In this document: piece after piece, positions 1 through 64,000 of the stretch
Numbering within the stretch: the first letter of the stretch is position 1
How the letters are laid out: every line of letters begins with the position of its first letter
Translations under genes and position numbers: made by a program
The notes under the pieces: generated by a model
Told to the model about the DNA's origin: nothing
Database searches by the model: none
The model's input: the letters and a program-made list of their open reading frames with translations, nothing else
Source of the DNA: Candidatus Omnitrophota bacterium
GTDB lineage: Bacteria > Omnitrophota > Gorgyraeia > Gorgyraeales > Gorgyraeaceae
DNA length: 64,000 nt
NCBI GenBank assembly: GCA_026387235.1
Contig: JAPLMD010000069.1
Location: 26,920 to 90,919 of the forward strand
Direction of reading: 5' to 3'

Positions 1-2256
1 CAGGATAAGATATTCATACATAGAGACCTATCCAGGTTTTTTTATCCTTTAAGGGAATTCAGCGCAAATGAGTTTTTAAAGTTCAAAATACCTCTCTGGG
101 ACCCGTATATACATTGCGGGAGCCCGCATCTGGCAGAACTCCAGACATGCGTATTCTATCCTCTCAGCGTAATATACCTGTTATTTTCTTATCCAAATGC
201 ATTTAATTATTTCATAATAATCCATATTTTCCTGGCGGGTTTATTTATCTATATTTTAATGAAGGAGTGGAGGCATTCTAACTATGCATGCTTTTTATCC
301 GCATCGGTTTTTATGTTCTCAGGTTATATAATTTCCGTAATAAATCTTTTGGCTTCGCTTGCTTCAGTCATATGGCTTCCGCTGGTAATTTTATTTTACG
401 AAAGGGCGTTAAAAAAAGATTGGGCCAAAAATTCTATCATTACAGGCATATTCATGACTCTGATGTTTACGGGAGGAGAGCCTGTGATTTTATATGCCAC
501 GTTTTTTATCTTGTTTTTAATTAATGGGGCGGATCGCTCGAACAATATTGGTATTCTTCGAGCGAAGTCGAGAAGTATGTTGTTAGCTACTATAGTTTTC
601 CTAGGGCTTGCAAGTTTTCAGATCCTGCCTTTTTTAGAATTTTTAAAGCACACATCAAGAAACCTGATGGATTTCAACGAAGCCTCTATGTGGTCTTTGC
701 CCGTGTATGCGCTTTCAGATTTATTTATTCCCTACTTAAGCGAATCAGATTATATATATAAGAATTACTGGACCAGGCAGAGCTGGCTTTTGGTTTATTA
801 TATGGGCATAGCTGTAATCATATTTGCGTTTATAGCTTTAAAATTTGATTCTACAAAAAGAAGAAAGACAATTTTTTATATCCTGGCGTTGGGCCTTGTG
901 CTTTCTTTCGGCAGATATACGCCTTTTTATTATCTTTTATATAATTTTCTCCCTGGTTTTAGCCTTTCCAGATATCCGATAAAGTTCTTTTTTATAGTAG
1001 CGTTTTCTCTGGCGATTCTGGCAGGAATAGGCATGGATTATTACAGGCAGCATGCCAGAACGAATGCAGATTTCGGAAAATTTTTAAAATTTATTTTGGC
1101 TACAGGGTTCGCGGCTTCGTTTTTGTATCTTGTATTCAGTCTGAATTTTTACGGCATCTGCGATTTTTTAAGAGACAGCATATTAAATGTTGCAGGTAAT
1201 CTAGGCGGTAAAAAAGATAATGTCGGACAACTGGTTCTCGCAGGCGGCCATAATATAAAAAGGGGCATAGGTTTATTTATGTTTTTATCAGTGGTTATGT
1301 TTTTCGGCATCAAAAAGCGGATAAGCATGAAAGCAGTTTTATCTTTTATTTTATTAATAGCCCTGGTCGATGTATTTATGGCAAATAAAAATGTATATCA
1401 AAATATGAGCATAAAGGAGTTTTTAAAACCTGGCGGTTCAATAGAATTTTTACAGCATGACAAAGCCCTTTTCAGGATATTCGATTCTCCGGCCACGCTT
1501 AGGCAGAATATGTTTGTGCCTGAGAGGGACTATTTTGAAGGCATGTCAGGCCTTAAAGAGAGGGTGGCCTCAGATAGAGGCGTGAGTTTCGGCATATATG
1601 ACGCATATGGCTATGGATCGCTTTACAATAGAAGACACGAAGAGGTTTTAGATATTATCGGAAGCCGAAAGACGCCCGATGAAACAAATCTTTTGAATCT
1701 ATTAAATGTAAAATATATAATCTCGCCCAAGGACTTGAAAATAAACGGATACAGGATGGTGAAGAAGGCTGAGAAGGCAAATATCTATGAGAACGAAAAT
1801 TATTTACCGAGGGCGTTCCTGGCAGATAAGGCAATTGTTATTAAAGATGAGAAAAAGATTCTGGAGTTTATGAAGAGTAAAGATTTTAACCCGGCTAGAG
1901 AAGTGATATTAGAAGAGGATTTTTCTTATGCGGCAGACCGAGCGAAGCGAATAAGCCGGGAAGAATCGGTGAATATTTTAAAATATTCACCAAATTATGT
2001 TGAAATAGAAGCTGTTGCGGGCGAATCTAAGTTTCTGATATTGAGCGATACGTATTATCCCGGGTGGAAGGCGGCCGTGGATGAAGAGCCGGGTAAGATT
2101 TACAGGGCAGATTATATTTTACGCGCAGTTTATATTAAACCGGGCAGGCATATCGTGAGGTTTACATATGACCCGTTTTCGTTTAGAATAGGCGCCATAA
2201 TAACGTTAGTTACAATAGGGGCTTTACTGGGATTATGGATAAAAAGATTATTATAG
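1..2256 (+). CDS. YfhO-like polytopic membrane protein (glycosylation-associated). 5'-partial: frame 1 is open from nt 1, so the ORF-track start at 259 is internal.
   Basis: No stop in frame 1 from nt 1 to 258. The translated upstream part (…FKIPLWDPYIHCGSP…) matches the YfhO N-terminal signature. Many TM segments. Followed directly by a GT2 gene, as in the csbB-yfhO pairing. Confidence 0.6.
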   Translation, partial: QDKIFIHRDLSRFFYPLREFSANEFLKFKIPLWDPYIHCGSPHLAELQTCVFYPLSVIYLLFSYPNAFNYFIIIHIFLAGLFIYILMKEWRHSNYACFLSASVFMFSGYIISVINLLASLASVIWLPLVILFYERALKKDWAKNSIITGIFMTLMFTGGEPVILYATFFILFLINGADRSNNIGILRAKSRSMLLATIVFLGLASFQILPFLEFLKHTSRNLMDFNEASMWSLPVYALSDLFIPYLSESDYIYKNYWTRQSWLLVYYMGIAVIIFAFIALKFDSTKRRKTIFYILALGLVLSFGRYTPFYYLLYNFLPGFSLSRYPIKFFFIVAFSLAILAGIGMDYYRQHARTNADFGKFLKFILATGFAASFLYLVFSLNFYGICDFLRDSILNVAGNLGGKKDNVGQLVLAGGHNIKRGIGLFMFLSVVMFFGIKKRISMKAVLSFILLIALVDVFMANKNVYQNMSIKEFLKPGGSIEFLQHDKALFRIFDSPATLRQNMFVPERDYFEGMSGLKERVASDRGVSFGIYDAYGYGSLYNRRHEEVLDIIGSRKTPDETNLLNLLNVKYIISPKDLKINGYRMVKKAEKANIYENENYLPRAFLADKAIVIKDEKKILEFMKSKDFNPAREVILEEDFSYAADRAKRISREESVNILKYSPNYVEIEAVAGESKFLILSDTYYPGWKAAVDEEPGKIYRADYILRAVYIKPGRHIVRFTYDPFSFRIGAIITLVTIGALLGLWIKRLL

Positions 2257-2921
2257 TGATGCCAGCTTATAATGCGGAATTGACCCTGGAAAAGACATGC
2301 CGGGATATACCAAAAGGGCTTGTCAGCGAGGTTATACTCTGCGATGACGAAAGCAAAGACAGGACTGTTGAGATAGCTAAAGAACTGGGGCTTACTGTAT
2401 TGATTCACGATAATAATAAAGGCTATGGAGGAAATCAGAAAACATTATATAAAGAAGCGCTTACAAAAAATCCGGATGTCGTAGTAATGCTTCATCCTGA
2501 TTATCAGTATGATTCAAAAAAGATACCGGATCTTATACAGCCTATATTGGATAATAAGGCTGATATTGTGCTGGGTTCAAGGATTTTAGGAAAAGGCGCA
2601 TTAAAAGGAGGCATGCCTGTTTATAAATATATTTCAAACAGGTTTCTTACATTCTGTGAAAATAAAAGGCTGGGGTTAAACCTCTCGGAATACCACACAG
2701 GCCTTAGGGCTTACACGAGGGATTTTCTGGAAAAGGTCAACTGGCAGGATAACTCAGATGATTTTTTATTTGACGGCCAGATCCTGATAAAAGCAGCTAG
2801 GTTGGGGCTTAGGATAGCGGAGATCCCTATTGAAACAAGATATTTTAAAGAGGCATCGCAGGTTGGATTTTTTGCTGGTATTAAATATGGGCTTGGTATA
2901 TTATGGGAATTAACAAAATGA
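2235..2921 (+). CDS. Family 2 glycosyltransferase (polyprenol-phosphate sugar transferase-like, CsbB/DPM1-like)
   Basis: N-terminal 'IIVMPAYNAE…VILCDDESKD' DxD-type GT-A motifs. 228 aa. Overlaps the YfhO-like gene by 22 nt. Confidence 0.75.
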   Translation: MDKKIIIVMPAYNAELTLEKTCRDIPKGLVSEVILCDDESKDRTVEIAKELGLTVLIHDNNKGYGGNQKTLYKEALTKNPDVVVMLHPDYQYDSKKIPDLIQPILDNKADIVLGSRILGKGALKGGMPVYKYISNRFLTFCENKRLGLNLSEYHTGLRAYTRDFLEKVNWQDNSDDFLFDGQILIKAARLGLRIAEIPIETRYFKEASQVGFFAGIKYGLGILWELTK

Positions 2922-3415
2922 AAAACCACAAAGGCTTTACATTAACAGAACTCGTGATGCTGATAGTTATAATAGGTATAGTTGCGCTGGTTGCTATGCC
3001 AAAGGCTAGTACAGGATCAGCTGTGAGGCTGGAGGCAGCTTGCCAGAAAATTGCCTCTGATTTAAGATATGCTCAAGAAATGTCTTTAGCCCAGCAGGTG
3101 AGATTAGGGATATCTTTTGATCCTGTGAACGAAGCTTATTTTGTTTACAGAGTAAATGTAGGTACAGTAGCTAGCGATCCTCAAACAAGAAATAATTTTA
3201 ATGTTTCATTTGTTACTCTTAATGAATTTAAAGGTATAGATATAGCCAGCACAAGTTTCAACAATAAGGTAGAGTTTGATTCAGTAGGCGCTCCGTATGA
3301 TGGGAATGGAGTTATTTTATCAAGCCAGGGCGTTATAACTCTTCAGGCTCAGGGAGGGGTGTATTCAAGGACAGTAAGGATAGAAGCTAAAACAGGCAAG
3401 GTAAGCGTGCAATGA
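2918..3415 (+). CDS. Prepilin-type N-terminal cleavage/methylation domain protein (type IV minor pilin/pseudopilin)
   Basis: MKNHKG|FTLTELVMLIVIIGIVA class-III leader with hydrophobic helix. ATG at 2918 overlaps the GT2 stop (ATGA); the ORF-track start at 2903 is probably too early. Confidence 0.75.
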   Translation: MKNHKGFTLTELVMLIVIIGIVALVAMPKASTGSAVRLEAACQKIASDLRYAQEMSLAQQVRLGISFDPVNEAYFVYRVNVGTVASDPQTRNNFNVSFVTLNEFKGIDIASTSFNNKVEFDSVGAPYDGNGVILSSQGVITLQAQGGVYSRTVRIEAKTGKVSVQ

Positions 3416-3792
3416 GAGGTTTTACTTTAATAGAGACAGTTATTGGGATAGTGGTGATAGGGATAATAGCTTTGGGGTTATTCGCTACGTTTACAGGGGT
3501 ATTTACTAATGCGGCCAGGGATGAAGTGGTGAGCGTAGCTACTGTGCTAGCGAGAGGAGAAATGGAAAGGGTGACACGCTTGAGCTTTGCAAGCGTGGTT
3601 GACCAAAACAGGGGATCCCCTGTAAGTTTCGGAGGGAATTTCGCTAATTATTCCTGGCAGATAAGGGTGGATGCTGTGCCTGTAGGAATCGCTAATGACC
3701 CAGGCATGATTAATTATAAACAAGTAGAATCAAGAGTGACAAATCCTATAGTGGGAGATATTGGCTTAAAAACTATTGTAACTAATAATTGA
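3412..3792 (+). CDS. Prepilin-type minor pilin/pseudopilin
   Basis: MRG|FTLIETVIGIVVIGIIA leader. Overlaps the previous gene by 4 nt. Confidence 0.75.
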   Translation: MRGFTLIETVIGIVVIGIIALGLFATFTGVFTNAARDEVVSVATVLARGEMERVTRLSFASVVDQNRGSPVSFGGNFANYSWQIRVDAVPVGIANDPGMINYKQVESRVTNPIVGDIGLKTIVTNN

Positions 3793-3793
3793 A

Positions 3794-4291
3794 ATGAAAA
3801 AAGAAAAAGGTTTTACTTTAATAGAAGTAATTATAGTAATAACAATAGTGGGGATTGTTTCAGTTATAATAGGATCCATGCTACTGGGGGTTGTGAAAGC
3901 GTGGACGTTTAAAATTAACAGGAACGATATATTATGGGATGGCAGGCTTGCAATAAACAGGATGACAAGGGAGATAAGGACTGTCAGGAATGATGCAAGC
4001 GTTACAACAGCGTCTTCAAGCCAATTTAGATTTATTGATTCAGCGAATATAGATATCACTTACAGCCTGAGCAGTGCGAATTTAAACAGGACTGAAAACG
4101 GGACTGCGAATTTATTGGCAGAAAACGTATCCAGCCTCAGTTTTACTTATTATGACGCAGCAGGAACTGTTATCCCGAGTCCTACGGTGAGCCCTACGAC
4201 TGATATAAAAAGGGTAAGGATAAATCTTACATTTACTAAAAATGGCCAAACTTTCTATTTACAATCAGATAGTATGCCGAGGAATTTCTAA
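3794..4291 (+). CDS. Prepilin-type minor pilin (PilW/GspJ-like)
   Basis: MKKEKG|FTLIEVIIVITIVGIV leader. 165 aa. Confidence 0.7.
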   Translation: MKKEKGFTLIEVIIVITIVGIVSVIIGSMLLGVVKAWTFKINRNDILWDGRLAINRMTREIRTVRNDASVTTASSSQFRFIDSANIDITYSLSSANLNRTENGTANLLAENVSSLSFTYYDAAGTVIPSPTVSPTTDIKRVRINLTFTKNGQTFYLQSDSMPRNF

Positions 4292-4691
4292 TAAAGGCAT
4301 ATCGCTGGTAGCTGTAGTTATTGTGATGCTGATAGCTGCAGCGCTTGCTTTGTTTATAGCTTCTTCAATGTCGTCAGGCAATATATCAGCTGTAACAGAC
4401 ATGCAGTCTGAACAGGCATTTTATATTGCCCAGGCAGGAATGGAGTGGTATTTAGAACAGTTGGAGGGGGATAATAACTGGAAGAGTCCGCCTACAGTAA
4501 AAACTAATCAGACATTTGGAGCAGGCGCATTCAGCGTGACTTATGCCAATGAAGATACGAAAGATATAGATGTAACTAGCACAGGCAAAGTTACTGGGTG
4601 GGATGGAAATACAGTTCAACGGGTTATAACATGCCATGTAAATGAGCACGGCCATGACATAATAACTTCTCTATGGCAGGAAACATTATAG
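4242..4691 (+). CDS. PilX/GspK-like minor pilin (start uncertain)
   Basis: N-terminal 'GISLVAVVIVMLIAAALALFIASS' hydrophobic segment typical of PilX N-termini. Overlaps the upstream gene by 50 nt, so the true start may be downstream. Confidence 0.5.
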   Translation: MAKLSIYNQIVCRGISNKGISLVAVVIVMLIAAALALFIASSMSSGNISAVTDMQSEQAFYIAQAGMEWYLEQLEGDNNWKSPPTVKTNQTFGAGAFSVTYANEDTKDIDVTSTGKVTGWDGNTVQRVITCHVNEHGHDIITSLWQETL

Positions 4692-4711
4692 TTATGGTAT
4701 AATCTGACAAT

Positions 4712-6250
4712 ATGAATGCAGGCATTTTAGAAAAACTCAAAAAAGAATACAAGTCGCTTCTCATAGGCATGGGCATAGGTTCCAGGTCTGCTAATTTTAT
4801 AGGTTTGGATATCGGGTCCAGGCATTTCAGGGCTGTAAGGGTTAAAAAGACAGGAGATGGTTTCTCGGTTTTGGATACATTGGTCGACAGCATAGAAAAG
4901 TTAGGGAATTTCCCGGTTAAAATGGCCGTAAAAGACGATGAAGAAGTATGCGTAAATTTAAATTCCGAAGGCGTTATTATAAAAAGGCTAAGCATACCTG
5001 TAATGCCTCATGAAGAGATTGAGAGCGCTCTTCGGTGGGAATTAAAAGAAGGTGTTGATTTTGATATTGATAAGGCCAAAATAAAATTTAATGTCCTAGG
5101 AGAAAAAGAAACAGAGGACGGCGCGAAAAAGATAGAATTGATTGTTTTTGCTTATCAGGAGCTCGGCGTAGAATCAAAAGTAAAGCAATTAAAAGAGATC
5201 GGCTTAAACGTGCAGAACGTAGTGCCTCTGGATTTCGCCCTGGCTAGATATTTAAGTAATTCAAAAATTATTCCTGAAAATGAAAAGGCTGCGATTGTAG
5301 ACATAGGCAGCGTGAAAACAATTATTTCTATAATTGAAAAGGGCAGGGTTTATTTTACAAGAGATATAGCGATAGGCGGGGACGCTATAACAGAGGCTAT
5401 GACAGGCGCTACTATGTCAGAAAAAGGCAGAATGGAATTATCCAGGGAAAATGCTGAGAAGATGAAAATCGAAAATGGCATTCCCGATGATATGAAAGCG
5501 CTGGCTATGATAAGGCCTATATTGGAAAAGCTTGCGAGTCAGATAAAAAGTTCCCTGGAATACTATGAACAGCATTTTCATGAAAAAGGTGTTAAAAGAA
5601 TAATACTGGCGGGCAACGGCTCCAGATTGAAAGGCCTTAGGGAGTACATTATTAAGGAAACAGGCGTAGAGGTGTTGGCAATATTGCCTGAAGAGGCAGG
5701 AGCCATAGGCCTTGCCTTGAGCACCGGCTTGAACTTGAATATGCTTCCTGAAAAATTCAGGTCAGAGGGTCAGAAGGCGCTGAAGAGATTTTCTGTCAGG
5801 TTGTCTGCCATTATTTTAGCGGGTATATTGTTATTTTCATACGCTTTATTATGCATACAAGCCATAAACCTCACTAAAGGCGCGGAAATCCAAAGGCAGC
5901 ACTGGAATAATCTCCGGGAGATAAAGATATTAAAGGATAAGATAATAGCGTATAAGTCTGTTATAGATACGATTTCTCTAAACGGCATAAATGCGGGTAA
6001 TATAATGAAAGAAACAAGCAAACTTATTCTTTCTGACATGGCGCTGGATAGGTTTACGATAGATAGTAAAGAGCCTAATATAAGAATAGGCGGGGTTGTA
6101 TTTAAGCAGGATTCGTTGACTGAATTTATGTCAAAACTGGAGTCTAGCCCTCTGTTTCAGAATGTGAAACTTTCTTTCAGCGAAAAAAGCCAATCTTCAG
6201 GTTCGCCGGATGCGGCTACTTTTGAGATAACGGCTAATATAGCAAAATAA
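4712..6250 (+). CDS. pilM: Type IV pilus assembly PilM-PilN fusion protein
   Basis: N-terminal actin-like ATPase fold (FIGLDIGSRHFRAV…, ILAGNGSRL). Single TM (LSAIILAGILLFSYALLCI) around aa 365, followed by a PilN-like periplasmic segment. 512 aa total, versus roughly 350+190 for separate PilM and PilN. Confidence 0.7.
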   Translation: MNAGILEKLKKEYKSLLIGMGIGSRSANFIGLDIGSRHFRAVRVKKTGDGFSVLDTLVDSIEKLGNFPVKMAVKDDEEVCVNLNSEGVIIKRLSIPVMPHEEIESALRWELKEGVDFDIDKAKIKFNVLGEKETEDGAKKIELIVFAYQELGVESKVKQLKEIGLNVQNVVPLDFALARYLSNSKIIPENEKAAIVDIGSVKTIISIIEKGRVYFTRDIAIGGDAITEAMTGATMSEKGRMELSRENAEKMKIENGIPDDMKALAMIRPILEKLASQIKSSLEYYEQHFHEKGVKRIILAGNGSRLKGLREYIIKETGVEVLAILPEEAGAIGLALSTGLNLNMLPEKFRSEGQKALKRFSVRLSAIILAGILLFSYALLCIQAINLTKGAEIQRQHWNNLREIKILKDKIIAYKSVIDTISLNGINAGNIMKETSKLILSDMALDRFTIDSKEPNIRIGGVVFKQDSLTEFMSKLESSPLFQNVKLSFSEKSQSSGSPDAATFEITANIAK

Positions 6251-6254
6251 TAAC

Positions 6255-6839
6255 ATGGATAAAAAATTAACAGGGGAAGATAAAAACAATATTTTAACAA
6301 TGTTTATTCTTACGGGCATAACGGTTTTGTTCCTGCAATTTATTTATTTTCCAAAAGTCATGGAAGTTAAAAAGCTTAGCAGAGAGAACAAAAAAACAAG
6401 GTCAGACATAGCGGAACTTTATAATTTTATAGGCGGTCAGGAGAATCTAAAGGATAATATTATTAAGGCGCGCAACTATGCCGCAATCCTTGAAAACGCG
6501 CTCCCTTCCGAAAAAGAGGCATCGAATATAATCAAACAGCTCAATGAAGAGGCTAGGGATTTAAAGGTTAGCGTAATTTCCGTAAAACCGAGAGACCTTT
6601 CAAGCTGTACAGATACGCAGGGTTTACAGCTTAATATTTCCGATCATATATGTAAAAGCATGCCTATCAACTTGAGCGTTGAGGCCAGGTATCAGGCACT
6701 GGGAGATTTTCTGCATAAAATAGAGTTTGACAGAAATCCAATGATGCGCGTCAATAAAGTGGAGATGAGAAAAGATATAAATATATTGCCAAAGATAAAG
6801 GCGGACATAGAGTTAAGTGCCGGCGTGCTGGGAGAATAA
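6255..6839 (+). CDS. pilO: Type IV pilus assembly protein PilO-like
   Basis: N-terminal TM followed by coiled-coil and a periplasmic domain. Position immediately after pilMN. Confidence 0.55.
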   Translation: MDKKLTGEDKNNILTMFILTGITVLFLQFIYFPKVMEVKKLSRENKKTRSDIAELYNFIGGQENLKDNIIKARNYAAILENALPSEKEASNIIKQLNEEARDLKVSVISVKPRDLSSCTDTQGLQLNISDHICKSMPINLSVEARYQALGDFLHKIEFDRNPMMRVNKVEMRKDINILPKIKADIELSAGVLGE

Positions 6840-6840
6840 T

Positions 6841-7272
6841 ATGTTAAAAGACGCGGATGTTAAACAAAGAATAGAATTAACCATAACAGGCATAGGTATA
6901 ATTATTTTTATATTTTTGATTATAAGTTATATGCCTAAATCCAGGGATAAAAGAGTTGTTTTAAAAATCGAACCTTATTCTGCTTCGAAAGTTGCTATGG
7001 CTGTGGCTTCCGAAGTAAAATCCTGGGGGAATACGAGATGGGGCAGAGATCCTTTTTTACTGGATGCTTCTAATGTGAAAGAGCAAGGCATGGAAGACCT
7101 GTCTCTTAATGGGATAGTATCTGATATGGAGAATCCGTATGCCATAATAAATAATGAGGTCATCAAACTGGGCGATACAGTAAACGGGATGACCGTTATT
7201 GAGATTAACGAGAAGAGTGTTGTCCTGGAGCAGGATGGCCAGAAGCATACCCTGGAATTGAACATATATTAG
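6841..7272 (+). CDS. pilP: PilP-like pilus assembly protein
   Basis: N-terminal TM anchor. C-terminal beta-rich segment (GIV…AIINNEVIKLGDTVNGMTVIEINEKSVVL) resembles the PilP fold. Start chosen at MLKD, ATG 6841. Confidence 0.45.
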   Translation: MLKDADVKQRIELTITGIGIIIFIFLIISYMPKSRDKRVVLKIEPYSASKVAMAVASEVKSWGNTRWGRDPFLLDASNVKEQGMEDLSLNGIVSDMENPYAIINNEVIKLGDTVNGMTVIEINEKSVVLEQDGQKHTLELNIY

Positions 7273-7341
7273 CCTTAAGACCATTTCCCGTTTCTTTAAT
7301 TATTGACTTTGGCATATTCTATGTGTTAACATACTCTGTCT

Positions 7342-8253
7342 ATGGCTAAGAATAGACCGAGAAGAGTGTTTATTTTTTTACTCTTCAGGCTCATAAGTTT
7401 TATTGTTTTAGCGTTTCCTATCAGAATAGGGCTTATGCTTGGCCAGGCCTTTGGAAGCCTGAGTTTTTATATTCTAAAAAAAGACAGAGAAAAGGCGCTC
7501 AAAAACCTGGACATTGCTTTTGGAGATAGTAAATCTAAGGCAGAAAAAAGAAGCATCGCCAAAAAGGTCTTTGAAAATCTGGGGAAGAATTTTGTAGAGG
7601 TAATATCTATCCCGAAATTTAATAGAGGCAATATAAATAGGTATGTTTCTTGTAATAATATTGGCTTATTAATGCGGTTTGTCCAGGAGAATAAGGGAGC
7701 AATAATACTTTCAGCTCATTTTGGAAATTGGGAACTGCTGGCTCATTACATCTCAATGCAAGGCCTGCCTATAAATGTAATCGCGCGGCGCGCGAGAATG
7801 GATGGGCTTGAGGCGTTTTTGGCCGGGATAAGAAAAAAGAATAATGTAAATGTAATATATAGAGATGCGTCGGCAAAAGAGATAGTAGATTTTTTAAGAA
7901 ATAAAAAATTCGTAGGTATTATGCCTGACCAGGATATGGATAGCGTATCAGGCGTGTTCGTGGATTTTTTCGGAAAAAGCGCGTGGACGCCGAGCGGCCC
8001 GGCTGTTTTAAATCTTTTAACGGGCGTTCCCATAGTCCCGTGCTTTATAGTGCGGAAGCCGTTCGGGCACGAGTTTTTAATTGATGGCCCGGCTGAACTA
8101 GTAAAGACAGGGGATAGGAAAGAAGATATCCTGGAGAACACTCAGAGATACACCAAGATCATAGAAGATTATATAAAAAGATTTCCGGAACACTGGGTTT
8201 GGTTTCATGACCGCTGGAAGACTAAAATATGCGACCAAAGAACTTCGGAATAA
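7342..8253 (+). CDS. Lipid A biosynthesis (Kdo)2-lipid IVA acyltransferase, LpxL/HtrB family
   Basis: N-terminal TM. 'SAHFGNWELLAHY' HX4E/D acyltransferase motif. Length and architecture of LpxL/LpxM. Confidence 0.7.
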   Translation: MAKNRPRRVFIFLLFRLISFIVLAFPIRIGLMLGQAFGSLSFYILKKDREKALKNLDIAFGDSKSKAEKRSIAKKVFENLGKNFVEVISIPKFNRGNINRYVSCNNIGLLMRFVQENKGAIILSAHFGNWELLAHYISMQGLPINVIARRARMDGLEAFLAGIRKKNNVNVIYRDASAKEIVDFLRNKKFVGIMPDQDMDSVSGVFVDFFGKSAWTPSGPAVLNLLTGVPIVPCFIVRKPFGHEFLIDGPAELVKTGDRKEDILENTQRYTKIIEDYIKRFPEHWVWFHDRWKTKICDQRTSE

Positions 8254-9062
8254 CTGTTTTTTTGATATTAATCCTAAACTCGGCATGCGTTGCTGAAGAA
8301 AAAAAAGAAACAGCGCAGCAAGAGGTGAAGGATTTTTCTTTCGTGCAGTATAAAGAAGGTGGTTCCCAGAAGTGGAAAATGAACGGGCGCTCGGCAGAGG
8401 TTTCGGAGAATAAGGTCAATATAGAGTATCTGTCTGCATTGTCTTTCGCCGAAGGCACAATGCTTAAATTGAAAGCTAATAAGGGCGTTTTTGATAAAGG
8501 CGAAAATCTCGTTCATCTCAGCGATAATGTAGTCGCGGCTTCTACTGACGGCACAAAGCTGACCACGGATCATATGGTGTGGGATGCAGAGACAAAAAAT
8601 GTCTCTACTGATGGCAGCGTAAACATAAAAAGGCCTGATATGGAGATTACAGCGAGAGGCGCTACGTGCGACATAGAAGGCAAAACAGCTGAATTAAAAC
8701 AGGACATAAACGCAAAGCTTGTGTCTGATGAATCCGGGATCCCGAATTCTGTGAGCGGCAAGAATCAGACTACTATAACATGCGATGGGCCGTTAGAGTT
8801 GAATTACATGCAGAACAGAGCGTTTTTTCACGGCAACGTAAAGGTAGAAGATTTAAGGGGCAATATCCTGGCGGATCGTTTAGATGTTTATTTCAGCCCT
8901 GAAACAAAACGAGTCAAATGCGTGGTTGCGAGGGGCAACGTAAGAATAATAAATGGAGAAAACGTAACTTACAGCGAAAAGGCGATTTATCTGGTGGATC
9001 AGGGCAGGGTCATACTGCCTAACAGGCCGAAATTGGTTATTCAAAATAATGGATCTAAATAA
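8229..9062 (+). CDS. OstA-like LPS transport periplasmic protein (LptA/LptC family, two OstA_N-like halves)
   Basis: Signal peptide. C-terminal half resembles the LptA beta-jellyroll. Immediately upstream of lptB. Confidence 0.6.
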   Translation: MRPKNFGITVFLILILNSACVAEEKKETAQQEVKDFSFVQYKEGGSQKWKMNGRSAEVSENKVNIEYLSALSFAEGTMLKLKANKGVFDKGENLVHLSDNVVAASTDGTKLTTDHMVWDAETKNVSTDGSVNIKRPDMEITARGATCDIEGKTAELKQDINAKLVSDESGIPNSVSGKNQTTITCDGPLELNYMQNRAFFHGNVKVEDLRGNILADRLDVYFSPETKRVKCVVARGNVRIINGENVTYSEKAIYLVDQGRVILPNRPKLVIQNNGSK

Positions 9063-9789
9063 TAACGGGCATATTTTAGAAATAAGTAATCTGGTAAAAT
9101 CCTACGACGGAAAAAGGGTTGTGGACAACGTCTGCATGAAGGTAAAACGCGGAGAAGTCGTAGGGCTCTTGGGCCCAAACGGGGCTGGTAAGACAACCAC
9201 ATTTTATATGATAGTGGGAATACTCAGGCCTGACGGCGGAAATATAATTTTTGACGGGAACGATATTACGAAACTTGCTATGTACAGAAGGGCCAGGAAC
9301 GGCATAGGTTATCTTTCGCAGGAACCTTCGATATTCAGGAAACTTACTGTCGAAGAAAATATAATGGCTGTATTGGAGACTCTGAATCTTCCCAGGCAGG
9401 TGCGCATAAACAGATTAAGAGAACTTCTTGAAGAGTTAAGCATAAGCCACCTCGCGAAGAAAAAGGCATACATGCTTTCGGGCGGAGAGAGGCGCAGACT
9501 GGAGATAACAAGGGCGCTTGTTACAAATCCGCTATTTATTCTTCTGGACGAACCTTTCAGCGGCATAGACCCCATTGCAGTGGCTGATGCGCAGGATATC
9601 ATAGGCGAATTAAAAAATAAAGGCCTTGGAGTACTTCTGACAGATCACAATGTCAGAGAAACGCTTGAAATAACAGACCATTCGTATATAATGGCACAAG
9701 GAAAGGTAATTATTTCCGGCACAAAAGAAGTGCTGGTTAATGATCCAAAGGCGAGAGAACTATATTTAGGAGAGAAATTCAGGTTATAA
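9049..9789 (+). CDS. lptB: LPS export ABC transporter ATP-binding protein LptB
   Basis: Walker A GPNGAGKTTTFYM, signature LSGGERRRLEI, Walker B ILLDEPF. Close match to the LptB N-terminus (…LLGPNGAGKTTTFYM…). Confidence 0.9.
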   Translation: MDLNNNGHILEISNLVKSYDGKRVVDNVCMKVKRGEVVGLLGPNGAGKTTTFYMIVGILRPDGGNIIFDGNDITKLAMYRRARNGIGYLSQEPSIFRKLTVEENIMAVLETLNLPRQVRINRLRELLEELSISHLAKKKAYMLSGGERRRLEITRALVTNPLFILLDEPFSGIDPIAVADAQDIIGELKNKGLGVLLTDHNVRETLEITDHSYIMAQGKVIISGTKEVLVNDPKARELYLGEKFRL

Positions 9790-9794
9790 ATGAG

Positions 9795-9837
9795 GCCATG
9801 ACTTATGGAGTCCGCAGGACGACATAAGTCATATGGC
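9795..9837. repeat. Inverted repeat/hairpin between lptB and tig
   Basis: GCCATGACTTATG (9795-9807) / CATAAGTCATATGGC (9823-9837): 13-bp stem with a 2-nt bulge and 15-nt loop. No clear T-tract. Confidence 0.4.
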
Positions 9838-9963
9838 TGAATTTATCCCTCGCAGCACGATGAAAAATCTATAGCTGCTCGGGATTAATTCGCACTTCAT
9901 GTAAAAACAGAAAGGAGATTGTTTTACAAAAATCATAGATTTTCGTAAAACAAGTGCTCATTA

Positions 9964-11016
9964 ATGAAGCTGTCTATCAAGAAATTGAAAAATTGTAAGC
10001 ATAGTTTTGAAGTAAATCTTCCTCCGGAGAAGGTAAAAGAGGCTTTTGATGATGTTTATGCTGATCTGGGAAAATACGCGAACGTGCCCGGTTTCAGGCA
10101 GGGTAAGGCGCCAAGAGATCTTTTAGAGCTTCACTATTCTAAAACTGCTAAGGAAGAAGTTTTGAAAAAGCTAATACCAGAAACATATGAAAAGGTTTTA
10201 GAGGAGCATAAGCTGGACCCTTTAGGGTATCCTGACGTAACTGATGTCAAGCTTGATATAAAGGAAGGTTTTTCATATAAGGCTAGCGTTGAAACAAGGC
10301 CTGAGATCAATCTGAAAGACTACAAAGGCCTTAAATTGAAAAAGAAAAACGCAGAGGTCAATGAAGTTGACCTGGCTAAGAACCTGGAATATCTAAGGGA
10401 GATGCATTCCCAGAACGTGCCTAAAGAAGGCAGTCAGGAAAAAGAAAAGGTGCTTCCCAAGCTTGACGATGAATTTGCAAAAGACCTGGGTTTTGAGAAT
10501 CTGGAAAAATTAAAAGAGGTAATGCGGCAGAATCTGAAGACAAAACTGGAACAGGATAGCGAAGCTGACCTGGAAGTCCAGGTCATAGACAATATTCTGA
10601 ATAGCATAGATTTTGAAGTACCTGAAACGCTTGTGAATTCAGAAAAAGAAAGATTGATGAAAGACGCGGATATGCGTATCAAGTACATGGAGGCGCTCCA
10701 GAAAAAAGAAAATCCGGATAAAAAATTTGCCCTGGAAGAAAAAGATAAAAAGGAATTAGAGGCAAATGCTTTCAAGCAGGCAATCCGCCAGGTAAAGGCG
10801 TTTTTTATACTTGATAAGATTGCGCAGTCTGAAAAAATCTATCTGAAAGAAGAAGAAATAGATAAATATATAGAAGGGCTGGCGGCGCAGTATAAAAAGA
10901 CGAAAGATGAGGTCAGGAGTTATCTGGAAAAAGGCCATGGCATGGATGAACTGGCTGTAAACATGAGAAATAAAAAAGTAATGGAGTTTTTGCTGAAAGA
11001 AGCGAAGATAGAATAA
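9964..11016 (+). CDS. tig: Trigger factor, short form lacking the FKBP-type PPIase domain
   Basis: Ribosome-binding N-domain with GFRQGKAP signature. C-domain present ([13 protein letters not shown]…). Only 350 aa. Canonical tig-clpP order. Confidence 0.8.
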
Positions 11017-11030
11017 CAGGGGAGGTCAAT

Positions 11031-11615
11031 ATGTTAATACCCATGGTAATAGAGCAGTCAGATAGAGGCGAGAGGGCGTATGATATTTATTCAAGGCTTC
11101 TGAAAGACAGGATTATTTTTATCGGTTCGGCGATAGATGATTTGGTAGCGAATGTGGTTATAGCCCAGATGCTTTTTCTTCAGATGGAAGACCGCGAAAG
11201 GGATATAAATATTTATATAAATAGCCCGGGCGGAGCAGTTACGGCAGGCATGGCGATATATGATACAATGCAGTTTGTAAAACCTGATGTGTGCACTTAC
11301 TGCGTAGGGCAAGCAGCCAGCATGGGAGCAGTTTTATTAGCGGCAGGCGCGAAAGGAAAACGCTACGCGCTTCCGAACGCAAGGGTGATGATACACCAGC
11401 CGTGGGGAGGAGTGCAGGGCCAGGCATCAGATATCAGCATACAGGCAAAAGAGATCTTGAAGATGAAAGACAGAATCAACGAGATCCTGGCAAAGCATAC
11501 AGGAAAACCGCTTGACAAGATACAGAAGGATACTGACAGGGATTATTTTATGTCCAGCCAGGAAGCGCTGGAATACGGGATTATAGATGAGATATTTACA
11601 AAAAGCAAGAAATAA
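11031..11615 (+). CDS. clpP: ATP-dependent Clp protease proteolytic subunit
   Basis: Ser-His-Asp region: [19 protein letters not shown]. 194 aa. Confidence 0.95.
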
Positions 11616-11628
11616 TAAGGAGACAGAA

Positions 11629-12762
11629 ATGTTAAAAAATTATTTATTAACACCAGGGCCGACGCCGATACCGCCAAGAGTCCTGGAAACAATGGCAAGG
11701 CCGATTATCCATCACAGGACTCCTGAGTTTCAGAGGATTATCCAGGAAGTTGAAGAAGATTTGAAGTATGTATACCAGACTAAAAATGAAGTCCTTATAT
11801 TTACGGCCAGCGGAACAGGCGCAATGGAAGGAGCTATTACAAACCTGCTTTCTCTTGGAGATAAAGCCCTTGTAGTGCGCGGCGGAAAATTCGGCGAAAG
11901 GTTCGGCGAAATCTGCCAGGCATACGGTATTGAGTTTGTCGCTCTAGACGTGGAATGGGGTAAAACAGTAGATCCTAAAAAAATAGACGATATTTTGAAA
12001 AAAGACAAGAAGATAAAGGCAGTATACACTACGTTGTGCGAAACTTCCACAGGGGTAGCCACAGACATAGAAGCAATCGGCAGGGTTTTGAAAAACTATG
12101 AAGCTGCGCTTGTAGTGGACGCGATAAGCGGCCTGGCAGCTATTCCTATAAAGACGGACGAGTGGGGCGCTGATGTAGTGGTGTCCGGCTCCCAGAAGGG
12201 ATTGATGATACCGCCAGGGCTTGCATTTGTAAGCGTGAGCCCAAAAGCATGGCAGATGATTGAAAAATCAACCTTGCCGAAATATTATTTTGATTTCAAG
12301 GCATACAAGAAGGCGCTTGGCAAGACAGATACGCCTTTCACACCTGCTGTAAATTTGATGATTGCGCTCAGAGAAGCGTTAAAGATAATAAAAGAAGAAG
12401 GCCTTGATGTTATATTCGAAAGGCATAAAAAGATGGCTTTTGCGGTGCGCGGCGCAGTTAAAGTAATGGGATTGGAATTATTTAGCCCTGACGCATATTC
12501 AGACGGGGTGACTGCGGTAAAAGTCCCCCAGGGCATAGACGGAGAAAAACTTGTAAAAATAATGAGGGATAAATATGGCGTGGGCATAGCAGGAGGCCAG
12601 GACGAATTAAAAGGCAAAATATTCAGGATCGCCACCATGGGTTATATCACTGCAACTGATCTTATTGTGTGCATAGCTACGCTTGAAACCGTGCTTTCAG
12701 AAATGGGGTATAAATTCCAATTAGGTTCCGGAGTAGGAGCATTGGAGGAAACGCTTAAATAA
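11629..12762 (+). CDS. Class V aminotransferase (AGXT/SPT family; candidate phosphoserine aminotransferase given the serA neighbour)
   Basis: MLKNYLLTPGPTPIPPRV N-terminus. PLP-lysine region SGSQKGLMIPPG. The ORF-track start at 11587 overlaps clpP; the ATG at 11629 follows an AAGGAG-like RBS. Confidence 0.8.
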   Translation: MLKNYLLTPGPTPIPPRVLETMARPIIHHRTPEFQRIIQEVEEDLKYVYQTKNEVLIFTASGTGAMEGAITNLLSLGDKALVVRGGKFGERFGEICQAYGIEFVALDVEWGKTVDPKKIDDILKKDKKIKAVYTTLCETSTGVATDIEAIGRVLKNYEAALVVDAISGLAAIPIKTDEWGADVVVSGSQKGLMIPPGLAFVSVSPKAWQMIEKSTLPKYYFDFKAYKKALGKTDTPFTPAVNLMIALREALKIIKEEGLDVIFERHKKMAFAVRGAVKVMGLELFSPDAYSDGVTAVKVPQGIDGEKLVKIMRDKYGVGIAGGQDELKGKIFRIATMGYITATDLIVCIATLETVLSEMGYKFQLGSGVGALEETLK

Positions 12763-12843
12763 AAGAAAAGACGCGTGGGGTTACAGACAGTGCTGGTGAC
12801 GTCCTATAAAGGGACACCCTATAGCTAAAAGGAGATTTTTGAC

Positions 12844-14430
12844 ATGTTCAAGATACTTGTGAGCGACCCGTTGGCGCAGGAAGGCGTGGATATACTTAAA
12901 AAAGTAAAAGAATTTCAGGTGGACGTAAAACATAAACTGCCTCCCGAAGAACTGAAAAAAATAATAAAAGACTATGACGCGCTTTTAGTCAGAAGCGAGA
13001 CAAAGGTTACAAAAGATATTATAGAGGCCGCAGCTAATTTAAAGGTAATAGGCAGGGCTGGTGTCGGGCTTGATAATGTTGATCTGACTAGCGCTTCCAA
13101 GAGAGGCATCATAGTAATGAATACGCCTGGCGGCAATACTATGTCCACGGCCGAACACGCCGTATCTCTCATGCTTTCTCTTTCAAGAAATATACCCCAG
13201 GCAGATGTGTCTGTTAAAAAAGGCGAATGGGAAAGAAAAAAATTTATGGGCACTGAGGTATACGGGAAGACGCTTGGCATTATAGGCCTTGGCAGGATCG
13301 GGACTGAGGTAGCGAAACGCGCTATTGCGTTCGGCATTAAAGTCATAGCTTATGACCCGTTTTTATCCATGGACAGGGCAAATGAACTTGGAATAGAGTC
13401 AGGCGAATTAAAAGAAATATTCAAAAGAGCCGACTATATAACTGTCCATTCCCCTCTCACGGCGGATACAAAGCATATTATTGATAAAAATGCGATAGAT
13501 TGCATGAAACAAGGCGTCAGGATTATAAATTGCGCAAGAGGCGGCATAATCGATGAAGCAGCTGTTTTGGAAGGCATAAATAGCGGCAAGATAGCGGGCG
13601 CTGCTTTTGACGTTTATGAAAAAGAACCTCCTCTGAAAGACAATCCTTTGTTCAAATGCGACAAGGTTGTTCTTACTCCGCATCTCGGGGCTTCAACCGA
13701 GGAAGCGCAGATAAACGTGGCTGTTGAAATCGCAGATAGCGTCCGCGACGCGCTTCTGGGCTGCGGGATAAGAAACGCGGTAAATGTGCCTTGCGTTGAT
13801 TTTGAATTATATAAAATATTGCAGCCTTATATAAATCTTGGGGAAAAGGTAGGCGCTCTGGTATCGCAGCTTGCCAAGGGAAGAACTCAGGAGATTCAGA
13901 TAAAATATTCAGGAGATGTCGCTAAATATAATCTATCTCCGATTACGGTTGCTATTGTTAAAGGAGTTTTATCGCCGGTATTGCAGGAAACAGTCAATTA
14001 TGTTAACTCCCTGATTGTGGCAAAAGAACGCGGCATCAGGGTAGAAGAGATGAGAGCTACGATGCTTGAAGAGTATTCAAGCCTCATAAGCGTGGAGATA
14101 AAGACAGATACCGGAGTAAGATCTGTTTCCGGCACTTTATTCACCAAAAAGGATGCCAGGATTGTTAAGATAGACGAATTTCACGTGGACGCTATACCGG
14201 AAGGGTATATGATAGTCGCCCATAATATAGATGTGCCTGGTATTATAGGTATGATGGGGACTATCCTGGGGAAAAACAATATCAATATTGCCGCAATGAC
14301 TTTCGGCAGAGAAAAGCCGGGCGGCAAGACATTGTCAGTTTTGAATGTGGATAGCGCAGTCCAGGAGAAAGTGTTAAATGAAATAAGGAACGATAAAAAC
14401 ATATTGGACGCAACATTAATAAAACTTTAA
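12844..14430 (+). CDS. serA: D-3-phosphoglycerate dehydrogenase (long form with C-terminal ASB/ACT domains)
   Basis: NAD-binding GIIGLGRIGTEVA. Catalytic RGG…D…H region. 528 aa. Confidence 0.9.
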   Translation: MFKILVSDPLAQEGVDILKKVKEFQVDVKHKLPPEELKKIIKDYDALLVRSETKVTKDIIEAAANLKVIGRAGVGLDNVDLTSASKRGIIVMNTPGGNTMSTAEHAVSLMLSLSRNIPQADVSVKKGEWERKKFMGTEVYGKTLGIIGLGRIGTEVAKRAIAFGIKVIAYDPFLSMDRANELGIESGELKEIFKRADYITVHSPLTADTKHIIDKNAIDCMKQGVRIINCARGGIIDEAAVLEGINSGKIAGAAFDVYEKEPPLKDNPLFKCDKVVLTPHLGASTEEAQINVAVEIADSVRDALLGCGIRNAVNVPCVDFELYKILQPYINLGEKVGALVSQLAKGRTQEIQIKYSGDVAKYNLSPITVAIVKGVLSPVLQETVNYVNSLIVAKERGIRVEEMRATMLEEYSSLISVEIKTDTGVRSVSGTLFTKKDARIVKIDEFHVDAIPEGYMIVAHNIDVPGIIGMMGTILGKNNINIAAMTFGREKPGGKTLSVLNVDSAVQEKVLNEIRNDKNILDATLIKL

Positions 14431-14442
14431 AAAGGATAGTTT

Positions 14443-15678
14443 ATGAAAAATAATAAAATCTATATCATCGACGTAACAAACAGGGACGGAGTGCAGACTG
14501 CAAAGCTTGGCCTTGCGAAACTTCAAAAGACCATGATAAATATCTTTCTGAACGAGATGGGTATCTATGGCAGTGAGTTTGGCTTTCCTGTCACGCGCCA
14601 TGAGACAAATTATCTGAATGCGAATATAGAGTTGGTAAAGATGGGCGTTTTAAAGCCTATAGTCCTGAATGGGTGGGTAAGGGCCATAAAAGACGATGTA
14701 AAGAAAGCATGCGAAATGACGGATGTTGAAAATCTGAATCTTTCGATATCTACCTCCGAACAAATGACCAACGGAAAATTCCTGGGCAATAAAACGCGGG
14801 ATGATATATTGCTTATGATGACGGACGCAGTGGATTTTGCAAGAAAAAAGAAATTGAAAATAGTAGGCGTAAACGCAGAGGATGCGTCAAGGACTGATAT
14901 GCCGTATCTTATAAAATTCGCAAAGGCGGCAAAAGATCACGGCGCAGACAGGATCAGATATTGCGATACGCTTGGCTACGACGATCCTTTTACAATTTAT
15001 AAAAGGATAAAGATATTGGCCAGCGAGATAAAATTGCCCATAGAGCTTCACTGCCATAATGATTTAGGAATGGTGATCGCGTGTTCTGTAGCAGGCGCAA
15101 AGGCAGCCATAGACGCCGGCTGCGACGCGTATATAAATACCACTGTAAACGGCATGGGAGAGCGGGCCGGAAACGCAGACCTTGTTTCTGTCATACTTGC
15201 TATCAAATATTCAAGCGGGTTCGGAGATAAATACCATCTGGACGAAAGGATTAAATTGAATCACGCGTGGAAGATAGGAAAATATGCTTCCTACGCATTC
15301 AAGGTGCCCATACCTATAAATCATCCCGGCATTGGCGCTAACGCATTTGCACATGAATCAGGTATTCACGCGGACGGCGCCCTAAAAGACAGGCGCAATT
15401 ATGAGCTTTATGATTTTGAAGAGCTGGGAAGAGGAGAACCTGAGCTCATAGAAACAGGCAGGCAGATTATCGCAGGCGAATACTCCGGTATAAAAGGATT
15501 CAGAAATGTATACGATAAACTGGAGATAAAATTTAAAAACGACTTAGAGGCAGCAAATATACTTGAACTTGTCAGATATGCCAACGTGCATACCCAGCAG
15601 CCGCTTACGCACGATGAGCTGCGATTTATAGCGAAATATCCGGAGATAGCCAGGAAAATATTCACGATGACACCATAA
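14443..15678 (+). CDS. 2-isopropylmalate/homocitrate/citramalate synthase family (HMGL-like) enzyme, short form without LeuA regulatory domain
   Basis: DVTNRDGVQT and HCHNDLGMVIACSVAGAKAA metal-binding motifs of the DRE-TIM aldolase family. Confidence 0.75.
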   Translation: MKNNKIYIIDVTNRDGVQTAKLGLAKLQKTMINIFLNEMGIYGSEFGFPVTRHETNYLNANIELVKMGVLKPIVLNGWVRAIKDDVKKACEMTDVENLNLSISTSEQMTNGKFLGNKTRDDILLMMTDAVDFARKKKLKIVGVNAEDASRTDMPYLIKFAKAAKDHGADRIRYCDTLGYDDPFTIYKRIKILASEIKLPIELHCHNDLGMVIACSVAGAKAAIDAGCDAYINTTVNGMGERAGNADLVSVILAIKYSSGFGDKYHLDERIKLNHAWKIGKYASYAFKVPIPINHPGIGANAFAHESGIHADGALKDRRNYELYDFEELGRGEPELIETGRQIIAGEYSGIKGFRNVYDKLEIKFKNDLEAANILELVRYANVHTQQPLTHDELRFIAKYPEIARKIFTMTP

Positions 15679-15684
15679 TGTAGG

Positions 15685-15705
15685 GGGTCGATTAATAATC
15701 GACCC
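15685..15705. promoter_or_regulatory. Perfect 21-nt palindrome GGGTCGATTA-A-TAATCGACCC between the IPMS-like gene and purA
   Basis: 10+1+10 perfect inverted repeat, 7 nt after the upstream stop codon and ~25 nt before the purA RBS. No T-tract follows. Operator or hairpin. Confidence 0.4.
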
Positions 15706-15719
15706 ATTACAGTTGGTAG

Positions 15720-16961
<1,242 letters not shown>

Positions 16962-16976
16962 AAAGGAGAAGTAAAA

Positions 16977-19064
16977 ATGTTATTTTTAGCACCGGTGGGT
17001 TCAATATTGGCGCTGGGTTTTGCGTTTTATCTCGCAGTGTCAATACTCAAAAAGGACGAAGGAAATGAAAAAATGAAAGAGATTGCAGCCGCTGTCAGGA
17101 TAGGCGCTAAGGCGTATCTGAAGAGGCAATATATGGCGGTCTCTTTATTTTTTATAGTAGTGTTTTTTATTCTTTTAGCGTTATCGTTATTTAAATACCT
17201 GCCTATATTCGTGCCTTTTGCATTTTTAACAGGAGGATTTTTTTCAGGGCTTTCCGGTTTTATAGGCATGACCATAGCTACGCAGTCTTCAAACAGGACC
17301 GCGGCAGCAGCAATGAAGAGTTTGAATTCAGGGCTCAGGGTCGCGTTTTCAAGCGGGGCTGTCATGGGCCTTACGGTTGTAGGGCTCGGGCTTCTGGACC
17401 TTAGTATCTGGTATTATTTCTTAAACTGGTATTATTCAGCGCACCCTCTGGCTGTCGGCGTAGATAAGATAGGAGCTATTACTTCTACGATGCTTTGTTT
17501 TGGCATGGGCGCAAGCTCCCAGGCGCTTTTTGCCCGCGTCGGAGGAGGTATTTTTACAAAAGCAGCGGACGTAGGAGCTGATCTTGTTGGAAAAATAGAG
17601 GCAGGAATACCTGAAGATGACCCAAGAAATCCCGCTGTTATCGCAGATAATGTAGGAGATAACGTGGGCGACGTAGCAGGTATGGGCGCGGATCTTTATG
17701 AATCTTATGTAGGCTCTATTGTTGCGACTTCTGCGCTGGGAGTTGCGGCTGGATTAGGAATAGCAGGCGTTACTGTCCCAATGGTTATGGCAGCGGTAGG
17801 TGTTTTGGCATCAATTATAGGCACATTTTTTGTAAGGAGCAAAGAGGATGCAAGCCAGCCGGTGCTTTTAGCTGCTTTAAGAAAAGGCGTATTTGTAAGT
17901 TCTTTTATAGTTGCTATAGCGTCGTATTTTCTTGTTAAATATACCCTTGGTGCTCAGCATATGGGGGTTTACTGGTCAGTTATATCAGGCCTTGTAGCAG
18001 GTGTTTTGATTGGGCTTTCAACAGAATATTACACATCGAGCACTTTTAAGCCTACTAAAACAATTACAGATGCAAGTATTACCGGTCCTGCGACAGTTAT
18101 TATAAGCGGTATTGCAGTTGGCATGATGTCAACTGCAATACCTGTTTTGGTAGTCTGCGTTGCTATTATGGCAAGTTATTTCCTTTCAGGCGGAGCTACA
18201 AATTTTAATTCAGGATTGTATGGAATAGCGATTTCAGCAGTAGGCATGCTTTCTACCCTCGGGATTACTCTTGCAACTGATGCATATGGCCCTGTTGCTG
18301 ATAATGCAGGAGGAAACGCGGAGATGTCTCATCTGCCTCCTGAAGTTAGAAAAAGGACAGATGCGCTTGATGCGCTGGGAAACACAACTGCTGCTACCGG
18401 TAAGGGTTTTGCCATTGGTTCAGCTGCATTGACAGCTTTGGCTTTGATTGCGGCTTACAGGGACCAGGTATATTTATTCGGAAAGACGATGGACCTCAAC
18501 CTCATGAATCCCAGCGTTTTAATAGGCTTATTTATCGGAGGTATGCTCCCATTTTTATTCTGCTCAATGACGATGGCTGCGGTTGGGCGGGCGGCAACGA
18601 AGATTGTTGTAGAAGTGAGAAGGCAGTTCAAAGAAATCGCAGGACTCATGGAAGGCAAGACAAAGCCTGACTATGCGCGTTGCGTGAACATCGCTACGGT
18701 TGCTGCGCAAAAAGAAATGGTAATTCCGTCGCTTTTAGCTATAACATCTCCTATTGCAGTAGGGCTTCTGGTAGGGATTAATGCGGTCGGAGGACTTCTT
18801 ATGGGAGCTACTGTTACAGGGTTCGTGCTGGCGGTAATGATGGCGAATTCAGGCGGGGCGTGGGATAATGCAAAAAAATATATCGAAGAAGGCCATCATG
18901 GCGGAAAAGGTTCCCCTGCTCATAAAGCATGCGTTGTAGGCGATACAGTGGGAGACCCGTTTAAAGATACGTCAGGCCCGTCTCTTAATATTCTGATTAA
19001 ACTGATGTCAATGGTCTCGATTGTATTCGCGTCGTTTATCATAAAGAATACGCTGTTTAAGTGA
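16977..19064 (+). CDS. hppA: Membrane-bound proton/sodium-translocating pyrophosphatase
   Basis: [19 protein letters not shown] and DNVGDNVGD motifs. About 16 TM helices. 695 aa. Confidence 0.95.
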
Positions 19065-19165
19065 GGACATTATTTACGAAGTCCGACCTCGTCCCGAGGG
19101 GCAAGATTTCTGGGGACTCGGCCCCGAGGGAAGGATTTCATGCGATTGCGTTCCTAAGTTTTTCG

Positions 19166-19194
19166 TTGACTTTGACGGATTTATGTATTATGAT
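19166..19194 (+). promoter_or_regulatory. Sigma70-like promoter TTGACT-17-TATGAT upstream of the OmpA-like gene
   Basis: TTGACT at 19166-19171, 17-nt spacer, TATGAT at 19189-19194. About 85 nt upstream of the ATG at 19278. Confidence 0.45.
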
Positions 19195-19277
19195 TAACGA
19201 AAAGTCCCTCGCTGCCCGATGGTAAAAACCATGGCGGCTCGGGATAAAATTTTGTTTCACAAAATTTTGGGGGATAT

Positions 19278-20007
19278 TATGGTAGCGAATAAGAGATTGT
19301 TTACGGTTTTGGTTTTAACATTAGTTTCTATTGCAGTATCCGGATGTTCGGTTACGTTCCAGATGAGGCATAGGAGCGATGTGGAGAAGATAGGTTCGCT
19401 CGGAAACGAAATAGAAGCGCTGAATGCCAAATTAAGCCAATTGCAGGAACAGAAGGAGACAGAGCTGTCTGAGCTGGAAAAGGCAAAACTGCTTCTGGAA
19501 GAAAGGTTGAAACAGGAAATAGACGATAAGAGCGTGCGGCTTGAAATGGCGCAGAAAGGCCTTGCGATTATATTCCTGACAGAAGTTCTTTTTGATTCAG
19601 GCAAGACAGACATAAAGCCGGAGGCATTTCCTTCTCTCGATAAAATAGCAGGCGTTTTAAAAGATAATGTGGAAGACAGAAATATAGGCATAGAAGGCCA
19701 TGCTGACAATGAGCCTATAAAACATTCCAAGTGGAAATCAAACTGGGAGCTTTCTACCTCAAGAGCTACCAGCGTTTTGCATTATCTTGTGGACACGAAA
19801 GGCATAAATCCTAAAAGGGTGGCTGCGATAGGCTACGGCGAATACAGGCCTGTGGCTTCCAATGATACGGCTAGCGGCAGGAGGCAGAATAGAAGGGTTG
19901 AGATAGTCATACTTCCGAAGAATATGGAGAAGATCCAGGCAGATATGGATAAGATTACGCAGAGAAAACAGCAGATAGAAAGACAGCTTAAGAAATATAA
20001 AAAATAG
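19278..20007 (+). CDS. OmpA-family peptidoglycan-associated lipoprotein with coiled-coil linker
   Basis: Lipobox LVSIAVSGC. Coiled coil. C-terminal OmpA_C domain (…GHADNEPI…LSTSRATSV…). Start moved to the ATG at 19278. Confidence 0.8.
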
Positions 20008-20024
20008 AAGGGAGCGAATTAAAA

Positions 20025-20399
20025 ATGGATAAGATAAAGTCCAATTTTATGATTGTTGTTGCAGTGCTGATTGTTCTGTGTATCGTTCTTGCAGGTTATG
20101 CTGCAAGTTTAAATAGCCAGCTCAGCGCTGAAAAAACTAAAGTCATACAGCTTAACGATCAGATAGCCGGGCTTAATGCCAAGGCAAATGGCTTACAAAC
20201 ACAGTTAACCAGCTTGACTGCGCAGGCCGGCGACCAGACAACGCTTGTCAACAGCTTGCAGGGTTCTCTGAACAGTTTGCGAAGTTCGCTAGATACAGCT
20301 AACGCGGAATCAGAGAAGTTAAAAACAGCGTACGCAGACCTTGAATCAAAATTGAAAACGCAAGTCCTCGCTGATACTACGCAATCAGTAGCCAAATAA
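20025..20399 (+). CDS. Membrane-anchored coiled-coil protein (hypothetical)
   Basis: N-terminal TM followed by Q/L/S-rich heptad repeats. No enzyme motifs. Confidence 0.5.
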   Translation: MDKIKSNFMIVVAVLIVLCIVLAGYAASLNSQLSAEKTKVIQLNDQIAGLNAKANGLQTQLTSLTAQAGDQTTLVNSLQGSLNSLRSSLDTANAESEKLKTAYADLESKLKTQVLADTTQSVAK

Positions 20400-20499
20400 G
20401 CTGTTTCTGCAGAGTAATCAGCTGCCCTGGCTTGTCCCTTGACTTTGCTCGGGACTTTGCTGGCCGCGAATGTGCAGAATTTTATGGAACTATAAAAGG

Positions 20500-20545
20500 A
20501 CGCGAATCGTATTTGGCAAAAATGCGAATTCGCGTTTTTCTTTTC
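20500..20545 (+). terminator. Terminator-like hairpin plus T-tract downstream of the coiled-coil gene
   Basis: 8-bp stem ACGCGAAT (20500-20507) / ATTCGCGT (20528-20535) followed by TTTTTCTTTTC. Confidence 0.4.
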
Positions 20546-20629
20546 AAATTTGCCCGCCTAAGGCGGCAAATTTGACCCCGAGCCGCTCTATATTTCTAAA
20601 TAATATGCGGCGAGGGGTAACCGAAATCA

Positions 20630-21325
20630 ATGATACCAAAACATATAGCGATAATAATGGACGGGAATGGAAGATGGGCTGAAGCCAGGGGGCTTCCAAA
20701 GGTTATGGGCCACAAGCAAGGCGTGGAGTCTGTAAGAAGAATTGTAAAAGCGTGTCTTAACGCAGAGGTTAAATATCTAACGCTATATGCGTTTTCAACA
20801 GAAAATTGGGCCAGGCCTGACCATGAAGTAAAGGCGTTGTTTCAATTGCTTGAAAATTTTATAGATACAGAATTCAAGCTTTTTCACGATAAAGGCATAA
20901 GATTTTGCGTAATAGGAGAAAGGCATAAGATACAGAAGGATGTCCTTAAGAAAATAGAAAATTTGGAAAAGGATACGCTGCGCTATAATAATCTGACGGT
21001 CAATATAGCCTTAAGCTATGGCGCCAGGCAGGAGATATTGAATGCTGCAAAAAAGCTGGCGGAAGAGGTAAAAGACGGGAAATTAAAATCGCAAGAGATA
21101 GACGAAAATATATTTTCAGAAAGGCTTTATACTGCCGGACAGCCGGATCCTGATCTATTAATACGGACAAGCGGAGAGATGCGGGTATCAAATTTTCTCT
21201 TATGGCAGATTTCTTATGCTGAATTTTATGTGACTGAAACGCTCTGGCCTGATTTTGACGAGAATGAATTAAATAAAGCCATAGAAGAATATAATAAAAG
21301 GGACAGGAGATTCGGAGGCAGGTAA
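20630..21325 (+). CDS. uppS: Undecaprenyl diphosphate synthase (cis-prenyltransferase)
   Basis: HIAIIMDGNGRWA and the C-terminal RFGG motif. Confidence 0.95.
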   Translation: MIPKHIAIIMDGNGRWAEARGLPKVMGHKQGVESVRRIVKACLNAEVKYLTLYAFSTENWARPDHEVKALFQLLENFIDTEFKLFHDKGIRFCVIGERHKIQKDVLKKIENLEKDTLRYNNLTVNIALSYGARQEILNAAKKLAEEVKDGKLKSQEIDENIFSERLYTAGQPDPDLLIRTSGEMRVSNFLLWQISYAEFYVTETLWPDFDENELNKAIEEYNKRDRRFGGR

Positions 21326-21329
21326 AGTT

Positions 21330-22136
21330 ATGTTTAAACGCGCAGTTACCTCTATAATCTTAATATTGGTCGTTATCCTCAGCATATTTGTATTGCCTGT
21401 GTGGACATTCGGGATAGTCGCGTCTTTATTTATAGGTTTAGGCCTTTATGAATTTTTCAGATTGAGCGGCGCAAAAAAAATATTTCCATTAAGTTTTGCG
21501 TACGTCGGGATTTTTTCAGGCATATTATTACCGTATATTACTTATCTTTACAGGCCTACCGGCGGCATATGGGAGATGCTGTTTTTTATACTCATATTGA
21601 TTACGCTTTTTATAATACATTTTACAAGAAAAGAAAGCCAGAATGCCGTAAATCTGATCGCGGTAACTTTATTCGCTATTTTTTATATAGGATGGTTTTT
21701 CACTTTTCTGGTGAAGATAAGATTTTTAGAAGACGGCCATAAACTAGTAGCATACCTTCTTCTTGTTACAAAATCCGGAGATATGGGCGCGTATCTTATC
21801 GGGTCTAATTTTGGAAAGCACAAACTCATACCAAGGATAAGCCCTAATAAATCAGTGGAAGGGGCCATAGGCGGGTTTATATTCAGCATAGCATGCGCTA
21901 TTATCCTAGGCAGATACTATATTTCGTGGATGAGCTTTGGTTTTATACTTGCAAGCGGAGTTTTAATAGGAGTTTTCGCGCAGCTTGGAGACTTGGCAGA
22001 AAGCCTCATTAAGAGGGATTATGAGGTAAAAGATTCAAGTGTTTTTCTCCCTGGGCTTGGCGGCATGCTGGATGTGATTGACAGCATACTTTTTGCCGCG
22101 CCTATCTTTTATATTTGCCTGACTATTTTTAGGTAA
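21330..22136 (+). CDS. cdsA: Phosphatidate cytidylyltransferase
   Basis: GSNFGKHKLIPRISPNKSVEGAIGG, C-terminal GLGGMLDVIDS. Polytopic membrane protein. Confidence 0.9.
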   Translation: MFKRAVTSIILILVVILSIFVLPVWTFGIVASLFIGLGLYEFFRLSGAKKIFPLSFAYVGIFSGILLPYITYLYRPTGGIWEMLFFILILITLFIIHFTRKESQNAVNLIAVTLFAIFYIGWFFTFLVKIRFLEDGHKLVAYLLLVTKSGDMGAYLIGSNFGKHKLIPRISPNKSVEGAIGGFIFSIACAIILGRYYISWMSFGFILASGVLIGVFAQLGDLAESLIKRDYEVKDSSVFLPGLGGMLDVIDSILFAAPIFYICLTIFR

Positions 22137-22140
22137 TGTT

Positions 22141-23292
22141 ATGGAAAATATCGCTATTTTAGGGTCAACAGGTTCTATAGGTACGAGCGGACTGGATGTA
22201 ATCTCGAAATTTCCTAAGAGATTTAAGGCCGCCTGTTTGTCCGTAAATTCAAATACAGAGCTATTGTTACAGCAAGTAAAAAAATTTAAACCGGCTGCTG
22301 TGTGCATTGCTGACAGAAAAAAAGCCGGGAAGTTCAAAGACTTATGCCGAGAAGTAAAGGTATATGAAGGCGAAGACGGACTATGCAGTATGCTGGAAGA
22401 CGTAAAGATAGATACTGCTCTTGTAGGAATAGTAGGTTCGTCCGCGCTTTTGCCTATTATTGCGGTGTTGGATAAGGTCAAGAAAATGGCTCTGGCAAAT
22501 AAAGAAGCTCTTGTTATGGCAGGCAGTATTATAATGAATAAGGCGGCAAGAAATAAGGTAACAGTAGTGCCTGTGGACAGCGAACACAGCGCAATATTCC
22601 AATGTGTCGGAAGAAGCGGCAGGAAAGATTTAAGGCGGATTTTTCTCACAGGCTCAGGCGGGCCTTTGTTAAAAGTAAAAAAGTCAAGATTCAAGGATAT
22701 CACGGTAAAACAGGCAATTAACCATCCGAGATGGAAGATGGGCAAAAAGATATCAGTGGACTCAGCTACGATGATGAATAAAGGCTTGGAGGTGATTGAG
22801 GCGCGCTGGCTTTTTGATATGGATATAGACAATATAGAGATTCTTATACATCCGGAAGCAGTGGTTCATTCAATGGTAGAGCTCAGGGACGGCACCATAC
22901 TCGCTCAGCTGGGCGCCTGCGACATGAGGATTCCTATCCAGTACGCGCTTACATATCCTGACAGGTTTGACTCCGGAATAAAAAGCCTGGAGTTTTCTAA
23001 AATAAAGAGCCTGAATTTCTATTGCCCTGATTTTAAAAAATTTCCGTGCATGGGCTTAGCGTATGAAGCAGGAAAAAAGGCAGGGACATGCCCTTCGGTT
23101 CTAAATGCTTCGAATGAAGCGGCTGTGAGGGAATTTATTGAAGGGGGTATAAAATTTATAGACATACCGAGGCTGATCGAAAAAGTCATGGGGCTGCATA
23201 AGAGCGTCAAAGACCCAATGCTGGGCGATATATTGGAAGCGGATAAATGGGCCAGGATAAAAACCAAGGAGATGATTAGATGCTGTCGCTAG
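22141..23292 (+). CDS. dxr: 1-deoxy-D-xylulose 5-phosphate reductoisomerase
   Basis: ILGSTGSIGTS NADPH-binding motif. 383 aa. MEP-pathway context. Confidence 0.9.
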   Translation: MENIAILGSTGSIGTSGLDVISKFPKRFKAACLSVNSNTELLLQQVKKFKPAAVCIADRKKAGKFKDLCREVKVYEGEDGLCSMLEDVKIDTALVGIVGSSALLPIIAVLDKVKKMALANKEALVMAGSIIMNKAARNKVTVVPVDSEHSAIFQCVGRSGRKDLRRIFLTGSGGPLLKVKKSRFKDITVKQAINHPRWKMGKKISVDSATMMNKGLEVIEARWLFDMDIDNIEILIHPEAVVHSMVELRDGTILAQLGACDMRIPIQYALTYPDRFDSGIKSLEFSKIKSLNFYCPDFKKFPCMGLAYEAGKKAGTCPSVLNASNEAAVREFIEGGIKFIDIPRLIEKVMGLHKSVKDPMLGDILEADKWARIKTKEMIRCCR

Positions 23293-24365
23293 TTTCTTTT
23301 ATAATTGTTTTGAGTATTTTAGTTATCGTGCATGAATTCGGCCATTTTATAGTTGCTAAGAAAATGGGCGTGCGCGTTGAAAAATTTTCAATAGGCTTCG
23401 GGCCGGAGATAGCTGGCGTCACAAAAGGAGGCACGAGATATTGTATTTCAATCATGCCTCTGGGAGGCTACGTGAAACTGGCCGGGGAAACAGGCGCAGA
23501 AGGGGTCAAGGGCGAGAAGTGGGAATATCTGTCAAGGACAGTCGGAGAGAGGGTAAGGATAATATTAGCAGGGCCTTTATTAAATTACATACTTGCGTTT
23601 CTGATTTTTTCATTTGTGTTTATAGTAGGAAATCCGACATTGACTGCAAAGGTAGGCAAAGTTATGCCCGGTTATCCGGCAGAATCAGCTGGATTAAAAG
23701 CAGGCGACAATATTATAAACATAAACGGTAAAGATGTGATTTATTGGGAAGATATCACGAATATTGTGCATGCGAGTAAAAATCAGGAGATAAAACTTCT
23801 CGTAAATAGAGACGGCGGACAGATAAACATTATGGTTATGCCCAAATATCAGGAGATTAGCACTATATTTGGCTCAAAAAAAAGCGTTTCTATAATAGGC
23901 ATTGCGCCGTCCGACGAAGTTGTATATGTGAAATACGGTTTCATAAAGTCTATATACATGGGGGCTGACAAATTATGGACCTTGACTTATATAACCTGCA
24001 GGGCCCTGTGGGCAAGTATTACGGGCGCGATACCTATAAAAGAATCCATGACAGGGCCTATAGGCATATTTTACATAACAGGCCAGGCAGCTAAGTTAGG
24101 ACTCGTTTATCTATTGCAGCTGATGGGCATATTGAGCGCATCTTTAGCTATTTTTAATCTTTTACCTGTGCCTGTTTTGGATGGCGGGCATATTTTATTT
24201 CTTGCAATAGAAAAGATTAGAAAAAAACCTGTTTCTCTTAAGATGCAGGAGAACGTGACTCAGGTAGGCATGGGGCTTTTGATAGTTTTAATGTTGTTCG
24301 TGTTCTATAATGATTTTAATAGGTTTGGGATTTTTGAAAAGATAGCGCAGATTTTTGAACGATAA
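23280..24365 (+). CDS. rseP: RIP zinc metalloprotease RseP/site-2 protease
   Basis: HEFGHFIVAK in TM1. PDZ region. C-terminal LLPVPVLDGG (LDG motif). Confidence 0.9.
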   Translation: MLSLVSFIIVLSILVIVHEFGHFIVAKKMGVRVEKFSIGFGPEIAGVTKGGTRYCISIMPLGGYVKLAGETGAEGVKGEKWEYLSRTVGERVRIILAGPLLNYILAFLIFSFVFIVGNPTLTAKVGKVMPGYPAESAGLKAGDNIININGKDVIYWEDITNIVHASKNQEIKLLVNRDGGQINIMVMPKYQEISTIFGSKKSVSIIGIAPSDEVVYVKYGFIKSIYMGADKLWTLTYITCRALWASITGAIPIKESMTGPIGIFYITGQAAKLGLVYLLQLMGILSASLAIFNLLPVPVLDGGHILFLAIEKIRKKPVSLKMQENVTQVGMGLLIVLMLFVFYNDFNRFGIFEKIAQIFER

Positions 24366-24384
24366 TGCCTTTGGTTAAAATATT

Positions 24385-25410
24385 ATGACAAAGCAGATAA
24401 AAGTAGGAAACGTTAAAATAGGAGGAGGCGCTCCTGTCACTATCCAGTCAATGACAAAGACTGATACCAGGAATGTCCAGGCTACCGTAAAGCAAATAAA
24501 AGAACTTGAAAAATCAGGTTGCGAAATCATAAGAGTTGCCGTAAAAGATTTTGAAGCGGCAAAGGCAATAAGGGCTATTAAAAGAAAGATAAAAATACCG
24601 TTAGTAGCGGATATACATTTTGACTATAGACTGGCTTTAAGCGCTATTGAAAACGGAGCGGATAAAATAAGGCTTAATCCGGGCAATATTTACAAAGAAG
24701 ATGAAATAAAAGAAGTCGTGAAATCAGCAAAAGAAAGAAAGATTCCTATAAGAGTAGGAGCCAATACAGGGTCGATAAAACTTAAAATAAGGAGCAATGC
24801 GCAGAGAGCAGAAAATCTGGTAAAATCTGTATTGGATTACATAAAAATATTGGAGAGAATGGATTTTTACGATATAATAGTTTCATTGAAAGCTTCTGAT
24901 GTCCTTAGCACTATAGAAGCATATAAGCTCTTTTCAAAGAAATCAAAATATCCGCTTCATCTAGGCGTTACCGCGGCAGGACCTGTTTCAACGGGTATTG
25001 TAAAATCATCTATAGGGATAGGCGCCTTGCTTCTAGATGGCATAGGAGATACTGTCAGGGTTTCATTGACAGGCGATCCTATCGAAGAAGTCATAGCTGC
25101 TAAAAATATTCTGCAGGCGTTAGAGTTAAGGAACTTCGGTCCGGAAATTATTTCATGCCCCACATGCGGGCGCTGCCAGGTAAATTTGAAGAGTATAGCA
25201 GAGGAGATAGACTGGCGAATGATCCCGTACCGTAAAAAGCAGATAAAGATCGCGATTATGGGCTGCGAGGTTAACGGCCCAGGAGAAGCGAAAGAAGCGG
25301 ATATAGGAATTGCGTTTGGAAAAGGCGCAGGGGTTATATTTAAAAAGGGCAGAATTATAAAGAGAGTAAAAGAAAAAGAAGCAGTTAATGCCATTTTAAA
25401 ATATTTGTAG
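24385..25410 (+). CDS. ispG: 4-hydroxy-3-methylbut-2-enyl diphosphate synthase (flavodoxin)
   Basis: CPTCGRC and GCEVNGPGE 4Fe-4S cluster motifs. 341 aa. Confidence 0.9.
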   Translation: MTKQIKVGNVKIGGGAPVTIQSMTKTDTRNVQATVKQIKELEKSGCEIIRVAVKDFEAAKAIRAIKRKIKIPLVADIHFDYRLALSAIENGADKIRLNPGNIYKEDEIKEVVKSAKERKIPIRVGANTGSIKLKIRSNAQRAENLVKSVLDYIKILERMDFYDIIVSLKASDVLSTIEAYKLFSKKSKYPLHLGVTAAGPVSTGIVKSSIGIGALLLDGIGDTVRVSLTGDPIEEVIAAKNILQALELRNFGPEIISCPTCGRCQVNLKSIAEEIDWRMIPYRKKQIKIAIMGCEVNGPGEAKEADIGIAFGKGAGVIFKKGRIIKRVKEKEAVNAILKYL

Positions 25411-25444
25411 GTAACTCGACTTCGGAAGCCGGATTGGTAAAAAC

Positions 25445-27181
25445 ATGCGATGGAGTAAATATTTTATCCCAACTTTAAAAGAGGTCCCAAGCGAGGCTGA
25501 GGCAGTCAGCCACAGGCTTATGATACGCGCAGGCCTTGTCAGAAAACTTGTCTCAGGCGCTTATACCTACCTTCCTTTAGGCCTAAGGATTTTGAAAAAA
25601 GTTCAAAATATAATCCGCGAAGAAATGGATAGCTCAGGAGCTATTGAACTTTTTATGCCTTCCTTGCAGCCTGTTGAATTATGGCACGAATCAGGCAGGT
25701 TTAAAGATTTGGGTGAAGACCTGATTACCTTTAAAGATAGACATAATAGGGTTATAGTTTTTGGGCCTACTCATGAAGAAGTTATAACAGACCTTGTTAA
25801 AAACCATGTAAATTCATATAAACAGCTGCCCATCACTTTTTATCAAATCCAGACTAAGTTCAGAGACGAAGTCCGCCCTAGGTTTGGGGTTATAAGAAGC
25901 AGAGAATTCATAATGAAAGATGCTTATAGCTTTGACAGGGATTGGCAAGGTTTGGACGAAAGCTATAAGAAGATGTATGAGGCATATAAGAGGATTTTTG
26001 AAAGATGCGGGTTAAAGGCAATTGCTGTAGAAGCAGATTCGGGTATTATGGGCGGAGACGTATCTCATGAATTCATGGTGCTTAGCGATAGCGGAGAGGA
26101 TTTATTAGCGCATTGCGCTTCGTGCGGATATGCAGCAAGTCTTGCTATTGCAGAATGTAAAGAAAGAACACCAGAACGCCAGAGCACCCCCGTACCACAA
26201 GGGTACGGGGCAGGCAGGACATTGGAAAAGATTAAAGAGGTAGATACGCCTGGGGTGACGACGATAGAAAAGGTTGGGCAAATGCTGAAGGTTAAGCCGG
26301 AAGAGATGGTAAAGACCCTTATTTACGCGGCAGATGAAAAGCCTGTAGCTGTTTTAATAAGAGGCGACCACGATGCAAACGATGCAAAGATAAAGAAATA
26401 TTTAAAATGCGCCAAGCTTGAGATGGCTAATGAAGATGTTATAAAGAAAGCAACCGGCGGCCCAATGGGATTTTCAGGCCCTGTGAGATTGAAAGATGCT
26501 AGGGTTATAGCAGATAATTCTATTAATGGCATGATTAATTTTGTCACAGGAGCAAATAAAAAAGATAAGCATTATATAAATACAAATATAGACAGGGATT
26601 TTAAGATTAGCGAATGGGCTGATTTAAGAATGATTACAGAAAGAGATTTATGTCCTAAGTGTAATAAAGATATAAAGATAGAGCATGCAATAGAAATGGG
26701 GCATGTGTTTAAATTAGGTCTTAAGTATTCAAAGGCAATGAAAGCTGAATTCCTGGATGAAGACGGCAAGTTGAAACCTGTGGTAATGGGTTGTTACGGC
26801 ATAGGCGTAAATAGGATCATAGCTACCGCAGTAGAGCTTCATAATGATGAAAAAGGCATAATATGGCCGCTCGCAATAGCGCCTTTTCAGGTTATAATAA
26901 TACCATTAAATTATAAAAATGGCAGCATTAAAGCTACAGCTGATTATGTTTATAATGAGTTAAAAGAGGCGGCTATAGACGTATTATTGGATGACAGGGA
27001 TGAAAGCGCTGGCATTAAGTTTAATGATGCTGAATTAATAGGGATACCTGTTGAAATAATAATAGGAGAAAAGAGCCTGAAAAAAGGTGTTTTTGAACTT
27101 AAAATTAGAGAGGCAAACAAGATAATAGAGATTAAAAAAGAAGAAATAAAGCATAAAATCTTATCATTAATAGCCCTGTAG
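25445..27181 (+). CDS. proS: Prolyl-tRNA synthetase (bacterial type with editing domain)
   Basis: Class II aaRS motifs. 578 aa. N-terminus MRWSKYFIPTLKE…HRLMIRAG. Confidence 0.9.
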   Translation: MRWSKYFIPTLKEVPSEAEAVSHRLMIRAGLVRKLVSGAYTYLPLGLRILKKVQNIIREEMDSSGAIELFMPSLQPVELWHESGRFKDLGEDLITFKDRHNRVIVFGPTHEEVITDLVKNHVNSYKQLPITFYQIQTKFRDEVRPRFGVIRSREFIMKDAYSFDRDWQGLDESYKKMYEAYKRIFERCGLKAIAVEADSGIMGGDVSHEFMVLSDSGEDLLAHCASCGYAASLAIAECKERTPERQSTPVPQGYGAGRTLEKIKEVDTPGVTTIEKVGQMLKVKPEEMVKTLIYAADEKPVAVLIRGDHDANDAKIKKYLKCAKLEMANEDVIKKATGGPMGFSGPVRLKDARVIADNSINGMINFVTGANKKDKHYINTNIDRDFKISEWADLRMITERDLCPKCNKDIKIEHAIEMGHVFKLGLKYSKAMKAEFLDEDGKLKPVVMGCYGIGVNRIIATAVELHNDEKGIIWPLAIAPFQVIIIPLNYKNGSIKATADYVYNELKEAAIDVLLDDRDESAGIKFNDAELIGIPVEIIIGEKSLKKGVFELKIREANKIIEIKKEEIKHKILSLIAL

Positions 27182-27197
27182 AAAATTGGATTTTTAT

Positions 27198-27226
27198 TTG
27201 ACACGAAAGCGTTTACGTGTTATACT
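27198..27226 (+). promoter_or_regulatory. Consensus-like sigma70 promoter TTGACA-17 nt-TATACT upstream of giant gene 1
   Basis: TTGACA at 27198-27203, 17-nt spacer, TATACT at 27221-27226. About 70 nt upstream of the ATG at 27296. A near-identical element is found before gene 3. Confidence 0.6.
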
Positions 27227-27295
27227 TTATAGTAGAGTTTTAAAAGCATTTAAAAATACATATAATATTTCCATGAACCTAAAGAGAGGGGTTAT

Positions 27296-30200
27296 ATGTC
27301 TGTGAAGCCATTATCTAGAGCAATCTCTATAACCGTGCTCATTACATTTCTTTTCACAAATATCCCATATGCTTCATCTGCCCCCAATTCTTTATTTAAG
27401 AACAAGAAAATAGACTATCAAAAGCTTTCCGATCAGAATCAAGATATTGTCCAGAAAAAGAAAGATATCCTATCTGGCGAAGATTCAAAACAAACCCAAT
27501 CACAGCAAAAACAAGCCCAGAAGATTCTGTCCAGCCATCTATCTGATATATCGCAGATTCATATTCCATCTGAGATAGGAAGGATAGTAGAGGTGCACCA
27601 GGGCACTGGGGCACCAGAGCATCAGGATAAGCTTATAGTGCACATACAAGACCTGCATACAAATCCTGAGGCAGAATATAACCTGGCAAAGATATTAGAG
27701 GTTCTATTAAATGACTATAAGATGGGTCTTGTATGTTCGGAGGGCGCTGATGGAGTTGTTGATACATCTAGTGTATCCACTTTTCCTGATTCCCAGGTAA
27801 GAGAAAAGATCTCCAAGATCTTTGTGAACGCAGGAGAACTCACAGGCGAGGAATACCTATCTATCACCAAATATCCTGATCTTCCCATCTGGGGCATTGA
27901 GAGTAAAGACATCTATTTCAGAAATATCATTGACTTCAATAAGATAATGAAATTCAACCCTGGGTCCCAAATCTTTATCTCCCAGGCTAAAAAAGCCCTG
28001 GAAGAGCTGAAAGCCAGAATCTATACAAAAGAACTGATTGAGCTGGACCAGAAAGAGGCTGATTACAAAGCCCAGAAGATAGAATCTCCTGAATATGTGA
28101 AATATCTTCTCGACTCGGCTGCTTCACAGCCTCGCTCGAAGAATATTCTCTCCAACTACAAAAATATCGGCCTATTGACTGAAACAATAGATGCGGAGAA
28201 AAAGATAGACCAGCTCAAGATAATGAACGAATCCCAAAAACTACTTTTAAACCTCCAGTCTTCCCTTAATGCCAAATCCCTCAACTCTGACATGGATTCT
28301 TTAATGGCAAAATCAAGCCTTTTCAAAGACCAGAAGATTTCACCATTCTCATTCTACAGCTACCTAAAAGACCTTGCAAATAAACACCTGAAGGACGAGT
28401 TTGGCGCAAAATACCCTAATCTGAATGGCTTTGTAGATTACCTCACTAAACTTAATTCTCTTGATTCCACAAAGCTCTTTATTGAATTAGAAGACCTGAA
28501 TTTTGAGATAAAACAAGCCCTTTCCAGAACAGATGAGCAAAAAACCCTTATCAAGGCCCTCAGAAACATAAGCTTCCTTGAAGGCTTTTTTAACCTCAAG
28601 GTCTCCAATGAAGAATTAGACTATTACCTTAATAATAAGGACTTCCATAAAGTAGCATTCTTTGAATCCTTCTTGAAACCAGCTATCAAAAAATACAATA
28701 TCAGCACCTTTATAGACTATAACCCCGATCTTATAGATTCCCATTTAACAGAGCTTGAGGATTTCTACAAGGTTGTAAAAGACCGCGATATCGCAATGGT
28801 AAATAACTCTATCTCTGAGATAGAGAAGCGCAACTCTAAAGTCAGCGCTCTTATTGCAGGAGGGTTTCATACAAAAGGCATCACTAAGCTCCTAAAAGAA
28901 AAAGGCTATTCCTATATAGTCATCTCCCCGTATTCAAAGACAGGTATAAATGAAGAGAACTATCACTATTTATTATCAGGCCAGCGTAAACCCTTAATGG
29001 AATTGGCAGAAAAGCTTAATGCTGCTGCTCTTCGCGTTATTCTTGGATTTGTAAAAGATCCGACCTTTGAAACAGAGCTTAAAAAAACTTTAGCTGCTGC
29101 TGGCATAATAGATAACCAGTTATATTCCGGTGCTAAACCAAGGATGTTATCTTTATTTGCGCTTGGGGCTGCTAAAACTCTATATCTGCGCGATAAAGCA
29201 AACTTTGATTTATCTGCGCTTCCAGCCTATTTTACATCTTCATTTTATACTGAATTAAATAAGCTTGGCTTAGATGTAGAGATAAGAGAGAGCAAATCAG
29301 GCATCCATGTGAAATGCGGGGATAATTACTTTGGCATAAATAAGGAAGATGGGGGGATAATAAAGTCTAATGCCAGCATATTTACCAGTGTATCTGATAA
29401 GAACAGAGTAATGCTGGCAAAAATAAGCGAAGAAGAGACGCTAAAAATTCCAGGGCCTCGTATTTCTGAAGGAATAACTCAGGCAGTTGCAGAAAAATGG
29501 AAAGCTAGAGCAGATATGGTTCCGGATTCGCAAATCAAAGTGATGAGAATAAAAGATTTGGAGATAGAAACTGTATTAATAACAGCTGATTCTGGAGATA
29601 TGCCTGAGGGGATACTGGCTTGGCGTTTGCGCGATAGTAAAAATAGGCTAGTGATAATTACGGAAAGGGAAGTAAAACTTGGAGACAGCTTTTCAGAAGA
29701 ACTTCTGTTTCACGAGCAATTTGAAGAGAATCTAAAACAAGAGCTTAATTATATTACTGACCGTGATCCAGAAAGGCTTAGACATACTAGGCATGCTATT
29801 GCCAGCGCAGTGGAATCTATACTATTTAGTGAGGGCGGGACCAGGCTTACGCCTTTTCATGAATATGCAATAGGCCATAGGATGAGCCTGTTGCACCTTA
29901 AAAGATTGGTCGATGAATATCAAGAACTAGGATTTTATTACAATATGATAGCAGATTTTTTTACTAGGAAAGGAATAGAATATCAAGATAAGGGCATAAC
30001 CATAGAAGCTTTACAGGCCTATGAAAGAAAATTTATAGCAAGAATAAAAGAAGAAATAAGGCACAGGACTACAGAGTCAAGAGCTCGGGCCGGCGCAAGG
30101 AGAAAGGGCAAAGCCGCTGAGGTGCCTAAGATGTATTTAGTGGGGAAAGTAGTTGTCCCTCAAGATGATGCCAGGACCCAGCAGGTGATTGAGCAGGCAA

Positions 30201-33200
30201 GGGGTCAGGAAAGGCTGGTAAGAATAGATGTATCTAAACAAGAGAGAATCACTCCGCAAGGCAGGTTTGCAGATATTTTGCGAGACGCAATCTCGTATTA
30301 TGAAAGACGGGGCGCATCTGATGAAGTAGCTGATTTGCAACAGACTGAATTTTACCTAGTTAGGCCGCAAGAGGATGATCCTAATCGCACTCTTCCAGGA
30401 TTTATTTGGTACGATTCAGATGGACATTACCTTATTGCCAAAGCAATGGAACCTAGACAAGCTTATTTTGGTTATGAGGCTATAGATATCTTAAGAGAAA
30501 AAAATCCAAGGATAGATTTTATTGCCAACATGCTTCTCCAGGTAGCACGATATGCTAAAGATCCTTATGGTAAGTGGGACCCATCTATACTTAACCATAT
30601 TTTGGCAGAGTCAGGAAACTATTTATTGGAAGATGCTCGTTTAATTAAAGAAGTGAGATTTATAATTAACCGCCTTTTTAAAGAAGAAACCTCGCCTGAA
30701 GAGAATGACCGGCTTCAGGGGCTCCTTATAGATATAAAACAACGCAAACCAGTTTTGTTCTATGTAGGGTTAGCTAATTTAGGAAGAACATACCTTCAGG
30801 GGATTTCCCCTAATAGATATCCCTGCGTCACTGCTGCAAATTTGTGTCTTGCCAGGAATTATGCTTTTATGGACCAGCATTTACAAAAGGATGCTTATGT
30901 CTCAGAAATAGACAGGACTATCACGGTTTTTAGAGATGTTTTTAATCCTACCTTAACTAGAGCGATTCCCTGGATGCTTCAGGTGTTAAAGGAGCAGCAG
31001 AATCCAGCTAATCCCAATTTAGTTAAGGGAGAAATACTTATAAAGAAAGGCGATAACTTTTTAGATCTTACTTGCGGGACAGGCATTTTTGGTTTGTTTG
31101 CAGCTTTAAACGGTGCAGAGAGTGTTTTAAGCAGCGATATTAATCCAAGTGCTGTGGCTTGCGCGAACTTTAATGCAAAAAAATTAGGAGTAGCTAAGAA
31201 AATGCAGGCAATACAAAGCGACCTTTTTAATGGTATTCCTAAAGATAGAAAATTTAACATTATCAGTTTTACCCCGCCATTCTTAGATGAGCCGCAATCT
31301 CCAGGCGTGTGGTTAGAAAAAGCTGTATATGACCCTGGATTCAGCCTTTTAACCCGTTTTTTAAATAGGGTTGGTAATTATCTAACTGATGATGGAAAGA
31401 TATTGTTTATAGGCACAGATAAGAGTCAGGGCCCAGAAGGGAAAAACAGCACAGGCCTCATGTTAGATTTAGCAAGACGGAAAGGATTTATCAGTACTAT
31501 TATACGTTCTCAAGAGTTTCATGGAGAAACCTACTCAGTTTATGAACTGACCAGAAGATCTGCTTTAGTGTCCGATAGCGAGATAGATAATCTTGTGGCA
31601 ACATCCCTAAGCTCTGACAAGGAATCAGCTAATTTTGCCATTAGAGAGTTAATTGAACAGGCTCGTTCTGCCTTTGATAGCAATCCTGAATTTTATCAAA
31701 GGCTATTCTTGCATCTCGTCCAGATTTATATTGAAGAATCCTATAACGGTTATGTATCGGAAAGGGTGATAGCTAAACGTAATGCAGGGGAGAGACCAGA
31801 CTTTTATGAAGAACAAAAGGCAGCAACCTATAATGCATCGGCAGCGCGAACAATAAACTGGTTTATTAAAGACTATTGTAGAGATGTTTTGAAATTAGAT
31901 CCTGAAGGCCAAATTGTTGAAGACTATTTTAGTTGCCTTCATATGTTGCCTATTATGAATAGAGATATGAAGAGAAGATTTAGCGAGCGTGATGGCATAG
32001 AGATAGATTCTACTATGATTGTTAATGGAAACCCAGAAGAAGTGCAGATGACCAAGGACTTTTATCGCGCGAGGTTGGGGCGTATATATGATTCTTTGAA
32101 AGTGATTGGCATAAGGGACGATCTATGGCTTGGCAATATAGTAGGTATGATGCCTTTATTTGAGGACTATTTGGCCCAGCCATCAAGAGACCAGGAAGCC
32201 AAGGGTAATAAAAAGGTTATATTGCATGTCTTGGCAGTTAATGGCGGCGCAGGAGCCAGAAATATTCTTCTTACAGCATCTTCTGATGGAAAAGGTGAAA
32301 TCATTCTTGACAATGGCCGCACAATGATGGAACAGGGCATTGAACAGGTAAAAGGCATGGTTCAGGGGTTAGTAGAAAGAAACATATATGGCGAATTTTT
32401 TATTGTTATTCCCTGCGATAACATGATACTCCCAGCCATGTATACAGCTGATGCTTACAGATCAGATAGAGGGTTTTATCTCTATGCAAGGAAGACTGAG
32501 GTTTTAAGGGCATCATTGAATGAACTTAAACATTGGGGGCCGCCGTTTGGCCAGATGTTTGCAAAAAGGGAAACGGGTATCGTCAAAGGTTTTGAAGAAA
32601 AACCAAACATATGGAAATTACTAAACAGAGTCATGATCAATGCTATTGAAGAAAGCAATGAAGAAACTTGCGGAAAAAGCATTTCGGAATTTTTATACAA
32701 CTTAGATACCAGAAGGAACAGGTATTTAGATGACTTGAAACAAAAATCCGGGGATTACGCCTTATACCTTATCGCCCTTCCTATGATTGTTCAGGAGGAG
32801 GTATGGAATTATGTCTATGAAAACGGCGAGGTGGAACCTGAAATCAGGAAGATTATCCCTACTTTTGATGAGTGGAAAAGGTTATATAGCGAAGCTAATA
32901 AACATAAGTCTCGAGTAGAAGGATTGATAAACAAAGTTTTAGATGAAGGAGGCACTGTTTCTTTTACAAATACTTTCTATTTTCTTTTATCCAGGCCTGT
33001 AGCAGAAAAGATTTATACTCTATTTTCACAGCCTACTGAAAGAGAGGACAGCGGTTCTTTCTGGGCAAGAAAGCTTCCCAAAGGCCAGACTCCAAAAATG
33101 GTAGCCGCACTTGACTGGGCAGGCTTAATCCTTACACCCATGACTGTAACCCAGGAAACATGGATGGAAGACTATGAAAAAAGAGGCGCTATGTATTTGG

Positions 33201-36166
33201 CAGAGCAGCAGGTGACTGATTTTATAAGTCAGGCTAGCTCCTTAAAAGAAGCCTATTGTCAAAAATTTAGTATAGCTTCCGAAGCTTATGAAGGCCAAGT
33301 AAATGCTTATCAAGAAAAGGCTGCTAAGGAAGGCATAGTTGAGACAGCTTTTCCTGTTCAGGATACTTATCAGAAAACTTTGAAAGCCTTTTTAGAGAAG
33401 GCACTTAAAAAAGATTTAATCAATGCTTTTGCCGCAGATATTAGATCAGCAATGATACAGGATAGTACTGTGCGAGCCAATGTTCTGGAAAGCGCTGAGA
33501 AAGTCACAACATATACTCACTATGACTGGAATAGAATCTGGGAAATGGCTCTGGACATTGACCTGGCAGCCGGCGGTTTAACATGTGTTAACTTTGGCCC
33601 GATCTGGTCTGATGTTGGTACAATTAAAGAAGCCAAGAGGCTGGCAGATTACGAGGTTTCAAAGGATAATCTTTTAGAGAGGGCTTTATATAGAGGTCTG
33701 TTTGAGCTGCCTATTACCCATGATAAAATATACAATGTTGATTCTAATAAGGGTAAGATTGTATATTCTAGCCCAAACGAATTCTTGCGTTATCGCAGTG
33801 TTATTGATGTTCCAGAAGGCGTAACTTTAATAATAGGAAATAGAGTAAGGATTGCTAATAGTTTTATTCAAATAATAGCCAAAAAAGGGGAAACAGTAAT
33901 AATACCTGATGATACTGCAATAGTAGCTAGTTATTTGCGCTGTTCAATAGGAAAGGAAGGCAAGCCAGGGTCATTTGTGTATAGACACGAGCAGAGAAGA
34001 GGTACTTTAGAATTTTCAGGAGATTTCATTACAACGATCCGGACCATTGAAGGGCCAGTGAGAGGAACCCATCCCATAGATGCAACTACTATTGCATGGA
34101 ACGACGTTCCAGTGGCAGGAACTTATACTCCCAGGATGTTGACTAGGCCATTTCCGGGTATGCCTGGACCCTTGCGAGACAAGCCTAAAGTTACTTCTGT
34201 TGTTGTTAGGGAAAAAACATATAGTTTTTATAGAAGTCGTCTCGATCGCATTATAACTACGATTTGGGAGAGAGCACAGTCACAAGAGGTCAGATTTATC
34301 CCTGAAAAGGCCATTGGAAAAATTATAGACATGGTTCAGAATGATAGAGCAAAAAGTGAAGGCAGAGGCTATATTTCAAGTTTCCTTTTTATAGGAGGCA
34401 ATGTCGGAGGTTTAGAGCCTCAAGTTTATACTCAGACATTAGAGAGATTAAGTAAGCATTATTTATATTATACTACTCCAGAAAGAAGGATTGGAGAAGA
34501 AGGGGTTTTCGGAAGGCGAGGCATGTCAGGTTTACAACATTCGTTAAGATCAATGCAACTGAATGATAAATATACTACTGAATTTCTGAATAGAGCCAAA
34601 GACCTGATTAAAGAAAGAAACATGAGAGGGCTTAAAGCATGGATAGAAGAAGCTAAACAGATAGATCCAGAAGAAGCAGGGATTAAGACTTTACGTTGTG
34701 CATTGGACTATTTAAGTAAAGAAGGGAGCCAGGTTGTACTTTACAGGATAGTTAGCAGGGCAGAAATAATAAAAGAGTATATTAGAGGCGAACATGGCGA
34801 AGAATTGGATATAGCTGACGCAGAACGAAAAGCCCGTGATTTATTAAGTGGGAAAGATCCTTATAAAGTTGATGAGCAGGATTTCTTAAGATTAATAGTA
34901 AGAGGGGAGACAGATCCAAATGACGCACATTCAGGCAGCCTGTCACATGACTTGCTTAGACACTATGAAGAAGGAGGTATTTTAAAAGGAGCTCTTGTAG
35001 AGAACGTTGCTAAATATAATATACCCAAAAAGGCCTTAATTAGTATTATGTGCGTCTTTCGCTGCCCTAGCAGGTCGGAGCTATTCTCTGATTTAGCTCA
35101 GCTGCCTCAAGAAGATATAGGCCTTTTAGAAAGTAAACTTGAGGATGCGATGTTTACGCATGACGAGATGTTATCAAGAAAGGTGAAAGAACTCCTTCAT
35201 AAGCATGGTAAGCCAATTACTGTAACCATAGATGGCTTAGCCATGACAGGCAAGAGCACGATGAGTAAAGATATAAGCAATGTCTTAGGATTTACACGTA
35301 TACCTGGAGGAGAGATAAGCAGGCTGATAACAGCTGGCCTGCTTGGAACAGGTATAAACCGTAATACTATAGAATCTACAGAGCCTGATACGATAGTTGC
35401 TGCAGTGCAGCAAACCTTGGAGGACGTGAAATATAAATTAATAGGCGGCGCTGTAACATTGTGCTATAAAGACACAGATTTGCTTAATAATCAAGATCTT
35501 TTAAGTCAACTCCGCAGCCAAGATATCAATGACAATATATCTTCACTTGTTATGAACAGTAACATTGTCAGAAATCTGCTTATAATGCATATCATGGAAT
35601 TGATAAAACAAGTCCATGATCTTGGTTTCAGCGTGGTGATAGATGGAAGATTAGCTGGAACTGAAATAGAACGGCAAGCAGATGTAAAGATTTGTTTGGA
35701 CACAAGCTATGAAGCCATGGCCAGAGCAGATGCCCGTAGAATTATTGACCAAAAAGGTAGTATGACTGCTTACATAGAGAGAACCGGCAATACTATGGCA
35801 GAGTATAGGCAAATTATAAGAAGTGGAGGGTTGCCAGGTGTGGAAAGAGCGATAATGCAGACTTATTATCAGCCAGCAGAAGAAAGAGATGCGAGTGATG
35901 TTTTAGATGTGGCTGAGTATCTATCCAGCAGAGAACAAGATGATGAGATTACTGTTATTTCATCAAGGGGCGTAGAAGATAGATTATCTATTAAGGATGT
36001 AAGAGAAACGATATTTGCAGAGATTATTAAAAAAATTAGCAATGCAGAAGATGCTGTAACTGTACTGAATTTAAGAGAGGGAACCCAGCCAGGAGTACCT
36101 TCAGATGCTGGTGTGTATCTCGAAACAGCTGTTCAAGGACTTAGAACCACAGGTCAAGGCCTATAA
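27296..36166 (+). CDS. Giant secreted multidomain protein (2956 aa). Signal peptide, paralogous N-domain, class-I SAM amino-methyltransferase domain, possible NTP-transferase-like stretch, shared C-module, cytidylate-kinase-like P-loop domain.
   Basis: Sec-type signal peptide MSVKPLSRAISITVLITFLFTNIPYASSA|P. N-domain (~27383-29020) ~80-85% identical to the gene 3 N-domain. MTase motif I DLTCGTG (31063-31083) and motif IV FTPPF (31268-31282). LAVNGGAGARN…FIVIPCDNM (32215-32430) weakly nucleotidyltransferase-like. Cmk-like ITVTIDGLAMTGKST (P-loop) and VVIDGRLAGTE…KICLDTSYEAMARADARR (35213-35745). Confidence 0.85.
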   Translation: MSVKPLSRAISITVLITFLFTNIPYASSAPNSLFKNKKIDYQKLSDQNQDIVQKKKDILSGEDSKQTQSQQKQAQKILSSHLSDISQIHIPSEIGRIVEVHQGTGAPEHQDKLIVHIQDLHTNPEAEYNLAKILEVLLNDYKMGLVCSEGADGVVDTSSVSTFPDSQVREKISKIFVNAGELTGEEYLSITKYPDLPIWGIESKDIYFRNIIDFNKIMKFNPGSQIFISQAKKALEELKARIYTKELIELDQKEADYKAQKIESPEYVKYLLDSAASQPRSKNILSNYKNIGLLTETIDAEKKIDQLKIMNESQKLLLNLQSSLNAKSLNSDMDSLMAKSSLFKDQKISPFSFYSYLKDLANKHLKDEFGAKYPNLNGFVDYLTKLNSLDSTKLFIELEDLNFEIKQALSRTDEQKTLIKALRNISFLEGFFNLKVSNEELDYYLNNKDFHKVAFFESFLKPAIKKYNISTFIDYNPDLIDSHLTELEDFYKVVKDRDIAMVNNSISEIEKRNSKVSALIAGGFHTKGITKLLKEKGYSYIVISPYSKTGINEENYHYLLSGQRKPLMELAEKLNAAALRVILGFVKDPTFETELKKTLAAAGIIDNQLYSGAKPRMLSLFALGAAKTLYLRDKANFDLSALPAYFTSSFYTELNKLGLDVEIRESKSGIHVKCGDNYFGINKEDGGIIKSNASIFTSVSDKNRVMLAKISEEETLKIPGPRISEGITQAVAEKWKARADMVPDSQIKVMRIKDLEIETVLITADSGDMPEGILAWRLRDSKNRLVIITEREVKLGDSFSEELLFHEQFEENLKQELNYITDRDPERLRHTRHAIASAVESILFSEGGTRLTPFHEYAIGHRMSLLHLKRLVDEYQELGFYYNMIADFFTRKGIEYQDKGITIEALQAYERKFIARIKEEIRHRTTESRARAGARRKGKAAEVPKMYLVGKVVVPQDDARTQQVIEQARGQERLVRIDVSKQERITPQGRFADILRDAISYYERRGASDEVADLQQTEFYLVRPQEDDPNRTLPGFIWYDSDGHYLIAKAMEPRQAYFGYEAIDILREKNPRIDFIANMLLQVARYAKDPYGKWDPSILNHILAESGNYLLEDARLIKEVRFIINRLFKEETSPEENDRLQGLLIDIKQRKPVLFYVGLANLGRTYLQGISPNRYPCVTAANLCLARNYAFMDQHLQKDAYVSEIDRTITVFRDVFNPTLTRAIPWMLQVLKEQQNPANPNLVKGEILIKKGDNFLDLTCGTGIFGLFAALNGAESVLSSDINPSAVACANFNAKKLGVAKKMQAIQSDLFNGIPKDRKFNIISFTPPFLDEPQSPGVWLEKAVYDPGFSLLTRFLNRVGNYLTDDGKILFIGTDKSQGPEGKNSTGLMLDLARRKGFISTIIRSQEFHGETYSVYELTRRSALVSDSEIDNLVATSLSSDKESANFAIRELIEQARSAFDSNPEFYQRLFLHLVQIYIEESYNGYVSERVIAKRNAGERPDFYEEQKAATYNASAARTINWFIKDYCRDVLKLDPEGQIVEDYFSCLHMLPIMNRDMKRRFSERDGIEIDSTMIVNGNPEEVQMTKDFYRARLGRIYDSLKVIGIRDDLWLGNIVGMMPLFEDYLAQPSRDQEAKGNKKVILHVLAVNGGAGARNILLTASSDGKGEIILDNGRTMMEQGIEQVKGMVQGLVERNIYGEFFIVIPCDNMILPAMYTADAYRSDRGFYLYARKTEVLRASLNELKHWGPPFGQMFAKRETGIVKGFEEKPNIWKLLNRVMINAIEESNEETCGKSISEFLYNLDTRRNRYLDDLKQKSGDYALYLIALPMIVQEEVWNYVYENGEVEPEIRKIIPTFDEWKRLYSEANKHKSRVEGLINKVLDEGGTVSFTNTFYFLLSRPVAEKIYTLFSQPTEREDSGSFWARKLPKGQTPKMVAALDWAGLILTPMTVTQETWMEDYEKRGAMYLAEQQVTDFISQASSLKEAYCQKFSIASEAYEGQVNAYQEKAAKEGIVETAFPVQDTYQKTLKAFLEKALKKDLINAFAADIRSAMIQDSTVRANVLESAEKVTTYTHYDWNRIWEMALDIDLAAGGLTCVNFGPIWSDVGTIKEAKRLADYEVSKDNLLERALYRGLFELPITHDKIYNVDSNKGKIVYSSPNEFLRYRSVIDVPEGVTLIIGNRVRIANSFIQIIAKKGETVIIPDDTAIVASYLRCSIGKEGKPGSFVYRHEQRRGTLEFSGDFITTIRTIEGPVRGTHPIDATTIAWNDVPVAGTYTPRMLTRPFPGMPGPLRDKPKVTSVVVREKTYSFYRSRLDRIITTIWERAQSQEVRFIPEKAIGKIIDMVQNDRAKSEGRGYISSFLFIGGNVGGLEPQVYTQTLERLSKHYLYYTTPERRIGEEGVFGRRGMSGLQHSLRSMQLNDKYTTEFLNRAKDLIKERNMRGLKAWIEEAKQIDPEEAGIKTLRCALDYLSKEGSQVVLYRIVSRAEIIKEYIRGEHGEELDIADAERKARDLLSGKDPYKVDEQDFLRLIVRGETDPNDAHSGSLSHDLLRHYEEGGILKGALVENVAKYNIPKKALISIMCVFRCPSRSELFSDLAQLPQEDIGLLESKLEDAMFTHDEMLSRKVKELLHKHGKPITVTIDGLAMTGKSTMSKDISNVLGFTRIPGGEISRLITAGLLGTGINRNTIESTEPDTIVAAVQQTLEDVKYKLIGGAVTLCYKDTDLLNNQDLLSQLRSQDINDNISSLVMNSNIVRNLLIMHIMELIKQVHDLGFSVVIDGRLAGTEIERQADVKICLDTSYEAMARADARRIIDQKGSMTAYIERTGNTMAEYRQIIRSGGLPGVERAIMQTYYQPAEERDASDVLDVAEYLSSREQDDEITVISSRGVEDRLSIKDVRETIFAEIIKKISNAEDAVTVLNLREGTQPGVPSDAGVYLETAVQGLRTTGQGL

Positions 36167-36169
36167 GGA

Positions 36170-36341
36170 ATAATCTGGCCTCTGGTTATAGCGCTTTTTC
36201 AGGTTTTAATTATGCCTAAGTGATAGGGGATAAAGGCCTTAAAAGAGGCGTAGTCGAGATAAAGATAAGAGAAACCGGAGAAATCCTGGAATCCAAAAAA
36301 GAAGAAATAAAAGGCAAAATCCTATCATTATTAGCTACGTA
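36170..36341 (+). pseudogene. Degraded duplicate of the proS 3' end (two fragments with an internal deletion)
   Basis: Translates to IWPLVIALFQVLIMPK* … VVEIKIRETGEILESKKEEIKGKILSLLAT*. This parallels the proS C-terminus IWPLAIAPFQVIIIPL … VFELKIREANKIIEIKKEEIKHKILSLIAL*. Roughly 70% nt identity over both fragments. Confidence 0.75.
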
Positions 36342-36396
36342 GTACACAATAAAAATATAGAATTTTTGTTTGACAGAAAAGCGGAAGAGGGGAGCC

Positions 36397-38130
36397 ATGT
36401 TTTTTAAATCATTTAAGAAAATCACTCCAATTATTGCCCTGGGCATATTTATAGCTGTTAATACTATACATGCGGCGTCTGATTCCAAATCCATATTCAA
36501 AAATAAAAAAATTGACTACCAAAAACTGAGCACTGAAGAAGAAGAAGCCCTTCGAAGAAAAAAAGCTATGCGCAGCGAAGAGGCTGTCAATAAACCTAAA
36601 GTCCAGAAAAAGGAAACCCAGAAGATAGTTTTTTCGCGTCTTTCTGATATATCGTTCATCCACATCCCCCAGGAAACAGGGAAAATAGCGGAAATATACC
36701 AGAGCCCTAACCAGGATAATTCCAGGCTCGTAGTGCATATTCAGGACTTACATACTAATCCGGAAGCAACGCTTAACCTGGCCAGGATACTGGAAATATT
36801 GTTTAAAGACTATAATCTGGGGTTAGTGTGTTCAGAAGGGGCAGAGGGCCCGGTTGATACTTCCAGCGTTGCCAGTTTTCCTGACCCAGAAGTCAGGGAA
36901 AAAGTAGCCAAGCTTTTTGTTGATTCAGGAGAGCTCACAGGAGAGGAGTATTTATCCATAACAAAATATCCGGATCTACCCATATGGGGCATTGAAAATA
37001 AAGATATCTATTTTAAAAATATCGAGGAATTTAACAGCATAATGAAGTTTAATCATGATTCCCAGGCTTTTATCTCCCAGACTAAAAAGGCGTTAGAAGA
37101 ATTAAAACCAAAAATTTATTCGAAAGAGATGCTGGAGATAGACCAGAAAGAAGACGATTACGAACAGCAGACAATAGAAACAACCGATTACTTAAAGTAC
37201 CTGTCTTTATATCTTCGGAAACTGAACATCCCGGCAGACAGCTATAAAAATATAACGCTATTAAATGAGACTATAATACAGGAATCCAGGATTGACCAGC
37301 AAAAGGTCAAGCAGGAATCCCAGGACATGCTTTTGAATTTACAGTCAGCTATTGCCAAGAAGCCCAATAGCACGGATATGGATAGTTTAATGGCTAAGGC
37401 CACCCTGTTTAAGGACCAGAAAATATCGCCTTTTTCATTCTATAATTATCTAAAAGAGCTGGCAGGTAAAGAGTTAGGGGGCCAGTTGTCAAAATATCCA
37501 AATGTAATGGGCTTTGTGGATTATCTTGCAAAAGTCAATTCGCTTGATTCCGCAAAACTTTTTACGGAGATAGAGAATCTGACCTACGAAATAAAACAAA
37601 AGCTCGCTGTAAATAATGAACAGAAAGAGCTTGTCCTTGCCCTGCGCAATATAAAATTTCTTGAGACCTTTTTTAATCTTGAAATTTCCAACGAGGACCT
37701 GGAGTATTATTTAAATAACAGGGATTTTCACAAAGTAGCGTTCTTTAAGGATGTTTTAGCGGGTTTGAGGGCCAAGGCAGGGCTTTCGACCCAGGCAGAT
37801 TATATAGATTTTAATCCTGATTTAATAGATTCTCACCTAGGGGAGATAGAAGATTTCTATGAAACCGCAAAATCCAGGGATCTGGCTATGTTTAATAACG
37901 CTGTCTCAGAAATAGAAAAGCGCAACGTAAGAGTGGCTGCTCTGGTAACAGGCGGATTTCATACAAAAGGCCTGACCAGGCTTTTAAAGGATAAAGGCTA
38001 TTCCTATATAGTTATATCTCCGTATGCAAAAACCGGCATAGACGAAGAGAATTATCGTTTTCTGTTATCAGGTAAGCGCAAGCCAATAGAAGAAATAATA
38101 AAACAATTTGAGGAAACTAAGCAAAAATAA
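36397..38130 (+). CDS. Secreted stand-alone copy of the ~560-aa N-domain (paralog of genes 1 and 3 N-termini)
   Basis: Signal peptide MFFKSFKKITPIIALGIFIAVNTIHAAS|D followed by the SIFKNKKIDYQKLS motif. Colinear with the gene 1 and gene 3 N-domains throughout (VHIQDLHTNPEA…CSEGAEG…GGFHTKG…LLSGKRKP). The ORF-track start at 36370 is a TTG that forms part of a TTGACA box; the ATG at 36397 is preferred. Confidence 0.8.
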   Translation: MFFKSFKKITPIIALGIFIAVNTIHAASDSKSIFKNKKIDYQKLSTEEEEALRRKKAMRSEEAVNKPKVQKKETQKIVFSRLSDISFIHIPQETGKIAEIYQSPNQDNSRLVVHIQDLHTNPEATLNLARILEILFKDYNLGLVCSEGAEGPVDTSSVASFPDPEVREKVAKLFVDSGELTGEEYLSITKYPDLPIWGIENKDIYFKNIEEFNSIMKFNHDSQAFISQTKKALEELKPKIYSKEMLEIDQKEDDYEQQTIETTDYLKYLSLYLRKLNIPADSYKNITLLNETIIQESRIDQQKVKQESQDMLLNLQSAIAKKPNSTDMDSLMAKATLFKDQKISPFSFYNYLKELAGKELGGQLSKYPNVMGFVDYLAKVNSLDSAKLFTEIENLTYEIKQKLAVNNEQKELVLALRNIKFLETFFNLEISNEDLEYYLNNRDFHKVAFFKDVLAGLRAKAGLSTQADYIDFNPDLIDSHLGEIEDFYETAKSRDLAMFNNAVSEIEKRNVRVAALVTGGFHTKGLTRLLKDKGYSYIVISPYAKTGIDEENYRFLLSGKRKPIEEIIKQFEETKQK

Positions 38131-38166
38131 AGGATAGGGGATGAAGGAAAACGCCCAATTTTTTAT

Positions 38167-38195
38167 TTGACAAGAAAACGGTTACATGGTATACT
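38167..38195 (+). promoter_or_regulatory. Duplicated sigma70-like promoter TTGACA-17-TATACT upstream of gene 3
   Basis: ttttttatttgacaagaaaacggttacatggtatacttttatatag is near-identical to tttttatttgacacgaaagcgtttacgtgttatactttatagtag upstream of gene 1. Confidence 0.6.
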
Positions 38196-38240
38196 TTTAT
38201 ATAGATTTTAAAAGTATTTATATAAAAAGGAGAATAAGAT

Positions 38241-41200
38241 ATGACTTTTAATACTATGAAGAAGGTTGCTTCTATAGTTACATTTATTAGTTTTATAGCC
38301 ACTAATAGCATATATGCCGCGCCTGAGTCAAAGTCTGTATTCAAGAACAAGAAGGTGGACTATCAGAAGATTAATGACCAGAATAATGGCGTTATTCAGA
38401 GGAAAAAGGCCATTCTTAACGGAGAAGACGCAAACCAGGTTGAGTCCCAGCAAAAAGAGGCTCAGAAGATACTCTCATCCCATCTTTCTGATATATCACT
38501 TATCCATATTCCTGCAGAGTTGGGAAGAATTACCGAAGTCTACCAGAACCCAGATGCTGAAAACTCCAGGCTAATTGTCCATATCCAGGATCTTCATACG
38601 AACCCTGAGGCAGAGTATAACCTTGCCAAGATACTTGAGCTTTTATTGAATGATTATAAAATGGGCCTGGTGTGCTCAGAAGGTGCTGATGGCGCAGTGG
38701 ATACTTCAAGTATTTCAAGTTTCCCGGATTATGCAACAAGGGAAAAGGTCTCAAAGATATTTGTCAATGCAGGCGAGCTTACAGGAGAGGAATACCTCTC
38801 AATAACAAAATACCCTGCTCTACCTATCTGGGGAATTGAAAATAAGGAAATATATTTCAAAAATATAATTGATTTTAATAAGATAATGAAATTTAATCCC
38901 CAGTCACAGGTTTTTATATCACAGGCAAAAAAGGCGCTTGAAGAACTTAAAAACAAGCTTTATACAAAAGAGCTTTTGGAATTAGACCAGAAGGGATTAG
39001 ATTATAAGGCGCAGAAACTTGAGTCAGCAGATTATATAACATACCTTACAGGATATGTCCAAAAACTTAATATCCCAACGCTCAAATATGAGAATGTTTC
39101 GCTATTGAATGAAACTATTGATATGGAGAAAAGAATAGGCCAGCTGAAGATAATGAACGAATTGCAGAATCTATTACTGAATCTGCAGGCGGCGTTTTTA
39201 TCCAAATCCATGAAAGGAGAATCTGATTCTTTAAACGCCAACGCCCAGCTTTTCAAAGACCAGAAGATATCGCCGTTTTCATTTTATAGTTACCTGAAAG
39301 ACCTTGCGAATAAGCACCTTAAAGACGAATTTTCTGCAAAATATACAGCTATAAATAGCTTTGTAACCTACCTCACAAAAGTAAATTCATTAGATTCCAC
39401 AAAGCTATTCATAGAATTGGAAGACCTTAATTTTGAAATAAAAGAAGCGCTCTGTAGAACAGAGGAACAAAAAACGCTTGTGAAGGCGCTCCGCAATATA
39501 GATTTCCTTGAAGGGTTTTTTAATCTGAAGGTCTCAAATGAAGAATTAGATTATTATCTTGAAAATAAAGAATCCCATAAGGTGGCGTGGTTCAAATCTG
39601 CAATAACGGGCATAACAGGCAAAATAGGCCTAACGGGCCAAACGAACTACATAGATTATAATTCGGCTTTAATAGACCCGCATCTAACTGAACTTGAAGA
39701 ATTTTACAAGGTTGTAAAAGAGCGCGATGTGGCAATGGTGGATAATTCATTGTTTGAGATTGAGAAACGCAGATCAAAGGTAAGTGCATTAATAGCAGGC
39801 GGATTCCATACAAAAGGCATAACAAGGCTTTTAAAGGATAAGGGGTATTCTTATATAGTAGTATCTCCGTATTCAAAGACAGATATGGATGAGCAAAATT
39901 ACCATTTCTTATTGTCAGGAAAAAGAAAACCCCTTGTAGAATTATTGAAACAATTAGATTTAGGTGGAATTGTAAAAAGATACATCACTTCTACCGGCCT
40001 TCGAGTAAATATGGGTTGTGATACAGATATGGATGCGGCTTTTGGACGTCAAGTAATTCCTGAACTTGCAAAAATATGGGATTTTGAACCAGAGGATTTG
40101 CATCGATGGAATTTACCTCCAAGAGTGGTAGCTTGTTTAGTATTTCAAAGCGCAGCAGCAGGAAGAACTGACTTTAAAGGATGGCCGTCAATAGTTGGGT
40201 TAGAGCTAAATGATATAGGTGTGTTAAAGCTTACTTCTCGTGAAGGGTATATTTACTATGTTGAAGTTACCGCTGATAATAAAGTAAAAGAAGCAAAGCC
40301 AGATGCTTTTAATAATGGCACAGTAGTTGTAAATATACCATCAGCAGGCACAGGGCAAATAATCGCAAAGGAGCTACAAAAGGTAGATTTAAGTGCTGTA
40401 GAACCGGAAGCAGCCGTAGGTTCTCTTTTTAACCTTTTGGATTTACTTATACGCTTACGTGATGGTCAGGGAATCACAGAAATTTCAACTGGGAAATTAA
40501 AAACGGAGCGCACTGCAGTTGGTGTCAGAATGGTTGACAGAGAAATAAACGCAGGCCGTTTGCTCGGCATATTAGAGGACAAAGAAACATCAAGGGGAGT
40601 TGTTAAATTCACAGAGCCATTTAAAGATATTACCCGTGCAGAATTAGTAGAAATAAATACAGAAATAGCAAAAATCCTGCCTAAAGGTTTAGGCAGAGGG
40701 ACATTAGATCAGTTAGATCAAGTTAAACTAGAGCAAGTAAGAAAGATAGTAGAAACTTTTAAAAAAGTGGACGGATTACGAACACAACAGGGTAGAGAAG
40801 CGGAGTTTTTGGTTCAAAATGTGCAGAAGTTGTCAAGAGTTGATGGAGGTATAGTTGCAGGTATTGGATTACAGGATATTCATGGCCGGGTGTTTAAGCT
40901 AAATGGCCAGTTTTTTAACGATGATGGTAGCTATACCGAGGAGTTGCAGAAGTTTATGGATACTCTCTCTGATAATTCGGTCCAAGAGATGATACATGCA
41001 GGGATTATGTATTATGATATTCGCTCTAAATACTGGAAAGATAACCCTGCATTTACAGTGGCATTTGCATTTGCCTTTGCAAAGAAGTTGCAGGAAATAG
41101 AGGGCAGGCAAGATGGTATAGTGCTTCATATAGGCGTCGATGCATATCATAAGCATTTTGAAACAGCTCAGGTTTTTGCTGATGCAATATTGAGGACAGG

Positions 41201-42854
41201 GATATGCGATAATGGAGGAGGTATTTATTACTGGGGCGTTATAAATGGCGGTGATACGCGAAATTATGGTCAGCTTTATCATGCAATGAATAATGGAAAA
41301 GGCGGAAACTGGGTTTATTTTACCATGAGCCATGTTCGCGATGATTTTATAGGAGCTAAGTTAGGCAGAGGCGCTAAAGTATACTGCGGATCTGAAATTC
41401 GGCATTGCGAAGACGTAACAAGCGGCACATTATATGATGCTATAGTTGAAAAAGATTTTACTCCAGTAAAACGTAATATTCCTGTTGGGAATATTGTAAC
41501 TGTGAGTAATGTTATAAAAAATAATATTGAGGTTGCAGCAGATATGATAAGAGCAACTTCTGATAGCAGTGATATACCAACAAATGAGTTATTGAAAAGT
41601 GAAAAAGCAAAATTTTATGTTCTTATGGGTGGCAGTCCAATGGCTAAGAATCTAGTGGATATGCTCAAGGCTCTTGGTGCTGATATAGAGGTTGAAAGTG
41701 GAAGCGTGGATAAGAATTTTAATACAGCCAATATTATAGACCCTAATGAGCTTAATAATCCTAATGCGCATCCGCTTCAAGTTGCTATAAATAAAAGATT
41801 GAGAGAGATAGCGAAAGAGACAGGCAGGACGGTTTTAGTAGTAGACCCTGATGCTGATAGAGGATCGATTGTTGCTATAAATGAAGAAGGAGAAGCAATA
41901 GCTTTATCAGGTTCGAAGTTATTACTTCTGGCTATGGAACCACTGGCGCGCAGTTATAAAGCTAAAGGACTTCCTCCTCCTACTGTAATTTGCGACATGA
42001 GAACAGGGGTAAGCGCTAAAGATTTAGCAAAGGTGCTTAATGAAAGAGGATTTCCAATCAAGGTTGTTCCACATGAGGCTGGTTATCCATTTTTTATGAG
42101 AGGAATGGCGAGCTTGCCAGCTGATCTGGCTGTAGAAAATACTACGCATGCATTTATGAACCCTATGACAAACCCGAAATGGGGCGCGCCAGAAGAATAT
42201 AGAATGCCAAATGGTGAGGGTTATCAAGGTGGTGATAATGCCGCTCTTTTCCTTATTTATTTGGCAGGCTGTATGGTCCATCAGTGGGAAGGTAGAACCC
42301 CTGCCCAGCAATTAGAATGGCTTGAACAAGAATATGGCATTAAAAAGACTATAGATGATGAACGGAAACCCAAGATGCCAGTGAAGGATGATAAGTACAA
42401 ATATATTATTGCAGGTAGAATGAAAATGTTGGCTAAACAATATTGTACTGATAAAACTAGGTTTTTAATTAATTTCGATGATCCTAAGGTTAGTTTGGTA
42501 AGCGGTGTCCATCTGACAAATGTTAAAACAGGCGCCATGGTTTTAGTAAGATTTTCTAATACAGGTTCAACTTTTACGATTTCTGGTGAAGCCTACTATA
42601 GAAAAGATTTAGGCGAAGGGCGTGAGAGAGAAGATTTGAATGAAATGTTGGGCTTGGGGTATTGGATTATGATTACCGCAGTGAATCAATTGCACGCCGA
42701 GGGCAATGTTTTTGATTTTGATCCCAAGGATGCTGCTGAATTGGAAAATCAACCAATTGTAGCTGAGATGAATCAAATGCTTACAGACACTCAACACGAA
42801 GGTTTGCAGCCTGCTATTACAAAGATATCTAGAGACATAGGTTCAGGTATATGA
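38241..42854 (+). CDS. Giant secreted protein (1537 aa): signal peptide, N-domain, unknown middle region, C-terminal alpha-D-phosphohexomutase (phosphoglucomutase)-like domain
   Basis: Signal peptide MTFNTMKKVASIVTFISFIATNSIYAA|P. Phosphohexomutase signatures: active-site-Ser-like YFTMSHVRDD (~41321), metal loop VDPDADRGSIV (41844-41861), phosphate-binding loop RFSNTGSTFTISGEAYY (42548-42600), comparable to RLSGTGSxGATIRLY of PGM. Confidence 0.8.
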   Translation: MTFNTMKKVASIVTFISFIATNSIYAAPESKSVFKNKKVDYQKINDQNNGVIQRKKAILNGEDANQVESQQKEAQKILSSHLSDISLIHIPAELGRITEVYQNPDAENSRLIVHIQDLHTNPEAEYNLAKILELLLNDYKMGLVCSEGADGAVDTSSISSFPDYATREKVSKIFVNAGELTGEEYLSITKYPALPIWGIENKEIYFKNIIDFNKIMKFNPQSQVFISQAKKALEELKNKLYTKELLELDQKGLDYKAQKLESADYITYLTGYVQKLNIPTLKYENVSLLNETIDMEKRIGQLKIMNELQNLLLNLQAAFLSKSMKGESDSLNANAQLFKDQKISPFSFYSYLKDLANKHLKDEFSAKYTAINSFVTYLTKVNSLDSTKLFIELEDLNFEIKEALCRTEEQKTLVKALRNIDFLEGFFNLKVSNEELDYYLENKESHKVAWFKSAITGITGKIGLTGQTNYIDYNSALIDPHLTELEEFYKVVKERDVAMVDNSLFEIEKRRSKVSALIAGGFHTKGITRLLKDKGYSYIVVSPYSKTDMDEQNYHFLLSGKRKPLVELLKQLDLGGIVKRYITSTGLRVNMGCDTDMDAAFGRQVIPELAKIWDFEPEDLHRWNLPPRVVACLVFQSAAAGRTDFKGWPSIVGLELNDIGVLKLTSREGYIYYVEVTADNKVKEAKPDAFNNGTVVVNIPSAGTGQIIAKELQKVDLSAVEPEAAVGSLFNLLDLLIRLRDGQGITEISTGKLKTERTAVGVRMVDREINAGRLLGILEDKETSRGVVKFTEPFKDITRAELVEINTEIAKILPKGLGRGTLDQLDQVKLEQVRKIVETFKKVDGLRTQQGREAEFLVQNVQKLSRVDGGIVAGIGLQDIHGRVFKLNGQFFNDDGSYTEELQKFMDTLSDNSVQEMIHAGIMYYDIRSKYWKDNPAFTVAFAFAFAKKLQEIEGRQDGIVLHIGVDAYHKHFETAQVFADAILRTGICDNGGGIYYWGVINGGDTRNYGQLYHAMNNGKGGNWVYFTMSHVRDDFIGAKLGRGAKVYCGSEIRHCEDVTSGTLYDAIVEKDFTPVKRNIPVGNIVTVSNVIKNNIEVAADMIRATSDSSDIPTNELLKSEKAKFYVLMGGSPMAKNLVDMLKALGADIEVESGSVDKNFNTANIIDPNELNNPNAHPLQVAINKRLREIAKETGRTVLVVDPDADRGSIVAINEEGEAIALSGSKLLLLAMEPLARSYKAKGLPPPTVICDMRTGVSAKDLAKVLNERGFPIKVVPHEAGYPFFMRGMASLPADLAVENTTHAFMNPMTNPKWGAPEEYRMPNGEGYQGGDNAALFLIYLAGCMVHQWEGRTPAQQLEWLEQEYGIKKTIDDERKPKMPVKDDKYKYIIAGRMKMLAKQYCTDKTRFLINFDDPKVSLVSGVHLTNVKTGAMVLVRFSNTGSTFTISGEAYYRKDLGEGREREDLNEMLGLGYWIMITAVNQLHAEGNVFDFDPKDAAELENQPIVAEMNQMLTDTQHEGLQPAITKISRDIGSGI

Positions 42855-45800
42855 ATTTATTCATAATGAGGAAGAATATGCCGCATAGCTACTTTAAAAA
42901 AACCCTATCTTTTTTTACCCTGATTGCTTTTATTTTTACAAATGCTAGCTATGCTGCCCCTGATTATAATAGCTTATTTAAAAATAAAGCAGCGCTCAGG
43001 GTGCCGCTTAATTCTGATAAGCTTAGGGATGAATTTTTAGAAGTTGCTTCAGCCAAAGGTACAGGAGTTGCGCATCGTGGCTCTAATAGCATAAATGAAG
43101 CAATAAGATTAGCATATGACGCAAGGAACAAAGACAAAGAAACATTTTTTGTAATTCAAGAAAATGGAAAACCAGTCAGAGGAATCAGCAGATATCACGC
43201 TGCTATTTTACCTGCAACTTTCAAAGCTATAGACAGCCTGGATGCATCAGCAGTAAAACTAATATTAACAAGACTAGAGAGAAACATTTCTGAAATCTTA
43301 GGCCTTAGAATCCGACTATCAACAATAGGCAAAGATCAAATTAAAGATACGATAGAATCAGCTTTGACAGTTTTAATAAAAGACCCAAATGATCCTGATA
43401 ATCCTCTTATTATTGCGAAGAGCCTTAATGAATATAATGCTGGACATAATAGCCCTAAAAGAAAAAGTATATATTTACCAAGAAGGTTTATAGATGGCCT
43501 GATAAAAGAGGGAGAGATGAGTATCGTAGCAGCAGCTGAAGGCCATGAAGGTTTTCAGCTTGCCGTTGCACTTGCTTTGGGTAATAAATATGATGAAAGA
43601 AATGAAGTCTTATTGGATGCAATTAATAACGCAGCTGAAGAGTTTGAGTGTTTAATAGCAGGAAAAAGCAGATTAGGATTAAATAGCAGGCTGGACGACC
43701 AGATATTGGCCTCAATAGCATGTACTACAAGAGGCGCACAAAAACTTCAATTTGCAAATTCGCTATCTCAAAAGGTTACTCCTGAGCATGGGCTTAGTGA
43801 AGAAGATTTGGCTGAAGTGAAAGATGCATTGGAAGAGGTCCACGCCTCTATTCAATCAGATGACAGCCTTAATGGGTTATATAAAAGCCCGTCAAGTTAT
43901 GTGGAAAGACAAAAAGATATAGCCCGGATGAGCGCGCTAGCAGAAGAATGGAAAGATAAGTATAATGATATTTTGATTATAGGCGGAGAAGATAGCGGTA
44001 CCCATATGGCATTTACAGCGCTTACTGAAGAAAACCGGAACAACCTTTCTAAAGCAGAAAGAAAAGGATTTCCTAGGATACATTTCGTGGACATGGATAA
44101 GGTAGTTGAAATTGCACACCGCATAGATTTAAAAAAGGCTGGAATTTTAGTAATAGGTAATAATATAAGCAATGCTAATGCTGCAACATGCAGGTATTTA
44201 CAAGAAATATATGGTAAAGAAGGTATAGCATCCAGACTTGCTATTGTAGGTGACTCAGGAAAGACATTAGGGGAAACAGTGCCTTCTGAGAAACAGTTTT
44301 CATTACCCGAAGGCTTAGGCAACATGGATTCTTTTTTTAGCGCCGCAGGATTACTGCCTATTGTTTTGGCAGGTAAAGTTAGGGAGGCTCAGGATATATT
44401 GACAGGAGCTGAATCTGCTGCTGAGGATATAGCAGGAATAGATTTAACTGCTCCAACAACAGGAATTCCAGCCATATTCATGTATCCTGAATATATGCAT
44501 CCTGGAATTATTGCAGCGCTATATGAAAAAAAGGCAAAAGATGTGAGCATCTATTGTCCTTTTTCAGAAAAATTGAGGTTATTTGGTGTATGGACTGCAA
44601 ATCAGTTTAATTTAGTTATAAGCGGAAGAAAAGGTAATAGTTTAGTTTTTCAAGGCGCAGTAGGCACAAGGCATAATCATGCCAGTTTACAAAACTGGCA
44701 AAAAGGCCATAATATGTTTCAAGTAATTACACTTGGGGTGAATGAATTTAATAGCAATCTGGCTGCCGGAAGGTCCAGTTACAATCTATTTAGAAATATG
44801 TCATTTGCTGACCTTATGAATTTTGCAATGGAAGGCACAGAACAGGCTTTAGCAGATGGGAAAAGGCCAAATTTAGGCTATAGAATTAAGAAAGTAGATG
44901 GAGTTAATTTAGGAGGATTGATTTATACAACGCTTTATCAAAAACTCGTTCTTTCTAGATTGCTAGATAAAATGGATAAAGGAGAAAGGGCGCAAACAAC
45001 AGTTGCTAGTTTAGAAAAAGAGACAGAAAATGCTGTTGCGAGCAAGGTTGTTTCTGCAGAGGGCAAGCCTAGTGTTATAAGAGATGCTTCTGGCCTTAGC
45101 CTTGATTATTCAGGTGCTCTTGGAAAAGATGGAGTAACTACGGAAGAGATGCCTGAGGTTGTTGCAGATTTGGTAGATATACAGATGGAAGTGGCAAAAG
45201 AAAGACTTGCAGGTAAACATGATTATCTTAATCTTCCTGAGCGCATGATAAAGGAAATCCAATCAGATAATTTTAGAGGTATAATGAAGGACTTCAGGGA
45301 GTTTGAGGATGTCCTTGTAATAGGCATAGGAGGTTCTAGCGTAGGTGCAAAGATGTGCTTGCAAGCACTTTCTGTGCCTGGTGATAGAAAAATTCCAAAT
45401 GTTTATTTTCTTGAAAGCGTGGATCCGGATTATATAGAAGAAATAACCAAGAATATTGATTTTACAAAAACAGGAATAATTGTAATCAGCAAAACCGGAG
45501 AAACAATGGAATCCAATACAGTCTTCGCAGCTGTAAAAGAAATGATGCAGCAGAGTTTTAGCAGTATTGGCCAGCCTGCGGATTACAAAAAGAATATATT
45601 AGCCATTACAGATCCTGATCATGGCTTATTGAAAAAGGAGGCAAAGAGAGAAGGGTATCGCACCTTAGATGTACCTCCTTTAGTAGAGGGCAGATTCACA
45701 GTGCTTTCCGCAGTGGGTATTGCAGTCATAGGGCTTAAGCTTACAGATAATGAATTATTAGAATTGTTAGAAGGTGCTAGAGATTATGTAAATACAACAG

Positions 45801-48571
45801 AGCTTAGTTCAGATAAACTAAAGAAGTTCGTAAAATTAGATACAAAAAAGAAAAAGACTGCAGAAGAATCAGCAGAATTGCAAAGATTAGGAAATGAGTT
45901 AAAAGAAGAGGCAAAACAAAAAGTATATAATTCAATAGGTTATATGTATGGAGGCCTAAGAAGCCAATTAAATCTTAAAAAGCAAAAAAGCCTGTCTTTT
46001 GTTGCCCCTTTTTCTTATAGGCTGTCAGGATTTCTGGACTGGGTTATTCAATTATGGAATGAAAGCTATGGCAAGCCAGGTGTAAAAGAATATACTACTG
46101 GAGCAGTAGGGCTTGATCCTGAAGCAGTTGTTTATGACAAAGATTCAGAAGTTGTAACCTTAGTTAACATAGAAGACACTCAGGCTCCAGGATTGGATTC
46201 TACGCGTTCAGGCTACTATAGAGCATCTGATTCATTATTAAGAAAAAATAACAAACCTGTTTTTTCATTGTCACTTCCTTTGCTTGATGGTGAAAATCCC
46301 CGGTCATTTGGCGCATTTATTATTGCTTTGCAACAAGCAGTTATGGTGCAGTCCAAGTCCAAATTATTCACAAAACCAATAATATATGATAACCAGCCTG
46401 GCGTAGAGCTTGCAAAGCGTTCTGCAAGGAGGATGATAGAGCAGAAAAGAGGGCTTGTGGGTGTGGATGTTATTCCTCATGAGCTTACTGAAATAGGTTC
46501 AGCAATTGGAAGTCTTGGTATGTCTGCAAGCGATACCATTAGATATGAGGACTTTAATAGCCCTGAAGAACGAGAAAGGGCTTTAGCAAAATTAATAAAA
46601 AGTACTTTAACTCAAAGAAGTGAAGAAGCTTCTATAGGCAGCATCTGGATGAAAGGAGAAGAAAAACCTGTTTCAGTGAATCCGAATGGGAAATATACAA
46701 TTCTCATAAATCCCTTGGACGCATCTTCTAATATTGAGAAAAATAACGGGAGTGTCACTGCATTATTTGCTGTATATGATGGAAGTCAGTTCGCAAAAGA
46801 TAATCTCATAGCTACATTTATGGTTGTTTATGGCCCGGCAACTGGTTTAGTGGCAAGGGTCAAGGTAGGAGATGAGTTCTGTGTATATGATTTTATACTT
46901 GATGAAAAGATTAAGAGTTTTGTTCAGAGGCAGAGAGGGGGCAGGGAAACCAGTCTTATTGAGATGAATTATAAAGGCGACGAACTTGCTATATGGGGCA
47001 AGGTAAAAGATTGGCCACCAGCGCTTAATGATTTTTATTACAAGGAGATATATAGAAGCGGTAAAAAAGTCAGGATAAGCGAATCTGCAGCAGATTTATA
47101 CGAGATGATTTTAAAAGGAGGGATTATTGCTGCGCCGATTACACAATGTGATGCAGTAATGTGGGGCTCTATTATTGAATCAGCTGGAGGAAGGTCTTTA
47201 ATAATGACTGAAGATGGCCCAATATCCTGCACTGAATTAAAATTAGGCAAAGATTCTTTTAATCCTGAGAAACAAATCTGGGCTTATTTTGGGAATAAGG
47301 ACGTAATGGAAAGAATGGAGCAAAGTCTAAGGGGGGGCGAAAATTTAAATCCTGATGAGCGTAAAGAGTTTTATAAAAGCAATATGATTGTAAGAGGCCC
47401 ACCTAAGAGTATAGATACAACAAGAGAAAATGCTGATGGAAAGAGCTTAGAGAGTGTATTGAGTGATGAGATAGGGGAAGACACCGAAATAGTAAGAATA
47501 GTAGGCCATGTTGCACGTGTAGCAACAACTACAGTAACGCCAATGTTTTCAGTAATAGGGGTGGAAGAAGGGTTAGGTGAAATTAATCTTGCAGGAGATG
47601 AGCAGGTAGGAGGAGATACATTCACTAATAGGACATTCAGGAACAGGCTTTTGAATCCTGGTAATGATCAGGAGTTGGAAAGGCGTTTAACTGCAGCAGA
47701 AGAAACAGGAGAGCGCTTGGTAGCAAGTGACTTTAACGGTATATCATGGGTAAGCGCTTTTTATTCAGAAGAAGAAGATATGAGATATCCTGGAAATGAT
47801 AATGCTAAATACCTGGTTAGCTTTGATCCATTAGATGGTTCAAGTAAAGTAGATACATTTGGAGGCGTGTCTACAATTCTGACTATTTGGGATAAAGGTG
47901 AGTCAAATGATATTATAGGCAAAATAGGCCATAGAGATGTAAGAGGAGTATGTTTTGTCCTTTACGGTCCGCAGACAATGCTTGTATATGCCTCAGCTAA
48001 GTCAGATAAGGTATTTCTGTTTAAAGTAGACAAAGATGGAAGCGTTAGCAGGGTTGGAATGTTAAAGCCATTGCCAGAAAGGACAGAGAAAGGTTTGAGG
48101 CTAGCAATTGGAGGAGAAAGGCCTGATATGGTGCCTAAAGGTAAGTCTGAAATAGATGATCTTGAGAGCCTGATAACAACATTAGAAAGAGAACATGAAG
48201 GAAAGGCTGGTTACAGTGGTTCAATGAACGTTGATATTGCTGGAATTTTATTTGGAATGGACTCAGAAGCTGATGGAGGCATGTATGCATATCCTGGCAC
48301 AGTTAGGAGGCCCGAAGGCCGCTTAAGGCTTGATAGTGAACTTGTAGCTATGAGTTTTATAACAGAGAAGTTAGGCGGCAGCAGTACAAATGGCAGAAAG
48401 AATATACTTGATATACCTGTCGGAAAATTGCACCAGCACGAGCCATTCTTTGTTGGGTCAAAAATTTTGATAGATAAAGTAGAAAAGGTGTTCGGGAATC
48501 AAGCTAATGCAGCTACTATGCTGCCAGAAGCATTGCCTCTTGGCACAGCAGCAGTTGGGACAAATTTATAA
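42851..48571 (+). CDS. Giant secreted protein (1906 aa): signal peptide, unknown region, phosphoglucose-isomerase (SIS)-like domain, two tandem class-I fructose-1,6-bisphosphatase domains
   Basis: Signal peptide …TLSFFTLIAFIFTNASYAA|P followed by SLFKNK. PGI-like VLVIGIGGSSVGAKM (45309-45360) and IVISKTGETMESNT (45481-45520). FBPase copy 1, degenerate: NPLDASSNIE (~46700). FBPase copy 2: SEEEDMRYPGNDNAKYLVSFDPLDGSS (47764-47850), GGMYAYPGTVRRPEGRLRLDSELVAMSFITEKLGG, LHQHEPFFVGSK…VEKVF. This is near-colinear with E. coli Fbp …SEEEDE…DPLDGSSNID…GGIYLYP…GKLRLLYE…LHQRRSFFVGN…VERFI. The 4-nt ATGA overlap with gene 3 implies an operon. Confidence 0.85.
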   Translation: MNLFIMRKNMPHSYFKKTLSFFTLIAFIFTNASYAAPDYNSLFKNKAALRVPLNSDKLRDEFLEVASAKGTGVAHRGSNSINEAIRLAYDARNKDKETFFVIQENGKPVRGISRYHAAILPATFKAIDSLDASAVKLILTRLERNISEILGLRIRLSTIGKDQIKDTIESALTVLIKDPNDPDNPLIIAKSLNEYNAGHNSPKRKSIYLPRRFIDGLIKEGEMSIVAAAEGHEGFQLAVALALGNKYDERNEVLLDAINNAAEEFECLIAGKSRLGLNSRLDDQILASIACTTRGAQKLQFANSLSQKVTPEHGLSEEDLAEVKDALEEVHASIQSDDSLNGLYKSPSSYVERQKDIARMSALAEEWKDKYNDILIIGGEDSGTHMAFTALTEENRNNLSKAERKGFPRIHFVDMDKVVEIAHRIDLKKAGILVIGNNISNANAATCRYLQEIYGKEGIASRLAIVGDSGKTLGETVPSEKQFSLPEGLGNMDSFFSAAGLLPIVLAGKVREAQDILTGAESAAEDIAGIDLTAPTTGIPAIFMYPEYMHPGIIAALYEKKAKDVSIYCPFSEKLRLFGVWTANQFNLVISGRKGNSLVFQGAVGTRHNHASLQNWQKGHNMFQVITLGVNEFNSNLAAGRSSYNLFRNMSFADLMNFAMEGTEQALADGKRPNLGYRIKKVDGVNLGGLIYTTLYQKLVLSRLLDKMDKGERAQTTVASLEKETENAVASKVVSAEGKPSVIRDASGLSLDYSGALGKDGVTTEEMPEVVADLVDIQMEVAKERLAGKHDYLNLPERMIKEIQSDNFRGIMKDFREFEDVLVIGIGGSSVGAKMCLQALSVPGDRKIPNVYFLESVDPDYIEEITKNIDFTKTGIIVISKTGETMESNTVFAAVKEMMQQSFSSIGQPADYKKNILAITDPDHGLLKKEAKREGYRTLDVPPLVEGRFTVLSAVGIAVIGLKLTDNELLELLEGARDYVNTTELSSDKLKKFVKLDTKKKKTAEESAELQRLGNELKEEAKQKVYNSIGYMYGGLRSQLNLKKQKSLSFVAPFSYRLSGFLDWVIQLWNESYGKPGVKEYTTGAVGLDPEAVVYDKDSEVVTLVNIEDTQAPGLDSTRSGYYRASDSLLRKNNKPVFSLSLPLLDGENPRSFGAFIIALQQAVMVQSKSKLFTKPIIYDNQPGVELAKRSARRMIEQKRGLVGVDVIPHELTEIGSAIGSLGMSASDTIRYEDFNSPEERERALAKLIKSTLTQRSEEASIGSIWMKGEEKPVSVNPNGKYTILINPLDASSNIEKNNGSVTALFAVYDGSQFAKDNLIATFMVVYGPATGLVARVKVGDEFCVYDFILDEKIKSFVQRQRGGRETSLIEMNYKGDELAIWGKVKDWPPALNDFYYKEIYRSGKKVRISESAADLYEMILKGGIIAAPITQCDAVMWGSIIESAGGRSLIMTEDGPISCTELKLGKDSFNPEKQIWAYFGNKDVMERMEQSLRGGENLNPDERKEFYKSNMIVRGPPKSIDTTRENADGKSLESVLSDEIGEDTEIVRIVGHVARVATTTVTPMFSVIGVEEGLGEINLAGDEQVGGDTFTNRTFRNRLLNPGNDQELERRLTAAEETGERLVASDFNGISWVSAFYSEEEDMRYPGNDNAKYLVSFDPLDGSSKVDTFGGVSTILTIWDKGESNDIIGKIGHRDVRGVCFVLYGPQTMLVYASAKSDKVFLFKVDKDGSVSRVGMLKPLPERTEKGLRLAIGGERPDMVPKGKSEIDDLESLITTLEREHEGKAGYSGSMNVDIAGILFGMDSEADGGMYAYPGTVRRPEGRLRLDSELVAMSFITEKLGGSSTNGRKNILDIPVGKLHQHEPFFVGSKILIDKVEKVFGNQANAATMLPEALPLGTAAVGTNL

Positions 48572-48591
48572 TATTTGCTAAATAGTATTTC

Positions 48592-48645
48592 AGGGACGGT
48601 TCTGGTGGAGCCAATAATAGAACCGTCCCTCAATTTTGGTATTTT
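48592..48645 (+). terminator. Rho-independent terminator-like hairpin after giant gene 4
   Basis: Perfect 11-bp stem AGGGACGGTTC (48592-48602) / GAACCGTCCCT (48620-48630), 17-nt loop, then CAATTTTGGTATTTT. 20 nt after the gene 4 stop; gene 5 ATG at 48646 follows immediately. Confidence 0.6.
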
Positions 48646-50622
48646 ATGAAAACGTTTTCTATTTCTAAAAAATTAAATACCTTACTTAATGCGCATGGGG
48701 ATAAGGCCATGGCTGACAGGTTCCTGAAAGGCGGGTACAGGCAGGATGGCTATGGTGTGCCTAGTGGGTCTGCAATAAATGGTTCTTTTGCTTTTGAAGG
48801 TGAGCAGGGATATTATACTGAAGACGGAAAAAAGGCTTTTCTTGGGACTGTTAAAAGCATGAGAGATTTTTTTGAAAGGCGTAAACCTATAAAACTGGTT
48901 ATTAAATTAGGCATAGGCGGGCAGCATACACCATTTCAAGGCATAGCTGATATCTTTGGCGCGCAGAAAGGCGTAAAGATTTCTGGAGAATATGAGCTTG
49001 GCAAAGATTATGAAGAATTTATAGTTAAGACTTTAAAAGAACTTAAAGCAGGCTGGGATGAAGTGGCAGTGATACCAAGCTCAAAATCAGGCTCAACTGA
49101 TGAAACAATGATGGTTTTTGTGGATATATTTTATGTTCTATTAAAATATCAAGCTATAAAGATGGGTCTTGACGGAGAAAAATTTGCGAAATTGGTTTTA
49201 GATACGCTTCATGAGATTAATTTTATAAATAGAAAAGAAAGACCAGGGAAAGAGCTTTTTACATCAGATGTGGGTATTATGAAACGCATATCTGAAAAAG
49301 TTGATATTTCAAGCAAGAAGATAAATGATATATTCGCCAAGGTTCTTGGGAATATGTTTTTTGAGACTACAGACAGGGCGGAACAGAGCAGGCTTTCAGC
49401 TTTTATCAGGAATTCAGGCCTGGATAAGGAACTTGGAGATGATGCGCCTGGTTTCGGAGCGATGTTTGATAATGTAGGGGGTAGGTGGACAGCAGATCTT
49501 CATATGATGACATTCCTGGCTTACCTTGGTCTTGATGCTGAAAAATACTGGAAGATACGTAAATATGGGATAAGTAAAGTCAGGGAAGGAAAACATCAGG
49601 CAAATAGTATTGCTAAAAAAATTGTAGATAATGAAATAACAGATATTGCACTTTTACTTCCTGACCAGTTTTTCTGGTTTGGGAAATCCATTGAGCAGAA
49701 TTTCAATGAAAGCATATGGCAGGAAGGTTTTGCGAACTTAATAGCAATAAGAGAGTCTCAGTGGAAGGCGCAAGAAAAATATTACAAGGGCAAGAAAAAG
49801 CTGATTATAAAAATATCAGATTTAAAAATTCCTGATTTTAAAAAGCTCAATAATCAGGAAAAAGCAAATGCCCTAGCAGAGCTTTTTACAACATTCTACG
49901 GCATTACTTCTATTGTTGGAAATTTATTGATTGAAAAGGCTCTCAGGAAAGCAGGATACAGCAAAAAAGATGTTGATTTAAATAATCTGGATAACCCGGC
50001 TACAAAGATAGTTCAGGAGAATCTATATCTTAGACAGCCTTATGTTGAACTAGGAAAAGGACTTTTAGAGGCAAGGCTAAAAGAACTTCAGGAAAAGGAA
50101 ACTAAAAAACCAGGTTCAATAGAAGAGGAATACAGGAGAATAGTAAAGCTTGCTGAATCAAAGAAGATGGAATCCAGTATCTCAGACATAGCTTCGTTTG
50201 AAAAGGCAATTGAATTTGCCATGAAAGACTCCAGGAAATTTGTCCCGTTTATTTATTTAGAAGGAGATAAATTTTATAATCTCAGGGATTATCTGATTTC
50301 AGAAGGCATTGAGTGGGTAATGCAGGGAACAGGAGACCAACATATAAGTTTTCAGCAGGTCCTGGCTCAGCCGCAAAAATACTTGCCGTTTATTATCTCA
50401 TTTATTCCCGAAAAACCATTGCCTGGCAGGCCTGCCATAGGTTTTGCTAAAGGTTATCTTCATAATATAAGCCCTAACATGGTGCGTGACTTTTTCGCAG
50501 AGGCATCATACAAGGCTTTAGTTTCACAGGGAGGAAAAGGGTTTTTTATAAGGTTAATTGATCACAAAGAAAATATCAGCATTATTAAAAAAGGAATATC
50601 AGATACCGCTAATGCAATCTAA
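48646..50622 (+). CDS. SIS-domain (phosphoglucose-isomerase-like) protein, 658 aa, no signal peptide
   Basis: LGIGGQHTP (48907-48933) and SSKSGSTDETM (~49080-49110), the paired SIS/PGI motifs GxGGS…SKSGxTxET. Hydrophilic N-terminus. Confidence 0.6.
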   Translation: MKTFSISKKLNTLLNAHGDKAMADRFLKGGYRQDGYGVPSGSAINGSFAFEGEQGYYTEDGKKAFLGTVKSMRDFFERRKPIKLVIKLGIGGQHTPFQGIADIFGAQKGVKISGEYELGKDYEEFIVKTLKELKAGWDEVAVIPSSKSGSTDETMMVFVDIFYVLLKYQAIKMGLDGEKFAKLVLDTLHEINFINRKERPGKELFTSDVGIMKRISEKVDISSKKINDIFAKVLGNMFFETTDRAEQSRLSAFIRNSGLDKELGDDAPGFGAMFDNVGGRWTADLHMMTFLAYLGLDAEKYWKIRKYGISKVREGKHQANSIAKKIVDNEITDIALLLPDQFFWFGKSIEQNFNESIWQEGFANLIAIRESQWKAQEKYYKGKKKLIIKISDLKIPDFKKLNNQEKANALAELFTTFYGITSIVGNLLIEKALRKAGYSKKDVDLNNLDNPATKIVQENLYLRQPYVELGKGLLEARLKELQEKETKKPGSIEEEYRRIVKLAESKKMESSISDIASFEKAIEFAMKDSRKFVPFIYLEGDKFYNLRDYLISEGIEWVMQGTGDQHISFQQVLAQPQKYLPFIISFIPEKPLPGRPAIGFAKGYLHNISPNMVRDFFAEASYKALVSQGGKGFFIRLIDHKENISIIKKGISDTANAI

Positions 50623-53254
50623 AAAGGTTTACAGGGCAATATCTTTCTTAAGTATTGCAGCGTTTATTGTTACTAATACTTGTTATGCATTTTCAGGTTC
50701 AGGCGCATTAAGGCCGGCTATGGTAATGGGAAAATTGATACAACCATCTGCCGTTAAATTCCAGCCGCTCGGGATGCTTACCGATGATGGCAGATTGAAT
50801 ATGCGCAGGCTTGAAAAATTGCTTGGTGCCACTGCGACTGAAATAATAAGAAAAGACGCGGGCAATAAAGACATAACAGTAAATTGTATTTTTATAGGCA
50901 GTGCCAGGTATCTTTCTGACAACGAAGGCTTTGTTCCGTTGGGAAGGATAGGAGATATAGATTATGCATTAGTGGCTACTAAACTAGAAGATGCAGCATA
51001 TGACTATTCTAAACTGTGGTATAAGACATTGATGGAAGTAATAAAACTGTTATCGCCAAGTGAAGATAAAAGATATGAAGTATTACATCGGGCATTATCT
51101 GGTGCAAAACCAATTGTACTATTTCAAGATGAATTTGATTTTACCAAAGGCATGTCGGAAGTTTTAAAAAGAATTACAGGTGAAACCGAAGAACTGTCGC
51201 TAACACCAGACAATGCTGAAAAAATAGCAAAACGATATATTCAATTGGCATATTATTTAGGCTCTTCAAAATTACATGAAAGGCTCATTGGGGATTTTCT
51301 AGCAGTAGACAAGGACGATAAAGATGGTTTAGTCAAATTGGCGCAGAAATTTCGAGAAGATGGTGAGATACAAAGGCTTGTGGATTTTCTTAATTCTTCC
51401 AAGGATGAAATATTATCAGCTGCAATAGAGAATAGATTAAGGGGGATTCCGGGCTATGAATGGCTTAATAGTAGCATAGACCGAACTGGTTATCAGAGAA
51501 GGTTAGAAGAAGCAGGGTTTTCTTTTGCCAGAAAAGAAGCTCAGAAAGAACCTAAGAGGGTAATAGTTTTTGACTTAGACGGCACTGTTCTCGATACTGA
51601 AGAAATCACTTTGGCGGTTTTTATCCGCCATATAACGCGGATAGTAAATGGCATAGATGATATTAATTGGTCTCCTAACCCTAAACAGGTTGAGGAAGCA
51701 CAAAATATCTACAAACAATGTGTGGCTATCTCGACTGTACCGGCAAGAAAAATCTTTGAAACAGCAGAAGGGATTGCTAAAGATAGAGGTTTTTCTGTCA
51801 AATCTGTGAAAGAATATATAGAAGCTTTTGATAGAGATAAAAGAGAGACGATAATTGCGGAAATAAAAAAATCCCCAACCAAGCTTATCTTTCCAGACGC
51901 CTTGATTTTGCTGAATTTTCTTAAAAAATATACGGATGTAGAACTCTATCTTTGTTCCGGGGCAGCGCCTGTCTATACACAAGAGGCTTGTAAGGAGGCA
52001 GGCCTTGTAGCTATATTCGGCAATAATATATTCGGTTCTCGTAGGGATGAATCGCCAGAAATGCCTAAAGATAAAAAGGATTTAATCCGGAGATTGAAAA
52101 CAGAAAAAAATTTATCTAACGCAGAAATAATGCTTATTGATGATTTAAAAGGGTTTATAGTTCGTATAAAAGAAGGAAATGATGCAATAGCTGTTGCAAT
52201 AGATAGAGGAAATACAAAACTACAGGAATTTATAGATTCAGGCGCTGATTTTATTGCAAACAGCCTGGCCAATCCTGAAGGTTTCTGCAAAGTAGTAAAT
52301 ATTCCAATATCCTTACAAGCGAAAAAAGCGGCTATCGTTAGTAATATAAAGGGTATGATTGAAAGAGACAGGTTAGAATATGAAGAAACAGGCCATATAT
52401 CTTTACTTCTTCTTAAAGGAGGAGAGGAAGAAGGGGGTTGCCAGGCTGAACTTAGGTCTGAGACGGTGGAGCGGTTAAAAAAACATTGGTTGCTTGTTTC
52501 TTGTCCGATTAGAAAAATTGGTGAAGCAGGAGCTTTAGTCAAATGGGGTATGTCTGGACTGCAATATCCTTTAAAAATTATGGAAACAAAGCCTTTAATA
52601 TTTACCAAAGAGTTTATAGATATTGCAAGAGGAATGATTATGAATAGAGATTTTACAGGGCTTAAAGCATGGATAGCGGAAGCAGAAGGTTTAGATCCTA
52701 CCGACGTAGGCCATAAAGCCCTGTCCCGCGCTTTGGACTACTTAAGCAAAGAAGTACAGCAGATGTTGCTTTATAGAATAAGCAGCAGAGATGCGGCAAT
52801 GCTGGAATTTGTTAGGGGTGAAAATGGCGAAGAATTGCCGCTAGTCCAAGCAGAACAAAAAGCCCGGAATTTATTAAATGGAAGGGACCCTTATAAAGTT
52901 GATGAACAGGACTTTTTTAAAGCAATTGTGGTAGGGGCTACGAATCCGCTTCATGCGCATCCTGGCAGTTTAAGGTATAGCGTGGGTGAACGCTACAAGG
53001 AAGGTGGTAGTTTAAGGCCAGCTATTGAAAGGTCCAGAGCCGAATTTGGCATAGAAGATATTGAGCTTCTAACCAGTATTATGAACGCTTTTCATTCTCC
53101 CAGCAGTAATGAAATGCCTGATGAGTTAAACCAAATGACAACCCAGGAGCTGGAAATTTTAGAGAGGGGAACAGCTCTATTGCAAGAACAAAGGATTTTA
53201 GGTGTTTTTGGGCCTTTAGAGACGGTTTCAGAAGAAGCAAGATTTGGAATGTAG
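50612..53254 (+). CDS. Secreted multidomain protein (~880 aa): signal peptide, unknown region, HAD-superfamily (DxDGT) domain, C-module shared with giant gene 1
   Basis: Signal peptide MQSKKVYRAISFLSIAAFIVTNTCYAFS. HAD motif I VIVFDLDGTVLDTEE (51569-51610). C-module (~52500-53254) alignable with gene 1 ~34480-35200: …RKIGEAGALVKWGMSGLQ…GLKAWIAEAEGLDP…ALDYLSKE…GENGEELPL…KARNLLNGRDPYKVDEQDF…. The ORF-track start at 50558 overlaps gene 5 by 65 nt; the in-frame ATG at 50612 gives an 11-nt overlap. Confidence 0.75.
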   Translation: MQSKKVYRAISFLSIAAFIVTNTCYAFSGSGALRPAMVMGKLIQPSAVKFQPLGMLTDDGRLNMRRLEKLLGATATEIIRKDAGNKDITVNCIFIGSARYLSDNEGFVPLGRIGDIDYALVATKLEDAAYDYSKLWYKTLMEVIKLLSPSEDKRYEVLHRALSGAKPIVLFQDEFDFTKGMSEVLKRITGETEELSLTPDNAEKIAKRYIQLAYYLGSSKLHERLIGDFLAVDKDDKDGLVKLAQKFREDGEIQRLVDFLNSSKDEILSAAIENRLRGIPGYEWLNSSIDRTGYQRRLEEAGFSFARKEAQKEPKRVIVFDLDGTVLDTEEITLAVFIRHITRIVNGIDDINWSPNPKQVEEAQNIYKQCVAISTVPARKIFETAEGIAKDRGFSVKSVKEYIEAFDRDKRETIIAEIKKSPTKLIFPDALILLNFLKKYTDVELYLCSGAAPVYTQEACKEAGLVAIFGNNIFGSRRDESPEMPKDKKDLIRRLKTEKNLSNAEIMLIDDLKGFIVRIKEGNDAIAVAIDRGNTKLQEFIDSGADFIANSLANPEGFCKVVNIPISLQAKKAAIVSNIKGMIERDRLEYEETGHISLLLLKGGEEEGGCQAELRSETVERLKKHWLLVSCPIRKIGEAGALVKWGMSGLQYPLKIMETKPLIFTKEFIDIARGMIMNRDFTGLKAWIAEAEGLDPTDVGHKALSRALDYLSKEVQQMLLYRISSRDAAMLEFVRGENGEELPLVQAEQKARNLLNGRDPYKVDEQDFFKAIVVGATNPLHAHPGSLRYSVGERYKEGGSLRPAIERSRAEFGIEDIELLTSIMNAFHSPSSNEMPDELNQMTTQELEILERGTALLQEQRILGVFGPLETVSEEARFGM

Positions 53255-53290
53255 CGCAAGTAACCCAGAAACAATGATGGGCTTAGTATC

Positions 53291-53340
53291 AAGAAAATTC
53301 TAGAATTTTCTTGACACGCTTCCATAGGATGTAGTATATT
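53291..53340 (+). promoter_or_regulatory. Promoter for rimP-nusA-infB with an overlapping perfect 22-bp palindrome (candidate operator)
   Basis: Palindrome AAGAAAATTCTAGAATTTTCTT (53291-53312) overlaps TTGACA (53311-53316). 18-nt spacer, then TATATT (53335-53340). Confidence 0.5.
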
Positions 53341-53407
53341 ATATCTACTCTTATGAAAGGGGGTAGGTTAGTTGAAGTGGGTGCAGTATGCCCGCTTTTT
53401 TTGTTTT

Positions 53408-53857
53408 ATGGTAGATAAAATCAAGGAAATAATAGAGCCGATTTTACAAGGAGAGCAGGTTGAGCTCGTAGAGATTATTTTCAGGAAAGAAGCTGGGAGA
53501 CAGGTTTTACGGCTGTTGGTTGATAAAGATGACGGGATTCAACTTTCAGATTGCATAGAACTAAACGAGAAAATATCTTGGGTTTTAGATGCGGCAGATA
53601 TTATACAAGAAAGTTATGTTATTGAAGTGGATTCACCTGGGATTGACAGGCCGTTTAAAACAAAAAGGGATTATGAGAGGGCTATGGGGAGGTTAGTAAG
53701 GGTAACATTAAACGAAAAGATATTGGACAAAAAGGAATATATTGCTAGATTAGGAGAAGTATCTGACGCAGGCGTTAAGATAGACGTGAAGAAAAAAGGT
53801 ATTATAGAGATACCTTTTGAGAAAATCGTGCGGGCAAGAGAAGAAGTTGAATTATAA
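53408..53857 (+). CDS. rimP: Ribosome maturation factor RimP
   Basis: MVDKIKEIIEPILQGEQVELVEIIF…VDSPGIDRP aligns with the E. coli RimP N-terminus. An upstream in-frame TTG (53372), preceded by AAAGGGGG, is an alternative start. Confidence 0.85.
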   Translation: MVDKIKEIIEPILQGEQVELVEIIFRKEAGRQVLRLLVDKDDGIQLSDCIELNEKISWVLDAADIIQESYVIEVDSPGIDRPFKTKRDYERAMGRLVRVTLNEKILDKKEYIARLGEVSDAGVKIDVKKKGIIEIPFEKIVRAREEVEL

Positions 53858-53872
53858 TAACGGGGGAAAGAA

Positions 53873-55132
53873 ATGAATCAGGAATTATTGGCAATATTGG
53901 ATAGTATCGAACGGGATAAAGGGATTAAGAAAGAGATTCTTGTAAAGGCAATAGAATCAGCTCTTGTAAGCGCTGCCAGGAAGAACCTTGGCAAGCACGT
54001 CGAAGATATAAAGGTTGAATTTGATTCTACAACGGGAGATTTTAAGGTTTTTGCGGCAGGCGGGAAAGAAGTTTCCGGAGATTTTGGCAGGATCTCCGCG
54101 CAGACAGCCAAGCAGGTTATAATACAGAAGATACGCGAAGCTGAGAGGGATGTGCTGTTTGAAGAATATAAGAAAAAGGTAAATGATATATGTTCAGGCA
54201 GTGTTCATAGATTTGATAAAGGGATGATAATCATCGACCTTGGCAAAGTGGAAGGGATCTTGCCAAAAAGAGAACTTCCTTCTAACGAAGAATACAGACA
54301 GGGCGATAGGATTAAGGCATTAGTTGTAGATGTTAAAAAGTCTTCGAAAGGGCCTGAGATATTGCTTTCCAGGACAAGCCCGGGTTTTGTAAAGAGGCTT
54401 TTTGAATTAGAGGTGCCCGAGATATATGAAAGTATCGTAGAGATAAAAGTCGTATCAAGAGAAGCGGGAGACCGTTCAAAGATAGCCGTGTATTCTAAAG
54501 ATGATAAGGTTGATCCTGTAGGCGCTTGTGTAGGTATGAGAGGGCAGAGAGTTAAAAATATTGTAAGAGAATTAAACGGGGAAAAAATAGATATTGTGCG
54601 CTGGAGTGTCAATATAGGCGAATTTATATCAGCCAGCCTGAGCCCTGCTGAGATTTCCAGCGTAAAAACAAGCGAAAGCGAGAGAAGGGCAGAGGTCATA
54701 GTCGCGGATGACCAGCTTTCTCTTGCGATAGGCAAAAAGGGCCAGAATGTAAGGCTTGCTGCAAAACTTACAGGATGGAATATAGACATAAGAAGCAAAT
54801 CAGAGATAGAGGAAGTAAAAGAAATCCCGATAATAGGGGTTGATGGGATTGGGCCTAAGACTGAAAAAGAGCTTAAAAAAGCAGGGTATGATACGGTTGG
54901 GAAAATTATGAAACTGGACCTGAAAGAATTGACTGCTGTTAAGGGCATCGGCAAGAAAACAGCTGAAAAGATTCTTAAATCAGCCAAAGAGCTCATGGAA
55001 CAAAAGGTGCACGAGGTAAGGGATAAGAAGAATAAAGAAAATAGAGAAGCCAAGGCTGAGAAAGAGCGAGAGGCAGCTGCGGAAGAAGATAAAAAAGGAA
55101 AAGAGAAAGAACATGCAAAGGATGGAGAATGA
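53873..55132 (+). CDS. nusA: Transcription termination/antitermination factor NusA
   Basis: N-terminal domain MNQELLAILDSIERDKGI. S1, KH (GxxG: AIGKKGQNVRLA) and C-terminal HhH region. 419 aa. Confidence 0.95.
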   Translation: MNQELLAILDSIERDKGIKKEILVKAIESALVSAARKNLGKHVEDIKVEFDSTTGDFKVFAAGGKEVSGDFGRISAQTAKQVIIQKIREAERDVLFEEYKKKVNDICSGSVHRFDKGMIIIDLGKVEGILPKRELPSNEEYRQGDRIKALVVDVKKSSKGPEILLSRTSPGFVKRLFELEVPEIYESIVEIKVVSREAGDRSKIAVYSKDDKVDPVGACVGMRGQRVKNIVRELNGEKIDIVRWSVNIGEFISASLSPAEISSVKTSESERRAEVIVADDQLSLAIGKKGQNVRLAAKLTGWNIDIRSKSEIEEVKEIPIIGVDGIGPKTEKELKKAGYDTVGKIMKLDLKELTAVKGIGKKTAEKILKSAKELMEQKVHEVRDKKNKENREAKAEKEREAAAEEDKKGKEKEHAKDGE

Positions 55133-57222
55133 GCATACGCGTTCATCAGTTAGCAAAGGAACTAGGGGTTACAAGCAAAGAGCTTATAGATAAGCTTCAT
55201 AGCCTTAAGATAGACGTTAAAAGCCACATGAGCGCTCTTGATGACGATACAGCGTTCCTTGTAAAAGAAGAATTAAAACCTAAGAAAGAAAAAACAAAAG
55301 CGAAAGAAAAGGTACCTGCGCGCCAGAGCACTGGAACGCCGATAAAAGAAAAGGCGCCAAAAAAGATAAAAGAGCCTGAAAAGACAAAAGAACCTGAGGC
55401 AAAGGTTGAAGAAAAAAAACCAGAGGAAATAAAAGAAGAGCCGAAGCCTGCGCCGGAGCTTAAAGTTTTAAAAATAGATTTTCCGATAGTTATCAAAGAC
55501 ATTGCCATAAAATTGGGCGTAAGACCGGCAGAACTCCTGAAAAAACTTCTGGATAGAAAAGTGCTTGTTACCATAAACCAGGCGCTTGACGAGGAAGCTG
55601 CGCGTTCGATCTGCAAAGATTTCGGATATACGATTGAAAAACTCCCTAGTTTCGAGGAAACTTTTTTAGCGGAGCTTGATAAAACAGCAGATCCTAAAAA
55701 ACTTAAACCAAGGGCGCCTGTTGTTACATTTATGGGTCATGTTGACCACGGAAAAACGTCCCTTCTTGACGCCATTAGAAAAACAAAAGTTGTCGATAAA
55801 GAAGCAGGCGGGATTACTCAGCATATAGGCGCATACGAGGTAATGCTGCCTAAAGGCAGCGTAACGTTTCTGGATACGCCCGGCCACGCCGCGTTTACCG
55901 CAATGCGCGCAAGAGGCGCAAATGCTACTGATATAGTTGTCCTTGTAGTTGCCGCTGATGACGGCATAATGCCGCAAACTATAGAGGCCATAAACCATGC
56001 TCGCGCCGCAGGCGTTACGATAGTAGTGGCGATAAATAAAATTGACAAACAGAACATAAATTTAGACAAGGTTAAAAAACAATTAGCGGAGCAAGACCTT
56101 ACTCCCGAAGAATGGGGAGGAAAGACTATTACGGTAGGTGTTTCCGCAAAAACAGGCCAGGGCATCGATGTCTTATTGGAGATGCTGCTTCTTGAAGCGG
56201 AATTATTGGAATTAAAAGCAAACCCAGAACAATCTGCCGTAGGGGTAGTAATAGAAGCAGAGCTTTCCAAAGGAAAGGGACCTATCGCTACTGTGCTTGT
56301 GTCAAACGGCACTTTAAAAATAGGCGATACAGTTATGGTAGGCCTTAATTACGGCAGGATAAAGGCAATGCTGGATGATAAAGGCCGCAGGGTTATATCA
56401 GCAGGGCCGGTAAAGCCCGTAGAAATACTTGGGCTTTCCGGAGTTCCGCTTGCAGGAGAAAGATTTTATGTAATAGCCGATGAAAAAAAAGCTAGGGATA
56501 TAGTATCTGCCAGGCAGATGGAAGCAGAAAAGAAAAAACTTGCCGGAAAAACCTCCAGGGTTACTCTCGAAGAGCTTTATAATAAGATAAAGGCCGGAGA
56601 GGTAAAGGAATTAAAGACAGTTATAAAAGCTGATGTGCAAGGGTCTCTGGAAGCGATAAAGGATTCTCTTAAAAAATTAAGCACAGAGGAAGTAAAACTT
56701 TCTGTAATGCATAGCCATGTAGGGGATATCAATGAATCTGATATAATGCTGGCTTCTGCTTCAAATGCCATAGTTATAGGGTTTCATGTCAATGCAACGA
56801 GCGAGGCAAGCGCCTTGGCTAAACAGGAAGAGGTAGAGATAAGGATTTACAGCATAATTTACGAAATAGTTAATGAGATACAGGCTGCCATGGAAGGCAT
56901 GCTGGAGCCTGTTATAGAAGAGGTTTTCCTGGGCAGGGCAGAAGTGAGGCAGGTTTTTAATGTCTCAAAGACAGGCGTAGTGGCAGGCTGTTTTATTTCA
57001 AAAGGCAGGATTCCGCGGGATGCGGTATGTAAACTTATAAGAGAAAAAGAAATTGTTTTTAAAGGCAAGATGGGTTCGCTAAAGCACTTTAAAGATGATT
57101 TGAAAGAGGCAAAAGAAGGGTTTGAGTGCGGGATAAACCTGGGATTTAAAGACATACAAAAAGGCGATTTGATAGAGGCGGTTGAAATTAGAAAAGTGGC
57201 AAGGAGATTAAACAAGCAATGA
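55129..57222 (+). CDS. infB: Translation initiation factor IF-2
   Basis: GTPase G1 GHVDHGKTSLLD, G3 DTPGH, G4 NKID. 697 aa. rimP-nusA-infB order. Confidence 0.95.
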   Translation: MSIRVHQLAKELGVTSKELIDKLHSLKIDVKSHMSALDDDTAFLVKEELKPKKEKTKAKEKVPARQSTGTPIKEKAPKKIKEPEKTKEPEAKVEEKKPEEIKEEPKPAPELKVLKIDFPIVIKDIAIKLGVRPAELLKKLLDRKVLVTINQALDEEAARSICKDFGYTIEKLPSFEETFLAELDKTADPKKLKPRAPVVTFMGHVDHGKTSLLDAIRKTKVVDKEAGGITQHIGAYEVMLPKGSVTFLDTPGHAAFTAMRARGANATDIVVLVVAADDGIMPQTIEAINHARAAGVTIVVAINKIDKQNINLDKVKKQLAEQDLTPEEWGGKTITVGVSAKTGQGIDVLLEMLLLEAELLELKANPEQSAVGVVIEAELSKGKGPIATVLVSNGTLKIGDTVMVGLNYGRIKAMLDDKGRRVISAGPVKPVEILGLSGVPLAGERFYVIADEKKARDIVSARQMEAEKKKLAGKTSRVTLEELYNKIKAGEVKELKTVIKADVQGSLEAIKDSLKKLSTEEVKLSVMHSHVGDINESDIMLASASNAIVIGFHVNATSEASALAKQEEVEIRIYSIIYEIVNEIQAAMEGMLEPVIEEVFLGRAEVRQVFNVSKTGVVAGCFISKGRIPRDAVCKLIREKEIVFKGKMGSLKHFKDDLKEAKEGFECGINLGFKDIQKGDLIEAVEIRKVARRLNKQ

Positions 57223-58199
57223 AAAGCCGTATATTAAGCGGAATGCGGCCGACAGGGCCGTTGCATCTGGGACATTTATTCGGCGCGCTCGATAACTGGG
57301 TAAAGCTCCAGGATAAATATGATTGTTTCTTCATGGTTGCGGACTGGCACGCAATGATGAGCGAGTACGAAGATCCGTCAAGGCTTTCCGGATTTGCTAA
57401 AGAGTGCGTCGCAGACTGGATAGCGTGCGGCATAGACCCTGAAAAAAGCACTGTATTTGTACAGTCTCACGTAAAAGAACACCTGGAATTATACATGGCG
57501 TTTTCTAATTTTGTTCCTCTCGGATGGCTTGAGAGATGCCCTACGTATAAAGAACAACTCAGAGAGATTAAAACAAGGGAGCTTCATACGTATGCCTTTC
57601 TCGGTTATCCTGTTTTGCAGGCAGCGGATATATTGATATATAAGGCAGATACGGTTCCAGTCGGTAAAGATCAGGTCCCGCATATTGAGCTTACGAATGA
57701 TATCGCGGAAAGATTCAACAGCCTGTACGGAGGCATATTTCCTTCGGTAAAGCCGCTTCTTACTAAAATCCCAAAGCTTCTTGGCATAGATGGCAGGAAA
57801 ATGAGCAAATCTTACGATAATTCTATTTCGCTTGGAGACAGCGAAGATGCGATAAAAAAGAAATGCTCTGCGATGTTTACGGACCCAGAGAGGATAAAAT
57901 TATCAGACAAGGGCCGTCCTGAAAAATGCAACGTTTACGCGTACTATAATTTATTTAAAAAAGAATACGCGCCAGAGGTTTATGAATACTGCGCGAAGGC
58001 AAAAACCGGATGCACGGAATGCAAAAAGAATTTAGGCAGCGTTATTTCTGATTATCTGGCTGATATAAGGCATAAAAGAGAAGGGCTTCTAAAAGACGAA
58101 GATAAGATTAATGCTATTCTGGAAAAAGGCGCGGCTAAGGCAGGAAAAGCAGCGTCTGAAACAATGGATGAGGTCAAGAAAGCAATAGGGTTGATTTAA
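57219..58199 (+). CDS. trpS: Tryptophanyl-tRNA synthetase
   Basis: HIGH-region variant TGPLHLGHL and KMSKS. 326 aa. Confidence 0.9.
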   Translation: MKSRILSGMRPTGPLHLGHLFGALDNWVKLQDKYDCFFMVADWHAMMSEYEDPSRLSGFAKECVADWIACGIDPEKSTVFVQSHVKEHLELYMAFSNFVPLGWLERCPTYKEQLREIKTRELHTYAFLGYPVLQAADILIYKADTVPVGKDQVPHIELTNDIAERFNSLYGGIFPSVKPLLTKIPKLLGIDGRKMSKSYDNSISLGDSEDAIKKKCSAMFTDPERIKLSDKGRPEKCNVYAYYNLFKKEYAPEVYEYCAKAKTGCTECKKNLGSVISDYLADIRHKREGLLKDEDKINAILEKGAAKAGKAASETMDEVKKAIGLI

Positions 58200-58924
58200 T
58201 GTCATATAAGGTGAAGCTAGACGTATTTGAAGGCCCGCTGGATTTATTGTTATATCTTATAAAGAAGAACGAGATAGATATTTACGATATTCCGATAGCG
58301 ACTATTACGGAACAGTATCTGGAATATCTTGAACTCATGCGGATGCTGGATCTCAATATCGCGGGAGAGTTTCTGGTAATTGCCGCAACCCTGATTCACA
58401 TAAAAAGCAAGATGCTTCTTCCGCCTGACGAGAAGGAGCTTTTTCCTGAGGAGGAAGAGGATCCCAGAGAAGAACTTGTGCGCAGGCTCGTGGAATATAA
58501 AAAATTCAAGGAGGTTGCGGGGATTTTACAAGATTTGGAAGGCCAGAGAAAAAAGATGTTCACTAGGGACATCCCTTTTGAGGTTGAACCCGGAGAGGTT
58601 TTCTTTGAGGCAAGTTTATTTGACCTGATAACAGCCTTTACAAGGGTACTTAAGGATGTTCCAAAAGAGATATTTCAGGAGATCATAAAGGACGAATTTA
58701 CCGTTGAACAAAAGGTGCACGACCTTTTGCATAGGTTAATAGCTGCTCCCGTAATCAGCCTTTTTGAACTTTTTAAGAATTCCAAAAATAAGCCTGAGAT
58801 AATAGCCACGTTTTTGGCAGTGCTGGAGCTTATAAGATTAAAAGAGATAATAGTTATACAGAAGCAGAATTTCAGCGACATAGAAATCGTACGGAACGAA
58901 AAACACAGGTTGAATATAGAATAA
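58199..58924 (+). CDS. scpA: Segregation and condensation protein A (kleisin)
   Basis: Size, acidic central region and position before scpB. N-terminus …FEGPLDLLLYLIKKNEIDIYDIPIA. Confidence 0.85.
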   Translation: MSYKVKLDVFEGPLDLLLYLIKKNEIDIYDIPIATITEQYLEYLELMRMLDLNIAGEFLVIAATLIHIKSKMLLPPDEKELFPEEEEDPREELVRRLVEYKKFKEVAGILQDLEGQRKKMFTRDIPFEVEPGEVFFEASLFDLITAFTRVLKDVPKEIFQEIIKDEFTVEQKVHDLLHRLIAAPVISLFELFKNSKNKPEIIATFLAVLELIRLKEIIVIQKQNFSDIEIVRNEKHRLNIE

Positions 58925-58952
58925 TTATAAAGGCAAGGGCCGGATCAAAACC

Positions 58953-59576
58953 ATGGATAAGGCGCAGATAAAAAATATAATAGAAGCAATGCTTTTCGTA
59001 AGCGACAAGCCTTTATTCTTGAGCGAGATAAAAAGTGTCCTTGAAGGGTCTAATGTAAATGAGATAAAGGAAGTCATAGCTGAATTGGCAGGCGAGTTTG
59101 AGACGCATGGCCGGGCATTGAGGGTTAAAGAGATCGCCGGAGGTTATCAGATTGTAACTGATCCTGTGCTTGCGCCGTGGCTCAAAAAATTATATAAGAC
59201 AGCAGGTTCTGACAGGCTTTCCGGGCCCAGCCTTGAGACTCTGGCTATAATAGCGTATAAACAGCCTGCTTCTAAGCCTGAGATAGAGGCGATAAGAGGC
59301 GTGAATGTCGACGGTGTATTAAAGACGCTGATTGAAAAAAATCTTGTAAAGATCATGGGTAGAAGAGAGACAGTGGGAAGGCCCATTATTTACGGCACCA
59401 CCCAGGAATTTCTGCAGTATTTCGGGCTGAATTCGCTCGAAGAACTTCCGAGATTAGAAGAGTTTAATTTTACAGAAAAAGATATTGAACTGCCTGAGCA
59501 TCTTCAGAAAGAAGAAGAGGAGTTGAAACAGCAAGAAGGAGGAAAACTAGATGTCCAAGCTAGTGGGACCGCGTAA
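58953..59576 (+). CDS. scpB: Segregation and condensation protein B
   Basis: Winged-helix pair. IIEAMLFVSDKPL N-terminus. 207 aa. Confidence 0.85.
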   Translation: MDKAQIKNIIEAMLFVSDKPLFLSEIKSVLEGSNVNEIKEVIAELAGEFETHGRALRVKEIAGGYQIVTDPVLAPWLKKLYKTAGSDRLSGPSLETLAIIAYKQPASKPEIEAIRGVNVDGVLKTLIEKNLVKIMGRRETVGRPIIYGTTQEFLQYFGLNSLEELPRLEEFNFTEKDIELPEHLQKEEEELKQQEGGKLDVQASGTA

Positions 59577-60615
59577 AAAAATAAACGAAATAGATAAAAA
59601 GATAATCGCGTTATTGAATGACAGAGCAGGGGTCGCAAAATATATAGGTAAGCTGAAGAAAGACGCGGGCATTTCTATCTATACTCCCGAGAGGGAAGTG
59701 GAGATATACGAGAATATAATAAAAGAAAATAAAGGCCCCTTGCCCAATAAGGCGCTTTTTGCGATATACCGGGAAATTATGTCAGGTTCTCTTGGCCTTG
59801 AGAAAAAATTAAAGATAGCGTATCTTGGGCCTGAAGCAACATTCACGCATCAGGCAGGTATAAAAAAATTCGGGTCAAATGTAGAATATTATGCCTGCCT
59901 GACAATAACCGATGTTTTCAGGGATGTGGAGGCAGGAAGGTCAGATTACGGAGTTGTGCCTGTAGAGAATTCAACAGAAGGCATGATAAGCCATACGCTG
60001 GATATGTTTATAAATTCTGATCTAAAGATATGTTCCGAAATAATGCTAGAGATATCGCACAACCTATTGGGTAAATGCAGCATTAAATCAGTAAAGAAGA
60101 TTTATTCAAAACAGGAAGTGTTCGGCCAGTGCAGGCTATGGCTGGAGATAAATATGCGGGGCATAGCTCTGGCAGAGGTATCTTCAACTAGCAAGGCTGC
60201 GGAGATTGCCTCAAAGGAAAAAAATTCAGCTGCCATAGCCAGCGTGCTGGCAGCTAAAAAATACAGGCTGAATGTGCTCGCGGAAGATGTAGAGGATAAC
60301 CCGAATAATGTTACAAGATTTCTTGTTATAGGAGAGGTGACTCCGCGGCCTACAAAACGAGACAAGACCTCTATAATGTTTTCAGTAAAAGACAGGGTTG
60401 GCGCTTTGCACGATATCCTTGTACCTTTCAAGAAATACAGTATAAATCTTACTAAGATTGAATCAAGGCCTTCCAAAAGAAAGTCGTGGGAATATTATTT
60501 CTTTGTGGATATGATCGGGCACTATGAGAACCCTGGCGTAAAAAAGGCATTGAATGAACTTGAAAAACATTGCTCGTTTTTAAAGATACTGGGCTCTTAT
60601 CCTGTAGGAATCTAA
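59551..60615 (+). CDS. pheA: Bifunctional chorismate mutase/prephenate dehydratase (P-protein) with ACT domain
   Basis: AroQ CM N-domain (INEIDKKIIALLNDRA). PDT domain with the TRF motif (VTRFLVIG). C-terminal ACT. Confidence 0.85.
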   Translation: MSKLVGPRKKINEIDKKIIALLNDRAGVAKYIGKLKKDAGISIYTPEREVEIYENIIKENKGPLPNKALFAIYREIMSGSLGLEKKLKIAYLGPEATFTHQAGIKKFGSNVEYYACLTITDVFRDVEAGRSDYGVVPVENSTEGMISHTLDMFINSDLKICSEIMLEISHNLLGKCSIKSVKKIYSKQEVFGQCRLWLEINMRGIALAEVSSTSKAAEIASKEKNSAAIASVLAAKKYRLNVLAEDVEDNPNNVTRFLVIGEVTPRPTKRDKTSIMFSVKDRVGALHDILVPFKKYSINLTKIESRPSKRKSWEYYFFVDMIGHYENPGVKKALNELEKHCSFLKILGSYPVGI

Positions 60616-60652
60616 TAACCTTTCCGATTCGAAGCCGGGAATAGGAAGAACT

Positions 60653-61750
60653 ATGTTACCGAGAAAAGCTATTTTAAATGTAAAGCCATACCAGCCTGGT
60701 AAACCTATTGAAGAAGTCAAGAGAGAGTTGGGTTTACAGGATGTTATAAAAATGGCTTCAAATGAAAATCCGTTAGGGCCTTCTCCTAAGGCTGTGGCTG
60801 CTATAAGGAAATATCTGGGGAATATAAACAGATACCCTGAGGGGGGTTGTTTTTATCTGCGTCAGGCAGTTGCAAAGAGATTGAAAATAAAACCGGAACA
60901 ATTAATTTTCGGAAACGGTTCCGATGAGCTTATAGAGCTTACATTAAAGGCATTTGTAAATGAAGGAGACGATGTGGTTGTCGCAAGCCCGACTTTTCTC
61001 ATGTATGAGGTGGCTTCTACGGCACATGGCGCAAAGATAAAAGTTGTGCCTATGCGTTATTTTAAATATGATTTAAAAGCCATGAAGGATGCGATAAATA
61101 AAAACACCAAAGCGGTATTTATAGCAAACCCTGATAATCCGAACGGCACGTATGTCGCGAGACACGAGCTTGAGGATTTTTTAAAGGGTTTGCCTGGCGA
61201 GACAATAGTTTTTCTTGACGAGGCGTATTTTGAGTTTGTGGAAGAGCAGGATTACCCCAATGGCCTTGATTATCTTGGTAAAAACAATATCATAGTTACC
61301 AGGACGTTTTCAAAGGTATACGGTCTTGCGGGCTTAAGGGTTGGATATGGCGTATCAAGCCCGGAAATAATAAAGTATATGGAGGCTGTCAGGGATCCTT
61401 TTAACGTGAATTCGCTCGGCCAGATAGGCGCCATAGCAGCATTGAAGGACAAGGAGTTTTTGTCAAAGTCTAAAAAGGCGGCGAGGGATGGTAAAAAGTT
61501 TTTGTATTCTGAATTAAAGGCAATGGGCGTGAGGTACGTGCCGAGCGTGACTAATTTTATATTGATAGAGCTTGGGCCGGAATCATGCGAGGTTACGGAA
61601 AAACTTTTAAAGAAAGGCGTGATTGTCAGAAACATGAAGGCATGGGGCCTGGAGAATTTTATACGCGTGACTGTAGGCAAAGAATCGGAGAACAAGAGGT
61701 TTATCAGGGAATTAAAGGAGGTTTTTAATGATTATAGTCTTGCGTCCTGA
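60653..61750 (+). CDS. hisC: Histidinol-phosphate aminotransferase (or aromatic aminotransferase, given context)
   Basis: ASNENPLGPSPKA N-motif. PLP-lysine region TFSKVYGLAGLRVGYG. Sits among aromatic-amino-acid genes. Confidence 0.85.
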   Translation: MLPRKAILNVKPYQPGKPIEEVKRELGLQDVIKMASNENPLGPSPKAVAAIRKYLGNINRYPEGGCFYLRQAVAKRLKIKPEQLIFGNGSDELIELTLKAFVNEGDDVVVASPTFLMYEVASTAHGAKIKVVPMRYFKYDLKAMKDAINKNTKAVFIANPDNPNGTYVARHELEDFLKGLPGETIVFLDEAYFEFVEEQDYPNGLDYLGKNNIIVTRTFSKVYGLAGLRVGYGVSSPEIIKYMEAVRDPFNVNSLGQIGAIAALKDKEFLSKSKKAARDGKKFLYSELKAMGVRYVPSVTNFILIELGPESCEVTEKLLKKGVIVRNMKAWGLENFIRVTVGKESENKRFIRELKEVFNDYSLAS

Positions 61751-62741
61751 TGCGACAAAAAAACAGATAGACCATTTAATAGAAAAGGTTAAGAAACTAG
61801 GGCTAAAGCCAATGGTTTCAAAAGGCGTAGAGCGTACGATTATAGGCGTCATAGGCGAGGAAGACGTCTTAAGGGTGCAGCCGCTGGAGGCATTTCCAGG
61901 CGTTGAGAAGGTAATGCCCATCCTGAAGCCCTATAAGCTTGTGTCCAGGGAATTTAAGCCTGAAAATAGTATCGTGGATGTTGAAGGCGTGAAGATAGGC
62001 GGAAAAAAGATAGTTATTATGGCAGGGCCTTGCTCTGTGGAGAATTTTGACATGCTCCTAGATATAGGCAAGAAAGTAAAAAAAGCAGGAGCCAGTATTC
62101 TAAGAGGAGGAGCGTTTAAGCCTAGGAGTTCGCCTTACAGTTTTCAAGGGCTGGGAGAAGAAGGCCTTAAATTTTTAAGAGACGTAAAAAAAGAAACAGG
62201 CCTTAAGATTGTTACCGAGGTGATGGATACGCGCGATGTGTGGATGGTTGAAAAATATGCGGATATCCTTCAGGTAGGCGCGCGCAACATGCAGAATTTT
62301 AATTTACTTAAAGAGGTTGGGCTATCCAAAAAGCCGGTGCTTTTAAAAAGAGGCATGTCTGCTACGGTGAAAGAATTTCTTATGTCAGCTGAATATATAT
62401 TGGCGGCCGGAAATTTCAACTGCATACTCTGCGAAAGAGGCATAAGGACCTTTGAAGATGCCACTAGATTTACTCTGGATCTTAACGCAGTCCCTCTTAT
62501 TAAGCAGCTGAGCCATCTGCCGGTTATTGTGGATCCCAGCCATGGGACAGGCAAATGGGATCTTGTTGATCCGATGGCAAGGGCAGCGATTGCCTCAGGC
62601 GCGGACGGTTTGATTGTAGAGGTTCATCCGAATCCTGAAGAGGCGTTATCTGACGGAGAAGAGTCTCTTATGCCGTACAGATTTGACGCCATGATGAAAG
62701 GGCTTAAGACAATAGCTAAAGCTATTAACCGCAGGATATGA
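61728..62741 (+). CDS. 3-deoxy-7-phosphoheptulonate (DAHP) synthase, type I-beta with N-terminal ferredoxin-like regulatory domain
   Basis: N-terminal ACT-like MIIVLRPDATKKQIDHLIEKVKKLGL. Catalytic GPCSVEN…LRGGAFKPRSSPYSFQGLG. Confidence 0.85.
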   Translation: MIIVLRPDATKKQIDHLIEKVKKLGLKPMVSKGVERTIIGVIGEEDVLRVQPLEAFPGVEKVMPILKPYKLVSREFKPENSIVDVEGVKIGGKKIVIMAGPCSVENFDMLLDIGKKVKKAGASILRGGAFKPRSSPYSFQGLGEEGLKFLRDVKKETGLKIVTEVMDTRDVWMVEKYADILQVGARNMQNFNLLKEVGLSKKPVLLKRGMSATVKEFLMSAEYILAAGNFNCILCERGIRTFEDATRFTLDLNAVPLIKQLSHLPVIVDPSHGTGKWDLVDPMARAAIASGADGLIVEVHPNPEEALSDGEESLMPYRFDAMMKGLKTIAKAINRRI

Positions 62742-63574
62742 TGTTTAATAAGATAACTATTATAGGTTTGGGGTTGATTGGCGGATCGCTGGCTCTTGCG
62801 ATAAAAGAAAAGAAACTTGCAAAAGAGATTGCAGGGGTTTCAAGAAGGAAAAGCACTATTGACCGCGCTATTGAGAATAAAATAGTAGATTTCGCTACGC
62901 TGAATCTGAAAGATGGAGTGAAGGATTCAGATCTTGTAATTATCGCTGCTCCTGTTTTAAGAATAGCAGCTATAGCAAAACTAGCAGCCCCTTTTTTAAA
63001 AAAAGACGCTATCCTTACCGATGCCGGCAGCACAAAAAGATACATACTGAAGTATATAGAAAAAAGCGGATTTAAAAGCGTAAATTTTGTAGGCAGCCAC
63101 CCTATCGCGGGTTCTGAAAAATCAGGTATTAAATCCGCGAATAAAGATTTATTTGAAAAGTCATGCTGTATTTTAACAAAAACAAAAAATACAAATCCAA
63201 AAACGATCGTCAAGCTTAAAAAATTCTGGCGCAAGCTTGGGATGCAGGTTGCAATAATGTCTCCCCAGATGCACGATAAAATACTTTCAGAGATAAGCCA
63301 TATGCCTCACGCGGTCAGCGTCAGCCTTGTAAATTCTGTGGGGAAAAATAGTCTAAAGCTCGCAGCGGGAGGGTTTAAGGATATCACGAGAATTGCATCC
63401 GGCGAGCCGGAACTTTGGAAAGATATATTTTTGACAAATAGAGATAATCTGGTAAAAGATATAGAGATATTAAAGAAAGAATTATCTAAGATACAGATAG
63501 CTTTGAAAAATAATGATGAAGCATGTTTGTTAAAGCTTCTTGGCAATGCCAAAGTTATTAGAGATTCTCTATAA
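62738..63574 (+). CDS. tyrA: Prephenate/arogenate dehydrogenase
   Basis: NAD-binding ITIIGLGLIGGSLA. Catalytic GSHPIAG. Confidence 0.85.
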   Translation: MMFNKITIIGLGLIGGSLALAIKEKKLAKEIAGVSRRKSTIDRAIENKIVDFATLNLKDGVKDSDLVIIAAPVLRIAAIAKLAAPFLKKDAILTDAGSTKRYILKYIEKSGFKSVNFVGSHPIAGSEKSGIKSANKDLFEKSCCILTKTKNTNPKTIVKLKKFWRKLGMQVAIMSPQMHDKILSEISHMPHAVSVSLVNSVGKNSLKLAAGGFKDITRIASGEPELWKDIFLTNRDNLVKDIEILKKELSKIQIALKNNDEACLLKLLGNAKVIRDSL

Positions 63575-64000
63575 TGATATATTTTATTTCCAGAAATATA
63601 TTAAAACTGCTCTTTAAAATATGTTTCAGGCTCAGGATAGCAGGTTCTGAAAATTGTCCCAGGAATGGGCCGCTGATTATTGCGTTGAATCATGCGAGTT
63701 TTCTTGATCCTTTAATAGCGGGTTTTGCTGTGCCGCGGGCACTGAATTTCATGGCGCGCGACAGCCTTTTCAGGAATAAAATTTTTGGCAAGATGCTAAT
63801 GTCAGTAAACGCATTTCCTTTAAGGCGGGAAGGCGCGGATCTGGGAGCTATGAAGCTGGCCATAGATAAATTATGCCAAGGGAAAGCAGTTTTGATTTTT
63901 CCTGAAGGGACTCGTTCAAAAGACGGCAATCTTGGGACTCCAAGAGCCGGCATAGGGTTTTTGGCAGCTAGTTCAGGAGCAAGTATATTGCCGTGTTATA
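63574..64000 (+). CDS. plsC: 1-acyl-sn-glycerol-3-phosphate acyltransferase (3'-partial, runs off window)
   Basis: NHASFLD (HX4D) and FPEGTRS motifs. ATG overlaps the tyrA stop (TAATG). Confidence 0.8.
   Translation, partial: MIYFISRNILKLLFKICFRLRIAGSENCPRNGPLIIALNHASFLDPLIAGFAVPRALNFMARDSLFRNKIFGKMLMSVNAFPLRREGADLGAMKLAIDKLCQGKAVLIFPEGTRSKDGNLGTPRAGIGFLAASSGASILPCY

Follow-up and report, generated by a model that had tools for sequence, protein, structure and literature searches.

A published survey recognised few domains in the large proteins of Omnitrophota (PMC10066038), and PGI, FBPase, PGM/PMM, HAD and methyltransferase-type domains are listed for the long proteins of these bacteria (bioRxiv 10.1101/2023.11.21.568195; 10.64898/2026.06.07.730766). 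An NDK or NDK-like domain has 0 occurrences in these three papers, and a literature search on NDK-like domains in Omnitrophota proteins or on fusions of NDK with cytidylate kinase (Cmk) found nothing relevant.

The window analysed here, which is the whole 64-kb stretch of DNA, encodes large proteins in which an N-terminal leader is followed by PGI, FBPase, PGM/PMM, HAD or methyltransferase domains. Its NusA is 91% identical to that of two Omnitrophota MAGs. A phage origin, suggested by the gene order on one strand, was ruled out by the synteny of rimP-nusA-infB and uppS-cdsA-dxr-rseP-ispG-proS with Omnitrophota MAGs. According to the ORF list, translation and Pfam, gene 1 (27296..36166, + strand, 2956 aa) is composed of an N-terminal leader, a ~580-aa domain also present in genes 2 and 3, a methyltransferase (aa ~1250-1330), an unannotated middle, an NDK-like module and a cytidylate kinase. 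By the same means gene 6 (50558..53254, + strand, 898 aa from TTG; alternative start at the ATG at 50612, MQSKKVY..., just 5' of the hydrophobic leader) has a leader, an unannotated region, a HAD hydrolase (aa 334-529, nt 51557-52144) and a C-terminal NDK-like module. All module carriers in the cluster have an N-terminal basic and hydrophobic leader resembling a Sec signal or type-II anchor. PDB sequence searches with the regions upstream of the module (unannotated aa 1480-2340 of gene 1, aa 19-600 of gene 6) gave no match.

Comparison of gene 1 with gene 6 by BLASTP gave a single strong local alignment, in which aa 2340-2612 (34313-35131) and aa 594-869 (52337-53164) share 124/276 identical residues (45%) and 66% positives with 3 gaps (E 2e-66). 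The shared module proposed in the initial annotation is real by these values, and all of the conserved motif blocks listed there were found in the translations. It had located the region correctly, but its starts at 34480 and 52500 were ~150-170 nt too late, which left out the first strand and its conserved (L)KGG motif. The gene-1 domain (34334..35170, + strand, aa 2347-2625; BLASTP, family profile and alignment, residue table) is degenerate, and the gene-6 domain (52358..53197, + strand, aa 601-880; family profile, AlphaFold2, residue table) has all family-invariant residues. As had also been noticed, the flanks are unrelated: the gene-1 copy is directly followed by the Cmk domain (35222..35758, + strand, aa 2643-2821; Pfam PF02224, E 1.6e-16, 61.1 bits against a gathering cutoff of 26), and gene 6 reaches its stop codon 18 codons past the domain. 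No third copy was found by tblastn within the 64-kb window.

Predicted fold and proposed active-site residues of the module

Neither copy matched PF00334 (NDK) in Pfam even at E <= 10, ten family members had no Pfam match to the module at E <= 1, and single-sequence searches with either copy against NCBIfam and PDB sequences gave no match. An alignment of 26 family sequences served as input for AlphaFold2, a PDB profile search and hhalign. With this alignment the gene-6 module was predicted at pLDDT 95.9 and pTM 0.92 (a model from 3 sequences only, pLDDT 40.8, was discarded), and the best 50 Foldseek matches of the model in PDB were all NDKs, with probability up to 1.00. The predicted core is a ferredoxin-like beta-alpha-beta-beta-alpha-beta with alphaA/alpha2 hairpin and Kpn loop, which is the NDK superfamily fold. 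Three helical insertions, at about module residues 64-116, 141-182 and 207-240, explain the extra length over NDK: one in the hairpin alphaA/alpha2 that binds the nucleotide, one that separates strand 3 from helix 3, and one within the Kpn loop.

The family profile also pointed to NDK. Against PDB it gave 33 weak matches, 30 of them NDKs, all on the Kpn-loop motif (best E 0.017), and hhalign against an NDK profile validated against PDB gave a probability of 90.6% and E 1.3e-6, pairing GxTNP..A.PGSLR and N..H..(E) of the module with the NDK equivalents. For the N-terminal half, the global and low-mact modes of hhalign gave no trustworthy alignment. In the reciprocal search of an NDK HMM against the six-frame window, the best match was the gene-6 motif.

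In gene 6, the segment GATNPLHAHPGSLR (52934..52975, + strand; PDB profile search, hhalign, NDK-HMM) is the counterpart of the NDK Kpn-loop motif G(A/E)TNP..A.PGTIR and includes Thr795 and Arg806, which were aligned together with Glu856 by HMMER and hhalign. The segment NAFHSPSSNEMPDELNQ (53084..53134, + strand; hhalign, family invariance) places Asn843 and His846 on the Asn and catalytic (phospho)His of NDK at the alignment level, in the same 90.6% hhalign match, and Glu856 on the Glu partnering this His. The motif LLLLKGG (52403..52423, + strand) lies on predicted strand 1 (module residues 14-20). Its Lys620 is the proposed counterpart of NDK Lys12 (human numbering), which contacts the phosphates, being co-linear with IMIKPD of NDK in a weak, non-significant HMMER segment.

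Ten positions are near-invariant in ~50 members (K20, W63, Y128, Q184, G193, R206, N243, H246, E252 and E256 in module numbering), with exceptions in the gene-1 clade (gene 1, its L001 ortholog and P0003) and in P0027. Most members have the Kpn-loop Thr, while the R and E are near-invariant. W63, Y128, Q184 and E252 are family-specific invariant residues without NDK counterpart. Other positions are changed: Trp appears to stand at the place expected for Tyr52 of NDK, a phosphate-contact position where the N-terminal alignment is weak; Pro/Ala is found two residues after the module His, where NDK has Ser; and a helical insertion of ~50 aa takes the place of the base-stacking hairpin region (NDK Phe). 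Phe60 of human NDK stacks the base. Substrate specificity, or even the acceptor, could thus differ from classical NDK.

Profile alignments and the predicted model identify the module as a divergent, much-expanded domain of the NDK superfamily. Because no Pfam or NCBIfam model matched, it is placed as a new family of this superfamily outside PF00334.

Family, fusion partners and proposed function

In an exhaustive profile HMM search, 56 relatives reached E <= 1e-3 and 31 reached E <= 1e-10, the ~56 being counted as clusters at 50% identity; a word-indexed homolog search with the module gave one match. All but one of the NCBI-named relatives are labelled Candidatus Omnitrophota/Omnitrophica. A search of GTDB species representatives with a 3-sequence alignment found no relative, and all 80 NusA-anchored loci (80/80), the two closest Omnitrophota MAGs included, were without the module. 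Relatives are either stand-alone proteins of ~280 aa or parts of longer ones, the longest with 7,252 aa. Among them, P0001 (in L001) is a stand-alone leader plus module of 363 aa, and the 622-aa P0002 (L085) ends with the module. That a single autonomous unit occurs in unrelated surroundings over such a range of carriers agrees with the shuffling among large proteins suggested initially.

Partners among the 31 carriers were Cmk (5), PRK (4), CYTH (4) and DHH (4), and further HAD, APH, PEP-utilizer and HPr domains. Fusions with Cmk exist in both orders: APH-Cmk-module (P0016), Cmk-module (P0031, weakly P0013) and module-Cmk (gene 1, P0003). P0017 is module-uridine kinase-CYTH, P0025 is CYTH-module, and the stand-alone P0012 adjoins a PRK+CYTH gene and a DHH protein.

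We regard the fold, homology, conservation pattern and domain contexts as established, and from sequence and model we infer the enzyme activity: the gene-6 copy, like P0001 and other stand-alone homologs, likely acts as an NDK does in NDP to NTP phosphotransfer. In a ping-pong mechanism through phosphohistidine, the gamma-phosphate of an NTP would pass to His846 and from there to an NDP, with Lys620, Thr795, Arg806, Asn843 and Glu856 assisting. The module would complete a series from uridine kinase over CMP/UMP kinase to NDP kinase, and the (pyrimidine) NTPs so made may feed the sugar-phosphate and sugar-nucleotide enzyme domains of neighbouring large proteins. The Sec-like leaders count against this role, since a nucleotide kinase that carries one would lie outside the cytoplasm, and no NTP donors are expected there. 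With leaders of an export type on enzymes for nucleotides and sugar phosphates, it is a question where the chemistry occurs.

Unlikely, though the strongest of the alternatives, is that the module is an NDK-fold phosphohistidine enzyme other than an NDP kinase, with a cleft remodelled by the insertions and an acceptor such as a sugar phosphate, protein His/Ser (as in the protein-kinase activities of NDK) or polyphosphate, or that it is a nucleotide-sensing regulator of adjacent enzymes. The base-binding alphaA/alpha2 hairpin has given way to the largest insertion and the Kpn loop contains a further one, the four invariant residues specific to the family suggest an added or changed function, and HAD, DHH, APH, PEP-utilizer and HPr are also partners. 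However, the phosphate-handling residues of NDK are kept. NMP and nucleoside kinases are the commonest partners and stand right next to the module, before or after it, a pattern that a relay from NMP over NDP to NTP fits best.

The initial annotation had left the function unknown and guessed at an interaction or assembly module, which the NDK fold, the near-invariant NDK catalytic residues and the nucleotide-kinase partners do not support. A non-enzymatic module that links the giant proteins, for instance through oligomerisation of the gene-1 and gene-6 copies in the manner of NDK, is improbable. The Kpn loop, which is an oligomer interface in NDKs, bears an insertion here; NDKs are homo-oligomers (tetramers or hexamers built from dimers), and this insertion may alter the assembly. 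For the stand-alone ~280-aa versions no giant partner gene is visible on their short contigs. The catalytic Lys, Arg, Asn, His and Glu, near-invariant in ~50 members, and the purifying selection on the gene-6 type (dN/dS 0.23 and a third-position excess) favour catalysis as the primary role.

The gene-1 copy and the origin of the pair

At family-invariant positions gene 1 shows K->I (aa 2366), W->R, R->S (aa 2550), N->C (aa 2586), H->R (aa 2589) and E->D, but keeps the Thr of the Kpn-loop motif. Its CVFRCPS (35051..35071, + strand; residue table, motif coordinates) replaces NxxH(S/A)P(S), so that strand 4 has C2586 and R2589 in place of the Asn and catalytic His of N-x-x-H. The H->R change is common to the whole gene-1 clade (gene 1, L001 gene 1, P0003). 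P0003, the positional ortholog of gene 1 with 46% identity, has a Cmk domain (E 1.2e-14), and the module directly N-terminal to Cmk is kept in both orthologs. Because the catalytic residues are lost and this position is kept, the gene-1 copy, an old paralog without His, Lys, Arg and Asn, is most likely a pseudo-NDK devoid of catalysis that has a structural role or binds a nucleotide or a partner. Only for this copy is a role outside catalysis, possibly in association, plausible. It could also be simply decaying, because the evolution of the entire gene 1 is nearly neutral against its L001 ortholog (dN/dS 0.7-0.85).

It is conceivable, if improbable, that the His-less gene-1 copy and the intact gene-6 copy form an NDK-type hetero-oligomer which docks several leader-bearing multi-enzyme proteins into a membrane-associated or extracytoplasmic 'metabolon'. 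Provided that the leaders truly export these proteins, an Omnitrophota cell that may depend on a host could then phosphorylate and process nucleotides and sugar phosphates of host origin beyond its own cytoplasm. If so, the module would be enzyme and assembly hub together, and the early guess partly vindicated.

The gene-1-type and gene-6-type copies form sister clades, each with orthologs from other metagenomes. The DNA of the two modules (70.6% identity by blastn) can be aligned only over the central ~265 nt, which makes them old paralogs and not a recent duplication, and no flanking repeats were seen in this comparison. Chance or compositional similarity, recent DNA duplication or a mobile-element copy has nothing but the repeated occurrence in its favour and is refuted by the BLASTP E value, the Smith-Waterman score (583, against 36 +/- 6 and at most 67 in 500 shuffles, z = 92), the low DNA identity without flanking repeats and the separate clades, so its probability is negligible.

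Comparison with known systems

Through this analysis, a part of large Omnitrophota proteins that is conserved but unannotated acquires a predicted fold and an activity that can be tested. The ~56 clusters (50% identity) make up a new branch of the NDK superfamily which is strongly remodelled and which neither Pfam nor NCBIfam detects. The predicted natural pair of active and inactive paralogs could serve to study how NDK domains become pseudoenzymes. If these organisms are without canonical ndk, the module family would be the NTP-regenerating enzyme, and reconstructions scoring 'ndk absent' would be wrong.

Compared with canonical NDK (Ndk/NME1-4; PF00334; EC 2.7.4.6), the module is ~130 residues longer, has apparently Trp for Tyr, H-x-P/A for H-G-S-D and the extra invariant Y128, Q184 and E252, and mostly occurs as one domain among several in leader-bearing proteins; NDK activity is here a prediction. 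The NDK of Pyrobaculum aerophilum (PDB 1xqi), a recognisable PF00334-type enzyme, is also longer than usual, with 182 residues in the hit tables against ~280. Group II NME and axonemal NDK-domain proteins (NME5, NME7-9, RSP23/NDK5, FAP67) are eukaryotic and ciliary, with thioredoxin, DPY-30 or IQ domains among their partners, whereas the bacterial module has its own insertions and nucleotide-kinase partners. The 'multi-enzyme metabolic cluster' long proteins of Omnitrophota and the Archaeovorins have the same kinds of domains as the large proteins of the window; however, the proteins here, at 0.6-3 k aa, are far under the 'giant' thresholds of those papers, and the module falls in the part which Pfam-based catalogues left unannotated.

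Sequence and fold of the shared module

Comparison of the two module-bearing proteins by BLASTP gave one strong local match (E 2e-66): residues 2340-2612 of gene 1 and 594-869 of gene 6 are 45% identical across 276 aligned positions, and lie at 34313-35131 and 52337-53164 of the window; a third copy was absent from the window. The Smith-Waterman score of the two segments was 583 against 36 ± 6 for 500 shuffles, so the alignment described in the initial annotation is real and not shuffle background, and every motif quoted there is present in the translations. The start given there is too late: the domain begins about 150-170 nt further upstream, and the part left outside contains a conserved strand with (L)KGG at its end. 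The contexts described there hold as well, with a Pfam cytidylate kinase (Cmk) domain after the gene 1 copy (aa 2643-2821, E 1.6e-16) and a stop codon after that of gene 6, where a HAD domain lies upstream. DNA similarity was limited to the central 265 nt (70.6%), and therefore the two copies are old paralogs.

Single module sequences had no match in Pfam (E ≤ 10), NCBIfam or PDB sequences. The nucleoside diphosphate kinase (NDK) signatures G-x-T-N-P-x-x-A-x-P-G-(T/S)-(I/L)-R and N-x-x-H were recognised in the family alignment, and when the module profile was searched against PDB sequences, 30 of 33 weak matches were NDKs, each of them aligned at the Kpn-loop motif, with a best E of 0.017. An alignment of 26 module relatives matched an NDK profile in hhalign with 90.6% probability (E 1.3e-6); this profile was made of four NDK sequences and was validated on PDB, where it found 112 NDK sequences at E ≤ 1e-30. 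The same alignment paired T795, R806 and N843 of gene 6 with the Thr, Arg and Asn of NDK, H846 with the catalytic His and E856 with the Glu that partners this His. The AlphaFold2 model made with the 26 sequences had a pLDDT of 95.9 and a pTM of 0.92 (pLDDT 40.8 with three sequences), and its best 50 structure matches in Foldseek were all NDKs. An NDK HMM searched against the six frames of the window found no canonical ndk; its best match, a weak one, was the gene 6 motif.

The module is about 130 residues longer than NDK. Predicted secondary structure and the alignments would place this excess in three mainly helical insertions: one at about module residues 64-116 in the alphaA/alpha2 hairpin, one at about 141-182 between strand 3 and helix 3, and one at about 207-240 in the Kpn loop.

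Distribution, partners and two types of the family

A word-indexed search of 5.8 billion proteins gave one relative, P0001, whose 363 aa consist of an N-terminal leader and the module and nothing else. It is encoded on L001, a contig of a sample labelled Hain_H43, directly after a gene 1 ortholog with its own internal module, and is followed by a gene 2/gene 3-like gene. When 1.84 billion representatives were searched exhaustively with the profile, 56 proteins were found, 31 of them at E ≤ 1e-10; they range from stand-alone proteins of about 280 aa to domains within proteins as long as 7,252 aa. Five of the six NCBI-named members were labelled Candidatus Omnitrophota/Omnitrophica; the sixth was labelled candidate division KSB1, but one of its cluster-mates carries the Omnitrophica label. 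None of the six has a kinase annotation of the NDK type.

The mobility proposed in the initial annotation is borne out by dozens of family architectures and by the gene 6 type, in which leader and C-terminal module are constant and the middle is variable: 898 aa with HAD in the window (50558-53254), 622 aa in the relative P0002 (L085:1629-3497) and 363 aa in P0001 (L001:3484-4575). Two full modules per protein were present in P0008 (2249 aa) and P0020 (5136 aa). P0032 and P0038, both of about 2300 aa, had 3-6 repeated short matches to the GTNP..G.R segment only; these may form a repeat derived from the Kpn-loop motif, or the matches may be spurious.

The most frequent Pfam partners among 31 carriers were cytidylate kinase (5), PRK/uridine kinase (4), CYTH (4) and DHH (4), together with HAD, APH, dNMP kinase, PEP-utilising and HPr domains. 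Kinase and module are directly adjacent in both orders, as in P0016 (APH, Cmk at 299-498, module at 499-737), P0031 (Cmk at 17-224, module at 244-530), P0017 (module at 2-266, uridine kinase at 299-477, CYTH), and gene 1 and P0003 (module, Cmk); P0025 has CYTH followed by the module. The gene of the stand-alone P0012 is flanked by one for a DHH protein and by a convergent uridine kinase+CYTH gene. Such recurrent fusion to NMP- and NDP-making enzymes is what is expected of an NTP-making enzyme. With its NDK fold, conserved NDK catalytic set and nucleotide-kinase partners, the module receives a putative enzymatic assignment in place of the earlier one (function unknown, perhaps assembly), and an assembly role stays possible just for the gene 1 copy, which is most likely catalytically dead.

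Ten residues were near-invariant in the family: K20, W63, Y128, Q184, G193, R206, N243, H246, E252 and E256 (module numbering; add 600 for gene 6). All ten are present in gene 6, P0001 and P0002. Gene 1 showed the changes K to I, W to R, R to S, N to C, H to R and E to D; its ortholog on L001 had the same substitution pattern, and P0003 likewise had H to R. P0003 is the positional ortholog of gene 1, directly after proS in the related contig L084 (47% identity over 2006 aa), with the same order of methyltransferase, module and Cmk. In a neighbour-joining tree the gene 1 type (gene 1, its L001 ortholog, P0003) and the gene 6 type (gene 6, P0001, P0002) were sister groups, thus the duplication and the loss of His are old, and the His-less copy has been attached to Cmk ever since.

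Between the gene 6 module and P0001, differences at codon positions 1/2/3 were 9.1/7.6/21.6% and dN/dS was 0.23, a pattern of purifying selection. The last 1125 codons of gene 1 compared with L001:3-3377 gave 7.8/7.6/8.4% and dN/dS of 0.7-0.85, while both reading frames are open over several kb; dS was four times higher in the gene 6-type module than in this neighbouring comparison. Near-neutral or diversifying evolution of the large protein, or differing histories of adjacent genes, are possible explanations.

The large-gene block and its leaders

Genes 1 to 6 lie on the same strand at 27296-36166, 36370-38130, 38241-42854, 42851-48571, 48646-50622 and 50558-53254, respectively. Gene 6 is listed from TTG at 50558, which overlaps gene 5 by 65 nt; a start at the ATG of 50612 would reduce this overlap to 11 nt. 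Pfam identified methyltransferase and Cmk domains in gene 1, a weak PGM/PMM domain under the curated cutoff in gene 3, PGI and two FBPase domains in gene 4, and HAD in gene 6. Gene 5 had no Pfam match at E ≤ 0.01 and no leader; by eye, we take its motifs GIGGQHTPFQG and SSKSGSTDET as similar to the sugar-isomerase (SIS) motifs found in phosphoglucose isomerase. Its ortholog (64% identical) lies 5' of rimP in L002. Genes 1, 2 and 3 have in common an N-terminal domain of about 580 aa without a Pfam match (27296-29040, 36370-38130, 38241-40000), and gene 2 is essentially nothing else. In L084 (16018-17860) P0003 is without this domain and the next gene has one. It is a second shuffled module of the cluster.

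The block is followed by rimP, nusA and infB (53372-57222), NusA being 91% identical to those of two Candidatus Omnitrophota MAGs (JAHJQM010000048, MNVP01000072). The gene row 5' of it (20630-27181) has counterparts in L084 with Pfam domains of uppS, cdsA, dxr, rseP, ispG and proS; the genes at 24385-25410 and 25445-27181 were matched directly (70% and 78% identity), and the other four only through the length and order of their ORFs. In more distant Omnitrophota (L006, L008, L009, L010) a proS-like gene abuts rimP, so the block of about 26 kb sits at a variable proS/rimP site. The closest MAGs (L002, L003) have other large multi-enzyme genes there. It is a hot spot at which gene content varies.

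N-terminal leaders of the cluster proteins are basic and hydrophobic. All large ones but gene 5 begin with basic residues and a hydrophobic stretch of about 15 aa, followed by a conserved motif, (F)TNxxYA(A/S)P(D/E)xxS(I/L/V)FKNKK or ALR(P/V)P (window 27296-27400, 36370-36520, 38241-38340, 42851-43010, 50612-50720; L001:3484-3600; L002:1085, 7358; L003:5277). ALRPP also follows similar leaders on other large proteins of the relatives, of which, by eye, one resembles a phosphofructokinase and another a radical-SAM enzyme. The leader would seem to be a lineage-specific signal for export or anchoring, carried by enzymes that are normally cytoplasmic.

Possible role and comparison with known systems

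Domains of the gene 6 type would perform ping-pong phosphotransfer via phospho-His846, by which (pyrimidine) NTPs might be regenerated for neighbouring domains and their sugar-phosphate and sugar-nucleotide chemistry. Their acceptor may differ from that of NDK because the base-binding hairpin is remodelled. The gene 1-type domain would be a pseudo-NDK, and its role next to Cmk would be non-catalytic. The export suggested by the leaders is hard to square with NTP-dependent chemistry, and the same puzzle is met in bioRxiv 10.64898/2026.06.07.730766 and 10.1101/2023.11.21.568195. The family would be of greater interest if these organisms use it in place of canonical ndk, or if the gene 1 and gene 6 copies dock the large proteins together.

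The block fits the long Omnitrophota proteins of the "multi-enzyme metabolic cluster" kind in these two preprints; neither they nor PMC10066038 mention an NDK-like domain. Both the NDK superfamily and multi-enzyme Omnitrophota proteins are known in kind, but neither Pfam nor NCBIfam detects the module family, and its size and loops differ strongly from those of NDK.

Follow-up and report, generated by a model that had tools for sequence, protein, structure and literature searches.

The DNA analysed here, a stretch of 64,000 nucleotides from a Candidatus Omnitrophota bacterium (the window), carries downstream of the prolyl-tRNA synthetase gene proS three genes (g1, g2 and g3) that share a signal peptide and an N-terminal domain (N-domain), and between g1 and g2 a decayed copy of the proS 3' end (the relic). 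Comparison with other Omnitrophota loci (designated L001, L003 and so on) indicates that the three genes are long-diverged versions of one conserved locus assembled into a mosaic, not a recent local expansion. Judged from their sequences, the three units appear not to have been copied from each other within this genome; most likely, the array was built from already-diverged versions of the locus, with other lineages as the source. With moderate confidence, we propose that a diverged homologous cassette, consisting of a proS tail, a promoter and g1, was inserted at about codon 471 of proS and displaced the former tail, promoter and g2. The relic would then be a rare dated scar of mosaic building, in which the C-terminal domain of a neighbouring essential gene was swapped or displaced. 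The arrangement is unusual: each of 16 other loci has a single N-domain copy, and none has a relic. The features are listed in Table 1.

Table 1. Coordinates of the features in the window (position 1 is its first letter).
Feature	Position	Strand	Description
proS, prolyl-tRNA synthetase	25445-27181	+	578 aa, intact; Pfam tRNA-synt_2b, tRNA_edit, HGTP_anticodon
Resident proS 3' segment	26853-27181	+	Codons 471-578, homologous to the relic; anomalously diverged from about codon 481
Promoter P1	27191-27244	+	TTGACA 27198-27203, 17-nt spacer, TG-TATACT ending at 27226
g1	27296-36166	+	2956 aa: signal peptide, N-domain (27296-29038), orphan cargo
proS relic	36165-36342	+	Decayed copy of the proS 3' end, directly 3' of the g1 stop codon
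Relic block A	36165 to about 36216/36217	+	Codons 471-487, GIIWPLVIALFQVLIMP; in frame with the g1 stop codon
Relic block B	36220-36342	+	Last 40 codons and stop codon; frame shifted relative to block A
Promoter remnant P2	36362-36396	+	T-run, TTGACA 36370-36375, GAAAAGCG, then ribosome-binding site GAAGAGGGGAG
g2	36397-38130	+	577 aa, stand-alone N-domain with signal peptide
Promoter P3	38160-38213	+	TTGACA 38167-38172, TG-TATACT ending at 38195; intact
g3	38241-42854	+	1537 aa: signal peptide, N-domain (38241-39971), then cargo
g4, g5, g6	42851-53254	+	More cargo genes of the array, before rimP-nusA-infB

A decayed proS tail with an internal deletion and premature stop codons had been reported at 36170-36341 in a preliminary description of this DNA, and the fragment is indeed a genuine degraded copy. 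It corresponds to proS codons 471-578, of which 17 and 40 codons survive; codons 488-538 are absent owing to a 151-nt deletion that causes a frameshift, and stop codons are found at 36164-36166, 36221-36223 and 36224-36226. Nucleotide identity to proS was 81% both in block A (36165-36216 versus 26853-26904) and in block B (36295-36342 versus 27134-27181). Block A, translated in frame 36152, reads GIIWPLVIALFQVLIMP compared to GIIWPLAIAPFQVIIIP in proS, and block B, translated in frame 36151, reads VIGDKGLKRGVVEIKIRETGEILESKKEEIKGKILSLLAT compared to IIGEKSLKKGVFELKIREANKIIEIKKEEIKHKILSLIAL, each of the latter two followed by a stop codon. The alignment to the proS 3' end, which the preliminary description had proposed as a check, was significant: the local alignment score of the relic was 59, while shuffled sequences scored 22 ± 2.7 (maximum 33; z = 13.7) and 153 other segments of the window reached at most 31; tblastn gave E = 1.4e-8. 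The raw intergenic MAFFT alignment misplaced block A, and protein-anchored, gap-free blocks were used for the relic comparisons. The starts of the two copies, AAGGCATAATATGGCCGCTC at 26853 and AAGGAATAATCTGGCCTCTG at 36165, match at 15 of 20 positions, which fits a decayed core as well as plain homology; at the right junction (36161-36167) microhomology was not clear. A 40-codon ORF with a GTG start (36220-36342) was considered as a still coding part of the relic and rejected, as it has no ribosome-binding site and encodes the end of a domain cut in two.

The gene g2 is a full copy of the N-domain, as described before, and most likely starts at the ATG at 36397 rather than at the TTG at 36370. 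Homologues of the family mostly have 560-600 aa, and the stand-alone architecture of g2 is the usual one. Purifying selection acts on g2 (dN 0.28-0.29 against g1 and g3, dS saturated). The N-domains of g1 and g3 are 70-71% identical in amino acid sequence, well below the 80-85% estimated earlier, and g2 is 61% identical to either. As nucleotide sequences, the 1.7-kb repeats are 64-69% identical and their longest common exact word is 20 nt; they are too diverged to endanger the assembly, and the collapse or recombination that had been feared is no realistic concern.

In the N-domain tree (like all trees here, neighbour-joining with simple distance corrections) g2 grouped with the gene of L010 in 98% of bootstraps (71% amino acid identity) and g3 with the proS-adjacent gene of L001 in 82%, the homology between the latter two running to residue 675. 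Any grouping among g1, g2 and g3 received 0%, and synonymous sites among the three N-domains were saturated; the N-domains therefore do not look like in-genome duplicates. Identity to other N-domains was 59-61% for g2 and 63-68% for L010, giving g2 the longer branch. The suggestion that g2 is an older or faster-evolving duplicate was thus half right: by its placement g2 is sister to the L010 gene and evolves somewhat faster.

The cargo of g1 contains methyltransferase-like and cytidylate-kinase-like domains, g4 PGI-like and FBPase-like domains, and g6 a HAD-like domain; the signal peptides of g4 and g6 are of the same kind as those of the array. Among 5.8 billion proteins only g1 itself matched its cargo, and no donor turned up for either g1 or its tail. 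A search of a plasmid collection with g2 gave no match, and a metagenome scan with g2 returned only relatives at 54-59% identity and no pre-insertion state. Base composition was uniform over the array, the GC profile showed no step marking foreign DNA, and an Rfam scan of the whole window at gathering thresholds matched no RNA family.

P1 and P3 match 11 of 12 consensus positions each, P1 with an extended -10 element. The TTGACA-containing region upstream of g2 had been likened to that of g1. Its TTGACA and GAAAAGCG do match the start of the g1 promoter, but both the -10 box and some 75 nt of leader have been lost; no promoter-like site was called at P2, and no terminator-like site was found between g1 and g2. 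The promoters of g1 and g3 are not near-identical, as had been stated, but share 78-80% identity over 54 nt, and each is as close to the promoters of other genomes. Their likeness results from conservation of the element across genomes; the P1 element is also found 3' of proS in eight loci (L001, L003, L008, L009, L010, L011, L012 and L017).

The locus is a variable region of Omnitrophota between the conserved genes proS and rimP, and normally contains a single gene that encodes a secreted protein of some 570 aa and is either alone or fused to long enzyme-like cargo. In 8 of the 10 other Omnitrophota loci that include proS the N-domain gene follows it directly, which agrees with the proposed home site at the proS 3' flank; the exceptions are L011, with the N-domain one gene later, and Gorgyraea, with the N-domain after a giant gene. 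Synteny of proS, promoter and N-domain gene was observed in L001, L003, L008-L010, L012 and L013, the minimal state being that of L013, a stand-alone N-domain right after proS. The N-domain gene is predicted to be transcribed from the strongly conserved promoter just past proS. A second proS copy or fragment was absent from all 10 loci.

Comparing the relic with proS tails over the 159 nt available, nucleotide identity was highest to L010 (83.6%), followed by L011 (81.1%), L009 (80.5%) and L001 (76.1%), and lowest to the resident tail (71.1%). Bootstrap support for pairing the relic with the L010 tail was 81%, and for pairing it with the resident tail 0.6%, which argues that it did not descend from the latter. 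In 1000 of 1000 codon bootstraps the relic was nearer to L009, L010 and L011 than to the resident tail; the functional resident tail is 74% identical to these three, below the 80-84% of the relic. Differences between relic and resident tail at codon positions 1, 2 and 3 numbered 11, 6 and 29, compared to 14, 4 and 24 between the true orthologous tails of the window and L001, and to 4, 7 and 15 between relic and L010. This excess at third positions suggests that the relic diverged while coding and not by neutral decay since the split. Against functional tails elsewhere, the relic differed at 7.5% of first and 13% of second codon positions. The relic diverges from L010 by 16%, matching the roughly 17% by which the 5' part of the present proS differs from L010, and little neutral decay therefore seems to have been added.

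The anomaly lies in the resident tail. Over the whole gene, proS of the window is 80-82% identical to that of L001 and L009-L011. Before codon 480, divergence was 0.176 between the window and L009, L010 and L011 and 0.177 among those three, while beyond codon 480 the resident tail reached 0.303 compared to 0.209. In the tail, dN was 0.22-0.26 for pairs that include the window and 0.13-0.14 for others, and dS 1.6-1.8 compared to 0.65-1.1; both rates were about 1.7 times higher for window pairs in the tail only and equal in the proS 5' part. At the protein level the anomaly was moderate (rank 11 of 113). The excess starts at about codon 481, next to the relic start at codon 471, which counts in favor of displacement, its left boundary being placed only to about codons 471-495. 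As the anticodon-binding domain begins at residue 482, faster evolution of this domain in the present lineage is an alternative reading of the same onset. Of the outgroups in Tajima relative-rate tests, L010 alone gave significance (p = 0.02-0.03), and the distant L003 and L008 reversed the result; being outgroup-dependent, the tests were given no weight.

From these comparisons we infer the following course of events. The relic would be the once-working 3' end of proS. A homologous but diverged segment, comprising proS codons from about 471 to 578, P1 and g1, would have recombined into proS near codons 471-490, through one homologous crossover that brought in a circularised fragment or through homology-facilitated illegitimate recombination, both of which seem likely mechanisms. 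The incoming segment would have given proS a new anticodon-binding tail and thereby kept it intact, and the former tail, P2 and g2 would have been shifted 9.3 kb downstream. The old tail and P2, redundant after the insertion, would then have eroded, the former through the 151-nt deletion, the frameshift and the stop codons, the latter through removal of about 75 nt with the -10 box among them. The loss of the -10 box from P2, the 11 of 12 consensus positions in P1 and P3 and the lack of a terminator between g1 and g2 fit redundancy after insertion; g2, which keeps its ribosome-binding site and remains under purifying selection, is now probably read through from P1. P3 and g3 may have arrived in an earlier round of this process and have since lost their own proS relic entirely. 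As no proS relic precedes P3, this layered version needs an extra deletion. The orphan cargo of g1 without a donor and the uniform base composition also count against displacement.

The flanks speak against displacement. In a tree of flanking core genes (1991 aa) this genome paired with L009 in 81% of bootstraps and with L010 in 0.2%, while relic and g2 pair with L010. This fits better with an import of relic, P2 and g2 from an L010-like Omnitrophota, illegitimately recombined between g1 and P3-g3. The resident tail would then be native and merely faster-evolving, and the relic never functional in this genome. Its coding-like substitutions are equally expected if it had been functional in the donor, and the g2 branch, longer than that of L010, is what a redundant import should show. 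The flank tree has a short internal branch, however, and an import of this kind requires two illegitimate junctions, leaves unexplained why the dS and dN excess of the resident tail begins beside the relic start, and makes a coincidence of the match between the relic-L010 distance and that of the native proS 5' part to L010. We regard it as possible but doubtful. The preliminary description had explained the array by tandem duplication of proS tail, promoter and N-domain in this genome, and the layout is what this would produce: the repeated unit of proS tail, promoter, signal peptide and N-domain is borne out by the anatomy, with tail, promoter and N-domain at 26853-29038 and 36165-38130 and promoter and N-domain at 38160-39971, head to tail, in the same order of parts and with an end-of-unit to start-of-unit junction at 36164/36165. 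Followed by divergence, an older or faster g2 and neutral decay of the relic, such a duplication is nevertheless improbable. Neither the relic and resident tail nor g1, g2 and g3 are closest relatives in the trees, the codon-position differences have the coding-like pattern given above, and a fragment evolving neutrally since the N-domain split, with its saturated dS, would no longer be recognisable. Duplication also predicts that the pseudogene is more diverged from the orthologues, and here it is the functional tail that is.

The coding-like pattern of the relic and the deep split between g1 and g2 would also be explained by an ancient duplication of the whole unit including a complete second proS, after which the two synthetase genes would long have remained functional until a recent deletion from the end of g1 to codon 470 truncated the second. 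We consider this quite improbable, as the 5' part of the resident proS is no farther from L009-L011 than these are from each other, so that an old paralogue would be conceivable only with gene conversion; a second copy is absent from the 10 other loci, and many parallel losses would be needed. That the source is a metagenome-assembled genome brings to mind an assembly chimera of two populations at this locus. Two living genomes would be expected to contribute an intact tail and promoter, whereas the relic is deleted and frameshifted and P2 lacks its -10 box. Moreover, the junction at 36164/36165 offers no common sequence that could bridge assembly paths, and the repeats have at most 20 identical bases in common. 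A chimera appears highly improbable.

The displacement favored here has counterparts in known systems. According to PMC13626634, which cites Hill et al. (1989), element e14 in icd of E. coli carries a diverged 3' end of the gene, so that icd remains intact, and leaves the original as the C-terminal pseudogene icdC. The present locus is similar in that the insertion lies in the 3' part of a housekeeping gene, a replacement 3' end would have been supplied and the native end would be left at the far side, in a direction that we infer. While e14, a prophage, encodes a site-specific recombinase and has defined attachment sites, the 9.3-kb insert here consists of a promoter and a giant ORF. No integrase or transposase domain was found in 26853-36164, which contains only P1 and g1, with reverse-strand ORFs of at most 93 aa. 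Also unlike e14 and icd, the relic is internally deleted, and the junction sequences have the limited match described above. In Rhs C-terminal displacement and in the T6SS effector-immunity arrays of Vibrio cholerae, as presented in PMC5361080 (citing Jackson et al., 2009), a horizontally acquired module anchors by homology to a conserved sequence upstream, occupies the site of expression and pushes the prior module downstream, so that fragments and "orphan" modules come to lie one after another; homology-facilitated illegitimate recombination is the proposed mechanism. As in these arrays, the anchor (proS) is intact, a displaced 3' fragment directly follows g1, and origins are discordant, relic and g2 pairing with L010, g3 with L001 and the flanks with L009. 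The anchor, in contrast, combines the 3' end of an aminoacyl-tRNA synthetase gene with a promoter and is not the variable gene's own core, and the displaced g2 is complete and under purifying selection and not an orphan tip. Pfam detected no toxin or immunity domains in the array, only MTase, CMP kinase, PGI, FBPase, PGM and HAD, and immunity-like small ORFs were not present in it.

A role in a host-dependent or predatory lifestyle has been suggested for the large secreted proteins of Omnitrophota. For this phylum, the locus points to a fixed chromosomal site that exchanges secreted-protein cargo. Taken further, and only tentatively, the proS-rimP interval could be a dedicated, integrase-free site of cassette exchange between Omnitrophota lineages, the units consisting of a proS tail, a promoter and a secreted EreA/ChaN-like protein with or without giant cargo. 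Such units would recombine in the 3' end of the essential aminoacyl-tRNA synthetase gene, every arrival would swap the C-terminal domain of the synthetase and stack the older unit downstream, and circles looped out between tail and tail relic could be the mobile intermediate. The giant Omnitrophota proteins known as "Archaeovorins" and their relatives, with glycolytic-enzyme-like domains, occur in the same phylum; the likeness is one of description, and the array proteins have 0.6-3 k aa compared to >10 k aa. The terms proS, rimP and TraB were absent from the publications on giant Omnitrophota proteins that we searched, and neither these nor one on lateral transfer in the phylum mention the present locus. 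In those giant-protein publications, neither the N-domain family nor its constant location between proS and rimP seems to be described.

The N-domain has an EreA/ChaN/TraB-like fold. The alpha/beta fold shared by the EreA/ChaN/TraB/TIKI-like superfamily is present, split by a helical insert of about 300 residues, and the structural matches are 10-13% identical in sequence to the N-domain. Neither g2 nor the N-domain had a Pfam hit at E <= 1e-3, and an N-domain profile searched against PDB sequences found nothing below E = 0.077. The motifs HIQDLHTNPEA, SEGAEG and GGFH are invariant, and H119, E147 and H522 (the latter in GGFH) are identical in all 36 sequences; they are candidates for positional equivalence to the active site of the superfamily, of which we take a His/Glu motif pattern to be expected. 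The analysis thereby yields two conserved features that can now be searched for, an unannotated secreted protein and a promoter.

In this Omnitrophota metagenome-assembled genome, six array genes (g1-g6) lie between proS and rimP. A secreted domain of ~570 aa with an EreA/ChaN/TraB-like fold, the N-domain, starts g1 and g3 and makes up all of g2; the region after it is termed cargo. The proS, g1 and g2 proteins each have an NCBI protein record, in which the entire g1 protein is named '(d)CMP kinase'. The start of g2 is most likely ATG 36397, downstream of the ribosome-binding site GAAGAGGGGAG, rather than the listed TTG. Between g4 and g5, a strong hairpin (GGGACGGTTCT ... AGAACCGTCCC) with a T-rich stretch at 48593-48629 is probably a terminator within the array.

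Features of the proS-rimP region and related sites in other Omnitrophota loci (L numbers)
Feature	Position	Strand	Remarks
proS	25445-27181	+	Pfam: class II core, editing domain, anticodon-binding domain
Promoter P1	27191-27244	+	After proS; conserved promoter site
g1	27296-36166	+	2956 aa
g1-g2 spacer			230 nt; carries proS relic and P2 remnant
g2	36370 (listed TTG start) to 38130	+
Promoter P3	38160-38213	+	Conserved promoter site
g3	38241-42854	+	1537 aa; PGM-like domain (weak match)
g4, g5, g6	to 53254	+	g4 PGI-like and FBPase-like; g6 HAD-like
rimP-, nusA-, infB-sized ORFs	from 53372	+	Order as annotated in L007 and L010
Conserved promoter, other loci	L009 11755-11810; L010 7945-8005; L011 11730-11790; L001 3365-3425; L017 11735-11790
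Shared signal-peptide leader	42851-43000; 50630-50720; L017 11847-11930		g4; g6; Gorgyraea giant gene

The preliminary description had placed a decayed copy of the proS 3' end between g1 and g2, and alignment to proS confirmed it. This relic (36165-36342) contains two homologous blocks, each with 81% nucleotide identity. Block A (36165-36216 versus proS 26853-26904) translates to GIIWPLVIALFQVLIMP (proS: GIIWPLAIAPFQVIIIP), and block B (36295-36342 versus 27134-27181) to VIGDKGLKRGVVEIKIRETGEILESKKEEIKGKILSLLAT in another frame (proS: IIGEKSLKKGVFELKIREANKIIEIKKEEIKHKILSLIAL), both block B and its counterpart ending in a stop codon. The similarity is real (tblastn E = 1.4e-8; local alignment score 59, whereas shuffles scored 22 ± 2.7 and no other window segment exceeded 31). 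The internal deletion and premature stops were also found as described: the relic represents proS codons 471-578 without codons 488-538, and carries a frameshift and stop codons. The g1 stop TAA (36164-36166) is in frame with block A and aligned to a proS lysine codon AAA; g1 may formerly have read into the relic, or have acquired its stop at the junction.

The TTGACA-containing region before g2 proved to be the start of a g1-type promoter, not a complete one. In this remnant (P2), the relic is followed by a T-run, TTGACA and GAAAAGCG, and then directly by the ribosome-binding site, the -10 box and ~75 nt of leader being missing. P1 and P3 were the top two promoter-like sites in a promoter scan (11/12 with TG), which called no site at P2 and detected no terminator between g1 and g2. 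The conserved post-proS promoter (TTGACA, 17 nt, the extended -10 TG-TATACT and a conserved leader) occurs in many Omnitrophota, and the element TTTTTATTTGACAAGAAAGCGTTTACATGGTATACTTTT lies downstream of proS in L001, L003, L008, L009, L010, L011, L012 and L017. As it is present after proS regardless of the first gene, the promoter is tied to the position and not to the N-domain. The g3 promoter had been called near-identical to that of g1; P1-P3 identity is only 78%, below P3-L011 (87%), P3-L009 (83%) and P1-L001 (81%). The likeness of P1 and P3 is due to conservation and not to a recent origin.

Synteny in other Omnitrophota loci supports the proS 3' flank as the home of the N-domain gene, as had been proposed. 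The series uppS-cdsA-dxr-rseP-ispG-proS, followed by the promoter and the N-domain gene, is complete in L008, L009, L010, L012 and L013 and partial in L001 and L003. ispG lies between rseP and proS in the window, L003, L008-L013 and L017; in L001 (464-3294) it is absent and proS directly follows rseP. One gene separates proS from the N-domain gene in L011, and in Gorgyraea a giant gene without N-domain does so. In Gorgyraea atricola (L007), the stand-alone N-domain gene downstream of this 4352-aa giant gene is preceded by a perfect long hairpin (GCAACCCCGGAGGTTGCC...GGCAACCTCCGGGGTTGC, 9905-10005), and the conserved promoter is not there. Downstream of the region, rimP-nusA follow in L007, L010 and L013, and the window has ORFs to match. 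In the minimal form of the locus (L013), only a stand-alone N-domain gene and then an 84-aa ORF separate proS from rimP. Each of the 16 other loci has one N-domain copy and none has a proS relic.

The N-domain had no Pfam match and no PDB sequence match. All homologues were in Omnitrophota-type sequences, most of them stand-alone proteins of 560-600 aa; a long helical insert interrupts the fold, HIQDLHTNPEA, SEGAEG and GGFH are invariant, and every copy starts with a signal peptide. The window does hold three copies, although g1 and g3 share 70-71% amino acid identity and not the 80-85% previously given; g1-g2 and g2-g3 each share 61%. At the nucleotide level identity is 64-69% and the longest exact word in common 20 nt, so that the suspected repeat-driven assembly collapse is no concern. 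dS was saturated in all three pairs and dN was 0.20-0.29, indicating that these N-domains are old and under purifying selection. In a tree of 30 N-domains, g2 grouped with L010 (98% bootstrap), g3 with L001 (82%), and g1 with the g3-L001 pair (91%), while groupings of window copies alone received 0%. The g3-L001 protein homology extends ~100 residues further past the N-domain.

The relic, like g2, is closest to L010. Over 53 gap-free aligned codons, it differs from the resident proS tail (codons 471-578, 26853-27181) at 11/6/29 first/second/third positions, a pattern matching the orthologue reference of window versus L001 tail (14/4/24). Its nucleotide identity is 83.6% to L010, 81.1% to L011, 80.5% to L009, 76.1% to L001 and 71.1% to the resident tail; the codon-bootstrapped tree joined it with L010 in 81% of replicates, as against 0.6% for the resident tail, and in every replicate L009/L010/L011 were nearer to it than the resident tail was. 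Since third positions differ by 28-55% among the compared tails, a neutral fragment should have diverged similarly at all three positions since the tails split. First and second positions of the relic differ from L010 by 7.5 and 13%, and the relic presumably belonged to a working proS through most of its past, becoming a pseudogene comparatively late. Placement of the proS tail before g2 is thus much younger than the g1/g2 split, and is ruled out as the origin of g1 and g2.

The most likely mechanism, to which we give about an even chance, is displacement: a block of replacement tail, P1 and g1 would have inserted into proS, leaving the former tail downstream as the relic. Up to codon 480, window proS diverges from L009/L010/L011 by 0.176, as these do among themselves (0.177); past it the values are 0.303 and 0.209 (1.45x). 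Tail dN is 0.22-0.26 in window pairs versus 0.13-0.14 in others, and dS 1.6-1.8 versus 0.65-1.1, while both are equal in the 5' part. The change adjoins the relic start (codon 471), and relic-L010 divergence has the value expected for a native tail. Over codons 481-578 (26885-27181), the resident proS is ~1.45x more diverged from relatives than in its remaining part, in dN as well as dS, and this proS may be chimeric. The main rival, import of relic, P2 and g2 together, is unlikely, yet draws on six flanking proteins (1991 aa), whose tree joined the window with L009 (81%) and hardly with L010 (0.2%), the partner of both relic and g2. Moreover, the anticodon-binding domain starts at residue 482, and faster evolution of this domain alone could look like a breakpoint; the tail anomaly is moderate at the protein level (rank 11 of 113), and relative-rate tests varied with the outgroup.

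Both lines would be reconciled if block 2 came from an L010-like source and block 1 later displaced its tail, but this requires two events and total loss of an older relic before P3. Array growth by plain in-situ duplication, as originally proposed, conflicts with displacement and import alike and is very improbable, given the 0% for window-only N-domain groupings and 0.6% for relic with resident tail. We give hardly any credence to an assembly chimera, which should fuse intact stretches where both contain a common word; no such word is present at the junction, P2 is truncated, and the relic carries a deletion, a frameshift and stop codons.

A displaced gene 3' end beside an insert bringing its replacement is already known, as is stacking of cassettes by displacement. 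The e14 insertion in icd leaves icdC as displaced end (PMC13626634), the same architecture as proS and relic, with the replacement end at the insert and the displaced end beyond, and this likeness speaks for displacement. What is new is the phylum, the use of an aminoacyl-tRNA synthetase tail with conserved promoter as anchor, the absence of any recombinase from the insert, and a cargo in which a secreted EreA/ChaN-like protein bears enzyme-like extensions.

Cargo past the N-domain is not conserved between genomes. At E <= 1e-10 among 5.8 billion proteins, g1 cargo (29096-36163, 2356 aa) matched only itself; as close relatives of g2 and g1 cargo are absent from the collections searched, no pre-insertion state was seen in them. 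g1 cargo contains methyltransferase-like (~1250-1330) and cytidylate-kinase-like (2643-2821) domains. Residues 2340-2612 of g1 match 594-869 of g6 (34313-35131 and 52337-53164; 45% identity, E = 2e-65), a cargo module common to two array genes. The N-domain-type signal peptide (...F[IL]xTNxxYA[AS]) also occurs on g4, which retains the SLFKNK motif, on g6 (internal ATG) and on the Gorgyraea giant gene after proS, and this leader looks like a separate module. By term search, proS, rimP and TraB are unmentioned in bioRxiv 10.1101/2023.11.21.568195 and in a second paper on giant Omnitrophota proteins, and the locus and N-domain family therefore appear undescribed there. The preprint reports glycolytic-enzyme-like domains in large Omnitrophota proteins, which are echoed at 38241-53254 by signal-peptide proteins with domains resembling cytoplasmic sugar-phosphate enzymes.

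Follow-up and report, generated by a model that had tools for sequence, protein, structure and literature searches.

Organization of g3 and its surroundings

The 64,000-nucleotide stretch of Omnitrophota DNA analyzed here (the window) contains an island of leader-bearing multi-enzyme genes, flanked by proS and nusA, in which g3 is located. The ORF list and the junction sequence place its coding sequence at 38241–42854 (1,537 aa) on the + strand, which also carries every other feature described below. The stop of g3 overlaps the start of g4 by 4 nt (ATGA, 42851–42854), and the two genes are probably translationally coupled; g4 encodes phosphoglucose isomerase (PGI) and fructose-1,6-bisphosphatase (FBPase) domains. 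A Shine–Dalgarno-like AAAGGAG (38226–38232), read directly from the sequence, lies 8 nt 5′ of the ATG, and a candidate sigma-70-like promoter, TTGACA-17-TATACT with an extended −10 TG (38167–38195), lies 46 nt 5′ of the g3 start. This promoter is the top match between 36100 and 43100 (11 of 12 positions), as a consensus match only, in an interval where promoter-like matches are, in total, no more numerous than in shuffled sequence.

Four segments make up the g3 product. A signal-peptide-like leader is followed by an N-terminal domain (N-domain) of EreA/ChaN/TraB-like character, then by 279 non-conserved residues and finally by the mutase at the C terminus. The leader, MTFNTMKKVASIVTFISFIATNSIYA (38241–38318), has a positive n-region, a hydrophobic core of ~12 residues and I-Y-A followed by A-P, a sequence that fits a signal peptidase I site; it is the sole hydrophobic segment of the protein (Kyte–Doolittle 1.61). 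The motif that follows it, SKSVFKNKKVDY (38328–38363; family consensus S-[KR]-S-[IL]-F-K-[ND]-K-K-V-D-Y), is kept in most of the closer N-domain homologs and missing in the six most distant (P0075–P0080), and it also occurs on g4, which lacks the N-domain.

The N-domain (aa 82–577; 38484–39971) is common to g1 (70% identity) and g2 (61%). The initial annotation recorded a 560-aa unknown domain here, and we can add that its fold resembles that of EreA/ChaN/TraB proteins, although it has no sequence-level match to the EreA/ChaN/TraB/TIKI-like superfamily and its Foldseek matches to these proteins are not significant. Its invariant residues include Q116, D117, H119 and N121, E147 and G148, and G520, G521, F522 and H523, among which H119, E147 and H523 form a His...Glu...His series in the order expected in that superfamily; one difference is a ~300-residue helical insert that splits the alpha/beta core of the N-domain. 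The middle region (aa 578–856; 39972–40808) is not conserved in related fusion proteins: it is unmatched in L004, L005 and L015, has no match in a Pfam scan and retrieves nothing below E 0.2 in a sequence search of the Protein Data Bank (PDB). Because L004, L005 and L015 also join a leader and the N-domain to the mutase, the architecture of g3 is not an assembly artefact.

A divergent phosphohexomutase domain at the C terminus

The C terminus of g3 is a real, very divergent domain of the sugar-phosphate mutase superfamily, as the initial annotation had proposed from three motifs; fold, profile–profile alignment and family conservation agree on this assignment. The four-domain alpha-D-phosphohexomutase catalytic core, supported by hhalign and Foldseek, spans aa 922–1478 (41004–42674) within a family region, aa 857–1503 (40809–42749), that is 49–64% identical to homologs across its span and begins with a family-specific N-terminal extension (aa 857–921). 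The span first drawn, 41110–42700, starts slightly too late on the 5′ side. A C-terminal tail (aa 1504–1537; 42750–42851) is poorly conserved, with a ragged alignment, and is partly of low confidence (pLDDT <50 at model residues 671–674 and 680–687) in the AlphaFold model of aa 851–1537, which has a pLDDT of 91.9 and a pTM of 0.91. All of the top 50 Foldseek matches of this model in the PDB are phosphohexomutases, the best being 1wqa_A (E 1e-22, TM 0.78).

Direct scans nearly fail to detect this relationship, and the homology is clear only with family profiles and structure. When the four Pfam families named beforehand as a check were scanned, PF02878, PF02880 and PF00408 had no match in g3, and PF02879 alone matched (aa 1115–1214, E 6e-4), scoring 20.7 bits where the cut-off is 29.3 bits; no curated Pfam or NCBIfam threshold was reached for g3, and single-sequence searches of the PDB found nothing. 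Profile–profile alignment by hhalign of 20 homologs with 17 canonical PMM/PGMs, in contrast, gave a probability of 99.9% and an E value of 5e-31, and its 442 aligned columns take in all four domains. A sequence profile search of the PDB returned PMM/PGM chains only, in which the loops for Ser, metal and phosphate were collinear. Against 1.84 billion representatives, the family profile matched, beyond the family itself, mostly proteins of ~450–530 aa (E 1e-10 to 1e-3); all ten of those tested have PGM_PMM Pfam domains, and eight have all four.

The three motifs first noticed occur in the g3 frame in the order described, and in the hhalign alignment each falls on its canonical counterpart. The phosphoserine loop TMSHVRDDFIGAK (41322–41360) includes TMSHVRDD (aa 1028–1035; 41322–41345) and aligns with canonical T-A-S-H-N-P-x-E-Y-N-G-F-K. 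Ser1030 (41328–41330), the predicted phosphorylated nucleophile, is followed by His1031 and Lys1040, and the T, S, H, G and K of the loop do not vary in any of the 20 sequences. This form of the Ser loop is shared beyond g3, the family signature being T-M-S-H-[RVK]-x-[ED]-D. The metal-binding loop VDPDADRG (aa 1201–1208; 41841–41864), with Asp1202, Asp1204, Asp1206 and Arg1207, has an invariant D-P-D-x-D-R aligned to canonical F-D-G-D-G-D-R. Conservation across the family bears out the earlier observation of a retained Ser and metal-loop Asp residues beside a non-canonical Ser loop. The phosphate-binding loop RFSNTGSTFTISGEAYY (aa 1437–1453; 42549–42599), with Arg1437, Ser1439, Asn1440 and Thr1441, has invariant R, S and G, with N in at least 90% of sequences. 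It had been likened to the PGM-type loop (RLSGTGS, as in PGM1); its RFSNTG is instead of the PMM/PGM type, R-A-S-N-T-x-P, and aligns with canonical L-I-R-A-S-N-T-x-P-x-I-x-x-R-x-E-A.

Three further signatures, absent from the initial annotation, also align. YDIR (aa 925–928; 41013–41024; Y, D and R invariant) corresponds to canonical N-terminal YDIRG, and GGDN (aa 1330–1333; 42228–42239; G, G and D invariant) to G-F-D-D-G of domain III, both by hhalign. The sugar-binding loop ENTTH (aa 1299–1303; 42135–42149), with Glu1299, Thr1301 and His1303, aligns with canonical G-E-x-S-G-H; its E and H are invariant, and N and T are present in at least 90% of sequences. Mean column identity across the mutase family is 37%, with the catalytic residues conserved throughout.

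Compared with canonical PMM/PGMs (Pseudomonas aeruginosa AlgC, 1K35/1P5D; Pyrococcus horikoshii PMM/PGM, 1WQA), the g3 mutase has the same four-domain fold (TM 0.78–0.79, normalised to the target; 0.79 for 1k35), Ser-His, D-x-D-x-D-R, Glu/Ser(Thr)/His and R-x-S-N-T loops and YDIR over the 442 collinear columns, but an identity of only 14–19%. It is also longer (~645 versus ~455 residues): ~65 residues extend its N terminus, domain I carries insertions, and a helical extension follows at the C terminus. Two features that nearly all characterised members have, Asn-Pro directly behind Ser-His and the first residue of N-G-x-K, are replaced in the divergent family, which has S-H-[RV]-x for S-H-N-P, x-G-A-K for N-G-F-K, D-P-D-[GA]-D-R for D-G-D-G-D-R and V-E-N-T-x-H for G-E-x-S-G-H; unlike canonical PMM/PGMs, the family lies below Pfam and NCBIfam cut-offs.

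Family context and predicted activity

The clade of the g3 mutase is rare and deeply divergent and is closest to the PMM/PGM subgroup. Only 22 cluster representatives were found among the 1.84 billion, the family having members in Omnitrophota, Elusimicrobia, CPR bacteria and DPANN (a Woesearchaeote), and a literature search found no assayed member. In Omnitrophota and Elusimicrobia, the module lies within large leader-bearing multi-enzyme proteins, repeatedly with PGI, to which it is fused in L015 (PF00342) and in L005, L006 and P0001 (PF06560). L008 holds both a canonical PGM (PF02878, PF02879 and PF02880) and the divergent module in one polypeptide, which hints that the two are non-redundant and possibly differ in specificity.

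The CPR and Woesearchaeote copies stand alone, often between mannose-1-phosphate guanylyltransferase and sugar epimerase genes. In the CPR loci L010, L011 and L012, the mutase gene directly follows the guanylyltransferase gene (TIGR01479, E ~1e-81 to 1e-84) and is in turn closely followed by a sugar epimerase gene, which adjoins it in L010 and L011. A guanylyltransferase gene followed by a mutase gene is the classic manC–manB arrangement, and the stand-alone homologs of Berkelbacteria, Patescibacteria and Saccharibacteria, with a sugar epimerase/dehydratase gene just downstream, resemble ManB (phosphomannomutase) in this respect. g3 differs: in the window no guanylyltransferase gene lies beside it, its probable coupling is to the PGI and FBPase domains of g4, and it has a leader and extra domains.

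We infer that the C-terminal module of g3 is, with good probability, an active PMM/PGM-type mutase, whose substrates are most likely mannose and/or glucose phosphates. By homology, Ser1030 would carry the phosphoryl group, Asp1202, Asp1204 and Asp1206 would hold Mg2+, and Arg1437, Ser1439, Asn1440 and Thr1441 would hold the substrate phosphate, while Glu1299 and Thr1301 would read the sugar 3- and 4-hydroxyls, as Glu and Ser/Thr do for the equatorial 3-/4-hydroxyls of hexoses (PMC7101342). Phosphate would be shuttled between C1 and C6 of the hexose via a 1,6-bisphosphate intermediate. Together, g3 and g4 could link fructose-1,6-bisphosphate, fructose-6-P, hexose-6-P and hexose-1-P.

An active phosphohexomutase fold with a different job (phosphoglucosamine mutase, phosphopentomutase, glucose-1,6-bisphosphate synthase or a mutase acting on some other phosphosugar) is unlikely, but several observations point toward it: S-H-[RV]-x-[ED]-D in place of S-H-N-P and E-N-T-x-H in place of G-E-x-S-G-H could retune specificity, the top structural matches include a phosphopentomutase of Thermococcus kodakarensis (9ix8), and L008 pairs the module with a canonical PGM. 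The Glu and Ser/Thr that read the hexose hydroxyls are nevertheless retained, the top fold and profile matches are bifunctional PMM/PGMs, four fusions join the module to PGIs, and the guanylyltransferase–mutase–epimerase order of three CPR loci is that of manC–manB. Much less probable is a PGM-like module without catalytic activity, comparable to PGM5/aciculin, with a sugar-phosphate binding or scaffolding role in a large surface protein. The loss of the signature Asn-Pro, the failure to reach curated models and the export-type leader, an unusual setting for a mutase, would suit such a module, but the chemistry residues (Ser-His, Lys, three Asp and Arg, Glu/Thr/His, and Arg/Ser/Asn/Thr) are conserved across Omnitrophota, Elusimicrobia, CPR and DPANN at ~40% overall identity, and stand-alone leaderless copies are located in sugar-nucleotide operons. 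The reading that an unrelated domain carries these motifs by chance, as the empty single-sequence PDB searches and the one sub-threshold Pfam match might suggest, is refuted, and has almost no probability left, given the hhalign (5e-31) and Foldseek (1e-22) E values, top 50 matches from one superfamily and six collinear motifs.

Relation to Omnitrophota long proteins and cellular location

The initial annotation regarded the fusion of such a mutase to a leader as unusual, which holds for bacteria generally, but the arrangement recurs in Omnitrophota and Elusimicrobia and is noted in two preprints. These describe 'Archaeovorin'-type giants (West-Roberts et al. 2023, bioRxiv 10.1101/2023.11.21.568195) and a 'multi-enzyme metabolic cluster' class (bioRxiv 10.64898/2026.06.07.730766), and sugar-phosphate enzyme domains in Omnitrophota long proteins are already known from them. 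The long proteins described there come from the phylum of g3, likewise have a signal peptide or transmembrane segment at the N terminus, string together sugar-phosphate domains (PGM/PMM, PGI, FBPase, HAD, ROK and starch synthase) and raise the same outside-versus-inside question. They differ in size, from 10,000 or 30,000 aa upward against just 1,537 for g3, and the counts given are of Pfam-detectable PGM domains (PF02878, PF02879 and PF02880), to which the g3 clade is largely invisible. Term searches of both preprints found neither the EreA/ChaN-like N-domain nor the leader motif.

The g3 leader looks like a cleavable Sec signal, and whether the protein is exported or cytoplasmic is about evenly balanced. 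Fifty related leaders share its design, with a conserved helix breaker, conserved small residues in positions −3 and −1, as in the classic signal peptidase I design, a short core of ~12–15 residues and an N-flank (mean charge +2.7) more positive than the C-flank (+1.6). In addition, g3 has no second hydrophobic segment, and the folds nearest to its N-domain (ChaN, TraB/PrgY-type) belong to mostly extracytoplasmic proteins. The alternative, that the leader does not serve as a cleaved export signal, falls only just short of an even chance. Among siblings that share the leader, g1 has cytidylate kinase and methyltransferase domains and L008 has ROK kinase and PPDK domains, which depend on ATP or SAM, and the mutase homologs that stand alone are leaderless and cytoplasmic. 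Positive charge after the hydrophobic core disfavors Sec export in model bacteria, and the first 15 residues past the core have a net charge of +1.6 on average and +3 in g3. West-Roberts et al. (10.1101/2023.11.21.568195) caution that an extracellular call may reflect mislocalisation, whereas DeepTMHMM called many such proteins signal-peptide-bearing in the 2026 preprint (10.64898/2026.06.07.730766).

Standard annotation overlooks this divergent mutase family. If g3 is truly exported, a location beyond the cytoplasmic membrane would be odd for a mutase requiring a bisphosphate activator.

Identity of the g3 C-terminal domain

The g3 ORF (38241..42854, forward strand) encodes 1,537 residues and follows an AAAGGAG ribosome-binding site (38226–38232) and a candidate sigma-70-like promoter (38167–38195; TTGACA-17-TATACT with a TG), the best consensus match in the region. 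An initial annotation had placed a phosphoglucomutase-like domain at 41110–42700, at the C-terminus of g3, on the strength of three hallmark motifs. All three lie in the g3 frame and in the order claimed: TMSHVRDD (residues 1028–1035, nt 41322–41345), VDPDADRG (residues 1201–1208, nt 41841–41864) and RFSNTGSTFTISGEAYY (residues 1437–1453, nt 42549–42599). Standard domain models respond poorly to this segment. The sole Pfam match in g3 is to PF02879, the domain II family (residues 1115–1214; E = 6e-4; 20.7 bits versus a cut-off of 29.3); the Pfam scan gave no match to PF02878, PF02880 or PF00408, no NCBIfam model matched g3, and a phmmer search of PDB sequences with the C-terminal 637 residues returned no match. 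Two relatives pass the threshold, for PF02879 alone (36.6 bits in L007 and 30.5 bits in L006). The initial annotation had made its assignment depend on significant matches to these four families, and by that measure the outcome is borderline, with a sub-threshold signal for one family and none for the other three.

Family-level comparisons are decisive. A search of 5.8 billion proteins recovered 20 homologues with 31–79% identity, which we aligned with the g3 segment (alignment A1; mean column identity of 37%). The A1 profile matched only phosphomannomutase/phosphoglucomutase (PMM/PGM) chains among PDB sequences, with the serine, metal and phosphate loops forming three collinear aligned pieces. 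Among 1.84 billion cluster representatives, it retrieved 22 proteins at E ≤ 1e-30, which are the family itself, and then, below a wide score gap, approximately 40 proteins with E values of 1e-10 to 1e-3. Pfam identified PGM_PMM domains in all of ten such lower-scoring proteins, eight of which contain all four. We aligned 17 canonical proteins of this kind (A3), and comparison of the A1 and A3 profiles gave a probability of 99.9% (E = 5e-31) over 442 aligned columns, pairing residues 72–628 of the segment with canonical residues 7–452. An AlphaFold model of g3 residues 851–1537 built on A1 (mean pLDDT of 91.9, pTM of 0.91) retrieved exclusively alpha-D-phosphohexomutases as its best 50 Foldseek matches in the PDB, led by Pyrococcus horikoshii PMM/PGM 1wqa (E = 1e-22, TM score of 0.78), T. 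kodakarensis PGM 9du5 and P. aeruginosa PMM/PGM 1k35 (TM score of 0.79). The superfamily fold is a four-domain, 'heart-shaped' assembly of three alpha/beta domains and a C-terminal beta-sheet domain (PMC7101342), and the model and its structural matches assign this fold to the g3 domain. The profile comparison and the Foldseek result thus confirm the proposed domain and rule out that the motifs are chance look-alikes.

Each of the four superfamily domains contributes one active-site loop: a serine loop, a metal loop with three Asp residues, a sugar loop in domain III whose Glu and Ser touch the 3- and 4-hydroxyls, and a phosphate loop with an Arg (PMC7101342). All four are present in g3 and are invariant or nearly so across A1. 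In the profile alignment, the domain I serine loop T1028-M-S1030-H1031...G1038-A-K1040 corresponds to canonical T-A-S-H-N-P-x-E-Y-N-G-F-K, and S1030 is the predicted phosphoserine. All 20 family members share the Thr, Ser and His. The domain II metal loop D1202-P-D1204-A-D1206-R1207 (canonical D-G-D-G-D-R) retains three Asp residues and an Arg that are invariant within the family. The domain III sugar loop E1299-N-T1301-T-H1303 (canonical G-E-x-S-G-H) has invariant Glu and His with a conservative Ser-to-Thr replacement, and R and S of the domain IV phosphate loop R1437-F-S1439-N1440-T1441-G (canonical R-A-S-N-T-x-P) are likewise invariant. Two further segments, Y925-D-I-R928 and G1330-G-D-N, align with canonical Y-D-I-R-G and G-F-D-D.

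The canonical superfamily signature, a PROSITE-type pattern, is S-H-N-P. It is absent from g3, which has S-H-V-R-D-D; its closest relatives have either this sequence or S-H-V-T-N-D, and the A1 consensus, S-H-R-x-E-D, contains neither the Asn nor the Pro, the latter being conserved in at least 90% of the 17 canonical sequences in A3. The retention of the Ser and metal-loop Asp residues alongside replacement of the Asn-Pro, as first read from g3, therefore extends across the family. Clade-wide changes, not restricted to g3, also include loss of the Asn of N-G-x-K, Gly to Pro in the metal loop and Ser to Thr in the sugar loop. The domain spans ~645 residues versus ~455 in characterized enzymes, owing to a conserved N-terminal extension of ~65 residues (857–921), to inserted segments within domain I and to added helical structure at the C-terminus.

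For a tentative subgroup placement, we compared the domain with the features that distinguish PMM/PGMs from PGM1-type, GlmM and AGM1 enzymes: an R-A-S-N-T-type phosphate loop, G-E-x-S-G-H, YDIRG and a length of ~455–465 residues. The g3 loops and YDIR most resemble the PMM/PGM subgroup, and PMM/PGMs are the best profile and fold matches; the phosphate loop, RFSNTG, is of PMM/PGM type, not the PGM1 type (RLSGTGS-like) that was originally suggested. Against this placement stand the length of ~645 residues, identities of 14–19% and a sharp HMM score gap to all canonical members. Conservation of the complete catalytic set favors an active enzyme over a pseudoenzyme. Overall, the g3 domain is probably an active phosphohexomutase of PMM/PGM type, belonging to a rare, annotation-resistant clade; the activity expected of the superfamily is a 1,6-phosphomutase reaction that depends on Mg2+ and a bisphosphate.

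Distribution and fusion partners of the mutase clade

When genomes were scanned, one per species, the divergent mutase turned up at 13 loci: five in Omnitrophota, one each in Elusimicrobia, Berkelbacteria and Patescibacteria, three in Saccharibacteria, one in a metagenome-assembled genome of an unclassified bacterium (L009) and one in a Woesearchaeote. A Shapirobacteria homologue was found among the protein-search matches. The CPR and DPANN copies are stand-alone, leaderless proteins of ~630 residues. Directly upstream of three of the mutase genes (L010, L011 and L012) is a mannose-1-phosphate guanylyltransferase gene (TIGR01479, E = 1e-81 to 1e-84, with the match confined to the guanylyltransferase part), present as two copies in L010, and just downstream is a gene for an SDR sugar epimerase/dehydratase, directly adjacent in L010 and L011. 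L009 has an epimerase gene too, and the upstream ORFs in L013 and L014 appear glycosyltransferase-like by inspection. A guanylyltransferase gene next to a mutase gene is the classic manC–manB arrangement, and this gene order suggests that the mutase acts as a phosphomannomutase or a bifunctional PMM/PGM.

In DPANN, the stand-alone copy lies at 7926–9839 of the Woesearchaeota contig JBLINR010000006.1. Its identity to the Omnitrophota domain, 47%, exceeds that of the Saccharibacteria copies, 39%, which suggests transfer of the mutase between prokaryotic domains among small-celled lineages.

In Omnitrophota and Elusimicrobia, the mutase module is embedded in ORFs of 1,292, 1,874, 1,890, 3,198, >3,121 and >5,254 residues, and every such fusion whose N-terminus lies within its contig begins with a hydrophobic leader. 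The fusion partners include phosphoglucose isomerase (PF00342, L015) and cupin-type glucose-6-phosphate isomerase (PF06560, in L005, L006 and the homologous protein P0001), with a HAD domain also in L006. A single ORF of >5,254 residues, open at both ends of a 15.8-kb locus (L008, Omnitrophota JBAZKC010000008.1), encodes in order an ROK kinase, CofD (weak, sub-threshold), a canonical PGM (PF02878, PF02879 and PF02880), starch synthase (sub-threshold), glycogen phosphorylase, the divergent mutase, a region resembling the neighboring gene g5, and PPDK. On these domain assignments, one polypeptide carries a whole series of steps in glycogen and hexose-phosphate metabolism. The presence of both mutases in one chain is the main hint that they may not be redundant.

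Leader, N-domain and the g1–g6 island

g3 is one of six consecutive forward-strand genes (g1–g6, 27296–53254) flanked by proS (25445–27181) and rimP-like/nusA/infB (53372–57222). g1 (27296–36166; 2,956 residues) contains a methyltransferase (residues 1247–1334) and a cytidylate-kinase-like domain (2643–2821). g2 (586 residues) is 100% identical to 'NTX47_07430 [Candidatus Omnitrophica bacterium]'; the window belongs to a metagenome-assembled Omnitrophota genome. g4 (42851–48571; 1,906 residues), which shares its first 4 nt with the end of g3 (ATGA, 42851–42854), carries the same leader and apparently two phosphoglucose-isomerase-like and two class 1 fructose-1,6-bisphosphatase-like regions. 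g6 (50558–53254; 898 residues) encodes a HAD-type phosphatase with a leader and shares with g1 a block of ~275 residues (g6 594–869, g1 2340–2612; 45% identity). The leaderless g5 (48646–50622; 658 residues) has no match in Pfam, NCBIfam or PDB sequences; it contains a G-I-G-G-Q stretch, which we take to recall the G-I-G-G-S of sugar isomerase (SIS) folds. A g5 homologue in the related, Omnitrophota-like contig L003 is 67% identical, and the g5-like region of L008, 60% identical, lies ~50 residues past the mutase module, a position from which g5 is probably a functional partner of the mutase. L003 has its own island at the same place, from proS to rimP-nusA, with a different fusion mix: a mutase with only a leader, an aldose epimerase, the g5-like protein and a 1,649-residue HAD/CofD protein.

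The first ~577 residues are common to g1, g2 and g3 (61–70% identity). Within them, the N-domain (g3 residues 82–577) is widespread in Omnitrophota, mostly as a stand-alone protein of ~570 residues, and neither Pfam nor the PDB sequences gave a match for it. In its model (pLDDT of 81.8), ~300 residues of helical insert divide an alpha/beta core, and Foldseek returned no significant match; H119, E147 and H523 are invariant, and we tentatively regard it as EreA/ChaN/TraB/TIKI-like. The following region of g3 (578–856) has no Pfam or PDB sequence match and is not conserved in related fusions. Three independent genomes (L004, L005 and L015) have leader, N-domain and mutase arranged in this order. 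This recurrence indicates that the g3 fusion is real and rules out an assembly chimera; the placement behind a leader, initially considered unusual, is typical of Omnitrophota.

The only hydrophobic segment of g3 is at residues 9–27 (Kyte–Doolittle ≥1.6), which excludes a second transmembrane segment that would flip the topology. By manual inspection, the leader reads KK, then VASIVTFISFIA, then TNS-I-Y-A, then A-P. Sec/signal peptidase I substrates are marked by a positive n-region, a hydrophobic core of 7–15 residues, a polar c-region and small residues at −3/−1. Across 50 related leaders, the n-region averages +2.7, the core has 12–15 residues and often a Pro or Gly breaker, and the −3/−1 residues are small (I-Y-A|A, V-Y-S|E, A-Y-S|E). 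Often next to the leader, after the predicted cleavage site, is a strongly conserved basic motif, S-[KR]-S-[IL]-F-K-N-K-K-V-D-Y (g3 nt 38328–38363, g1 residues 31–42, g2 residues 39–50 and g4 residues 40–46). Because g4 has a shortened form, NSLFKNK, although it lacks the N-domain, the leader and motif may be a sorting module in their own right.

Whether this leader exports g3 is finely balanced. Its design resembles a signal of the classical signal peptidase I kind, in line with the initial annotation of a Sec signal, but the start of the mature region carries a net positive charge. Domains that depend on ATP or SAM occur in siblings bearing this leader, and the methyltransferase and cytidylate kinase of g1, which need SAM or ATP, sit awkwardly with export. 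Together with the leaderless homologues, which would act in cytoplasmic sugar-nucleotide pathways, these features argue against simple export. The published work is similarly uncertain: West-Roberts 2023 describes giant proteins as 'predicted to be in an extracellular region', yet allows that a missed transmembrane segment could have misplaced them (bioRxiv 10.1101/2023.11.21.568195). A 2026 survey, which describes a 'multi-enzyme metabolic' class, places PGM Pfam domains in 64–88 of its 916 long proteins and assigns 94% a signal peptide or transmembrane segment (bioRxiv 10.64898/2026.06.07.730766). We give exported and cytoplasmic locations about equal weight. The fuller proposal, that the leader is a true export signal, that part of hexose-phosphate interconversion takes place outside the cytoplasm and that the N-domain is a common processing or docking module, seems to us rather unlikely. 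If it were true, a set of cofactor-light enzymes (the mutase, phosphoglucose isomerase, fructose-bisphosphatase and the HAD phosphatases) would lie outside the cytoplasm of an ultra-small, possibly predatory or epibiotic cell, in the periplasm, at the surface or in the host contact zone, converting sugar phosphates of host origin before the cell takes them up.

Window genes for LptC/LptA, OmpA and a lipid A acyltransferase mark the organism as diderm. Separately, a cluster of four small genes whose products begin like type IV pilins (G-F-T-L-[IT]-E), followed by a PilM–PilN fusion, occupies 2903–6250; West-Roberts 2023 notes that, in Omnitrophota, genes for secretion and pili lie close to giant genes (10.1101/2023.11.21.568195).

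Relation to giant proteins and pathway reconstruction

Omnitrophota giant proteins (the Archaeovorin or multi-enzyme class) are defined by floors of at least 10,000 residues (10.64898/2026.06.07.730766) or at least 30,000 residues (10.1101/2023.11.21.568195), whereas g3 has only 1,537 and its largest neighbor, g1, 2,956. Like the multi-enzyme class, g3 combines an N-terminal leader, the N-domain and the mutase in one polypeptide, and further enzyme domains occur on g1, g4 and g6 and in the relatives L005, L006, L008 and L015. Because Omnitrophota typically place such domains behind a leader in multi-domain proteins, as earlier work has outlined, the g3 mutase is not categorically new. Its small size makes g3 a tractable model for the giant-protein question of whether sugar-phosphate enzymes behind leaders act outside or inside the cell; the more interesting question is whether such an enzyme set really works outside the cytoplasm.

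Most copies of the clade are unnamed or labeled 'hypothetical' and fall below Pfam and NCBIfam thresholds. Pathway reconstructions built on such models may therefore wrongly score the hexose-1-phosphate/hexose-6-phosphate step as missing in Omnitrophota, Elusimicrobia, CPR and DPANN; the 2026 Omnitrophota survey describes hexose entry steps as 'partial' (10.64898/2026.06.07.730766). One rare family is common to ultra-small or host-dependent lineages of both prokaryotic domains, some of which have it as a separate protein and others as part of multi-enzyme proteins with leaders. It can therefore serve as a marker of gene exchange and of the way in which these fusion proteins are put together.
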